IMG/VR virus record: IMGVR_UViG_2563366882_000002 | Origin: a virus | Lineage: Duplodnaviria > Heunggongvirae > Uroviricota > Caudoviricetes | Length of the DNA: 36,507 nt | Strand: one strand, 5' to 3' | In this document: positions 1 through 36,507 of the stretch, piece by piece | Numbering within the stretch: the stretch's first letter is position 1 | Layout: the number at the start of each line of letters is the position of its first letter | The notes under the pieces: model-generated | What the model was told of the DNA's origin: nothing | The model's database searches: none | Seen by the model: the letters and a program-made list of their open reading frames with translations, nothing else | Made by a program: the position numbers and the translations under genes

Positions 1-8986: not shown

Positions 8987-9727
8987 TCAGTTTTCTTTGA
9001 ATTTTTCACTTAATCGTTTCGTCAATACTTCGACAGATTCTTTGCGACCGGAGAACAAGTCATTGACGACGTACTCCATAATCTCAAAAGCATCCTCAAT
9101 GTCTTTGACTTTTACTTCATCGTAGGTATGGCTTCCGGCATTTCCTAAAAATTTAATTGCCATAAGAGGTCTTGAAAACGATCCGTATAATTCAGGTAGC
9201 ATCCCTAAACGGTGGTGTAGAGTTATGCGTTTGCCATTATCATTACGTTCAGCTACATCCATAGCGGTTAGCATTCTTTCAACTGAAATTCGAATTAGGT
9301 TTGCTGCTGCGCCAGGCTGTATTAGGAAAATGGAAAATGAGGCTTCAAGCGGTTCGGTAATTTCTTCTGGGCATTTTTCAGGTATTTCGAAAGGATGCAG
9401 TGATGGGTAAAAGGTGAAAGGTCTGTGCCATTGATAGTACTCAATATCATTTCTTTCTTCATCCCAACCTTGTTCCCATCCACTCTTACCAGTACAGGCC
9501 ACAACTTCACCACATTGCATTCTTGAACAGCGGGCCATGCAACTGAAAATAGATGAATCCATTTCTAGTTCAAACCAATCTTCACTGCGGAATTTTCGGG
9601 TATCATGTGTGTCATACGAGACGAAACTTTCTTTAATGATCTGTAGGGTTTTCTGATTGCAGTTAGGGCAGGGCCACTCAACCTGCATATCGTGGAAAAA
9701 CGCACCAGAGAGCTTGTGCACAGTCAT
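8987..9727 (-). CDS. Zn-ribbon + DUF4145-like protein, candidate abortive-infection/defence gene
   Basis: 246 aa; CPNC...CMARCSRMQCGE cysteine cluster; C-terminal IKFLGNAGSH...helical region resembling DUF4145 (from memory); AT-rich; sits at the P2 tin/old position. Confidence 0.45.
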   Translation of the reverse strand: MTVHKLSGAFFHDMQVEWPCPNCNQKTLQIIKESFVSYDTHDTRKFRSEDWFELEMDSSIFSCMARCSRMQCGEVVACTGKSGWEQGWDEERNDIEYYQWHRPFTFYPSLHPFEIPEKCPEEITEPLEASFSIFLIQPGAAANLIRISVERMLTAMDVAERNDNGKRITLHHRLGMLPELYGSFSRPLMAIKFLGNAGSHTYDEVKVKDIEDAFEIMEYVVNDLFSGRKESVEVLTKRLSEKFKEN

Positions 9728-9997
9728 TCTTTGTGTTCCTCATTTTTATGATTGGTAGGGATTGTATCTTCATACACGATTACAGTTGCATTAAAGATAA
9801 GCCATAGCAAGCTACTGGAAAAGAGACGAAACAGTTGGGCATATCAGATGTTTTTTCTTAAGGTAAGTTGTTGTGCATGCCTATACTGCATGAGATTGCA
9901 TGATCGTTTGAGGATCGTTATTGCTAAGGCCCACCAGAACTGGCGGGCTTTTGCGTAGAGCATGCAGGTGCATGAAAACAACTACATAAAGCGGGCA

Positions 9998-10016
9998 GGC
10001 GTGGCGGGGATACGAG
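9998..10016. other. candidate cos cohesive-end site (GGCGTGGCGGGGATACGAG)
   Basis: first 13 nt match my recollection of the 186/P2 19-nt cohesive end; located where P2 cos lies in the prophage map. Confidence 0.4.
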
Positions 10017-10168
10017 CGCGCGCTAAGTCATATAAGAGTTATATATTGATTTGATTGCTGGACATGCATACAGTATCGCTCTATCATCTAATAAATCTTA
10101 GAGTATTTGACAATGTTTGGATAAAATGGAACCTAACTTATTCATAATCCGCTAAACAGGGATGTCAG

Positions 10169-11083
10169 ATGCCATACCAATTGGTAGAGCTTAGCCCCGT
10201 AGCTAACGATCTTGAACAGTTAGGAACCAAAGAGAAGTTTTGGTTCTATTTCTCCGATGACACTGTAAATTTGCAGTTGTTTAAGTACTCTAGGCCAGGT
10301 ACTGGCGAGCATTGGTCTGAAAAGTGTGCTGCTGAGTTATGTCATTTGCTTAACATTCCACATGCTAGCTATGATTTGGCGCGATACAATGGTCGATTCG
10401 GTGTGGTGACTCAGAATATCATTCCATCTGGTTTCCGGATGGTAATGGGAAATGAAGTGCTTCACAGTTCGACATTCGATTATCCTGGGCCTTTACAAGC
10501 CGGGGAAAAGCCGGTAAGGGTCAGAGAACACACTGTCACAAGGGTATTGGGTTGTTTGGATAGGGAATCTATCAAGCCTCCTCCGAGTGTATATGATCTA
10601 ACCGGACTAAATGCAGCAGATGTATTTTGTGGATATTTGATGCTCGATGCACTTGTGAGTAATCAAGATCGCCATCATGAAAATTGGGCGATCATGCTTA
10701 ACAATGAAACTGGTGAGCAGTTTTTGTGTCCAACATACGATCATGCCGCTAGTTTAGGAAGGGAGATGTTAGATGATGAGCGTAACGAACGGCTTAATAC
10801 TAAAGATAAAAATCGACAAATCCCATGTTTTGTAAGAAAAGCTCGCTCTGAGCTATTCAAAGCAAAAACTGATAAAAAGCCCTTGCTGACCGTTGAAGCA
10901 TTTCAACATGCAGTTGAAGGGAGAGTTGCCGCTCGCGACCATTGGTTAGGTAAGTTGAGCGTTTTAACAGAAGATTCCATTACAGATGTGTTTAACCAAG
11001 TGCCTTCATCGTGTATATCCGACAGTGCACGTAGATTTGCAACGTTAATGGTAATGGAAAATCGCAGAAGGTTACTAGAATGA
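10169..11083 (+). CDS. HipA-like Ser/Thr kinase (HipA_C-only, HipT-like short form)
   Basis: 304 aa; GTKEKFW, LVSNQDRHHENWAI and CPTYDHAASLG motifs in HipA order and spacing; AT-rich. Confidence 0.6.
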   Translation: MPYQLVELSPVANDLEQLGTKEKFWFYFSDDTVNLQLFKYSRPGTGEHWSEKCAAELCHLLNIPHASYDLARYNGRFGVVTQNIIPSGFRMVMGNEVLHSSTFDYPGPLQAGEKPVRVREHTVTRVLGCLDRESIKPPPSVYDLTGLNAADVFCGYLMLDALVSNQDRHHENWAIMLNNETGEQFLCPTYDHAASLGREMLDDERNERLNTKDKNRQIPCFVRKARSELFKAKTDKKPLLTVEAFQHAVEGRVAARDHWLGKLSVLTEDSITDVFNQVPSSCISDSARRFATLMVMENRRRLLE

Positions 11084-11820
11084 CTAATACAAACTCCGTT
11101 TACGTCGCATGGCAGGCACCAGATACCAGAGACTGGCATGTTGTTGGTAACTTGCAAGAGCGCAAATCGGGGTATGTTTTCAGGTATACCAAAGGTGCTC
11201 TTAAATCTACTAAATTTACAAAGTTTAGCGGCATGAGTGATGTTCGTGAAACTTATGTTTCGGAAGAATTGTTTCCTCTTTTTAAAAATCGCCTTTTATC
11301 ACCGAGACGTCCAGAGTATCCGAGTTTCATTAAATGGCTTGGATTTGAAGAAGATAAGGTAAATCCTATCGATATTCTTGCTCGCTCGGGAGGCTTACGA
11401 AGCACTGATCAGCTGCAGATTTTCAAAAAAATTGATGTTGATTCTGATGGTAACTTTGAGCATTTTTTCTTCTTACATGGACTTGGTTACTTAAATAGCT
11501 TAGCTAATGCTCGTGTATCTGAATTGAAACCGGGGCAAATTTTGCGTCTTTGCTTGGATCTTCAAAATGAATACGATGGGGATGCTGTTGTCGTTCGTGC
11601 AGATAAACCAGCTGAAATCGTTGGTTACTGCCCTAGGTATTTAAGTAATGATATCAAGAAGATGTTATTGGATGATCCAAAATCAATCACTTTAACGGTC
11701 GAAAAGATTAGCGATGATGCTCCTCATAACTATCGGTTATTATGTAAATTATCAGGAGTACTAAGCCAAGCCTGTCAATCGACGCTGATTCCTCAGGATG
11801 AGTTTGAACCTATTGAGTAA
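11080..11820 (+). CDS. HIRAN-domain protein, partner of the HipA-like kinase
   Basis: 246 aa; ATGA start/stop overlap with the kinase gene; C-terminal GLGYLNS...LRLCLDLQNEYDGDAVVVRADKPAEIVGYCPRYL resembles HIRAN. Confidence 0.5.
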   Translation: MTNTNSVYVAWQAPDTRDWHVVGNLQERKSGYVFRYTKGALKSTKFTKFSGMSDVRETYVSEELFPLFKNRLLSPRRPEYPSFIKWLGFEEDKVNPIDILARSGGLRSTDQLQIFKKIDVDSDGNFEHFFFLHGLGYLNSLANARVSELKPGQILRLCLDLQNEYDGDAVVVRADKPAEIVGYCPRYLSNDIKKMLLDDPKSITLTVEKISDDAPHNYRLLCKLSGVLSQACQSTLIPQDEFEPIE

Positions 11821-11826
11821 ATGAAG

Positions 11827-11850
11827 AAAAGCCACCAAACGGTGGCTTTT
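11827..11850. terminator. bidirectional Rho-independent terminator (aaaagccacc-aaac-ggtggctttt)
   Basis: perfect 10-bp stem, 4-nt loop, A-run before and T-run after; between convergent 3' ends. Confidence 0.65.
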
Positions 11851-11854
11851 CTTA

Positions 11855-12895
11855 TTATGGGACTATATCTAGCGAGTAGGTATTAAACTGTATCGCCTCC
11901 TTGCCAAGCCAATCATTCATCTCCTGTAATCGCTTTTGTAGTGGCATTAGCTCATTTCGGACGAATACACGGCTTGCCTTTTCCACATCCCCAAACCCCC
12001 CAACATTATTCGGCATAATCCCCATCATTTGCGGCGGCACGCGGTGCGCTGCCATCATGTCATCCCGACTCACGTTCTTGATGTTAAGAAATTCATCCTT
12101 CGCCGCGACTTCTGACAATGGGATGATCTGAAGCCCGTCTTTTTTGCCGTTAGGTGAGTACATAAACAGGTTGCGGAAGTTGCCTGGACCTTTGGCGCTT
12201 TTCATCGCGTTGCGGAGGTTGTTCACATCCTCCTGATTCTGCGCGGCATCGGTCATGTACATGATGAAGCCTGCATGGCTGCCGTTGATGTAATACTTAC
12301 GGCGGAACAACGTGGCGGACTCGTTGAGCAGGGCTGACGGAATGGCAGAAAGATAACCGGGCAGGCCGTAGATCTCTTGGTTGATATCCGGTTCCATCAG
12401 ATGAAAGATGCTGCCTTTCGTGAACTGATACGGCTGCGTAGTCATGCCGTATTGCACAAACCAGTAGGTATCCAGGTCTAACCCGCGTCGGGTGTATTTT
12501 GCCAGCGCAGGTTCAAGGGCGATAACTTCACCGAAGCGGTTCGTGCGTTTCTCCAGGTAGGCGTTACCAAATACCAGATAGTCCTGCACAAAACGTGAAA
12601 AAGCCTGCTGGCTGAGCAGCGGGTGAGGGATATAGGTGCTGGTCAGAATGTTGCACTTTACTGCAATCGGTGAGCTGTGGTGTACGGCGGCGCGGAATGT
12701 TCGCGCCAGGCCGTCGAAACTCACAGGCGGCTCATACCAGCGGTCCATCTGTACGCATTCCACATAGTCCAGCAGTTCGCGACGGTCCAGAACAGGAACG
12801 GGATCGCCGAAGCTGAATGCTTCGGCTGAAGTCTGGCTTTTATGCTGGATCTGATTCATCGCCGCTGCGCGGTTTTTCTTACTCTTTCCCATCAA
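11855..12895 (-). CDS. Q: portal protein (P2 gpQ-like)
   Basis: 346 aa vs P2 Q about 344; P2 synteny. Confidence 0.8.
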   Translation of the reverse strand: MMGKSKKNRAAAMNQIQHKSQTSAEAFSFGDPVPVLDRRELLDYVECVQMDRWYEPPVSFDGLARTFRAAVHHSSPIAVKCNILTSTYIPHPLLSQQAFSRFVQDYLVFGNAYLEKRTNRFGEVIALEPALAKYTRRGLDLDTYWFVQYGMTTQPYQFTKGSIFHLMEPDINQEIYGLPGYLSAIPSALLNESATLFRRKYYINGSHAGFIMYMTDAAQNQEDVNNLRNAMKSAKGPGNFRNLFMYSPNGKKDGLQIIPLSEVAAKDEFLNIKNVSRDDMMAAHRVPPQMMGIMPNNVGGFGDVEKASRVFVRNELMPLQKRLQEMNDWLGKEAIQFNTYSLDIVP

Positions 12896-14658
12896 AAAAT
12901 CTCCACAATATTGCTGGTATTGGCGGATTCGCCCTGCAGCGGTTCGTTAAACAGTGCGTGCATCGTTGCCCAGGCCAGATCGGCGTGGCTGGCTTCTTCG
13001 CTGCGGCTGGCTTCATAGGTTGGGCGGTTGCCGCTCGCGGTGGTGGCGCGACGGATTGCCATGAATGACTGCGCTATGTCGGTGTGTCCGGCGTCAAACT
13101 CCAGACGGCGGTGGCTGATAATGTCGTAGGCCTTGAGTACCAGGGCGTTTTTAACATTGGGGTTATAGACAAACTCCCGGACGGCTGGAAAAAACGCTTT
13201 CACGTTCTCGTAAACCCCGTGGCCGACACCTGTCGAGTCGATGCCGATGTAGGTCACGTTGTACTGCTCGGTCAGTTTTTTGATGGCGTCAGCCTGGGCG
13301 CGGAAGTCCATCCCACGCCACTGGTGACGCTCAAGAATGCGGAACTTACCACCAGGCACGGCTGGCGGTGCCACCACTACGCATCCGGCGCTGTCGCCGT
13401 TTTGCGTACCTTTTGCCGGGTCATAACCGATCCACACTTCGCGCCAGCCAAACGGGCGCAGAGCCAGTGCATGAAAGTCGGTCCAGACTTCCCAGCTGTC
13501 CACCATGCACGCCTGCAGCTCGCTGAGCGGGAACACGGACGCGAGATCGTCCACAAACTCGCACATCAGCAGGTTCTGGTATTCGTCCGGGCTGTACTCC
13601 ATGCGCAACTGGTCAAGGTCGAACAGGTTACAGCCGCCGCGCACCGCATCTTCCACGGTGACTATCTGGCGGTATTGCCCGTCTGCGCACAGCAGGCCGG
13701 GGGCCAGATTGCTGTGGGACAGGTCGATGTCCACCTTGTCGGCCTTGTTGCGCCCACGGTTGAACAGCGCACCGGACCAGAACGGATAAGCACTGTGTGT
13801 CAGGCTGGATGGCGTGGAAAAATAGGTTTGTCGCCATTTTTTGTGAATAGCCATACCGGAAGCCACTTTGCGCAGCTCCTGGAATTTCGGTATCCAGAAA
13901 TATTCATCCAGATACAGGTTGCCGTGATAACTCTGGGCCGTGCGGGCATTGGTGCCGAGGAAGTAAAGCGTGGCTCCGTTAGGAAGCACCATCGGATCGC
14001 CTTTCAGCTCCACCTCGACTTCTTTGGCGAAGTCTATGATGTACTGCTTAAAGACGTGAGCCTGTGCCTTACTGGCAGAAAGGAAAATCTGGTTACGTCC
14101 GGTAAGCAGGGCGTCAATCAGGGCTTCACGGGCAAAGTAAAAGGTCGCGCCGATCTGGCGTGACTTCAGCAGGTTGCGGATGCGGTTGGTTTTTCCGGCT
14201 TCCCACCAGTGGCGCTGGTAGTTGAACATGGAGGAATGGAAAATTTCTTCCAGCTTCTCAATCTGTTCATCGGTGAAAACATTCTTTTCCGGCTGACGGC
14301 GCGGGCCTTTGTTGCGGTTGGCGACGTTAGGGTTTAAGTCGGCTTCGTTACCGCCATTGTTAAACTTGCCGATCCGCGCGTGGCGCTCCGACTGGCGCGC
14401 CAGCAGGTCAATTTCTTTGAAATCTTTCCCTTCTTTGTGCTCCTTCATAATGAGCTGGCAGTAGCGTGCGGCGGTGGTGAGCTGCATCTGATCCAGCGGC
14501 CCATAGTCACCCCACTTGTCGCGTTTTTTCCAGCTGTGAACGGTTGCAACTTTCTCGCCCAGCATTTCAGCAATGCGGGCTACGCGGTATCCCTGAAAGT
14601 ACAGCAGCATGGCCTGCCGACGGGGATCGAGATCTGCGGGTGTCAGTGTGGTGTTCAT
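12892..14658 (-). CDS. P: terminase large subunit (P2 gpP-like)
   Basis: 588 aa vs P2 P about 590; overlaps Q start. Confidence 0.8.
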   Translation of the reverse strand: MNTTLTPADLDPRRQAMLLYFQGYRVARIAEMLGEKVATVHSWKKRDKWGDYGPLDQMQLTTAARYCQLIMKEHKEGKDFKEIDLLARQSERHARIGKFNNGGNEADLNPNVANRNKGPRRQPEKNVFTDEQIEKLEEIFHSSMFNYQRHWWEAGKTNRIRNLLKSRQIGATFYFAREALIDALLTGRNQIFLSASKAQAHVFKQYIIDFAKEVEVELKGDPMVLPNGATLYFLGTNARTAQSYHGNLYLDEYFWIPKFQELRKVASGMAIHKKWRQTYFSTPSSLTHSAYPFWSGALFNRGRNKADKVDIDLSHSNLAPGLLCADGQYRQIVTVEDAVRGGCNLFDLDQLRMEYSPDEYQNLLMCEFVDDLASVFPLSELQACMVDSWEVWTDFHALALRPFGWREVWIGYDPAKGTQNGDSAGCVVVAPPAVPGGKFRILERHQWRGMDFRAQADAIKKLTEQYNVTYIGIDSTGVGHGVYENVKAFFPAVREFVYNPNVKNALVLKAYDIISHRRLEFDAGHTDIAQSFMAIRRATTASGNRPTYEASRSEEASHADLAWATMHALFNEPLQGESANTSNIVEIF

Positions 14659-14704
14659 GGCACAAACCTACAGCCTTGAATGAAGGCTTTCCCCGCCTGC
14701 GGTT

Positions 14705-14722
14705 TGTGTGGTTGTCGGTACA
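14705..14722. promoter_or_regulatory. Ogr-type late promoter element TGT-N12-ACA in the P/O divergent region
   Basis: TGTgtggttgtcggtACA, about 80 bp upstream of O. Confidence 0.5.
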
Positions 14723-14800
14723 AATACCGCGCATTGTTTCACTGCCCCCATCACCGCAACCATAAGGCTCCAGTAAGTTTTTTCTAACGGAGCACGGCTC

Positions 14801-15634
14801 ATGACAGTGAAAGCAAAGCGTTTTCGCATCGGGGTGGAAGGTGCCACCACCGACGGACGCGAAATCCAGCGTGAATGGCTGGAACAGATGGCAGCCAGCT
14901 ACAACCCGGCGGTGTATACCGCGCTGATTAACCTTGAGCACATCAAGTCTTATCTGCCGGACAGCACCTTTAACCGCTACGGCAAGGTGACGGCGCTGTT
15001 TGCTGAAGAAATCACGGAAGGTCCGCTGGCAGGCAAGATGGCGCTGTATGCCGACGTTGAGCCAACGGAGTCCCTGGTGGAACTGGTGAAAAAAGGCCAG
15101 AAATTATTCACCTCTATGGAAGTCAGCCCGAAGTTCGCTGATACGGGCAAAGCCTACCTGGTCGGCCTGGCTGCCACTGATGACCCTGCCAGTCTGGGCA
15201 CTGAAATGCTGACATTCAGCGCCAGTGCAGCCCATAACCCGCTGGCAAACCGCAAGCAGAATCCTGCCAATCTCTTTACCGCTGCAGAGGAAACGGTGAT
15301 CGAACTGGAAGAAATCCAGGATGACAAACCGTCCCTGTTTGCCCGTGTCACGGCGCTGTTCACCAAAAAAGAGCAGTCCGATGACGCCCGGTTCTCTGAT
15401 GTGCATAAGGCCGTGGAGCTGGTCGCCACTGAGCAGCAGAACCTGAGCGCACGCACCGAAAAATCCCTGTCTGAGCAGGAAGAACGTCTGTCTGAGCTGG
15501 AGACTGCCCTGCAGGCACAGCAGACCGCCTTTAACGAACTGGTGAATAAGCTGAGTCATGAAGACAGCCGCCAGGACTACCGCCAGCGTGCAACAGGCGG
15601 TAACGCCCCCGCTGACACTCTGACCAATTGCTGA
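14801..15634 (+). CDS. O: capsid scaffolding protein (P2 gpO-like)
   Basis: 277 aa; synteny. Confidence 0.75.
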   Translation: MTVKAKRFRIGVEGATTDGREIQREWLEQMAASYNPAVYTALINLEHIKSYLPDSTFNRYGKVTALFAEEITEGPLAGKMALYADVEPTESLVELVKKGQKLFTSMEVSPKFADTGKAYLVGLAATDDPASLGTEMLTFSASAAHNPLANRKQNPANLFTAAEETVIELEEIQDDKPSLFARVTALFTKKEQSDDARFSDVHKAVELVATEQQNLSARTEKSLSEQEERLSELETALQAQQTAFNELVNKLSHEDSRQDYRQRATGGNAPADTLTNC

Positions 15635-15650
15635 TGGAGCACAAAACCTG

Positions 15651-16709
15651 ATGAAGAAGAATACCCGCTTTGCTTTTAACGCTTACCTGCAGCAGCTGGC
15701 GCGTCTGAACGGTGTGGCAGTTGAAGAACTGTCCAGCAAGTTCACCGTGGAGCCGTCTGTGCAGCAGACGCTGGAAGACCAGATCCAGCAATCCGCCGCT
15801 TTCCTGACGCTGATTAACGTCACGCCAGTGACCGAGCAGTCTGGTCAGCTGCTGGGGCTGGGTGTTGGCAGCACCATTGCCGGAACCACTGATACCACCG
15901 CAAAAGAGCGTGAGCCTGTCGATCCGACGCTGATGGTCGATGTGGAATACAAATGCGAGCAGACCAACTTTGACACGGTGCTGACCTACGCGAAGCTGGA
16001 CCTGTGGGCGAAGTTTCAGGATTTCCAGGTGCGTATTCGTGACGCGATCGTGAAACGTCAGGCACTGGACCGCATCATGATCGGCTTTAACGGCGTGAAG
16101 CGTGCGAAAACCTCAAACCGTAGCGAAAACCCGCTGCTGCAGGATGTGAATAAAGGCTGGCTGCAGAAAATCCGTGAAGATGCACCGGATCACGTCATGG
16201 GCAGCACCACCACGGGCGGTGAAACCACACCGGGTGCGGTGAAAGTCGGGAAAGGTGGCGAATATGCCAACCTGGACGCCGTGGTGATGGATGCCGTCAA
16301 TGAGCTTATCGACGTGGTCTACCAGGACGATGACGATCTGGTGGTGATTTGCGGTCGTGAACTGTTGTCTGACAAGTATTTCCCACTGGTCAACAAAGAG
16401 CAGGAAAACAGTGAAAAACTGGCTGCCGATATGATCATCAGTCAGAAACGCATGGGTGGCCTGCAGGCGGTGCGTGCGCCGTTCTTCCCGCCGAATGCGC
16501 TGCTGATCACCCGTCTGGATAACCTGTCCATCTACTGGCAGGAAGATACCCGCCGCCGTTCAGTTATCGACAACCCGAAACGTGACCGGATTGAAAATTT
16601 TGAATCCGTTAACGAAGCCTATGTGGTTGAGGACTACCGCTGCGCCGCACTGGTGGAAAACATCCAGATTGGCGATTTCAGCGCCGCTGCAGCAGAAACC
16701 GGAGCGTAA
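15651..16709 (+). CDS. N: major capsid protein (P2 gpN-like)
   Basis: 352 aa vs P2 N about 357. Confidence 0.8.
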   Translation: MKKNTRFAFNAYLQQLARLNGVAVEELSSKFTVEPSVQQTLEDQIQQSAAFLTLINVTPVTEQSGQLLGLGVGSTIAGTTDTTAKEREPVDPTLMVDVEYKCEQTNFDTVLTYAKLDLWAKFQDFQVRIRDAIVKRQALDRIMIGFNGVKRAKTSNRSENPLLQDVNKGWLQKIREDAPDHVMGSTTTGGETTPGAVKVGKGGEYANLDAVVMDAVNELIDVVYQDDDDLVVICGRELLSDKYFPLVNKEQENSEKLAADMIISQKRMGGLQAVRAPFFPPNALLITRLDNLSIYWQEDTRRRSVIDNPKRDRIENFESVNEAYVVEDYRCAALVENIQIGDFSAAAAETGA

Positions 16710-16712
16710 TCC

Positions 16713-17363
16713 ATGAGCCTGAGTCCCGCACGGCAGCATCGCCTGCGCGTTCAGGCTGAACAGGCCGCCCGCGAGGGCGGCAGTGTTCGCCACGCATCGG
16801 GCTATGACCTGATGCTGCTGCAACTGGCGGAAGACCGCCGCCGTCTCAAGGGCGTTCAGTCCACGGTCAAAAAAGCGGAAATCAAGGTGGAGCTGCTGCC
16901 GAAGTACGCCGCCTGGGCAGAGGGTGTCCTGGCTGCCGGAGGCGCTCAACAGGATGACGTGCTGATGTACGTGATGCTGTGGCGCATTGATGCCGGAGAT
17001 TATGCCGGAGCGCTGGAGATCGGGCGTCATGCCCTGCGTCATGGCTGGGTGATGCCGCTGGGTAACCGCAACGTGCAGACCGTGCTGGCAGAGGAAATGG
17101 CAGACGCCGCGCAGAGCGCAATGCTTGCCGCCACCGGCTTTGATGCCGATCTGTTGCTGCAGACGCTGGAGCTGACAGACGGTCTGGATATGCCGGACCA
17201 GTCACGGGCGCGTCTGCATAAAGCGATTGGCGCTGTCCTGAGTGAAAGCAATCCGGCGTCCGCCCTTAATCATCTCAACCATGCGTTACAGCTCGATCCC
17301 CGCTGTGGCGTGAAAAAAGACAAACAGCAGCTGGAGCGCAGACTGCGCAATGACAGCCGCTGA
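16713..17363 (+). CDS. M: terminase small subunit (P2 gpM-like)
   Basis: 216 aa; synteny. Confidence 0.7.
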   Translation: MSLSPARQHRLRVQAEQAAREGGSVRHASGYDLMLLQLAEDRRRLKGVQSTVKKAEIKVELLPKYAAWAEGVLAAGGAQQDDVLMYVMLWRIDAGDYAGALEIGRHALRHGWVMPLGNRNVQTVLAEEMADAAQSAMLAATGFDADLLLQTLELTDGLDMPDQSRARLHKAIGAVLSESNPASALNHLNHALQLDPRCGVKKDKQQLERRLRNDSR

Positions 17364-17458
17364 CAGAACGTGCCCCCGCGCACGGGCGGCACGGGGTGGC
17401 GAAAGGCACAGCCTCATCAAAACCCCGTCCACCGCCCTCTATTTCAGGAGAAAGCAGC

Positions 17459-17923
17459 ATGAAGTTTGTTGCGCCAGAACAGGCACCGGAACAGGCGGAA
17501 ATCATCAGAAATACGCCGTTCTGGCCTGATGTGGACCTGTCGGAGTTTCGCAGTGTCATGCGCACTGACGGCACGGTGACTCAGCCGCGTTTAAAGCAGG
17601 TTGCCCTGTCGGCAATTTCGGAGGTCAACGCAGAGCTGTATGAGTTTCGCAGACGCCAGCAGATGCTGGGGTATGCCTCGCTGGCAGAGGTTCCGGCGGA
17701 ACAGCTGGACGGGAAAAGTGAGCGCATTCAGCACTATTTCAACGCGGTTTACTGCTGGGCACGCGCCATGCTCAACGAACGATACCAGGACTATGACGCC
17801 ACGGCATCCGGTGTGAAGCGAGGCGAAGAACTGGCGGAAGCCAGCGGTGATTTGTGGCGTGACGCCCGCTGGGCCATCAGCCGGGTGCAGGATGCGCCGC
17901 ACTGCACAGTGGAGCTTATCTGA
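17459..17923 (+). CDS. L: head completion protein (P2 gpL-like)
   Basis: start ATG 17459 after CAGGAG; the longer ORF start at 17396 lacks an RBS. Confidence 0.7.
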   Translation: MKFVAPEQAPEQAEIIRNTPFWPDVDLSEFRSVMRTDGTVTQPRLKQVALSAISEVNAELYEFRRRQQMLGYASLAEVPAEQLDGKSERIQHYFNAVYCWARAMLNERYQDYDATASGVKRGEELAEASGDLWRDARWAISRVQDAPHCTVELI

Positions 17924-18126
17924 TGAAAGTGCGTGCGTATCAGTATGACACGGTGGACGCGCTTTGCTGGCGTCATTACGGGCGCACGCAGGGTGTCACG
18001 GAGCAGGTACTGAAGGCAAATCCGGGGCTTGCCGAATACGGCCCCTTTTTACCTCACGGGCTGCAGGTGGAGCTGCCGGACATACCGACCACCACCACCG
18101 TGCAGACCGTCCAGCTATGGGACTGA
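17923..18126 (+). CDS. X: tail protein X
   Basis: 67 aa, identical length to P2 X. Confidence 0.65.
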   Translation: MKVRAYQYDTVDALCWRHYGRTQGVTEQVLKANPGLAEYGPFLPHGLQVELPDIPTTTTVQTVQLWD

Positions 18127-18129
18127 ATT

Positions 18130-18345
18130 ATGACGCTTGAGCGAATCAGCGCCTTTATCACGTATTGCATCGCCGTCGTGCTGGCCTGGCTGGGCGATTT
18201 GTCCATCAAGGATGCCTCAACGCTGGGCGGCCTGATGATTGGTGTGCTGATGCTGGCTATCAACTGGTACTACAAACACAAAGCCTACCAGCTTCTGCGC
18301 GACGGGCAGATCTCGCGGGAGGACTATGAATCCATCAATCGTTAA
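18130..18345 (+). CDS. holin (small two-TMD, pinholin-like)
   Basis: 71 aa, two hydrophobic segments, charged C-terminus, directly before the endolysin. Confidence 0.7.
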   Translation: MTLERISAFITYCIAVVLAWLGDLSIKDASTLGGLMIGVLMLAINWYYKHKAYQLLRDGQISREDYESINR

Positions 18346-18838
18346 ACGCTGCCTTGTCGGGGCCGTGCTGGCTATTGCTGCCACGCTGCCGGGTTTTCAG
18401 CAGCTTCACACCTCCGTGGAGGGGCTGAAACTGATTGCCGATTACGAAGGCTGTCGTCTGCAGCCGTATCAGTGCAGCGCGGGTGTCTGGACCGACGGCA
18501 TTGGTAATACATCGGGCGTCATTCCCGGCAAAACAATCACGGAACGACAGGCAGCAGAAGGGCTGATCTCCAACGTGCTGCGTGTGGAGCGGGCACTGGA
18601 AAGGTGTGTGAAGCAACAGCCACCACAGAAGGTGTATGACGCTACGGTGTCGTTTGCCTTCAACGTGGGGACGGGCAATGCCTGTAGTTCCACGCTGGTG
18701 AAATTGCTCAATCAGCGGCGCTGGGCGGATGCGTGCCGACAGTTGCCGCGCTGGGTTTATGTAAAAGGTGTGTTTAATCAGGGGCTGGATAACCGCCGTG
18801 CGCGGGAGATGGCCTGGTGTTTACAGGGAGCAAACTGA
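18326..18838 (+). CDS. endolysin, lysozyme-type with N-terminal signal-anchor (SAR) segment
   Basis: hydrophobic LVGAVLAIAATL near N-terminus; lysozyme-like EG...YEGCRLQPYQ...GVWTDGIGNT. Confidence 0.75.
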   Translation: MNPSIVKRCLVGAVLAIAATLPGFQQLHTSVEGLKLIADYEGCRLQPYQCSAGVWTDGIGNTSGVIPGKTITERQAAEGLISNVLRVERALERCVKQQPPQKVYDATVSFAFNVGTGNACSSTLVKLLNQRRWADACRQLPRWVYVKGVFNQGLDNRRAREMAWCLQGAN

Positions 18839-18839
18839 A

Positions 18840-19217
18840 ATGAAAAAGAAATTAATCAGCGGGCTGTTTCTGATGTTATGGATGGCGCTGTTAATCGCAG
18901 CAATGGTGTATCCGCAAGGGATCTTTCCGGTACTGGCAGCGTCCGGCGTTTGGGTAGCCTGTTTGCTGACATGGGCGGTAATTCCGGTAGCACTGGCTGC
19001 GTTAATTCAGAATGGCCCGCTCTGGCAGGAGTTAAGGGCATCTTTGCTGAAGACAATTACCCGAAAAGAAAACGTATTTATCTGTTGGGTGATGCGATTG
19101 CTGATTGTTGTAAGTCTCGCATGGACGGGGTGGGCTATTACCCTGGTCTTTTATCTACTGACCGTTATTGCCTTCTGGATCACCCGTAATCAGATGGCGC
19201 AACAGGTAGCAGCATGA
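18840..19217 (+). CDS. membrane protein in lysis cassette (LysA-like)
   Basis: about 125 aa from MKKKL with several hydrophobic helices. Confidence 0.5.
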   Translation: MKKKLISGLFLMLWMALLIAAMVYPQGIFPVLAASGVWVACLLTWAVIPVALAALIQNGPLWQELRASLLKTITRKENVFICWVMRLLIVVSLAWTGWAITLVFYLLTVIAFWITRNQMAQQVAA

Positions 19218-19642
19218 ACCGGTTGCTGCTGGTTGTGCTGGCGTTATTACTGGCGGCGCTGGGCTGGCAGACGTGGCGGCTGGCTGATGCCAGCCAGACC
19301 ATCAGCACGCAGGCAAACGAGCTGCAGAGCAAAAGCCAGGCACTGGCAAAGAGCAACAGCCAGCTTATCAGCCTGTCCATTCTGACTGAAACCAATAACC
19401 GGGAGCAGGCGCGGCTCTATGCCGAAGCAGAACAGACCAGCGCACAGCTGAGACAACGACAACGCCGGATCGAGGAACTGAAACGTGAGAACGAGGATTT
19501 ACGCCACTGGGCTGGTACTCCTTTGCCTGCTGACATTATCCGGCTGCGGGAACGTCCGGCACTCACCGGAGGTGCAGCTTACCGTCAGTGGTTGTCCGCG
19601 AGTGACGCCGTGTCGGCTGGAGCAGGCAGCACCGCGCACTAA
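19214..19642 (+). CDS. LysB, Rz-like inner-membrane spanin
   Basis: N-terminal TMD then coiled-coil-like Q/E/R-rich periplasmic domain. Confidence 0.6.
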   Translation: MNRLLLVVLALLLAALGWQTWRLADASQTISTQANELQSKSQALAKSNSQLISLSILTETNNREQARLYAEAEQTSAQLRQRQRRIEELKRENEDLRHWAGTPLPADIIRLRERPALTGGAAYRQWLSASDAVSAGAGSTAH

Positions 19643-19775
19643 CGGTGATCTGAATGCGTTGCTGGATGAAACGGAGGCCGCCTGGGCGGTCTGTGCAGAC
19701 AAAGTGGACATGATTATTGCGTGTCAGGAGCGAAACAGTGAACAAACCACAATCCCTGCGCCACGCCCTCAATAA
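19485..19775 (+). CDS. LysC, Rz1-like outer-membrane lipoprotein spanin
   Basis: lipobox LTLSGCG; overlaps the 3' part of LysB out of frame. Confidence 0.55.
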   Translation: MRTRIYATGLVLLCLLTLSGCGNVRHSPEVQLTVSGCPRVTPCRLEQAAPRTNGDLNALLDETEAAWAVCADKVDMIIACQERNSEQTTIPAPRPQ

Positions 19776-20169
19776 AGCGGTGCCTTATGTCCGCAATAAC
19801 CCGGACAAACTGCATCTGTTTGTGGATAACGGTTCGCTGGTTGCCACGGGGGCCAGCTCCATGTCATGGGAGTACCATTATACCCTCAACGTGGTGATTG
19901 AGGATTTCAGCGGCGACCAGAATCTGCTGATGGCCCCGGTTTTGCTGTGGCTGAGGGATAACCAGCCCGATGCCATCAATAACCCGGCGTTACGGGAAAA
20001 GCTATTCACCTTTGAGGTGGATATTCTGCGCAACGATGTCTGTGATATCAGCCTGAACCTGCAACTGACGGAACGTGTGCTGGTCAGCACTGACGGCAGT
20101 GTGTCGAGCGTTGAAGCTATAGCGGAACCTGATGCACCTGAAGAAATGTGGACGGTGAAACGTGGCTGA
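19738..20169 (+). CDS. R: tail completion protein R
   Basis: proposed GTG start 19738 after AGGAG; synteny. Confidence 0.55.
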   Translation: MNKPQSLRHALNKAVPYVRNNPDKLHLFVDNGSLVATGASSMSWEYHYTLNVVIEDFSGDQNLLMAPVLLWLRDNQPDAINNPALREKLFTFEVDILRNDVCDISLNLQLTERVLVSTDGSVSSVEAIAEPDAPEEMWTVKRG

Positions 20170-20608
20170 ACTGCAGAAGGTGGACGACTGGCTGAGTGCC
20201 TTGCTGGCGAATCTGGAACCAGCCTCGAGAAGCCGCATGATGCGCCAGCTGGCGCAGGAACTTCGCCGGACACAGCAGCAGAATATCAGGATGCAGCGCA
20301 ACCCTGACGGCAGCAGCTATGAACCGCGACGGGTAACAGCACGCAGTAAAAAAGGCCGTATCAAACGTCAGATGTTTGCAAAGCTGCGCACCACAAAATA
20401 CCTGAAAACTGCCGCCAGCACCGACTCTGCCAGCGTGCAGTTTGAAGGCAAGGTGCAGCGCATTGCCCGCGTTCACCATTACGGCCTGCGAGATCGCGTC
20501 AGTCGTAAGGGACCGGAGGTGCGTTACGCAGAGCGTCGCCTTCTGGGTGTAAATGATGATGTTGAGGCAATGACCCGCGACATGATTCTGCAATGGCTGG
20601 CGGGGTGA
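20162..20608 (+). CDS. S: tail completion protein S
   Basis: 148 aa vs P2 S about 150. Confidence 0.65.
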   Translation: MAELQKVDDWLSALLANLEPASRSRMMRQLAQELRRTQQQNIRMQRNPDGSSYEPRRVTARSKKGRIKRQMFAKLRTTKYLKTAASTDSASVQFEGKVQRIARVHHYGLRDRVSRKGPEVRYAERRLLGVNDDVEAMTRDMILQWLAG

Positions 20609-20612
20609 TCTT

Positions 20613-20630
20613 TGTATCAGCACTGATACA
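20613..20630. promoter_or_regulatory. Ogr-type late promoter element TGT-N12-ACA upstream of V
   Basis: TGTatcagcactgatACA in the S/V gap. Confidence 0.5.
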
Positions 20631-20676
20631 AGTTGCAGCACTGCCGCCTTTCTTCCCCTGATGGCAACCTTTCCCT

Positions 20677-21255
20677 ATGAACGCACAATTAACCGAAATC
20701 ATGCGCCTTATCACCAACCTGATCCGCACAGGGGTAGTCACCGAAGTGGATAGGGAAAACTGGCTTTGCCGGGTGAAAACGGGCGAGCTTGAAACCAACT
20801 GGATCAGCTGGCTGACGCTGCGTGCCGGGAATGCCCGTACATGGTGGCGACCATCGGAAGGTGAGCAGGTGGTGCTGCTGAGTCTGGGCGGCAATCTGGA
20901 AACCGCCTTTGCGCTGCCCGCTGTCTATTCGAATCAGTTCGCACCACCGTCGACGTCGGCGGATGCCTGCGTGACAGAACATCCTGACGGTGGCTGGTTT
21001 GAATACGAACCCGCCACCGGGCGCTGGTATGTCAGGGGCATCAAATCAATGGTCATTGAGGCTGCTGACAACATCACCATGAAAACCAGTGAGTTTGTAC
21101 TGGAGGCTGACCGCACGCGCATTAACAGCGAAGTGGTGATCAATGGTGGCGTTACCCAGGGCGGCGGAGCGATGAGTTCTAACGGGATCGTGGTTGATGC
21201 GCATCAGCATACTGGCGTCCTGAAAGGCGGCGATACAACCGGAGGCCCGGTATGA
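20677..21255 (+). CDS. V: baseplate assembly/spike protein V
   Basis: 192 aa; synteny. Confidence 0.75.
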   Translation: MNAQLTEIMRLITNLIRTGVVTEVDRENWLCRVKTGELETNWISWLTLRAGNARTWWRPSEGEQVVLLSLGGNLETAFALPAVYSNQFAPPSTSADACVTEHPDGGWFEYEPATGRWYVRGIKSMVIEAADNITMKTSEFVLEADRTRINSEVVINGGVTQGGGAMSSNGIVVDAHQHTGVLKGGDTTGGPV

Positions 21256-21611
21256 CGCTTTATAGCGGGATGAACAATACCAGCGGCAAAGTCATTACTG
21301 ATATTGATCATCTGCGCCAGTCGGTGCGGGACATTCTGCTGACACCGCAGGGTAGCCGTATTGCCCGCCGGGAATATGGTTCCCTGCTGTCTGCACTGAT
21401 AGATCAGCCACAAAATCCGGCATTACGCCTGCAGGTCATGTCGGCTGTGTATGTTGCACTGAGTCGCTGGGAGCCACGGCTGACGCTGGATTCCATCACT
21501 ATTAACAGCAATTTTGACGGTTCAATGGTGGTGGAGCTGACCGGACGGCGGAATAACGGTGTGCCTGTGTCCCTTTCAGTATCAACAGGAGCAGAGAATG
21601 GCAGTGATTGA
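21252..21611 (+). CDS. W: baseplate protein W
   Basis: 119 aa vs P2 W about 115. Confidence 0.75.
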   Translation: MTLYSGMNNTSGKVITDIDHLRQSVRDILLTPQGSRIARREYGSLLSALIDQPQNPALRLQVMSAVYVALSRWEPRLTLDSITINSNFDGSMVVELTGRRNNGVPVSLSVSTGAENGSD

Positions 21612-22506
21612 CCTTTCGCAGTTGCCTGCACCGCAGATTGTGGATGTGCCGGACTTTGAGACGCTGCTTGCCGAACGCAAGGCAGAATTTGTGGCGCTTC
21701 ATCCGAAAGATGAGCAGGAAGCAGTGATCCGCACGCTGGAACTGGAATCTGAACCCGTCACCAAATTGTTGCAGGAGAACGCTTACCGTGAGTTGCTTCT
21801 GCGCCAGCGCATTAATGAAGCCGCGCAGGCGGTAATGGTGGCTTACGCGATGGGCGGCGATCTTGACCAGATCGCTGCCAACTACAACGTGAAACGCCTG
21901 ACGGTGACGCCTGCTGATAATGACGCTGTGCCGCCCGTGGCAGCAGTGATGGAAAGCGATGAAGCGTTACGCCTGCGTGTGCCTGCAGCCTTTGAGGGGC
22001 TTTCAGTTGCGGGGCCAACTGCAGCTTATGAATTTCATGCCCGAAGCGCCGACGGTCGGGTGGCGGATGCCAGTGCAACCAGCCCGGCACCTGCAGAGGT
22101 GGTGCTGACTGTCCTTAGCCGCGAAGGCGATGGAACTGCAGAAAAAGACCTGCTGGACGTGGTGGAAAAAGCTCTGAACAGTGAGAACGTCCGCCCGGTG
22201 GCTGACCGTCTGACGGTTCGCAGCGCAGAAATCATCCCGTATCGCGTGGAAGCCACCATTTTTCTCTATCCGGGACCGGAAGCAGAGCCGGTAATGGCAG
22301 CGGCAAAAGCCAGCCTGCAGAAGTACATCGCCAGTCAGACGCGTCTTGGTCGGGATATTCGCCGTAGCGCCATCTTTGCCGCCCTGCATGTTGAGGGTGT
22401 GCAGCGTGTGGAGCTGGCTTCTCCTCTGGCGGATGTGGTCCTGAACAAAACACAGGCGGCATCATGTACGCAGTGGAGCGTAACCAACGGAGGAACGGAT
22501 GAATAG
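21598..22506 (+). CDS. J: baseplate protein J
   Basis: 302 aa from MAVIDLS, identical length to P2 J; CAGGAG RBS. Confidence 0.8.
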   Translation: MAVIDLSQLPAPQIVDVPDFETLLAERKAEFVALHPKDEQEAVIRTLELESEPVTKLLQENAYRELLLRQRINEAAQAVMVAYAMGGDLDQIAANYNVKRLTVTPADNDAVPPVAAVMESDEALRLRVPAAFEGLSVAGPTAAYEFHARSADGRVADASATSPAPAEVVLTVLSREGDGTAEKDLLDVVEKALNSENVRPVADRLTVRSAEIIPYRVEATIFLYPGPEAEPVMAAAKASLQKYIASQTRLGRDIRRSAIFAALHVEGVQRVELASPLADVVLNKTQAASCTQWSVTNGGTDE

Positions 22507-23104
22507 TCTGCTGCCACCGGGTTCAACTTCACTGGAGCGCCGACTGGCGCAAACCTGTAGCGGGATTTCTGATCTGCAGGTGCCGCTGCGTGACTTGTGG
22601 AGTCCGGCTACCTGTCCGGTCAGCTTCCTGCCTTATCTCGCCTGGGCGTTCTCTGTGGATCGCTGGGACGAGGGCTGGACAGAAAGCGTCAAACGCCAGG
22701 TAGTGAAGGATGCTTTTTATATTCATCAGCATAAAGGAACCACCAGTGCCGTGCGGCGGGTGGTGGAACCGTTCGGATTCCTGATCCGCATTATTGAGTG
22801 GTGGCAGACCGGAGAAACACCGGGCACGTTTCGCCTGGATATCGGCGTGCAGGACCAGGGCATCACTGAAGATACCTATCTGGAACTTGAGCGGCTGATA
22901 AGCGATGCCAAACCATGTAGCCGTCACATGATCGGCATGTCCATCAATCTGCAGACCAGCGGTCCGCATTGGGTGGGGGCCGCCAGCTATCTTGGCGAAG
23001 AAATCACGATCTATCCGTATATCAACGAAACAATTATTTCTGGCGGCACCGCGCATGAAGGCGGGGCGGTCCATGTTATTGACACAATGAGAGTGAATCC
23101 ATGA
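22499..23104 (+). CDS. I: baseplate protein I
   Basis: 201 aa; synteny. Confidence 0.75.
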   Translation: MNSLLPPGSTSLERRLAQTCSGISDLQVPLRDLWSPATCPVSFLPYLAWAFSVDRWDEGWTESVKRQVVKDAFYIHQHKGTTSAVRRVVEPFGFLIRIIEWWQTGETPGTFRLDIGVQDQGITEDTYLELERLISDAKPCSRHMIGMSINLQTSGPHWVGAASYLGEEITIYPYINETIISGGTAHEGGAVHVIDTMRVNP

Positions 23105-24237
23105 GCACAAAATTTTATACCCTGCTGACGGATATTGGCGCGGCGAAACTTGCCAGCGCCGCCGCGCTCGGTGTGCCGCTAAAAATTACCCATATGGCGG
23201 TCGGCGATGGCGGCGGAGTATTGCCAACGCCAGACTCAAAGCAGACTGCACTGGTAAATGAGAAACGCCGGGCTGCGCTGAATATGCTCTATATCGACCC
23301 GCAGAACAGCAGCCAGATTATTGCCGAACAGGTGATCCCTGAAAACGAGGGCGGTTGGTGGATACGTGAAGTGGGCTTGTTTGATGAGTCCGGGGCATTG
23401 ATTGCCGTGGGCAACTGCCCGGAAAGCTATAAGCCGCAACTGGCTGAAGGTAGCGGGCGCACTCAGACCGTGCGCATGGTGCTGATTACCAGCAGCACGG
23501 ACAATATCACCCTGAAAATCGACCCTGCCGTAGTGCTGGCAACCCGCAAGTATGTGGATGACAAGGCACTGGAGCTGAAGGTGTACGCGGATGATCAGAT
23601 GGCAAAACATCTTGCCGCACCGGACCCGCATTCACAGTATGCACCCAAAGAAAGTCCGACGTTTACCGGGACACCCAAAGCGCCAACGCCAGCCGCAGGG
23701 AATAACACCACGCAGATTGCGACCACCGCGTTTGTTCAGGCGGCTCTGACGGCTCTTATTAATGGTGCGCCAGCCACGCTGGACACGCTGAAAGAAATAG
23801 CCGCAGCCATTAACAATGATCCGAAATTCAGTACCACCATTAACAATGCGCTGGCACTGAAAGCGCCGCTGTCGAGTCCGGCACTCACCGGAACGCCAAC
23901 CGCACCTACTGCGGCACAGTCGGTCAACAATACACAGATTGCCACCACGGCATTTGTGAAATCGGCGATTGCGGCAATGGTGGGTTCTGCACCTGCGGCA
24001 CTGGATACACTGAACGAACTGGCGGCAGCGCTGGGGAATGACCCGAACTTTGCCACGACAATGCTTAATGCGCTGGCAGGTAAACAACCGCTGGACAATA
24101 CGCTGACTAATTTGAGTGGAAAGGATGTAGCTGGTCTTCTCACATACCTTGGTTTGGGAGAAGCGGCAAAACGGGATGTGGGAACAGGGGAAAATCAGAT
24201 ACCGGATATGGCTTCTTTTGCCAGTGGTGATGCATGA
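23101..24237 (+). CDS. H: tail fibre protein H, constant part plus first 21 codons of the invertible segment, ending at an in-frame TGA
   Basis: 378-aa ORF with repeated NNTQIATTAFV tail-fibre-like motifs; P2 H position. Confidence 0.75.
   Translation: MSTKFYTLLTDIGAAKLASAAALGVPLKITHMAVGDGGGVLPTPDSKQTALVNEKRRAALNMLYIDPQNSSQIIAEQVIPENEGGWWIREVGLFDESGALIAVGNCPESYKPQLAEGSGRTQTVRMVLITSSTDNITLKIDPAVVLATRKYVDDKALELKVYADDQMAKHLAAPDPHSQYAPKESPTFTGTPKAPTPAAGNNTTQIATTAFVQAALTALINGAPATLDTLKEIAAAINNDPKFSTTINNALALKAPLSSPALTGTPTAPTAAQSVNNTQIATTAFVKSAIAAMVGSAPAALDTLNELAAALGNDPNFATTMLNALAGKQPLDNTLTNLSGKDVAGLLTYLGLGEAAKRDVGTGENQIPDMASFASGDA
24137..24162. other. left recombination site of invertible segment (gix/hix-like)
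   Basis: TTCTCACATACC-TT-GGTTTGGGAGAA, two 12-bp imperfectly inverted half-sites around a 2-bp core, resembling hixL. Confidence 0.55.
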
Positions 24238-24498
24238 ACGGGTTTTCCCAAAGGTCCTATACGGCAGTATGGTCGGGGGGCTGTTACGCGGAGATTATCG
24301 AAGCAAACGATGAGTTATCCAGTAACCATCCCATTTCCTACACTTGTGGACTGGGCCGTGCTAACTACAACTGGTGTTGGTGGTGTAATTGTAAGGGGTG
24401 TGCCGGACTTTGCTATGACCAGCAAATCACAATTATATACCAGTGTTAGCTGCGTATACAGAGCTGAAACAGTCAGATACGCAGTGTCGAGTTATTAG
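24238..24498 (+). other. in-frame continuation of H variable domain (Hv) beyond the opal stop
   Basis: same frame as H, 87 codons to TAG 24496..24498; translation aligns with the opposite-orientation Hv'. Confidence 0.45.
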
Positions 24499-24581
24499 GT
24501 TGCGTGCGGTGTTTGTGTATAACTTTGATTTGGTTCATTTAATCGAACAAAGATGTTTACTGTGCAGGTCTAAACGCTGAT

Positions 24582-24779
24582 ATGCCTGTTGACATTGTTG
24601 AGAAAAGTAAATCCTTGGACTGGGAATTATTAGACGGACAGCAGGTAGGGGGTAAAATTATCAGGTCATTTATAACTGGACCACCAGTAGGAAAAACTCG
24701 GATTACCGATGATGACGGGCGTCCTGCGAGGGCGGGTATGCATTTACCTACGCATGACGAGAATATCAAAATTGATTGA
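24582..24779 (+). CDS. small protein paired with Hv (possible fibre assembly/chaperone, U-like position)
   Basis: 65 aa; shares P.DIVE...II.SF..G.PV.K.R.IDDDGR with the minus-strand ORF at 25147..25335. Confidence 0.4.
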   Translation: MPVDIVEKSKSLDWELLDGQQVGGKIIRSFITGPPVGKTRITDDDGRPARAGMHLPTHDENIKID

Positions 24780-24877
24780 TGGGAGAAACAACTGCTAGTT
24801 AATATGACCAACACAGACATGGAAAGACTGCCATGCTCCGGGAAAGCGAATAAAGATCGTCTAGCAGTCGAGACACT

Positions 24878-25000
24878 GGCGGATCATGAGTTTAGGCTGG
24901 ATGATCTAGACACAGTGTAGCTGGTTGATTATTTCGGTCCCCGAGAGAATCGACGGGCTACGCCTTCGCCAACTAAGGCAAGCAAAACTCATGATCCGCC
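24878..25000. repeat. perfect 16-bp inverted repeat (ggcggatcatgagttt / aaactcatgatccgcc) around a 91-bp spacer
   Basis: exact reverse complements at 24878..24893 and 24985..25000, between the two convergent small ORFs. Confidence 0.6.
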
Positions 25001-25146
25001 GATTCCTCGCCTGTCAGTCCTCCTATTGCCTATTTACTCGAGCCATATTTTTTTTTCATGTATGTGTTAGCCTGATCAATTAGTATTAGTCTCTCCCATT
25101 AGGCAATTTTGATAAGCTCTGCATGCGTAAGTGACTGCATTTGCGC

Positions 25147-25335
25147 CTACTCAGCCCGCCCGTCATCATCGATCGTCCGGGATTTCCGTACTGGCAGACC
25201 ATCTTCAAATGAACTGATTATATTACGACCCTCCTCCTGTGCAGCTAATAAATCCTTGCACACTTCTTTACATATCTCAACAATGTCAGCAGGGAAGACA
25301 GTATTAATCCTTGCGATGTAAACATATTTAGTCAT
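25147..25335 (-). CDS. small protein paired with Hv' (paralog of 24582..24779)
   Basis: about 63 aa from MTKYVY; C-terminus ...RKSRTIDDDGRAE paralogous to the plus-strand small ORF. Confidence 0.4.
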   Translation of the reverse strand: MTKYVYIARINTVFPADIVEICKEVCKDLLAAQEEGRNIISSFEDGLPVRKSRTIDDDGRAE

Positions 25336-25439
25336 ATAAGAGAACCTGATTAAAGATACTCCCATACAGCCCTCGAACTGTAATTCATGGATCTTTCGTA
25401 TTTGATTATTGCTCTCCTGGAAGCGGAGCCAACAATGAT

Positions 25440-25727
25440 TTATATCTGGCATTTGGCGATCTTCACGAATTCCCCTACACCCCCTGCAAACATACCAGCC
25501 TCAGACGTTGTATGAGGCATGGCCCACTCCACTTGTGAAGGATTTGGGAATGTTACTGTGATAGTCACTGTATGGGTTGATGATGTCGGCGCAATCCCCC
25601 CCCGAATAATCTGCCCGATTGTACGTTTGTGAAATCCCGTCGATCCAAGACCACTGGCAAATGCCGCCATATCCGGAATTTGGTTTTGCCCGTTACCTAC
25701 ATTCCGTTTTGCCGCTTCTCCCAAACC
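25440..25727 (-). CDS. alternative tail-fibre C-terminal segment Hv', joined to H constant part after inversion
   Basis: encodes GLGEAAKRNVGNGQNQIPDMAAFASG... homologous to the current H end, open to stop at 25440. Confidence 0.5.
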   Translation of the reverse strand, partial: GLGEAAKRNVGNGQNQIPDMAAFASGLGSTGFHKRTIGQIIRGGIAPTSSTHTVTITVTFPNPSQVEWAMPHTTSEAGMFAGGVGEFVKIAKCQI

Positions 25728-25741
25728 AACGTTTATGAAAA
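25716..25741. other. right recombination site of invertible segment (gix/hix-like)
   Basis: TTCTCCCAAACC-AA-CGTTTATGAAAA; inner half-site identical (as inverted repeat) to that of the left site. Confidence 0.55.
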
Positions 25742-25796
25742 TGCAGAGATAATGGCTAACTGGCATCATCCCCGGTTTTTATTCAGGGGATTGATC

Positions 25797-26363
25797 ATGC
25801 TTATTGGCTATGTACGCGTGTCAACAAATGACCAGAACACCGATTTGCAACGTAATGCACTGAACTGCGCGGGATGTGAGCGGATTTTTGAGGACAAAAT
25901 CAGTGGTACTAAGTCCGACAGACCGGGGCTTAAAAAACTGCTCAGGACACTATCGGCAGGTGACACACTGGTTGTCTGGAAGCTGGACAGGTTGGGGCGC
26001 AGTATGCGGCATCTTGTTACTCTGATAGAAGAGTTGCGCCAGCGCGGCGTGAATTTCAGAAGTCTGACTGACAGTATTGATACCAGTACCCCAATGGGCC
26101 GTTTCTTTTTTCATGTCATGGGTGCCCTGGCTGAAATGGAACGCGAACTGATAGTTGAACGTACCAGGGCAGGGCTGGCTGCAGCTCGTGCTAAAGGCAG
26201 AGTAGGTGGACGCCGTCCTAAGTTGACTACCGAACAGTGGGCACAGATTGGACGTTTACTCGAGGCCGGAGAATCAAGACAGCGTATTGCACTGATTTTT
26301 GATGTGGGCGTTTCTACCATTTATAGAAAATTTCCGGCGAATGAGAACAATGAATCGCCCTGA
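25797..26363 (+). CDS. serine DNA invertase, Hin/Gin/Pin family
   Basis: 188 aa from MLIGYVRVSTNDQ (catalytic Ser motif); C-terminal HTH-like region; start after AGGGGA RBS. Confidence 0.85.
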   Translation: MLIGYVRVSTNDQNTDLQRNALNCAGCERIFEDKISGTKSDRPGLKKLLRTLSAGDTLVVWKLDRLGRSMRHLVTLIEELRQRGVNFRSLTDSIDTSTPMGRFFFHVMGALAEMERELIVERTRAGLAAARAKGRVGGRRPKLTTEQWAQIGRLLEAGESRQRIALIFDVGVSTIYRKFPANENNESP

Positions 26364-26411
26364 GTCAGCATTATTTTGATTTTTCCTGTAAGCGGACAAA
26401 TACCGTTATTT

Positions 26412-26429
26412 TGTGTGAATAACGACACA
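26412..26429. promoter_or_regulatory. Ogr-type late promoter element TGT-N12-ACA upstream of FI
   Basis: TGTgtgaataacgacACA about 80 bp upstream of FI. Confidence 0.5.
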
Positions 26430-26505
26430 ACTGCGCTTAGCTGTTTGTCAGGCACAATCACTTCAACATAGGGCGAAGCCTAATCCAATCAGGAGGTTCG
26501 CCACT

Positions 26506-27678
26506 ATGGCTCAGGATTACCACCACGGAGTGCGCGTTGTTGAAGTCAACGAAGGCACCCGATCCATTACCACGGTGAGCACCGCCATCGTGGGTATGGT
26601 CTGCACGGGCGATGATGCCGATGCAAAAATGTTTCCTCTTAATAAACCCGTGCTGATCACTGATGTGCTGACTGCCAGCGGTAAAGCGGGTGAGTCCGGT
26701 ACGCTGGCCCGTTCGCTGGACGCCATCGCTGACCAGGCAAAACCCGTGACCGTTGTTGTGCGTGTGCCGCAGGGTGAAACGGAAGAAGAAACCACGACCA
26801 ATATCATCGGAGCAGTGACCGCTGAAGGTAAAAAAACAGGCATGAAAGCCCTGTTATCTGCCCAGTCACAGCTCGGCGTTAAACCGCGCATTCTCGGCGT
26901 GCCAGGCCACGACACCAAGGCGGTAGCTACTGAGTTGCTGAGCGTGGCGCAAAGCCTGCGTGGATTTGCTTACCTGTCAGCGTATGGCTGCAAGACGGTA
27001 CAGGAGGCGATCACTTACCGTGAAAACTTCAGCCAGCGCGAAGGGATGCTGATCTGGCCTGACTTTACTGGCTGGGACACGGTGCTGAATGCCGAAGCAA
27101 CGGCATATGCCACCGCCCGTGCGCTTGGTCTGCGCGCCAAAATTGACGAGCAGACCGGATGGCACAAAAGCCTGTCCAACGTGGGCGTGAACGGTGTCAC
27201 CGGAATTTCTGCTGATGTGTTCTGGGATCTGCAGGACCCGGCAACCGATGCAGGTCTGCTGAACCAGAACGACGTCACCACGCTTGTGCGTAAAGACGGT
27301 TTCCGCTTCTGGGGTTCCCGCTGCCTGAGTGATGACCCGCTCTTTGCCTTCGAAAACTACACCCGCACGGCGCAGGTGCTGATGGACACGATGGCAGAAG
27401 CACACATGTGGGCGGTGGATAAACCGCTTAACCCGTCGCTGGCCCGCGACATTATCGAGGGTATCCGCGCCAAAATGCGCAGCCTGGTCAGTCAGGGCTA
27501 TCTCATTGGTGGTGATTGCTGGCTGGATGAGTCGGTGAACGACAAAGACACGCTGAAAGCCGGAAAACTCACCATCGACTACGACTACACGCCAGTGCCG
27601 CCACTTGAAAACCTGATGCTGCGTCAGCGCATCACCGATCAGTACCTGGTGAATTTCTCTAGCCAGGTCAGCGCGTAA
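26506..27678 (+). CDS. FI: tail sheath protein FI
   Basis: 390 aa vs P2 FI about 396. Confidence 0.8.
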
Positions 27679-27687
27679 GGGGACAAC

Positions 27688-28203
27688 ATGGCTTTACCAC
27701 GCAAATTAAAACACCTGAACCTGTTTAATGACGGGAACAACTGGCAGGGGATCGTTGAGTCGCTGACGCTGCCGAAATTCACCCGCAAATATGAGAAGTA
27801 TCGCGGCGGCGGAATGCCGGGTGCAGTGGATGTGGATCTGGGGCTTGATGACAGTGCGCTGGACACAGAATTTTCCATTGGTGGCACTGAACTGCTGCTG
27901 TTTAAACAGATGGGCAAAGCCACGGTGGATGGCATCCAGTTGCGCTTCACCGGCTCTATCCAGCGTGACGATACCGGAGAAGTGCAGGCCGTGGAGCTTG
28001 TGGTGCGTGGACGTCACAAAGAAGTGGATTCCGGCGAGTGGAAGACGGGCGAAAGCAACACCACCAAAGTGACCAGTACCAACAGCTACGCGAAGCTGAC
28101 TATCAATGGTGAGGTGCTCTATGAAGTGGACCTTATCAACATGGTGGAAATTGTGGACGGTGTGGACCTGATGGAAGCGCACCGCAACGCCCTCGGCCTC
28201 TGA
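27688..28203 (+). CDS. FII: tail tube protein FII
   Basis: 171 aa vs P2 FII about 172. Confidence 0.8.
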   Translation: MALPRKLKHLNLFNDGNNWQGIVESLTLPKFTRKYEKYRGGGMPGAVDVDLGLDDSALDTEFSIGGTELLLFKQMGKATVDGIQLRFTGSIQRDDTGEVQAVELVVRGRHKEVDSGEWKTGESNTTKVTSTNSYAKLTINGEVLYEVDLINMVEIVDGVDLMEAHRNALGL

Positions 28204-28257
28204 TGTATCTGAACGGCGCGGAATGCCGCGCCAGAACCCAATTTACAGGACAGCAAA

Positions 28258-28560
28258 ATGAGCGATAAGCAGACTGAAAAGACTATTAAACTGGATACTC
28301 CCATCATGCGCGGTAAAACAGAAATTACCGAAATTGTGCTGCGTAAACCGCAGTCCGGTGCGCTGCGCGGCACACGCCTGCAGGCCATTATGGATATGGA
28401 TGTGAACGCGATGATGACCGTGATCCCCCGCATCTCCAGTCCGGCACTGACTGCACAGGAAATCGCAGAGATGGACCCGGCAGATCTCACTGCCATGTCG
28501 GTTGAGGTTGTCACTTTTTTGTTGAAGAAGTCGGTGCTTGCCGGTTTACCGACAGCCTGA
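28258..28560 (+). CDS. E: tail assembly chaperone E
   Basis: 100 aa before the tape measure gene; contains slippery TTTTTTG. Confidence 0.7.
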   Translation: MSDKQTEKTIKLDTPIMRGKTEITEIVLRKPQSGALRGTRLQAIMDMDVNAMMTVIPRISSPALTAQEIAEMDPADLTAMSVEVVTFLLKKSVLAGLPTA

Positions 28561-28694
28561 CGGTTGACGATCTGGTGGCAGATATCGCCACCATCTTTCA
28601 CTGGCCGCCATCCGTTACTGACGTTATGCCGCTGACCGAAGTGCTGGAATGGCGGTATAAAGCGATTCAGAGAAGCGGGGCCAACGATGAGTGA
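28258..28694 (+). CDS. E+E' product by programmed -1 frameshift at T TTT TTG (28515..28521)
   Basis: -1 frame is open from the slip site to TGA 28692..28694 (57 codons); predicted product about 144 aa vs P2 E+E' about 142. Confidence 0.5.
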
Positions 28695-31600
28695 TAACAA
28701 CCTGCGTCTGCAGGTCATTCTTAATGCGGTTGACAAGCTCACCCGCCCATTTCGATCTGCGCAGGCCAGTTCAAGAGAACTGGCTGCTGCTGTCAAAAAA
28801 TCCCGCGATGCAATAAAGCAGCTTGATCAGGCCGGGAGCAGTCTGGACAGCTTCCGAAAGCTGCAGGCAGAAAATCAGAAATTAGGCGACAGGCTGAACT
28901 ATGCCCGCCAGCGTGCAAATTTGCTCAGTCAGGAACTGGGAGCGATGGGGCCGCCTTCGCAACGTCAGGTTGTTGCTCTGGGCCGTCAACGGCTGGCTGT
29001 TCAGCGCCTGGAAGAACGCCAGAAAAAGCTGCAGCAGCAGACGGCGCTTGTGCGTGCTGAACTGTACCGGGCGGGAATTTCTGCGAAAGACGATGCGGGA
29101 GCAACTGCCCGTTTAGCCCGTGAAACATCACGTTATAACCAGGAACTTTCGAAACAGGAGGCGCGGCTGAAGCGACTGGGGGAAGCTCAGCGCAGGATGA
29201 ATGCAGCGCGTGCCAGTTATACCCGTTCGCTGGAGGTGCGTGATCGTATTGCAGGTGCCGGAGCCACCACCACGGCTGCAGGGCTGGCAATGGGTGCGCC
29301 AGTGATGGCGGCAGTAAAAAGCTATACCAGCATGGAAGATGCCATGAAAGGTGTGGCAAAGCAGGTCAATGGTCTGCGTGACGATAATGGCAACCGCACT
29401 GCACGTTTTTATGAAATGCAGGATGCCATCAAGGCTGCCAGCGAACAGTTGCCGATGGAAAACGGTGCGGTGGACTTCGCTGCACTGGTTGAAGGTGGTG
29501 CGCGCATGAACGTCGCAAACCGTGACGACAGCTGGGAAGATCAGAAACGTGACCTGCTGGCCTTCGCCAGTACGGCAGCAAAGGCGGCAACAGCCTTTGA
29601 GCTGCCAGCGGATGAACTGTCAGAAAGTCTGGGGAAAATCGCCCAGCTCTACAAAATCCCCACCCGCAATATTGAACAGCTCGGTGATGCGCTGAACTAT
29701 CTGGATGATAACGCCATGTCGAAAGGGGCAGACATCATTGATGTGATGCAACGTCTGGGCGGTGTGGCTGACCGTCTGGATTATCGTAAAGCGGCGGCGC
29801 TGGGTTCCACCTTCCTGACACTGGGCGCTGCGCCAGAGGTTGCAGCCAGTGCAGCAAACGCGATGGTGCGTGAATTGTCCATTGCCACCATGCAAAGCAA
29901 GAGTTTCTTTGAAGGGATGAATCTGCTGAAACTCAATCCTGAAGTGATTGAAAAGCAGATGACGAAGGATGCGATGGGAACCATCCAGCGCGTGCTGGAG
30001 AAGGTAAACGCGCTGCCGCAGGACAAGCGCCTGTCTGCCATGACTATGTTGTTTGGTAAAGAGTTTGGCGATGACGCGGCGAAACTGGCAAACAACCTGC
30101 CGGAACTGCAGCGTCAGTTAAAACTGACAGCGGGCAATGATGCGCTCGGCTCCATGCAGAAAGAATCCGACATTAACAAGGATTCACTTTCTGCGCAGTG
30201 GTTGCTGGTCAAAACCGGAGCGCAGAACACCTTCAGCAGCCTGGGCGAAACGCTGCGCCAGCCGCTGATGGATATTCTGTACACGGTGAAAAGCGTCACG
30301 GGGGCGTTGCGTCGCTGGGTGGAAGCTAACCCGGAACTGACAGGCACACTGATGAAAGCATCGGCTGTTGTGGCTGCGGTTACCGTCGGCCTCGGCACCT
30401 TAGCGGTGGCGCTGGCTGCAGTGCTGGGGCCGCTGGCAGTGATCCGTCTGGGATTCTCTGTGTTGGGTATCAAAACGTTATCTTCCGTTACGGCAGCAGT
30501 AACTCGAACCAGCAGCGCGTTGTCCTGGCTGGCTGGCGCACCACTGGCACTGCTGCGACGCGGGCTTGCTTCATCGGGCAACGCCGCAGGTTTACTTACT
30601 GCGCCGTTGTCGTCTTTGCGCCGCACGGCATCACTGACGGGAAATGTCCTGAAAACTATAGCAGGTGCGCCGGTTGCACTTTTGCTGTCTGGATTATCCG
30701 GTTTACGTGCTGTTGCTGTGATGTTTATGAATCCTCTGGCGGTACTGCGCGGTGGACTGGCCGCCGCAGGCACGGTGCTGCGAGTACTGGCATCTGGTCC
30801 ACTGGCGATGCTGCGCGTTGCCCTGTATGCCATATCTGGTCTGTTAGGTGCTCTGCTCAGTCCGATAGGTCTTGTGGTTACTGCACTGGCGGGCGTGGCG
30901 CTGGTTGTCTGGAAATACTGGCAACCCATCACCGCATTTCTCGGTGGCGTGGTGGAAGGATTCAAAGCGGCGGCAGGTCCCATCAGTGCAGCGTTCGAAC
31001 CGCTTAAGCCCGTGTTCCAGTGGATTGGCGACAAAGTGCAGGCGCTGTGGGGCTGGTTTACTGATCTGCTGACGCCCGTTAAGTCGACCTCTGCCGAACT
31101 GCAGAGCGCAGCGGCAATGGGGCGGCGATTCGGGGAGGCACTGGCGGAAGGGCTGAATATGGTCATGCATCCGCTGGACTCCCTGAAATCCGGCGTTTCC
31201 TGGTTGCTGGAGAAGCTCGGCATTGTCAGTAAAGAAGCCGCAAAGGCAAAACTGCCGGAAAGCGTGACGCGTCAGCAACCTGCGACGGTGAATGCAGACG
31301 GTAAAGTGATGATGCCATCGGGTGGTTTTCCATCATGGGGATATGGCTTTGCGGGGATGTATGACAGCGGCGGGTATATCCCGCGCGAGCAGTTTGGCAT
31401 CGTCGGTGAAAACGGGCCGGAAATTGTTAACGGCCCGGCAAATGTGACCAGCCGGAGAAATACAGCTGCACTGGCTGCGGTTGTTGCCGGAATGATGGGC
31501 GTTGCTGCCGCGCCAGCAGAGCTTCCACCGTTGCACCCTTTGGCACTTCCCGCGAAAGGTGGAGAAGCAATTGTGAGTCGCGCAGCCACTGTGCCGCTCG

Positions 31601-31764
31601 TTCAACGGATTGAGGCACCGACGCAGATCATCATTCAGACGCAGCCAGGACAAAGTGCGCAGGATATTGCGCGGGAGGTGGCACGCCAGCTTGATGAACG
31701 TGAACGCAGGCTGAAGGCAAAAGCCAGGAGTAACTACAGCGATCAGGGGGGATACGACGCATGA
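28687..31764 (+). CDS. T: tail tape measure protein T
   Basis: 1025 aa, coiled-coil-rich N-terminus and A/G/L-rich hydrophobic middle. Confidence 0.8.
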   Translation: MSDNNLRLQVILNAVDKLTRPFRSAQASSRELAAAVKKSRDAIKQLDQAGSSLDSFRKLQAENQKLGDRLNYARQRANLLSQELGAMGPPSQRQVVALGRQRLAVQRLEERQKKLQQQTALVRAELYRAGISAKDDAGATARLARETSRYNQELSKQEARLKRLGEAQRRMNAARASYTRSLEVRDRIAGAGATTTAAGLAMGAPVMAAVKSYTSMEDAMKGVAKQVNGLRDDNGNRTARFYEMQDAIKAASEQLPMENGAVDFAALVEGGARMNVANRDDSWEDQKRDLLAFASTAAKAATAFELPADELSESLGKIAQLYKIPTRNIEQLGDALNYLDDNAMSKGADIIDVMQRLGGVADRLDYRKAAALGSTFLTLGAAPEVAASAANAMVRELSIATMQSKSFFEGMNLLKLNPEVIEKQMTKDAMGTIQRVLEKVNALPQDKRLSAMTMLFGKEFGDDAAKLANNLPELQRQLKLTAGNDALGSMQKESDINKDSLSAQWLLVKTGAQNTFSSLGETLRQPLMDILYTVKSVTGALRRWVEANPELTGTLMKASAVVAAVTVGLGTLAVALAAVLGPLAVIRLGFSVLGIKTLSSVTAAVTRTSSALSWLAGAPLALLRRGLASSGNAAGLLTAPLSSLRRTASLTGNVLKTIAGAPVALLLSGLSGLRAVAVMFMNPLAVLRGGLAAAGTVLRVLASGPLAMLRVALYAISGLLGALLSPIGLVVTALAGVALVVWKYWQPITAFLGGVVEGFKAAAGPISAAFEPLKPVFQWIGDKVQALWGWFTDLLTPVKSTSAELQSAAAMGRRFGEALAEGLNMVMHPLDSLKSGVSWLLEKLGIVSKEAAKAKLPESVTRQQPATVNADGKVMMPSGGFPSWGYGFAGMYDSGGYIPREQFGIVGENGPEIVNGPANVTSRRNTAALAAVVAGMMGVAAAPAELPPLHPLALPAKGGEAIVSRAATVPLVQRIEAPTQIIIQTQPGQSAQDIAREVARQLDERERRLKAKARSNYSDQGGYDA

Positions 31765-32246
31765 TGATGGTGCTGGGATTGTACGTGTTTATGCTGCGCA
31801 CCGTTCCGTATCAGGAACTGCAGTATCAACGCAGCTGGCGACATGCGGCAAACAGTCGGGTAAACCGACGTCCGTCCACGCAGTTTCTGGGACCGGACAA
31901 CGACATGCTGACGCTTTCCGGTGTTCTTATGCCGGAGATAACAGGTGGCAGGATGTCGTTGCTGGCACTGGAGCAGATGGCAGAACAGGGGAAAGCATGG
32001 CCCCTGATTGAAGGCAGCGGCACGATTTATGGCATGTATGTGATTGAGGGACTGAATCAGACTAAAACGGAGTTTTTTCGCGACGGTATGCCGCGCCGGA
32101 TTGAGTTCACCCTGTCGCTCAAACGAGTGGATGAATCCCTGTCCGATATGTTCGGTGATCTCAGTGCGCAACTGAATAATCTGCAGGACACGGCAACGTC
32201 TGCCTTAAGCGATATCAGTAAAACGGTGGGAGGGCTGCTGTCGTGA
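31761..32246 (+). CDS. U: tail protein U
   Basis: 161 aa vs P2 U about 159. Confidence 0.7.
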   Translation: MMMVLGLYVFMLRTVPYQELQYQRSWRHAANSRVNRRPSTQFLGPDNDMLTLSGVLMPEITGGRMSLLALEQMAEQGKAWPLIEGSGTIYGMYVIEGLNQTKTEFFRDGMPRRIEFTLSLKRVDESLSDMFGDLSAQLNNLQDTATSALSDISKTVGGLLS

Positions 32247-33343
32247 ATTTCAGCTCTGAACTGCTTAACAAAGGCAACAAAACTCCCGCATTCAGCATCA
32301 GTATTGAGGGCAGGGATATCACCACTGTGCTGGATAACCGCCTGATGAGTTTGACGCTGACGGATAACCGGGGCTTTGAAGCGGACCAGCTTGATCTGGA
32401 GCTGGATGACGCTGACGGAAAAATCGTGCTGCCGCGCCGTGGTGCGGTTATTACGCTGGCGCTGGGCTGGAAGGGGCAGCCGCTTTTCCCGAAAGGGGCA
32501 TTCACAGTGGACGAGATTGAACACACTGGCGCACCGGACCGCCTGACTATCCGGGCGCGAAGTGCTGATTTTCGGGAAACGCTGAATACCCGCCGTGAAA
32601 AATCGTGGCATAAGACCACCGTCGGGGAAGTGGTGAAGGAAATAGCCGCGCGGCACAAGCTGAAGATGGCACTGGGTAAAGACCTGTCGGATAAGCCCGT
32701 GGAGCATATAGACCAGACTAATGAGAGTGACGGCAGTTTTCTGATGCGGCTGGCGCGACAGTACGGTGCCATCGCGTCGGTGAAAAATGGCAATCTGTTA
32801 TTCATCCGGCAGGGGCAGGGCAAAAGCGCCACTGGTAAACCTCTGCCAGTGATCACTATCACACGCAAGGACGGCGACAGTCACCGATTTACCCTGGCAG
32901 ATCGCGGAGCCTACACGGGCGTAATTGCCAGCTGGTTGCATACCCGCGAACCTGCGAAGAAAGAAAGCACCACGGTGAAGCGTAAGCGCAGAACTAAGAA
33001 GCAGAAGAAAGAGCCAGAAGCGAAGCAGGGCGATTACCTGGTGGGTACGGATGAAAACGTGCTGGTACTTAATCGCACTTATGCCAACCGGAGCAACGCC
33101 GAACGAGCGGCGAAAATGCAGTGGGAACGCCTGCAACGCGGCGTTGCGTCATTTTCGCTACAACTGGCAGAAGGGCGGGCAGATCTCTACACGGAAATGC
33201 CTGTGAAGGTCAGTGGTTTTAAACAGCCGATAGATGATGCGGAATGGACCATTACGACTCTGACGCATACCGTCAGCCCGGATAACGGTTTTACGACCAG
33301 TTTGGAGCTTGAAGTGAGGATTGATGATTTCGAAATGGAATGA
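32243..33343 (+). CDS. D: tail protein D
   Basis: 366 aa; synteny. Confidence 0.75.
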   Translation: MNFSSELLNKGNKTPAFSISIEGRDITTVLDNRLMSLTLTDNRGFEADQLDLELDDADGKIVLPRRGAVITLALGWKGQPLFPKGAFTVDEIEHTGAPDRLTIRARSADFRETLNTRREKSWHKTTVGEVVKEIAARHKLKMALGKDLSDKPVEHIDQTNESDGSFLMRLARQYGAIASVKNGNLLFIRQGQGKSATGKPLPVITITRKDGDSHRFTLADRGAYTGVIASWLHTREPAKKESTTVKRKRRTKKQKKEPEAKQGDYLVGTDENVLVLNRTYANRSNAERAAKMQWERLQRGVASFSLQLAEGRADLYTEMPVKVSGFKQPIDDAEWTITTLTHTVSPDNGFTTSLELEVRIDDFEME

Positions 33344-33433
33344 TTCTTCGCAATGGAGAACTTTTAAGTTTGCAAAATGGAATAATGCGGTATCATTATT
33401 GTGAATTTAGCAAAAATGGGGAGAACTCGAAAA

Positions 33434-33652
33434 ATGATGATTTGCCCACTGTGTGGAAGTGCCGCCCATACTCGCAGCAGTTTTCAGGTATCTTCATTGA
33501 CCAAAGAGCGTTACAACCAGTGCCAGAATATTAACTGCAGCCATACTTTTGTAACCCATGAAACTTTTGTTCGTTCGATTGCAACGCCAAAAGAGTCAAA
33601 TCCGGTTCAGCCGCATCCAATGAAATCAGGACAGGTGGCGCTCTCTCTTTGA
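33434..33652 (+). CDS. ogr: Ogr/Delta zinc-finger late-gene activator
   Basis: 72 aa from MMICPLCGSAAH...CQNINCSHTF, same length and Cys pattern as P2 Ogr. Confidence 0.8.
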   Translation: MMICPLCGSAAHTRSSFQVSSLTKERYNQCQNINCSHTFVTHETFVRSIATPKESNPVQPHPMKSGQVALSL

Positions 33653-33674
33653 CGCTGCCGCCATTTTGTCGCCA
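33653..33674. repeat. attR core (cgctgccgccattttgtcgcca)
   Basis: 21/22 identity with 19..40; begins immediately after the ogr stop codon. Confidence 0.6.
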
Positions 33675-33730
33675 TCGTTAAAAAACAGTGCTTCTAACGT
33701 CATGATTTTAAACGGCATAAATTTCAGACA

Positions 33731-33775
33731 ACAAAAAACCCATCAACCTTGAACCGAAATGGCGGGGTTGATGGG
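33731..33775 (-). terminator. Rho-independent terminator of ybjL (minus strand)
   Basis: stem cccatcaacc/ggttgatggg (33739..33748 and 33766..33775), followed on the minus strand by a T-run. Confidence 0.55.
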
Positions 33776-33887
33776 CTCCACAAAATGGGGACATCAAAGA
33801 AAAGCAGTGGCACTAATTAAGACTGATGCCCTGCGGAAAAGTTCTGCGGTTGTGCAAAAAAATTTCATTTTCAGGGCAACTTCAGTT

Positions 33888-35573
33888 TTATCCTAATCCT
33901 GGCCATACCATGACGATGATTGTCCCTGCCAGCGTCAGCAGGACGTTGGCGATTGCATAGGTGCCCGCATAGCCCAGCGCCGGGATGTTACTGCGAGCTG
34001 TATCACTGATGATCTCCATTGCCGGCGCGCAGGTGCGTGCGCCCATCATTGCGCCGAACAACAGTGCGCGGTTCATTCGCAATACATAAGCACCGAACAA
34101 GAAACAGATAACCACTGGCACAAGACTGACAATCAATCCGGCAATCAACATCTGACCGCCAATCGCGCCCAGGCCGTTATTAATACCGCTACCGGCGCTC
34201 AGACCAACGCCTGCCATAAACACCATTAAGCCGAACTCTTTCACCATGCTTAATGCACCCTGCGGAATGTAACCGAAGGTCGGGTGGTTAGCGCGCATAA
34301 ATCCCAGCATAATTCCGGCGAATAACAACCCGGCAGCGTTCCCCATGCCGAAACTGAATGTGCTGAATTGGAAGGTGATCATCCCGATCATCAGCCCAAT
34401 AACAAAGAAGGCGCAGAATGCCAGCAAGTCAGTGACCTGGCTGTGAATCGAGATAAAGCCGATGCGATCGGCGATGGTTTTTACGCGACGGGCATCGCCG
34501 CTGACTTGTAAAACGTCACCTTTGTTAAGCACGACGTTGTCATCTATCGGCATCTCAATCTGGCTACGAATGACGCGGTTAAGGAAGCAACCGTGATCGG
34601 TCAACTTCAGTTGTGCGAGACGTTTGCCCACGGCGTTATGGTTTTTAACGACCACTTCTTCAGTGACGATACGCATGTCGAGAAGGTCACGATCGAAAAC
34701 TTCTTTGCCGTTACGGAAGCTGGGATCGAGTCGTGCGTGGGCGTCGGGATAGCCTACCAACGCTATTTCATCGCCCATTTGTAGCACAGCATCACCGTCT
34801 GGATTCGCCAGAATCCCGTTACGTCGAATACGTTCAATGTAGCAGCCAGTTTGTCGATAAATACCCAGTTCACGCAGATTTTTGCCGTCGGTCCAGGCCA
34901 CCAGCTCCGGGCCGACGCGGTAGGCGCGGATCACCGGTAAATAAACCTTACGGTTGGCATCAGTGTCCAGGCCACGTTCGCGGGCGATTTGCTGGGCGCT
35001 GGTCTGTAAGTCCTGATGCTGCAATTTCGGCAAGTAACGCGCACCAACAATCAAACTCACCAGACCGATTAAATAGGTTAAGGCATACCCGAGGCTCAGA
35101 TTATCCAGTGCCAGTGAGAGCTGCCTGCTTTCCATGCCGGAATGACGCAGTGTATCGCCAGCACCGACCAGAACCGGTGTCGACGTCATAGAGCCAGCTA
35201 ACATACCGGCCGTCAGGCCAATATCCCAGCCAAACAGCTTACCTAACCCTAAGGCGATCACCAGCGCACTGCCAACCATCACCAGTGCTAACATTAGGTA
35301 ATTTTTCCCATCGCGAAAAAAAATGGAAAAAAAGTTCGGTCCGGCTTCGACCCCGACGCAGAAAATAAACAGCATAAAGCCAAGATTAAGCGCGTCGGTG
35401 TTAATGCTGAAATGTTGTTGGCCTAATAACAGCGATACGACTAAAACGCCAATGGAATTACCCAGTTGGATCGAACCAAGTCGTAATTTCCCGAGACATA
35501 GCCCAAGCGCGAGGACCACAAATAATAACAGAATGTAATTCCCATTTAACAATTCGGCGACGTTTATATTCAC
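33888..35573 (-). CDS. ybjL: putative transporter YbjL
   Basis: 561 aa polytopic membrane protein; N-terminus and length recognised as E. coli YbjL; neighbours ybjM and grxA. Confidence 0.8.
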
Positions 35574-35842
35574 GGAGGCTAACTTCTTGTTTACTAGTAA
35601 GCTGTTGAAAGAAATGGTAATTTACGATAATGTTTTTTACCAGAATTCAGGGCGCAGATTCATTCAGCGCACCTAAACGATAGTAAAGTAACAATATATT
35701 TTACTAGTGTAATCACATTAGGTATCAACGGCTATATGAATTGCGTTGGCCTATATTAGCATGGAATGCGAAGCGGCTTTATCTTACTGAACGCCACACT
35801 GGCGAAAAATGTGTTCGATAGACGCAGTGTCAGGAGGAACGA

Positions 35843-36220
35843 GTGAAACATAAACAACGTTGGGCGGGGGCAATCTGCTGTTTTGTCCTCTTCATTGTGG
35901 TGTGTCTTTTTCTGGCGACGCACATGAAAGGCGCTTTTCGGGCTGCCGGGCATCCTGAAATCGGTTTGCTATTTTTCATTCTTCCTGGTGCAGTTGCCAG
36001 CTTCTTTTCACATCGTAGAGAAGTCCTGAAACCTCTGTTTGGCGCAATGCTGGCGGCACCCTGTTCGATGCTCATTATGCGGCTGTTTTTTTCACCGACG
36101 CGCTCATTCTGGCAAGAGCTGGCATGGTTATTAAGTGCGGTGTTCTGGTGTGCGCTGGGGGCATTGTGTTTCTTATTTATCAGTAGTTTGTTTAAACCAC
36201 AGCACAGAAAAAATCAATAA
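35843..36220 (+). CDS. ybjM: inner membrane protein YbjM
   Basis: 125 aa from GTG 35843 with AGGAGG RBS; hydrophobic; between ybjL and grxA. Confidence 0.7.
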   Translation: MKHKQRWAGAICCFVLFIVVCLFLATHMKGAFRAAGHPEIGLLFFILPGAVASFFSHRREVLKPLFGAMLAAPCSMLIMRLFFSPTRSFWQELAWLLSAVFWCALGALCFLFISSLFKPQHRKNQ

Positions 36221-36221
36221 A

Positions 36222-36243
36222 GCCCTCAACGCGAGGGCTTGTC
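36222..36243. terminator. candidate bidirectional terminator between ybjM and grxA
   Basis: agccctc-aacgc-gagggct hairpin with T-run on the minus strand. Confidence 0.45.
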
Positions 36244-36249
36244 AGACGA

Positions 36250-36507
36250 TCAGGCGTCCAGATTCTCTTTCACCCATGCAGCAAAATCGGTATAGCCGCC
36301 GATATGTTGCTGATCGACAAAAATCTGCGGCACGGTTTCTACGGGTTTACCTGCCTTTTGTTGTAGATCTTCTTTAGTGATCCCTTCCGCACGAATATCT
36401 ACATACTGATACTGGAAATCATCGCGCTCATTGCTCAATTTCTCGGCCAGATCTTTTGCACGCACACAGTAAGGGCAACCCGGACGACCAAAAATAACGG
36501 TTTGCAT
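36250..36507 (-). CDS. grxA: glutaredoxin 1
   Basis: 85 aa with CPYC active site; sequence recognised as E. coli GrxA. Confidence 0.9.
   Translation of the reverse strand: MQTVIFGRPGCPYCVRAKDLAEKLSNERDDFQYQYVDIRAEGITKEDLQQKAGKPVETVPQIFVDQQHIGGYTDFAAWVKENLDA

Follow-up and report, generated by a model that had tools for sequence, protein, structure and literature searches.

A putative P2-family cos site between two separately assorting cargo bays of a 186/Fels-2-type prophage

Introduction

[quoted passage not shown] Members of the P2 family share a conserved cos core of 55 bp, which is credited to Ziermann & Calendar (1990) as cited in PMC5694545, PMC3931495 and PMC5247547. The region from gpA to gpQ was suggested to be a hotspot of genetic diversity by Odegrip et al. 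(2006), as cited in Rousset et al. (2022); the variable A-side locus with tin and old in P2 also goes back to Odegrip et al. (2006). The interval between cosL and Q was proposed to be a hotspot for foreign genes by Dodd & Egan (1996) and Nakayama (1999), both as cited in PMC5694545. Rousset et al. (2022) and de Sousa et al. (2026, NAR) describe a gpA-gpQ defence hotspot 'adjacent to the cos site' as well as a cos-adjacent hotspot in P4 satellites, which have nothing else in common with P2 apart from cos (Rousset et al. 2022), and both studies speculate that the cos ends promote exchange. In these surveys gpA-gpQ is treated as one hotspot, whereas the prophage described here carries cargo to the left as well as to the right of cos, and the two sides assort separately.

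The window, i.e. the whole stretch of 36,507 nucleotides that was analysed (IMG/VR record IMGVR_UViG_2563366882_000002), shares with P2 and 186 a GC-rich cos 19-mer of the pattern GGCG[A/T]GGCGGGGA...., a cos position between A-side accessory genes and the portal gene Q, and homologous terminase genes. However, the cos-Q gap of P2 and 186 is gene-free and measures 168–177 bp, while that of the window holds a 1.8-kb insert of two genes. As in the gpA-gpQ hotspot of other P2-like phages, variable accessory genes, including candidate defence genes, lie beside cos, and the right of the two cargo bays opens at the position behind CGCGCGC where the gop-beta locus of P4 also begins. Two further phages, SEN8 (Felsduovirus) and Cartapus (Elveevirus), whose cos sites are assigned by similarity only, possess the identical 19-mer with the CGCGCGC flank and carry cargo between cos and Q. 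SEN8 also has the left-bay gene (91% protein identity). In neither phage is the right-bay cargo related to that of the window: in SEN8 it consists of a hypothetical protein and an HNH endonuclease, and in Cartapus it is a distant DUF4145 protein (22% identity), the window having its DUF4145 gene in the opposite bay.

In phage lambda, cos comprises the nicking site cosN and the accessory sites cosB and cosQ, and staggered nicks generate 5′ cohesive ends. Recognition by lambda terminase needs asymmetric flanking sequence, and the same logic would apply to the cos of the window. The two sites have no sequence relationship, however; the lambda overhang is 12 nt as opposed to 19 nt, and with respect to the head genes the conserved recognition sequences of the two are found on opposite sides.

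Results and discussion

Prophage gene map

The window corresponds to an integrated prophage that belongs to the 186/Fels-2 type within the P2 family. It encodes an integrase (1–1131, − strand), a 186-type CI repressor (1449–2024, − strand), a Dam methylase (4884–5855), the replication endonuclease homologous to gpA (5852–8272, + strand; Pfam Phage_GPA, E = 3e-128), which is the conserved gene to the left of the accessory region, and a DinI/Tum-like gene (8553–8858). The type of CI repressor and the DinI/Tum-like gene suggest that the prophage may be induced through the SOS response. The right bay is bounded by the portal gene homologous to gpQ (11855–12895, − strand; Pfam Phage_portal), next to which lies the terminase large subunit homologous to gpP (12892–14658, − strand; Pfam Terminase_5, Terminase_6N and Terminase_6C). 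After P come the scaffold gene O, the capsid gene N, the small terminase gene M (gpM homologue; 16713–17363, + strand; Pfam Phage_term_smal, E = 2e-40) and L. Q, P, O, N, M and L, which are the genes for packaging and head formation that were checked, are all full-length ORFs with strong Pfam matches, and the cognate terminase genes, gpP and gpM, are encoded by the prophage itself. The cos site is located between gpA and Q, which is the order also found in P2, 186 and SEN8.

The GC content is ~40–45% across ~8100–11900, the A-to-Q interval, compared with 50–60% in the core genes. A first-pass annotation of the window had placed cos within an accessory region, which agrees with this low-GC interval, where the DUF4145 gene lies to the left of cos and the HipA-like/HIRAN genes to its right. 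As the window starts exactly at the integrase stop codon, attL lies outside it; no tRNA or tmRNA gene was found within the window.

Cohesive-end sequence

The 19-nt cohesive-end sequence is assigned to 9998–10016 (+ strand) by homology to 186, P2 and SEN8, from which the probable nick positions are also derived. It reads GGCGTGGCGGGGATACGAG and occurs once in the window, while its 13-nt stem (GGCGWGGCGGGGA) has one perfect match and three further matches with two mismatches each in the window; matches with two mismatches also arise in shuffles. The first-pass annotation had proposed a putative cos here because of a likeness to the cohesive end of 186 and P2, with the first 13 nucleotides given as identical to those of 186, and had named an alignment with the two phages as a check. 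The alignment bears this out: the 19-mer is identical to P2 cosL (GGCGAGGCGGGGAAAGCAC; NC_001895, 1–19) at 14/19 positions and to 186 cos (GGCGTGGCGGGGAAAGCAT; NC_001317, 1–19) at 15/19, with the first 13 all the same, and the surrounding core from −30 to +25 matches 186 at 43/56 positions and P2 at 42/56. Its homology to experimentally defined cos sites of the P2 family, its position between gpA and Q and the cognate terminase genes identify the sequence as a cos site.

The first 19 bases of the record of the Salmonella phage SEN8, labelled 'putative cos site', agree with the window at 19/19 positions, and the genome announcement of this phage gives the exact string (PMC5427200), although the site was assigned during annotation, without end sequencing (PMC5427200). 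The same 19-mer lies within the 'putative cos site' feature of the Escherichia phage Cartapus, and a one-base variant (GGCGTGGCGGGGAGACGAG) has been assigned in the Stenotrophomonas phage Smp131 by analogy to P2 (PMC3931495). The final six bases of the window 19-mer are TACGAG, compared with AAGCAC/AAGCAT in the mapped P2/186 ends, so that the point at which the overhang ends on its 3′ side is extrapolated.

Conserved cos block and its elements

Exact scans with the 19-mer covered at least 120 IMG/VR contigs, at least 120 metagenome contigs and 54 species-representative genome loci. Contigs were picked through the 19-mer alone, after which the identity of their flanks to the window was scored per base. 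In the viral and the metagenome contigs (at least 120 each), identity to the window is 0.7–1.0 from −125 to +25, while outside the block it is ~0.25–0.3, which is the random level, on both flanks. Among the matches listed, the block edges are sharp to 1–3 bases and the metagenome set, which is independent, replicates the viral set. With such conservation of the adjoining sequence, the likeness of the 19-mer to cos goes well beyond coincidence. The drop in identity at both edges thus delimits a cos block of 151 bp (9873–10023, + strand), which is strongly asymmetric, as it comprises 125 bp to the left of the cut on the gene-A side, the 19-mer, and only 7 bp (CGCGCGC) past the cohesive end on the Q side.

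Of the 54 species-representative loci, ~50 contain a recognisable block, mostly from Enterobacterales, plus Chitinimonas. The Pasteurella testudinis locus has CGCGCGG on the right and weak identity on the left, while 3–4 loci from MAGs that carry the 19-mer without the block are probably chance matches. In two assemblies of Chitinimonas (Betaproteobacteria), far outside Enterobacterales, the exact 19-mer occurs several times per genome; these blocks have diverged to ~60% identity, with the CGCGCGC flank and the TGCAT repeats kept.

The circular junctions of P2, 186, P4 and SEN8 were rebuilt and aligned with window positions 9848–10057, and all five sequences display one common architecture. 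It begins on the left with a TGCAT repeat cluster, ~95–125 bp from the cut, and continues with a GTGCAT-AAAAC element near position −30; AAAGCGGGCA then directly precedes the cut and the 19-mer, which is immediately followed by GCGCGC. The left half of the cos core (9961–9997, + strand; CATGCAGGTGCATGAAAAC ... AAAGCGGGCA) aligns with GGTGCATTAAAACC...GAAGCGGGCG in P2 and with CTGCATTAAAACC...AAAGTGGGCA in 186. The core from −30 to +25 corresponds to the 55-bp core of Ziermann & Calendar.

Three direct TGCATG repeats are present at 9874–9902 (+ strand; starts at 9874, 9887 and 9897), and the TGCAT copies align in P2, 186, P4 and SEN8. Five of the 20 TGCATG copies in the window fall within 9874–9974 (Poisson P ~4e-9), and the repeats at 9874–9902 are presumed to be the recognition repeats of the terminase (gpM/gpP). 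Across the window as a whole TGCATG is scarce, with 20 copies observed versus 45 ± 6 expected from dinucleotide-preserving shuffles; a motif for terminase recognition may be avoided outside the block, and codon bias may also account for the scarcity.

A stable hairpin followed by TTTTG is found upstream of the cut site at 9926–9953 (+ strand; −18 kcal/mol, z = −3.1) and looks like a terminator on the + strand. Comparable inverted repeats were seen in 186, P4 and SEN8, while the alignment contained no obvious counterpart in the cos region of P2. Covariation at 9929–9948 gives no convincing support for a selected hairpin structure, and none is claimed: most changes affect one side of a pair or break it, few are compensatory, and conservation is mainly of the sequence. 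The pair 9933:9944 is an A.C mismatch in the window versus G-C in the population consensus.

Two GATC sites (9902–9905 and 9913–9916), 11 bp apart, are conserved in the cos block of this lineage and absent from the cos blocks of P2, 186 and P4. The window phage encodes the Dam methylase mentioned above; GATC is not enriched window-wide (142 observed versus 126 ± 11 expected), and a link to methylation-dependent packaging is pure speculation.

Cargo on either side of cos

The left bay opens at a distance of ~126 bp from the cut, and the right bay 8 bp past the cohesive end. The left cargo bay (8933–9872, − strand), which would form the right end of the virion genome, contains the Zn-ribbon/DUF4145 gene (8987–9727, − strand; Pfam DUF4145; weak PADLOC match to PD-T7-4, E = 1.6e-5) together with its upstream region; a sigma-70 scan detected no consensus promoter for this gene. 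The encoded protein has N-terminal Cys pairs, is Zn-ribbon-like in this respect, and is 91% identical to gp49 of SEN8.

The right cargo bay (10024–11895, + strand), which would form the left end of the virion genome, contains a promoter-like site identified by promoter scan (10059–10087, + strand), the gene for a small HipA-like kinase (10169–11083, + strand; PADLOC PDC-M03A, E = 2e-122; Pfam HipA_C below the curated cut-off) and a gene for a HipS-like/HIRAN protein (11080–11820, + strand; PADLOC PDC-M03B, E = 3e-93; Pfam HIRAN). The two genes overlap. As a pair they are strong matches to PDC-M03A/B, a candidate system in PADLOC, and they agree in gene order and domains with the hipIN modules described by Gerdes et al. 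(2021), in which HIRAN is proposed to be a sensor of phage DNA ends.

Separate assortment of the two bays

When positions 8280–11860 were used as a query against 5426 complete E. coli genomes, no single-place match covering at least 80% of the query length was found. The relatives in E. coli fall into group 1, which matches 8280–10024 at 99.8–99.9% identity and has DinI, DUF4145 and cos in common with the window, group 2, which matches 9873–11860 at ~99.1% and has cos, HipA-like/HIRAN and Q in common, and group 3, which contains the right half plus the DinI region, without the DUF4145 gene. The DUF4145 gene is present in 29 of the 5426 complete genomes and the HipA-like/HIRAN pair in 21, while the left and right cargo of the window stand side by side in none of the 5426, nor do they occur together in any of 240 contigs among the matches listed.

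In the BLAST alignments, homology to relatives sharing the left side ends at 10023/10026 and resumes at 11896–11904, while homology to relatives sharing the right side is lost by 8605–8932 on the left and resumes at 9872–9875. The partners of each cargo differ from strain to strain: the DUF4145 gene lies opposite IS1 and DUF6953 in strain KL53 and opposite a TIR protein in strain SCU-115, and the HipA-like/HIRAN pair lies opposite SIR2 and an ATPase in strain 89-3156 and opposite a 141-aa protein in strain LR-71-1. Gene content between gpA and gpQ is variable among the relatives, and KL53, 89-3156, LR-71-1, SCU-115, SEN8 and Cartapus all differ. SCU-115 (NZ_CP054368.1) has both cargoes in two separate P2-like prophages, at ~1.389 Mb and ~4.306 Mb, of which the one with the right cargo of the window carries a different left cargo.

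Flanks of 600 bp were typed by k-mer similarity at 188 cos-anchored loci among the matches listed. The left flanks fell into 77 types and the right flanks into 130, and these types were joined in 163 combinations. Among these 188 loci, the probability that the right type is the same when the left is the same was 0.05, against a baseline of 0.004, and none of them had both flank types in common with the window. The first-pass annotation had claimed that cos separates two cargo loci and that these were probably acquired independently. Independent acquisition is supported by relatives that share one side or the other, with homology breaks at the block edges (9872–9875 or 10023–10026), by the 29 and 21 genomes with one cargo, the lack of any complete E. 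coli genome with the two adjacent, and flank types that are nearly uncoupled. The two flanks are separate cargo bays with almost independent assortment, and since the cos block is the only conserved sequence in the gpA-gpQ hotspot, the hotspot is split into two bays.

Among the matches listed, 14 of 168 loci with this 19-mer had an empty cos-Q gap, which measured 154–180 bp and thus resembled that of P2 and 186. The other 154 (~92%) had cargo in the gap, whose length exceeded 500 bp and reached 3.5 kb, and in 151 of these 154 right bays the longest ORF was directed away from cos. The DinI-cos gap was minimal (~203 bp) in 46 of 139 loci, and the orientation of left-bay cargo was mixed (34 on the − strand and 37 on the + strand), again among the matches listed.

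Proposed packaging and virion ends

After induction, the terminase formed by gpP (12892–14658) and gpM (16713–17363) would recognise the block at 9873–10023, probably via the TGCATG repeats and the conserved core. Nearly all of this sequence is located on the gene-A side of the cut. If cleavage follows the pattern of P2 and 186, the terminase would nick the DNA twice at a distance of 19 nt, once in the top strand 5′ of G9998 and once in the bottom strand after G10016, leaving 19-nt 5′ overhangs of GGCGTGGCGGGGATACGAG. With nicks at 9998/10016, the linear genome would open with HipA-like/HIRAN and Q and close with A, DinI and DUF4145, so that by the P2/186 convention the virion order would be cos, HipA-like/HIRAN, Q ... 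A, DinI-like, DUF4145, cos. SEN8 has been deposited in exactly this order, with the DUF4145 gene last and an unrelated cargo before Q. The hairpin at 9926–9953 may halt rightward transcription ahead of the cut site. At the level of the population, the bays are exchanged independently, with the block serving as shared homology between otherwise unrelated flanks.

Among 294 contigs from the matches listed (120 viral, 120 metagenome and 54 genome loci), none ends exactly at 9998 or 10016. Four draft-genome contigs break 39–43 nt to the left of the 19-mer, which are probably not physical ends but assembly breaks at a cos core repeated between co-resident prophages. Three deposited records were set aside as evidence for the ends: that of phage Midge is cut arbitrarily inside a 186-type cos, that of Cartapus starts 32 nt before the cut, and that of SEN8 starts at the cut by annotation only.

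Alternative readings

The sequence at 9998–10016 is very probably the cohesive-end sequence, i.e. the cos, of an integrated Fels-2/186-like prophage of the P2 family (Peduoviridae), and the same high probability is given to the proposed mechanism with its two bays. It is unlikely that the 19-mer is a relic of cos in a defective prophage, or that the nicks are offset from the P2/186 positions so that the ends are not at 9998/10016. This reading could appeal to the 4–5 of 19 positions that are unlike the mapped P2 and 186 ends and to the literature, in which no end-mapping of this cos variant (...ATACGAG) was found. However, hundreds of contigs, from many genera, show little or no variation in the 19-mer and in the 7 bp to its right, from which ongoing selection is argued, the identical sequence is present in SEN8, an isolated plaque-forming phage, and the full-length genes from Q to L, with their strong Pfam matches, speak against a defective packaging apparatus. 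A block kept mainly for some other role, as the attachment or crossover site of a recombinase that inserts cargo or as a common regulatory region with terminator and promoters, with only an incidental likeness to cos, is very unlikely. The terminator-like hairpin inside the block, the coincidence of the cargo junctions with the block edges and the promoter-like site after the block would be in line with such a role, but the block aligns element by element with the cos regions of P2, 186 and P4, whose ends are annotated as cohesive, P4 and P2 share nothing else (Rousset et al. 2022), and neither in the window nor in the loci of its E. coli relatives do the bays come with a recombinase gene.

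That both cargo loci arrived as one block with cos merely inside it, which would make independent acquisition wrong, is extremely unlikely. Both loci have a similarly low GC content (~40–43%), and left and right types co-occur 12-fold above the baseline in the loci among the matches listed, which is also what clonal descent is expected to produce. Against this, the pair is together in 0 of 5426 E. coli genomes and 0 of 240 contigs among the matches listed, as opposed to 29 and 21 genomes with a single one, SCU-115 carries the two cargoes in different prophages, and SEN8 pairs the left cargo with a different right cargo. A joint arrival already conflicts with these data.

Relation to the published hotspot

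A cos site between swappable accessory slots is already described biology, as the A-cos, cosL-Q and gpA-gpQ hotspots have all been published, and beyond the framing of the cargo the result confirms what textbooks say about the P2 family. Splitting the gpA-gpQ hotspot at cos refines the published picture and is no new kind of system. The refinement bears on how the cargo is handled, as the DUF4145 gene and the HipA-like/HIRAN pair are two independently exchangeable modules rather than one operon-like island, which matters for cloning and testing them as defence systems and for counting 'systems' in the gpA-gpQ hotspot, where lumping both sides of cos inflates the count of distinct arrangements. 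The location of cos, moreover, would fix the ends of the virion genome.

The ~92% occupancy of the right bay and the outward direction of its longest ORF in 151 of 154 cases, among the matches listed, point to a directional rule of capture or selection, which is absent from the published description of a single hotspot. Together, the two-bay structure and this polarity would make the idea of Rousset et al. that cos ends promote exchange testable. It is conceivable, though rather doubtful, that the 151-bp cos block is more than a landmark and forms the actual crossover or joining point through which co-resident P2-like prophages, and perhaps P4 satellites too, swap their bays. This reading is compatible with breakpoints at the exact block edges, with the presence of both 'parental' prophages in SCU-115 and with the occupancy and polarity of the right bay. 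The two prophages of that strain can be regarded as 'parents' whose recombination within the cos block would yield the arrangement of the window.

Other features of the prophage

A serine invertase of the Hin/Gin type (Resolvase and HTH_7; 25629–26363) adjoins the tail-fibre genes (23000–25700), which suggests an invertible host-range segment; a search for inverted repeats near the invertase gave weak pairs only (21 nt with 76% complementarity and 18 nt with 83%). To the right of the last phage-like ORFs, the window contains a host-type transporter gene (Asp-Al_Ex and TrkA_C; 33888–35573, − strand).

Follow-up and report, generated by a model that had tools for sequence, protein, structure and literature searches.

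The question raised by this locus is what two coupled genes are doing between the cos site and the portal gene of a P2-like prophage. The window, a 36,507-nucleotide stretch of viral DNA, carries at this point a 1.83-kb cargo cassette (10025-11853, + strand) made up of a candidate promoter, two genes, and a terminator, with a 186-type cos core on one side and portal gene Q (11855..12895, - strand) on the other. A sequence-only reading had described the pair as a HipA-like kinase operon with a HIRAN-domain protein, and as a candidate anti-phage system that was both undescribed and without a match to any named system. The genes themselves, hipI (10169..11083, + strand) and hipN (11080..11820, + strand), are where that reading placed them and overlap by an ATGA at 11080-11083 that can be read directly in the sequence. 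They are the only two open reading frames in the cassette, with cos and a promoter-like site upstream. The cassette is also AT-richer than the phage core, as had been remarked, with a GC content of 0.405 versus 0.563 in the structural core (11855-23100). The interval from Q to cos is about 0.2 kb in P2-type prophages, so the sequence-only reading was right to call it short in P2.

The cassette limits are set by the point at which homology to Salmonella phage RE-2010 stops, at 10024, and by the GC values. On the left, the limit is cos. A search with the exact sequence of the P2 cos 19-mer, with up to three mismatches allowed, gave no match, and the site was located with the looser 186-type core, GGCGTGGCGGGGATACGAG, found at 9998. 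This homolog of the 19-nt cohesive end spans 9998..10016 (no strand assigned), matches GGCGNGGCGGGG exactly, and lies in a region in which 42 of 59 bases are collinear with P2-type cos. The cos flank is conserved over 9968-10024, and the core sits 171 bp upstream of hipI, a distance kept in all related loci (L002-L007). The slot across cos varies between loci, while hipIN is constant. In RE-2010, the same Q-side slot contains an AIPR gene annotated as preventing superinfection, so occupancy of this slot is not unusual in the lineage. The cassette was found at 99% identity or above in 21 of 5426 complete E. coli genomes. Its candidate sigma-70-like promoter, TGGACA-17-TATCAT (10059..10087, + strand), has 10 of 12 consensus matches and comes from a consensus scan only, in which it was the sole such site in 8200-12000. 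At the other end, RNA folding and reading of the sequence point to a hairpin terminator at 11824..11852 (no strand assigned), with a dG of -21 kcal/mol, a z-score of -6.2, and none of 200 shuffles equally stable. Because an A-run and a T-run flank the hairpin, it could work in both directions and be common to hipIN on the + strand and portal gene Q on the - strand.

The product of hipI is a 304-residue putative toxin that PADLOC, Pfam, alignment, and fold evidence together identify as a short Ser/Thr kinase of the HipA superfamily, consisting of the HipA-fold core with its active site intact. The motifs previously quoted for it, GTKEKFW, LVSNQDRHHENWAI, and CPTYDHAASLG, are present in the translation. 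A glycine-rich loop lies near the N-terminus (residues 18-26, including G19-T20-K21-E22-K23), followed by the catalytic D167-R-H-H-E-N172 and the Mg-binding D191. In an alignment of 22 HipI homologs (59-90% identity), LGTKEKFWF, SNQDRHHENWA, and YDHAAS are invariant. The protein matches the PADLOC model PDC-M03A over nearly its full length (2.1e-122). The domains assigned to the two genes in the sequence-only reading are correct. HIRAN was recovered by profile in gene 2, and although gene 1 by itself fell below the HipA_C threshold (20.7 bits versus 30.5, E 3.6e-4), all 22 family members match HipA_C, the best at 3.4e-8. The AF2 model of HipI (pLDDT 84.6) was matched by Foldseek with a probability of 1.0 to CtkA (TM 0.68/0.72), HipA, and HipT, and with the family profile result this upholds the description of gene 1 as a short HipA-type kinase. 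Its length, without the HipA N-subdomain-1, fits the range of the HipI family. An NCBIfam search returned nothing useful for either HipI or HipN.

HipN is a 246-residue protein identical to WP_000185757, and PADLOC, fold, and RefSeq evidence suggest a two-domain putative antitoxin and sensor. It matches the PADLOC model PDC-M03B over nearly its full length (3.4e-93), and in its AF2 model (pLDDT 88.4) a domain with the HipS fold is joined to a C-terminal HIRAN domain. The predicted N-terminal domain comprises approximately residues 4-115 (11089..11424, + strand), limits that are taken from the secondary structure of the model. In Foldseek, this domain matched the HipS chain of E. coli HipBST, 7ab3_E, with an E value of 2.7e-3, a probability of 1.0, a TM score of 0.74, and an rmsd of 2.9. 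This match lends support to what had been offered as a speculative guess, that the N-terminal 110 residues form a HipS-like module. The Pfam family Couple_hipA gave a weak signal (16 bits versus a threshold of 22.5), and was matched by 16 of the 22 family members with a best E value of 7e-4. The HIRAN domain, residues 127-228 (11458..11763, + strand), had also been proposed and is found by Pfam with an E value of 1.1e-13 (51.3 bits against a gathering cut-off of 24.7) and in 22 of 22 members. Pfam detects only HIRAN and Couple_hipA in this protein. By fold, the domain matches the HIRAN domain of HLTF (4xzg/4s0n) and a bacterial HIRAN domain (3k2y). PDB sequence searches with the single proteins and with a HipN profile found no significant relatives, so the likeness to HLTF HIRAN and to HipS is one of fold, without residue-level mapping. 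Within the HipN alignment, D160, Q162, N163, D166, A169, and R173 of the HIRAN domain are invariant across phyla.

With both proteins defined, the pair is almost certainly hipIN, a module named by Gerdes, Baerentsen & Brodersen in 2021 (mBio, PMC8262856) for a HipI kinase and its putative antitoxin HipN. These authors assigned it to clade XI of the Hip kinase tree, a clade for which zero analysed modules are listed. Their hipIN, from Proteobacteria, has the same short core-only kinase (279-321 residues, without N-subdomain-1) followed by a downstream gene for a HipS-like and HIRAN protein. There is no architectural difference from the pair described here, and the P2 cos-to-Q location is not discussed in that paper. 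The pair is also PADLOC PDC-M03, a phage defence candidate of Payne et al. 2024 (bioRxiv 10.1101/2024.01.29.577857), whose two models the window proteins match almost end to end and without difference. PDC-M03 was predicted from its embedding in BREX, DISARM, or type I restriction-modification (RM) loci, and its authors call PDC systems untested. The type I RM part of this signal is reproduced here. Lastly, Rousset et al. 2022 showed that the gpA-gpQ cos hotspot of P2 is rich in anti-phage systems, and their table of hotspot cargo contains the identical accessions WP_001146828 and WP_000185757. Since the pair is already catalogued under a name, the claim that it was undescribed fails on its own terms. 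It is instead already known, as catalogued prophage cargo whose defence role is a prediction, and the discovery value is small given that family, architecture, P2-hotspot location, and proposed mechanism are all public. Literature searches found no experimental evidence for hipIN toxicity, neutralisation, DNA binding, or phage protection. Most of the whole-word matches to HipI/HipN and HipAD were acronyms with other meanings, and a "HIRAN" match in Millman 2022 was false, arising from the author name "Hirano".

Several relatives share parts of this design. HipBST of E. coli O127 is likewise a split HipA, with a core kinase and a separate HipS-fold protein, and its kinase HipT, which targets TrpS, is among the fold matches of HipI. 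In hipIN, however, the kinase gene leads, HIRAN is attached to the HipS-like domain in a single protein, and there is no HipB/HTH gene. Membership in HipBST was rejected as the cassette has no HipB HTH regulator gene upstream. HipL and the "Exonuclease + HipA" system pFR108 of Rousset et al., a distant fused relative, contain the same kinase, HipS-like, and HIRAN modules, but in one polypeptide. pFR108 occupies the same P2 cos hotspot on the gpA side and is accompanied by a DEDD exonuclease. The hipIN genes are two reading frames split by the stop codon within the ATGA overlap and not fused, and HipL membership was rejected. Rousset et al. cloned pFR108, and it does not figure in the three further systems that they report as active against eight phages. 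As it aligns to HipI at the catalytic core alone (E 9e-9; HipN N-terminus, E 0.034), this absence is weak evidence against defence by hipIN. A third relative, DS-6/HipAD (DefensePredictor, Science 2026, PMC13092281), defends E. coli in a manner that needs the catalytic residue and also joins a HipA-family kinase to a non-HipB partner, which gives a precedent for defence by a pair of this family. That partner is DUF3037 plus DUF1829 rather than HipS-like plus HIRAN, and HipAD membership was rejected as HipN has neither of these domains.

The pairing of the translationally coupled hipI and hipN is conserved across phyla. An intact kinase adjoins hipN in 67 of 78 loci from many phyla, and in 35 loci the two genes overlap by 4 nt. 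In five loci, the kinase is broken or a remnant beside an intact HipN, which fits a toxic kinase better than one that is inert alone. The family comprises about 1,000 clusters at 50% identity, spread over many phyla and over temperate phages of two viral realms. Carriers include a lambdoid prophage, a Mu-like prophage, a Vinavirales prophage, a C. difficile phage, and an integrase island. A megablast search of deposited phage genomes with the cassette gave no match, and a protein-level search of these genomes recovered six distant phage-borne copies. Of 80 loci, 29 have type I RM genes close to hipIN, generally arranged as hsdM-hsdS-hipI-hipN-hsdR, and at least 20 loci have the pair between hsdS and hsdR. 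The cassette is mobile, passing among unrelated temperate phages and also entering type I RM operons.

HipI and HipN probably act as toxin and antitoxin. The model for this relationship is HipBST, in which the kinase HipT has HipS as its antitoxin, and inhibition would be relieved upon infection by another phage. HipI would then phosphorylate a translation factor essential to the cell. An aminoacyl-tRNA synthetase is the probable target, since HipA modifies GltX and HipT modifies TrpS in this way. The resulting halt in translation would abort the infection, to the benefit of the lysogen population as well as the prophage. As the trigger, the binding of free DNA 3' ends by HIRAN is favoured, with incoming linear genomes, replication or recombination intermediates, and restriction fragments as candidate sources. 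The sequence-only reading had offered the same abortive-infection model, which is plausible. Gerdes et al. (PMC8262856) have already put in print the idea that HIRAN senses phage DNA ends and so releases the kinase to abort infection; any novelty would therefore lie in the demonstration and not in the proposal.

A role in toxin-antitoxin defence is supported by the intact pairing, the unrelated temperate carriers, the proximity to RM genes, and the decay of the kinase where HipN is kept. The context argues for defence as well, in that the hotspot is rich in anti-phage systems, the slot contains AIPR in RE-2010, the phage carriers are varied, and type I RM genes are near. Guilt by association does not prove the function of hipIN, and the order of the genes counts against the model, as the kinase precedes its partner here but follows it in hipBST and, as toxin, in most type II toxin-antitoxin operons. 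The sub-threshold HipA_C score of HipI by itself is a further point against it. On balance, an anti-phage role is about evenly poised, and the same can be said of the fuller view that hipIN is accessory cargo of a cos-proximal P2-like prophage hotspot with an abortive role. The sensing of DNA ends by HIRAN is more tentative. More doubtful again is the complete proposal that HipIN is an abortive-infection system in which HIRAN itself senses the 3' ends of foreign DNA as an innate signal and releases a translation-stopping HipA-family kinase, with the copies in RM operons forming a second line of defence that responds to ends which restriction produces or leaves unprocessed.

Foremost among the alternatives is that hipIN is a plain addiction or persistence module, stabilising the cassette or prophage through post-segregational growth arrest or causing stochastic dormancy like that of hipBA, in which HIRAN would function in autoregulation or DNA tethering and no specific phage role would exist. 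The coupled, toxin-antitoxin-like architecture and the loss of the kinase beside a retained HipN are both in keeping with such a module, as are the fact that the founding member HipA is known for persistence and the lack of a reported defence phenotype in the literature found. The cassette does not, however, contain an HTH autoregulator, and its repeated placement in the P2 cos hotspot, in type I RM operons, and beside the integrases of varied temperate phages is in locations where immunity genes, rather than generic stability modules, are enriched. Toxin-antitoxin modules at sites of this kind have in many cases proved to be defensive. The addiction or persistence role is rated unlikely.

Alternatively, HipN may be a targeting or activating subunit. 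Its HipS-like domain would supply the N-subdomain-1 that the kinase is missing, and HIRAN would recruit the holoenzyme to DNA 3' ends, where DNA-bound phage or host proteins of replication, recombination, or packaging would be phosphorylated in a direct and non-abortive defence. HIRAN is indeed a DNA-end binding module, and in HipA the N-subdomain-1 that corresponds to HipS is built into the enzyme itself. Yet HipS is an antitoxin in HipBST, the sole characterised split system, and a toxic kinase better explains the loci in which the kinase has degraded beside an intact HipN. An activating HipN is rather improbable. A guard-type trigger that does not involve DNA ends seems similarly improbable. 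Here, the phage would disable another cell function, either through anti-restriction proteins that inhibit type I RM or through host shut-off that depletes a labile HipN, and HIRAN would be structural or act in localisation only. Other defensive toxin-antitoxin systems are known to be triggered when their antitoxin is depleted, and the placement between hsdS and hsdR has a precedent, as prrC holds the same position within the EcoprrI operon, from whose product PrrC is freed by the Stp peptide of T4. Against this, no RM partner accompanies the E. coli cassette in its prophage, and the cassette is still 99% identical among E. coli copies, and the HIRAN pocket residues are invariant across phyla, which argues for ligand binding under selection. 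A further candidate, a role in the phage's own cos processing suggested by the adjoining cos site, was rejected because the pair is also carried by phages without cos, by integrase islands, and within RM operons.

Should DNA-end sensing by hipIN prove true, bacteria would have their first immune module built on a kinase that senses DNA ends, and the module would link a eukaryotic replication-fork repair domain to prokaryotic immunity. The E. coli copy, a compact 1.8-kb cassette with its own candidate promoter in a genetically tractable phage and host, is convenient for testing HIRAN as the DNA-end sensor of an immune kinase and for finding the kinase target. Its setting is shared with P2 old/tin and RE-2010 AIPR, AT-rich accessory genes that are expressed from the prophage and located in the same gpA-gpQ hotspot by cos. 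The proteins and mechanisms of these systems are unrelated to those of hipIN, and old/tin lies on the gpA side of cos, whereas hipIN and AIPR lie on the Q side.

The window contains a complete P2-like prophage and, after it, the host genes ybjL and ybjM. The prophage carries an integrase (1-1131, minus strand), a CI repressor (1449-2024, minus strand), replication gene A (5852-8272), the portal gene Q (11855-12895, minus strand), terminase (12892-14658, minus strand), a tail fibre (23101-24237), and gpD (32243-33343). The stretch from A to Q is an AT-rich cargo region, with a GC content of 0.414 vs 0.563 in the structural core. Within it lie hipI (gene 1, 10169..11083, 304 aa), encoding a short kinase of the HipA superfamily, and hipN (gene 2, 11080..11820, 246 aa), encoding its partner; the two genes overlap by ATGA and are tightly coupled. 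A 186-type cos core, GGCGTGGCGGGGATACGAG, is found at window position 9998, collinear with the P2-type cos (42/59 bases), and because it is upstream of gene 1, the pair is placed between cos and Q. The spacing from this upstream cos to hipI is exactly 171 bp in six independent loci, and the interval from Q to cos measures 1.83 kb in the window as opposed to ~0.2 kb in P2-type prophages. The sequence-only reading had described two overlapping ORFs with kinase motifs, in DNA more AT-rich than the phage core and in a cos-portal gap that is short in P2; all of this is borne out, down to the presence of every quoted motif in the translation.

The pair, hipIN, is contained in a cassette spanning 10025-11853 with a GC content of 0.405. 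In an alignment, Salmonella phage RE-2010 is collinear with the window across the cos flank to 10024 and diverges completely beyond, which sets the left edge; the equivalent slot in RE-2010 holds an "AIPR family protein, prevents superinfection". At the right edge, a strong hairpin (11824-11852, dG -21 kcal/mol, z -6.2) lies between A and T runs, 2 nt from the Q stop codon, and is therefore able to terminate both hipIN and Q transcripts. A candidate promoter, TGGACA-17-TATCAT (10059-10087), is the sole sigma-70-like site across 8200-12000. With promoter, two coupled genes, and terminator inside its edges, the cassette is thus a self-contained unit.

HipI itself matches Pfam HipA_C weakly (E 3.6e-4, under the gathering score), while the family is matched by all 22 aligned homologs (best E 3.4e-8). 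Three motifs do not vary among homologs of 59-90% identity: LGTKEKFWF in the Gly-rich loop, SNQDRHHENWA in the catalytic loop, and YDHAAS, which binds Mg. The AlphaFold model (pLDDT 84.6) matches the HipA-like kinase CtkA of H. pylori (TM 0.68/0.72), as well as HipA of E. coli and Shewanella and HipT of Legionella, and the HipA N-terminal subdomain is absent. HipI is thus as had been proposed, a HipA-type kinase lacking that subdomain and, judging from its motifs, apparently active. Residues 16-26, EQLGTKEKFWF, are invariant in the Gly-rich loop region, including E16 and T20. HipA and HipT have regulatory autophosphorylated serines immediately ahead of this loop; HipI lacks a serine at that position, which leaves T20 as the sole candidate for autophosphorylation.

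In HipN, residues 127-228 form a HIRAN domain (Pfam E 1.1e-13, above threshold), and the model (pLDDT 88.4) matches the HIRAN domains of HLTF and of one bacterial protein, in agreement with the C-terminal assignment made from sequence. A HipS-like N-terminus had been offered as speculation. The model's fold agrees with that of HipS as crystallised in E. coli HipBST (7ab3_E, probability 1.0, TM 0.74, rmsd 2.9 Å), and the N-domain reading is therefore supported at the fold level; a sub-threshold Pfam match to Couple_hipA, the HipA N-terminal domain, recurs in 16 of 22 homologs. HipN is accordingly modelled as a HipS-fold domain joined to a fold that binds DNA ends.

The proposal that the pair was undescribed does not hold. 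[quoted passage not shown] In PADLOC, the phage defence candidate PDC-M03 matches both proteins (PDC-M03A to HipI at 2.1e-122, PDC-M03B to HipN at 3.4e-93), and the cassette has the complete architecture of both hipIN and PDC-M03. HipI and HipN are identical to WP_001146828 and WP_000185757, which stand together in the table of P2 gpA-gpQ hotspot cargo of Rousset et al. (2022). In a hotspot of a Vibrio prophage, the same authors labelled a pair "HIRAN-kinase", and they also cloned pFR108 ("Exonuclease + HipA"), a distant fused relative that is not one of the three further P2 systems for which they report activity; its alignment with HipI is limited to the catalytic core (E 9e-9), and that with the start of HipN is weak (E 0.034). 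A 2025 paper, citing the PADLOC prediction, reports HipA plus HIRAN clusters adjoining deoxydinucleotide-specific nucleases. The public record thus already contains the pair, the class of location it occupies, and the mechanism proposed for it. The cassette is not HipBST, as it has no HipB, nor HipL, as kinase and partner are unfused, nor HipAD, whose partner domains differ.

hipIN is a widespread system for which no experimental test was found in the literature surveyed. Of 5426 complete E. coli genomes, 21 have the cassette at ≥99% identity, and exact copies of HipN abound in public assemblies. Every locus shown has the cassette next to the portal gene of such a P2-like prophage. The gene across cos differs among prophages with identical hipIN (DUF6694, DUF4145 as in the window, or three different unknowns), which suggests that cos has an independent cargo slot on each side. 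In the window, the gpA-side slot is filled by a 246-aa DUF4145 protein (8987-9727, minus strand, Pfam 4.9e-13) with a weak, near full-length PADLOC match (1.6e-5) to PD-T7-4, a validated defence system that consists of a single gene. Identical cassettes lie in P2-like prophages beside glaH in E. coli SCU-115 (L001) and beside ybjL/ybjM in the window, and one genome has two copies (hit H14); the cassette is therefore common to distinct prophages and integration sites. In a 5.98-Mb genome (L004:9918-16620), a 1652-aa protein takes the place of terminase after the hipIN-portal block; it has weak matches to NERD, Pkinase, and UvrD/AAA_11/AAA_12 helicase families. The arrangement looks like a truncated prophage beside a further large gene that is a defence candidate.

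Divergent versions of the pair are found in a Stutzerimonas integrase island, an Enterobacter lambdoid prophage, Mu-like and Vinavirales (non-tailed) prophages of Vibrio, and a C. difficile temperate phage, always with the kinase first and the HIRAN protein second. A HipN profile search returned 1001 clusters (50% identity) at E ≤1e-10; of the 150 listed, almost every one has two domains and a length of 240-265 aa. We surveyed 80 loci in species-representative genomes that span many phyla; 78 of them have room upstream. An intact adjacent HipI-type kinase is present in 67 of the 78, with a 4-nt overlap in 35. Five loci (L030, L039, L050, L088, L096) have an interrupted kinase or C-terminal remnant beside an intact HipN, and in six (L043, L048, L055, L070, L071, L085) no kinase was detectable beside it. 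The decay seen is specific to the kinase and spares HipN, and some of these cases could reflect faulty assembly of metagenome-assembled genomes. Clustering of neighbouring genes placed type I RM genes near hipIN in 29 of the 80 loci, so the embedding signal behind the PADLOC prediction is independently reproduced; 20 loci have both hsdM/S and hsdR. Most often the genes run hsdM-hsdS-hipI-hipN-hsdR on a single strand, with the pair between hsdM/hsdS and hsdR in 20 loci of distant phyla (e.g., L058:1882-9849 and L073:661-9951) and hsdR often starting within ~10 nt of the hipN end. The genomic context of hipIN is mobile and defence-type.

By analogy with HipT and HipS, HipN would inhibit HipI through its HipS-like domain. 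Phage infection would lift this inhibition, with engagement of free 3' ends by HIRAN as the most plausible trigger, and HipI might then phosphorylate a translation factor, as HipA does GltX and HipT does TrpS, arresting the infected cell. A guard-type trigger independent of DNA ends is suggested by the position of hipIN inside RM operons, a position matched by that of prrC. Alternatively, HipN could be a recruiting or activating subunit, or the pair a plain addiction or persistence module. An experimental precedent for the class is DS-6/HipAD, a different HipA-family pair that protects E. coli and requires its catalytic residue.

Elsewhere in the prophage, a DinI-like gene (8324-8858, plus strand, Pfam DinI 2.5e-22) overlaps a small ORF ahead of it for which no family matches. 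Related loci have a 62-aa ORF and a 77-aa DinI at this place, and the longer calls in the window therefore probably extend past the true starts. A 152-aa ORF (3096-3554, minus strand), opposite in strand to the early operon and in a lower-GC patch (0.43), has no match in Pfam or PADLOC; a 152-aa minus-strand ORF, likewise without matches, is at the equivalent place in L006, another locus with hipI, and the ORF may be another moron gene. The AT-rich region after the tail-fibre gene (24000-26400) contains two small minus-strand ORFs without family matches and a Hin/Cin-type serine invertase (25629-26363, plus strand, matching Resolvase at 5e-53 and also HTH_7); it probably serves as an invertible switch of tail-fibre host range.

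Follow-up and report, generated by a model that had tools for sequence, protein, structure and literature searches.

The closest described counterparts of this locus are the P-segment of e14 in Escherichia coli K-12, with its invertase PinE, the G segment of phage Mu, and the invertase-bearing members of the Peduoviridae. In e14 (stfP-tfaP / tfaE-stfE) the fiber gene is followed by a chaperone, an inverted chaperone, an inverted tip, and the invertase, a layout that our locus shares. However, e14 is a lambdoid remnant whereas the locus here lies in a P2/186-type myovirus prophage, and the cassette contents differ, with two Gp53-like_C tips and 147- and 131-aa chaperones in our case. The Mu G segment is similar in having 26-bp inverted sites inside the fiber gene, a 2-bp core, and an invertase gene directly downstream, but it is larger (∼3 kb versus 1.58 kb here), its variable tips are longer (>300 aa versus ∼120 aa), and its core is TC/GA rather than TT/AA. 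A preliminary description of this DNA had invoked the host-range switching logic of Mu G, P1 C, and e14.

Phage P2 carries a fixed H-G pair, and it agrees with our prophage in its tail and baseplate module and in gene order; there is no invertase in P2 positions 16000 to 23500, in keeping with the earlier statement that P2 itself has none. The invertase-bearing Peduoviridae include Escherichia phage Cartapus (LF82), the Klebsiella Kp48xx phages, and the P2-like prophages of EPEC E2348/69, which share with our locus the order J, I, H, an invertible Tfa/Tfa'/Hv' segment, the invertase, and FI. Their flanks are 90 to 97% identical to ours in DNA and only the cassette pair differs, the copy in assembly GCA_000352785.1 being scrambled. 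Phase variation of P2-like invertible loci has been demonstrated by sequencing and PCR (PMC4272514).

The stretch of DNA analyzed here (36,507 nucleotides; the window) has the P2 gene order and the hallmark proteins gpA, Q/P, lysis, R, S, V, W, J, I, H, FI, FII, E/E', T, U, D, and ogr as identified by Pfam, together with DNA similarity to Peduoviridae phages. A CI-type repressor indicates 186-like immunity, and the prophage is integrated beside ybjL of E. coli. The tail sheath gene FI (26506 to 27678, plus strand) marks the position that fun(Z) occupies in P2, upstream of FI, and this place is held here by the invertase, as had been proposed.

The invertase gene (25797 to 26363, plus strand) codes for a 188-aa serine DNA invertase of the Pin/Gin type, with an N-terminal resolvase catalytic domain (PF00239, E = 2e-53) and a C-terminal helix-turn-helix domain (HTH_7, PF02796, E = 1e-15). 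It is 85% identical to e14 PinE and 77% identical to Mu Gin, and among PDB structures it matches Gin (3UJ3) at E = 2e-92, with gamma-delta resolvase at only E = 2e-34. The catalytic Ser9 aligns with Ser9 of Gin in 4M6F, within a YVRVST motif. Residues unique to the enhancer-dependent invertases have been described for Hin (Gln151, Arg154, and Leu155, and basic residues at 47, 48, and 51; PMC3798978), and the equivalents here are Q150, R153, and L154, and K46, K47, and R50, with the offset of one residue relative to Hin taken from the 1HCR alignment. The public collection lists exactly this protein in 1011 of its blocks. The Hin-family assignment made initially is therefore sound, and by sequence the protein belongs to the Fis- and enhancer-dependent Hin/Gin/Cin/Pin subfamily of small serine recombinases.

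Two recombination sites flank the segment. The left site (24137 to 24162) reads TTCTCACATACC-TT-GGTTTGGGAGAA, with 12-bp half-sites around a 2-bp TT core at 24149 to 24150, and the right site (25716 to 25741) reads TTCTCCCAAACC-AA-CGTTTATGAAAA; these are the two hix-like sites noted previously, and when the half-site consensus TTNTCNNAAACC is run against the entire window they are its only matches. The cores are reverse complements and the sites, with imperfect 12-bp half-sites, are in inverted orientation. The preliminary description had suggested comparison with the hix/gix/cix consensus; set against the Mu gix and e14 sites, the right site matches its e14 counterpart at 26/26 positions, and the left site has the inner half-site and TT core of the e14 left site, with the architecture of Mu gixL. 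The inner half-sites are indeed identical as inverted repeats, being part of a perfect 26-nt inverted repeat (24149 to 24174 and 25704 to 25729) for which no chance matches are expected, and which extends imperfectly to ∼77 nt. The left arm (24149 to 24225) encodes a conserved LGEAAKR..IPDM..FAS linker and the right arm spans 25653 to 25729; this repeat is absent from the general repeat listing and was confirmed by pattern search and direct comparison. The reading frame of H is continuous across both cores (LGLGEAAKR...), in line with the earlier claim that it is kept in both orientations, and the reconstructions described below give open fibers of 473 and 471 aa.

A candidate Fis-dependent recombinational enhancer lies within the invertase gene, toward its 5' end (25818 to 25881). 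It consists of two 15-mers of the form G-N13-C, GTGTCAACAAATGAC (25818 to 25832) and GCGCGGGATGTGAGC (25867 to 25881). Measured from the right site, their centers lie at 96.5 bp and 145.5 bp, and GATTTG and GTAATG occur between the two 15-mers. Mu gin has the same two 15-mers at the same gene positions, and the geometry agrees with that described for the Hin enhancer (PMC3798978). A strict Fis-motif filter that demands an A/T-rich center picks only the first 15-mer; the center of the second is G/C-rich, and it was identified from the corresponding position in Mu gin. The enhancer is putative, being assigned by position and similarity to Mu gin.

Between the sites the deposited sequence does not represent a genuine gene set. 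The constant N-terminal part of H, of P2 gpH type (23101 to 24150, plus strand; Phage_tail_fib PF12571, E = 8e-65), is 96.5% identical to H of an E. coli PK5074 prophage, but an in-frame TGA at 24235 to 24237 (plus strand), 28 codons beyond the core, cuts H to 378 aa, and this truncated H is present in a single public contig. There are nine internal stops across the four expected gene frames, no raw interior open reading frame (ORF) has a Pfam tail-fiber or chaperone domain, no specific NCBIfam family is matched for the tips or chaperones, and public gene calls amount to a single 72-aa ORF over the 1.5 kb. Window positions 19101 to 28237 are 100% identical to scaffold KB733145.1 of NCBI assembly GCA_000352785.1, so the disruption is in the deposited record.

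Its nature is evident from comparison with the intact cassette of E. coli PK5074 (Hv-Tfa147 / Tfa131-Hv', here designated S) and its reverse complement, rc(S) or R. Window positions 24151 to 25727 equal S at 68.5% of positions and rc(S) at 65.9%, but equal one or the other at 99.56%, even though only 35% of positions are shared by S and rc(S). Among 1021 informative positions, 530 carry the S base, 489 the rc(S) base, and two neither, so that 1019 are explained at a ratio of ∼52:48. The choices form 497 runs versus 509 expected for independent draws (z = -0.8); these coin-flip-like run lengths give no sign of blockwise recombination between the orientations, and the choices obey no fixed rule (alphabetical order and base preference were considered), showing weak preferences only. 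There are no indels over the 1577 nt relative to S, and the differences are spread evenly over codon positions with a transition:transversion ratio of ∼0.5. The scrambled zone, in which the base at each index is that of either the true cassette or the reverse-complemented one, runs from 24233 to 25652; in the inverted-repeat arms outside it (24151 to 24232 and 25653 to 25727) all 26 informative positions follow a single orientation. The TGA that truncates H illustrates the process, as the true codons there are TGG (S) and TCA (R), with the T common to both and the G and A drawn from opposite orientations. Eight of the nine internal stops are likewise codons found at that place in neither true orientation, and the remaining one (24918) is the codon of the other orientation. 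We infer that the interior is a consensus artifact rather than a real gene set, base-by-base mixing having destroyed all four frames and created spurious stops and small ORFs; that cells carried this mosaic as physical DNA is all but ruled out.

When S or rc(S) is put back between the flanks of the window itself, a conventional switch is recovered. In orientation S, the variable C terminus Hv-A (24151 to 24522, plus strand) completes a 473-aa fiber and is followed by a 147-aa tail-fiber assembly chaperone (24543 to 24986, plus strand); on the minus strand are a second such chaperone of 131 aa (24958 to 25353) and the alternative C terminus Hv-B (25362 to 25727), which after inversion joins H to give a 471-aa fiber. 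The intact homologues match Gp53-like_C (PF21882; E = 2e-13 for Hv-A and 5e-14 for Hv-B) and Caudo_TAP (PF02413; E = 2e-30 and 2e-24 for the 147- and 131-aa chaperones, respectively). The mirror-image gene sets that had been described are not borne out in the raw window, with its TGA at 24235 to 24237, its nine stops, and its lack of domains; a mirror arrangement, in which either tip precedes a Caudo_TAP chaperone of its own, is recovered only by de-mosaicking. The sizes assigned to their parts do not hold. The variable domains of ∼87 aa are fragments of the chimeric consensus, in which H stops at 24235, the true tips belonging to the 473- and 471-aa fibers, and of the ∼63-aa companion proteins, the 65-aa ORF at 24582 to 24779 is a fragment of the 147-aa chaperone and the ∼62-aa ORF a fragment of the 131-aa chaperone.

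The same cassette is annotated intact, at 98 to 99.9% identity, in many complete E. coli genomes. The 1577-bp form, at this same identity, is in the S orientation at two of the loci compared (L009 and L010) and flipped at two others (L003 and L004), and the gene order is also flipped in L002 and L008. In loci L013 and L014, which have identical adjoining invertases, a single 1889-bp cassette lies in opposite orientations, its two copies being exact reverse complements (99.8%). Both orientations of the same cassettes thus occur in nature, and experiments have shown inversion to take place in the P2-like prophages of EPEC (PMC4272514). The system is one already known, and its apparently unusual features are artifactual.

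The core of the initial reading, an invertase and two sites that flip a fiber C-terminus and chaperone cassette in a P2-type prophage, is right, and we consider it very likely that this is a standard Pin/Gin-type invertible tail-fiber switch in an E. coli P2/186-like prophage, with an interior that is a mixed-orientation consensus. By homology with Hin and Gin, the invertase would bind the two 26-bp sites within the H coding sequence and, with Fis bound to the putative enhancer near the start of its own gene, would promote strand exchange at the 2-bp core. The ∼1.58-kb segment would flip, joining constant H in frame to either of the two Gp53-like tips, each with its own downstream Caudo_TAP chaperone, and the receptor specificity of the phage would alternate as a result.

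The two orientations have the same length and share their flanks as anchors, and the assembly carries a coin-flip consensus of them. Judging from that consensus, the sequenced culture most likely held both orientations at ∼1:1, in which case the invertase is active. The interior can probably be read as a 52:48 record of orientation preserved in a public consensus, with the invertase switching at equilibrium in the sequenced culture. The stacking could have arisen in a flattened assembly bubble of equal-length paths, or from a mixed PCR product sequenced directly at gap closure. We note that in-register stacking of the two orientations is not expected from ordinary short-read mapping. We also note that the single orientation of the inverted-repeat arms (26/26 informative positions) is not predicted by a simple 1:1 pile-up.

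An origin of the mixture that would leave the interior an artifact but be silent on invertase activity is the collapse by the assembler of two near-identical P2-like prophages with cassettes in opposite orientations. Multiple loci of this type are frequent in E. coli genomes (a median of one place per genome, but up to 12), and two prophages of PK5074 itself share the cassette, which is reversed relative to H in one as compared with the other. We nonetheless find this improbable, as the prophage lies within a 2.46-Mb scaffold with unique host flanks, and assemblies usually break at a collapsed repeat of such a length (33 kb). Differences between copies would also scramble the rest of the prophage, and instead the flanks match relatives cleanly, with the invertase-to-sheath stretch 100% identical to L013; the restriction of truncated H to one contig likewise argues against collapse of two copies.

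Decay of the cassette by random point mutation to a pseudogene, leaving a dead switch in real DNA, would account for the 68% identity to intact cassettes, the stops in every frame, the absence of codon-position bias, and the transition:transversion ratio of ∼0.5. However, 98.6% of the 496 putative mutations coincide exactly with the base that the reverse-complemented cassette has at that index, where random decay predicts about one-third; moreover, there are no indels in 1.4 kb despite 32% divergence, and the sequence is unique to one assembly, making this reading barely credible. Random-mutation decay and an artificially mutated sequence were both dropped following the public-assembly match and the two-orientation test. 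A genuine miniature cassette with ∼87-aa receptor-binding tips and ∼63-aa novel chaperones has ORFs of about these sizes and a frame kept across both cores in its favor, but is of negligible likelihood given that H ends at 24235 in the present orientation, that the small ORFs have no Pfam matches and align with the N-terminal parts of the 147- and 131-aa Caudo_TAP genes before ending at chimeric stops, and that public gene calls are nearly empty there.

With regard to biology, the mixed-orientation reading adds nothing new; Pin/Gin-type fiber switches are common in E. coli and Klebsiella P2-like prophages, where they are annotated and have been shown to invert. It does call for caution, as a public assembly holds 1.4 kb of nonexistent sequence at an inverton, yielding a truncated tail-fiber protein and spurious small ORFs that can be mistaken, as they were at first here, for novel miniature receptor-binding domains or chaperones. 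The artifact is exactly reversible, and would report on switching in the culture. If this is correct, draft assemblies could be screened for the signature, every base being that of X or of rc(X) at the corresponding index, so as to uncover active invertons, and corrupted annotations, even where no reads are at hand.

The recombination machinery of an invertible tail-fibre segment is present in this E. coli P2-like prophage. The two hix-like sites proposed earlier are both found, at 24137-24162 (left, TTCTCACATACC-TT-GGTTTGGGAGAA) and 25716-25741 (right, TTCTCCCAAACC-AA-CGTTTATGAAAA), and are the only two matches in a full scan of the 36.5-kb window when the half-site consensus TTNTCNNAAACC is required on both halves. 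Their inner half-sites are inverted repeats, as described, within a perfect 26-nt repeat running inward from the cores (24149-24174 and 25704-25729; none expected by chance from shuffled sequences), which goes on imperfectly to ~77 nt; this repeat is absent from the output of the repeat finder and was established by other means. Compared with known sites, the right site is identical to that of e14, the left site shares the inner half-site and core of its e14 counterpart, and both match the architecture of Mu gix. An H-type tail-fibre ORF begins at 23101 and encodes an N-terminal Phage_tail_fib domain. The serine invertase (25797-26363) combines a resolvase catalytic domain with HTH_7. It shares 85% identity with e14 PinE and 77% with Mu Gin, and matches Gin crystal structures (E 2e-92) with Ser9 conserved. 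It retains Q150, R153, and L154, together with K46, K47, and R50, and residues equivalent to these are reported to be unique to Fis/enhancer-dependent invertases (PMC3798978). With the sites, repeat, and invertase domains verified, this part of the preliminary description is solid.

A search for an enhancer inside the invertase gene yielded a candidate (25818-25881) containing two G-N13-C 15-mers whose positions in the gene match those in Mu gin. GATTTG and GTAATG lie in the interval separating the 15-mers, and the first 15-mer has its centre 96.5 bp from the right site. The arrangement is consistent with the geometry that PMC3798978 gives for Hin but does not prove enhancer function. The candidate enhancer apart, the system is a Pin/Gin family member on every feature tested. 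By homology, two invertase dimers would bind the sites and synapse on a Fis-bound enhancer, and cleavage at the 2-bp cores followed by rotation would flip the segment, swapping the fibre tip together with its chaperone.

In P2, fun(Z) lies upstream of FI; here the invertase takes that place, as had been noted. Phage Cartapus has its invertase there too, as do many Peduoviridae of Klebsiella and E. coli. Elsewhere in the prophage (1-2024 and 4884-5855), the integrase is cut off by the start of the window, and the repressor belongs to the 186/CI type (Phage_CI_repr and Phage_CI_C) rather than P2 C. Upstream of replication gene A is a gene for a Dam-like D12 adenine methyltransferase, and between gene A and the portal gene is a cargo hotspot with a two-gene candidate defence pair (10169-11820, plus strand; PADLOC PDC-M03A, E 2e-122, with a weak HipA_C kinase-like match, and PDC-M03B, E 3e-93, with a HIRAN domain) and a divergent DUF4145 protein that matches PD-T7-4 weakly (8987-9727, minus strand).

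The interior does not read as the mirror-image gene sets proposed for it. A domain search found no tail-fibre or chaperone domain in any interior ORF, public gene calls over the 1.5-kb stretch comprise a single 72-aa ORF, and the H frame in the present orientation meets a TGA (24235-24237) 28 codons past the core, leaving H only 378 aa long. Complete E. coli genomes carry invertible cassettes to which the interior aligns full-length and ungapped; identity to them is only 68-70%, compared with 90-97% between the flanks and their relatives. Because the differences are spread evenly across codon positions, the ratio of transitions to transversions is ~1:2, and the four expected gene frames hold nine internal stops, the pattern is that of random substitution and not of diverged genes. 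A synthetic window is ruled out, as 19101-28237 is 100% identical to GCA_000352785.1 scaffold KB733145.1; the host flank (ybjL-ybjM-grxA) matches E. coli at 100%.

The interior was compared index by index with the cassette of E. coli PK5074 (S) and its reverse complement, rc(S). It equals S at 68.5% of positions, rc(S) at 65.9%, and one or the other at 99.56%, although S and rc(S) coincide at only 35%. The interior departs from S at 496 positions, and in 98.6% of these cases its base is that of rc(S) at the same index. The orientations differ at 1021 positions: the interior follows S at 530, rc(S) at 489, and neither at 2, in 497 runs versus 509 expected for independent coin flips (z = -0.8). 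Bases of both orientations combine to form eight of the nine internal stops, including the H-truncating TGA (true codons TGG or TCA); the ninth (24918) is a codon of the other orientation. No biological process is known to switch at single bases between one strand's sequence and its reverse complement, and the mixed interior is an artefact of the consensus that was deposited. Since the mix is ~1:1, it implies that both orientations were present in the sequenced DNA, a mixed template that we infer from the consensus. The mixed zone spans 24233-25652 and the repeat arms are in one orientation only, an outcome not expected of a simple pile-up of orientations. Two prophages of opposite orientation, collapsed into one, are a minor alternative to such a template, but the prophage flanks are unique, the truncated H occurs on a single contig, and the flanking sequence is clean.

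Reinserting S or rc(S) between the window's own flanks yields an H protein with tip A (473 aa) or tip B (471 aa), chaperones of 147 and 131 aa, and an unattached alternative tip. Intact homologues have Gp53-like_C domains as tips and Caudo_TAP proteins as chaperones. In both reconstructions the H frame is continuous through the core, as proposed. The supposed small companions (ORFs of 65 and roughly 62 aa) are N-terminal parts of these chaperones, ended by chimeric stops.

Other genomes give independent evidence of switching. One 1577-bp cassette (98-99.9% identical) lies in one orientation in loci L009 and L010 and in the opposite orientation in L003 and L004, gene order is flipped in L002 and L008, and each of the two H-tip junctions is matched continuously in complete genomes (52 and 16, respectively). 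Two further loci (L013 and L014), with an invertase identical to that of the window, share one 1889-bp cassette, exactly reverse-complemented in one relative to the other (99.8%). Phase variation of P2-like prophage loci in EPEC was shown by sequencing by Goldberg et al., and a multi-site shufflon-like locus was described in one such prophage (PMC4272514). In the draft GCA_000458955.1 (KE700796.1, L017, locus 1-2970), an identical invertase adjoins three half-site matches (952 -, 1043 +, and 2920 -) and near-palindromic cassettes (Tfa200, Tfa147, Gp53-like / Gp53-like, Tfa147, Tfa200, Collar tip), either a genuine multi-site shufflon-like locus or a further assembly artefact with both orientations end to end. 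In GCA_025988985.1 (L019, locus 3001-6567), ogr and ybjL come immediately after the same invertase, and the gene calls there include no sheath, tube, or tape-measure genes; the locus resembles what a deletion would leave of the same prophage at the shared integration site next to ybjL.

Annotation of invertible fibre genes is unreliable even where the sequence is correct: in three complete RefSeq E. coli genomes (L007, L009, and L010), PGAP calls H an 'incomplete' N-terminal pseudogene plus a separate 'gp53-like domain-containing protein', although the L009 ORF is continuous at 473 aa. In E. coli strain 1613 (L003, locus 3700-4893), H is annotated in two pieces (a 207-bp hypothetical protein and a 912-bp tail protein) though the cassette is 99.9% identical to that of PK5074, which suggests a frameshift or sequencing error. 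The inversion switch itself is real and already known, with nothing new in it, and its apparently unusual features, the short variable domains and small companion proteins, are artefacts of the mixed consensus. We note as a caution, and as a method, that scrambling of an inverton in an assembly can be both reversible and informative.

Follow-up and report, generated by a model that had tools for sequence, protein, structure and literature searches.

A premature TGA in the tail-fibre gene of an Escherichia coli KTE192 prophage is very probably an assembly artefact of a mosaic invertible segment

Why would a phage tail-fibre gene stop at a TGA and then run on, in the same frame, through a long stretch of protein-like codons? 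The question arises in a window of 36,507 nucleotides (the whole stretch of DNA analysed here, IMG/VR record IMGVR_UViG_2563366882_000002), which gene calls, the open reading frame (ORF) list and Pfam identify as a P2-like prophage. Its tail-fibre gene, H, reaches an in-frame TGA at 24235-24237, codon 21 past a 26-bp inverted repeat (24149-24174), and the H frame then continues for 86 sense codons up to a TAG at 24496-24498. A first-pass annotation of this DNA had described the stop and the open frame behind it (counted there as 87 more codons), and both are read directly from the sequence. It had also proposed that the stop interrupts the fibre in the current orientation of an invertible segment only, that the codons behind it are homologous to an intact alternative tip (Hv') on the opposite arm, and that one orientation encodes a truncated fibre unless the TGA is read through; nonsense mutation, sequencing error and an ON/OFF state of fibre expression were offered as causes. 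Is the TGA a lost codon, a recoding signal or neither? And does any phage carry this fibre tip at all? The genes that frame the problem are as follows.

21559-22506, baseplate gene J
22499-23104, gene I
23101-24237, + strand, P2-type tail-fibre gene H, 378 aa, ending at the TGA 24235-24237
23101..24148, + strand, Hc, the constant 5' part of H, an ORF outside the invertible segment with a Pfam Phage_tail_fib match
between H and the invertase gene, a stretch of about 1.6 kb almost without credible ORFs
26506-27678, sheath gene

The constant part of the fibre looks like genuine sequence, with 94.9% identity to E. coli S21 over its last 1000 bp, gapless, and 98% identity to other prophages. The variable part is a different matter. 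The truncated H is deposited as GenBank ELH10436.1 ("hypothetical protein A13U_01350 [Escherichia coli KTE192]") and was found in that genome only, and for the Hv that read-through would add, no protein more than 60% identical was found among 5.8 billion protein clusters. In a gapless alignment, the prophages pro483 and OkiPb01716, which carry the equivalent locus with intact genes, have TGG at the site of the TGA, the Trp of "...SGDGWMKLPNGKILQYG".

The surroundings of the stop are those of a DNA inversion system, whose parts are given below.

24137..24162, left 26-bp crossover site, TTCTCACATACC TT GGTTTGGGAGAA, central dinucleotide 24149-24150, its inner half-site inside the perfect inverted repeat
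25716..25741, right 26-bp crossover site, TTCTCCCAAACC AA CGTTTATGAAAA, central dinucleotide 25728-25729, inverted repeat
24149..25729, invertible segment as deposited, 1581 bp, two mirrored cassettes, each an alternative fibre tip (Hv) with its own assembly chaperone gene (tfa), in which every base comes from either the forward or the inverted form of an S21-like segment as in a mosaic
25440..25769, - strand, the opposite-arm ORF called Hv', reading as mosaic too and ending at a hybrid TAA, 25442-25440 (parental codons CTA and TAT)
25797..26363, + strand, serine DNA invertase gene, 188 aa, intact, with Resolvase (PF00239) and HTH_7 (PF02796) domains

A k-mer scan returned the perfect 26-bp inverted repeat (24149-24174 and 25704-25729) and, inside the segment, six more inverted-repeat seeds of 11-16 bp. 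Components by which an invertible switch of this type is recognised, namely, a serine recombinase with a C-terminal HTH, inverted 26-bp sites and a constant Hc, are present, and the fibre tips are gp53-like (PF21882). An invertase homologue sits at the equivalent position in pro483, OkiPb01716 and S21, and in S21 and pro483 the Hv/tfa pairs are annotated and intact in mirror arrangement; both parental cassettes can be recovered from the mosaic in the window. The window shares the gene order of pro483/S21-type loci (J, I, H, mirrored Hv/tfa cassettes, invertase, sheath gene), its crossover sites share their form with those of the EC958 prophages (Table 3, PMC4134206), and a serine-invertase tail-fibre switch is what it has in common with the Mu G (Gin), P1 C (Cin) and e14 P (Pin) systems and with the P2-like prophages pro483 and S21. 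The real feature is, as far as sequence can tell, an ordinary invertase-driven tail-fibre switch of the Mu G/P1 C type with two intact fibre tips. Its biology is like that of known invertible segments; the deposited sequence of the segment alone differs, as a scramble of two orientations. We also observed that the S21 cassettes (S21 locus sequence 2501-4081) have tfa lengths of 131 aa and 147 aa and that in pro483 the 147-aa cassette is paired with a different, longer partner (a 200-aa tfa and a 531-nt Hv'); because the same cassette has different partners in pro483 and S21, related prophages appear to shuffle cassettes.

Within the segment, the two arms behave oddly. The best identity found for the segment among 5,426 complete E. 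coli genomes and 50,697 phage records was 68-76%, and in the complete E. coli genomes the arms never matched above 76% or 70%, respectively. Against pro483 and OkiPb01716 the segment differs by about 32%; in the comparison with pro483 the differences fall evenly on the three codon positions, transitions and transversions stand at ~1:2 and indels number zero. All inverted-repeat seeds in the segment lie on a single antidiagonal (p+q=49878), and over 790 bp the arms correspond position by position in mirror order, again without an indel. When the left arm, the right arm and pro483 were compared with one another at 765 sites, the following pattern emerged.

all three identical, 378 sites
right arm alone different, 139 sites
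pro483 alone different, 126 sites
left arm alone different, 116 sites
all three different, 6 sites

By a hand calculation, independent substitution should have produced about 50 three-state sites. Since only 6 were observed, the sites are effectively two-state, as if both arms had been drawn site by site from two sequences. What, then, is the second sequence? We built an artificial sequence that takes the non-pro483 allele at each variable site, and this sequence matches a natural E. coli cassette, carried by S21 and about 100 other strains, at 81.6% (786/791 bases, gapless); neither real arm reaches so good a match with any genome. The first-pass annotation was right that the translation behind the TGA resembles Hv'. 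That resemblance is not ordinary homology, however, because both arms are random samples of the same two parental sequences.

Strain S21, whose genome is complete, carries a matching prophage locus whose segment contains four annotated genes, all intact, and it allows a direct comparison. Its segment has the same length as that of the window (1581 bp, with 1556 bp between the crossover repeats in both), and the flanks of the two loci are 95-96% identical, without gaps, up to the crossover sites. We denote the S21 segment as deposited by F and its reverse complement by I. These two readings differ at 1017 of the 1581 positions and are thus 36% identical; the window compares with them as follows.

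F and I different (1017 sites), window equal to F, 483 sites
F and I different (1017 sites), window equal to I, 525 sites
F and I different (1017 sites), window equal to neither, 9 sites
F and I in agreement (564 sites), window matching both, 552 sites

One or the other reading thereby accounts for 98.7% of the bases in the segment, compared with 40-45% in controls in which the register was shifted by 1-3 bases or the sequence was shuffled. The remaining 21 of 1581 bases (~1.3%) lie below the 4-5% divergence of the flanks. Along the 1008 assignable sites, the F and I labels form 493 runs against 504±16 expected, and because the runs test gives z = -0.7, the choice between the two readings is random from site to site. 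Mirrored positions are likewise independent (II 133, IF 132, FI 123, FF 112). Bases taken from two orientations, equal length, random choice and an effect confined between the crossover sites are thus all found in the same 1581 bp. This comparison of deposited sequences shows that the segment, as it stands in the draft, is a base-by-base mix of its own two orientations.

The edges of the segment are an exception to this randomness. Beside the crossover sites (24183-24201 and 25662-25695), the first 7 and last 13 informative sites are all I, and random mixing begins only ~55-75 bp inside the segment. This pattern suggests that sequence anchored in the unique flanks set one orientation at the segment ends before the mixing started, and the pure-I edges may go back to the k-mer size or the read length with which the assembly was made.

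What does this make of the TGA? At 24235-24237, the F reading of S21 has TCA (Ser, in "...SSLSSTGFQKLPSGLIIQWG") and the I reading has TGG (Trp, in "...SGDGWMKLPNGKILQYG"). The stop and the frame behind it can be described accordingly.

24235..24237, + strand, the reported TGA, a hybrid codon with T and G from TGG (orientation I) and A from TCA (orientation F)
24238..24498, + strand, the "open 87 codons", the scrambled remainder of two superimposed fibre tips

The terminal TAG at 24496-24498 is also hybrid (parental codons TGG and TAC). Both S21 orientations translate without a stop across the 122-codon fibre tip and have intact Hv and tfa genes, so that the proposal of one orientation encoding a truncated fibre finds no counterpart there; both parental codons at the stop are sense codons. 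Nor is the interruption peculiar to the current orientation, because the opposite-arm ORF also ends early: its TAA at 25442-25440 falls about 30 codons before either parental stop. The Hv' that had been called intact is a mosaic in the same way, and the tfa frames of both arms are broken, that on the plus strand (near arm) having lost its ATG and acquired in-frame stops and that on the minus strand (opposite arm) holding six in-frame stops. With high confidence, we regard the TGA at 24235-24237 as an assembly artefact of the KTE192 draft without biological reality.

Could the stop nevertheless be real? One could imagine a true nonsense mutation, TGG to TGA, in the decaying segment of a cryptic prophage, its genes for fibre tips and chaperones drifting as pseudogenes: the TGA does align with a Trp codon conserved in pro483 and OkiPb01716, and several in-frame stops, together with a difference of ~32% that favours no codon position, look at first sight like neutral decay. 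This reading would also take in the lost tfa start and the many other stops, but we dropped it as extremely improbable, the differences being two-state and free of indels. A divergence of ~30% comes with not a single indel across about 1.6 kb, three-state sites are nearly absent, and the variable sites show one of two bases that come from a single natural segment read both ways, alternating at random; a drifting sequence has no means of coming to match the reverse complement of its mirror position. Outside the segment, moreover, the prophage is intact and keeps its 95-96% identity to S21 as far as the crossover sites. Programmed recoding is a further option, in which UGA read-through by a near-cognate Trp-tRNA or by selenocysteine insertion would yield a minority of full-length fibre as an ON/OFF or dosage state. 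Among the stop codons of E. coli, UGA leaks most, and its near-cognate suppression places a Trp there, the very residue of the homologs; the 86 open codons after the TGA fit such a scheme as well. The codons downstream of the TGA are hybrid, however, with natural proteins matching them at no more than 60%, and a second hybrid stop shuts the frame early at 24496. No SECIS-like hairpin was found after the TGA, the fold of 24229-24300 having an energy of -16.8 kcal/mol (z = +0.64 against shuffles). The alignment with related prophages that the first-pass annotation had named as a check returned sense codons, TGG in pro483, OkiPb01716 and S21 inverted and TCA in S21 forward. In the absence of both a hairpin and a conserved TGA, an appeal to read-through or to an ON/OFF state is unneeded, and we accord recoding next to no probability. 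The site shares with premature-stop pseudogenes and UGA read-through sites an in-frame TGA followed by a long protein-like open frame; unlike them, it is a hybrid of two sense codons amid other hybrid codons. Of the three causes first offered, error alone survives, and it extends beyond one base to the whole 1581-bp segment.

Might the mosaic instead be physically real, made by recombination or gene conversion between the arms? In its favour, the arms form inverted copies that stay perfectly in register, and sequence exchange between inverted repeats can occur. Such exchange, however, would have to switch donors at about every second informative base (493 runs over 1008 sites), independently on each arm and between partners only 36% identical, and no homologous or site-specific recombination process is known to act in this way; we see hardly any chance that it occurred. 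Two mutational candidates were likewise rejected: adenine-specific mutagenesis by a diversity-generating retroelement, as the changes start equally from all four bases, and strand-asymmetric mutagenesis on inverted arms, considered for the mutually exclusive changes, as both arms show similar spectra without bias. A rival of a different kind accepts the superposition and replaces in-culture inversion by a contamination, i.e., two strains or sub-clones each fixed in the opposite orientation. A two-strain mixture would yield the same 1:1 superposition, and the present data look alike under both. Against it stand the intact invertase gene and crossover sites, flanks that are clean and gapless against S21 and have no further signs of mixture, and the fact that ~50:50 mixtures are normal for such segments in clonal E. 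coli cultures (PMC4134206; PMC4272514). We judge this contamination very unlikely; with invertase and sites intact, inversion within the culture is also a simpler account than a mixture of sub-clones.

We return, then, to a chimeric consensus of one segment in two orientations. Where did it arise? Over the 9137 bases compared (window 19101-28237), the window does not differ at any base from contig KB733145.1 of GCA_000352785.1, the E. coli KTE192 draft, so the mosaic sits in the public deposit itself. We propose that the sequenced culture would have held the segment in both orientations at about 1:1 and that the two versions, of equal length and with equal flanks, would have been superimposed at an assembly or consensus step. 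If one of the two bases were picked independently at each column, a chimeric segment would result, with hybrid codons, some of which would be stops. Because both tips must fuse in frame to Hc, the mosaic keeps one codon register and stays protein-like, and its arms look "homologous." The consensus composition at informative sites (483:525, forward:inverted) is consistent with this proposal, and the ~48:52 mix suggests invertase activity in the culture that was sequenced; the switch in the KTE192 prophage is apparently active. The two-parent composition, its randomness, the hybrid TGA and the intact parents in S21 are seen in the sequences themselves; the cause, a culture of mixed orientation and a consensus taken column by column, is what we infer. 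A consensus tie-break by base identity was considered and rejected, there being no preferred base at the F/I sites.

There is precedent for the first half of this proposal. In EC958, three prophage tail-fibre segments, each flanked by 26-bp crossover sites, were covered by reads of which about 50% had the other orientation, and draft and finished assemblies (Forde et al. 2014) disagree, with clustered differences exactly at the invertible tail-fibre segment (PMC4134206); in clonal EPEC cultures, inversions of P2-like prophages coexist (PMC4272514). In EC958 this led, with PacBio, to spurious alternative contigs and, with 454, to substitutions and indels clustered locally (PMC4134206). In KTE192, unlike EC958, the orientations would have been merged column-wise into one chimera over the full 1581 bp. 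How could software do this? The KTE genomes of the Broad were presumably assembled with ALLPATHS-LG, and we assume that the eFASTA braces were flattened by taking the first option. In the literature, ALLPATHS-LG output is described as containing ambiguity braces (eFASTA) that are later flattened. If ALLPATHS-LG was used, a two-path bubble of equal length written as per-site ambiguities would yield exactly such a mosaic. De Bruijn-graph assemblers seldom interleave sequences that are 36% identical, which makes this software path an unusual one and speaks against the artefact route. A literature search returned nothing on the assembly of KTE192, nor on per-base orientation mosaics.

Elsewhere in the prophage, several genes merit a brief record. 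Between replication gene A and the portal gene, a position that is a known defence-gene hotspot of P2-like prophages, two overlapping cargo genes (10169-11083 and 11080-11820, both + strand) strongly match the candidate anti-phage system PDC-M03 (PDC-M03A, E = 2e-122; PDC-M03B, E = 3e-93); the PDC-M03A-like product has a weak HipA-like kinase C-terminal match, and the PDC-M03B-like product has a HIRAN domain. The cargo region also encodes a 246-aa DUF4145 protein (8987-9727, - strand) that weakly matches the defence candidate PD-T7-4 (E = 1.6e-5). A D12-class (Dam-like) N6-adenine DNA methyltransferase gene (4884-5855, + strand), which PADLOC lists as an orphan methyltransferase, sits immediately upstream of replication gene A (5852-8272). 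The lysogeny module, which we assume to be of the phage-186 and not the P2 type, comprises an integrase (1-1131, - strand, an ORF touching the first base of the window), a CI-type repressor (1449-2024, - strand, Phage_CI_repr and Phage_CI_C) and a CII/CP76 regulator (2392-2907, + strand). An Asp-Al_Ex family permease with TrkA_C domains (33888-35573, - strand) is probably a host gene past the end of the prophage.

Taken together, the public draft and the protein record ELH10436.1 almost certainly contain about 1.6 kb that is present in no cell. Such a mosaic mimics decayed or recoded genes, with its perfect-register palindrome, in-frame stops and "homologous" arms, and it could deceive anyone who searches draft assemblies for pseudogenes, hypermutation or stop read-through at invertible loci. 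The diagnostic used here needs no reads: each base is compared with the forward and inverted readings of a related segment. Two bolder possibilities deserve to be named. One is that the mosaic exists as DNA, some unknown process having interleaved the two cassettes of the fibre-tip segment base by base, with the TGA as a true codon; this strikes us as barely credible. The other, that the artefact is systematic in the drafts of a common pipeline, is a milder reading and a likelier one. If it is systematic, public databases would have received chimeric "tail fibre" proteins, and every such mosaic would at the same time be a record of an inversion switch active in the sequenced culture. The value of the present case is mainly that of a data-quality warning. 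Biologically, the locus is a well-understood host-range switch.
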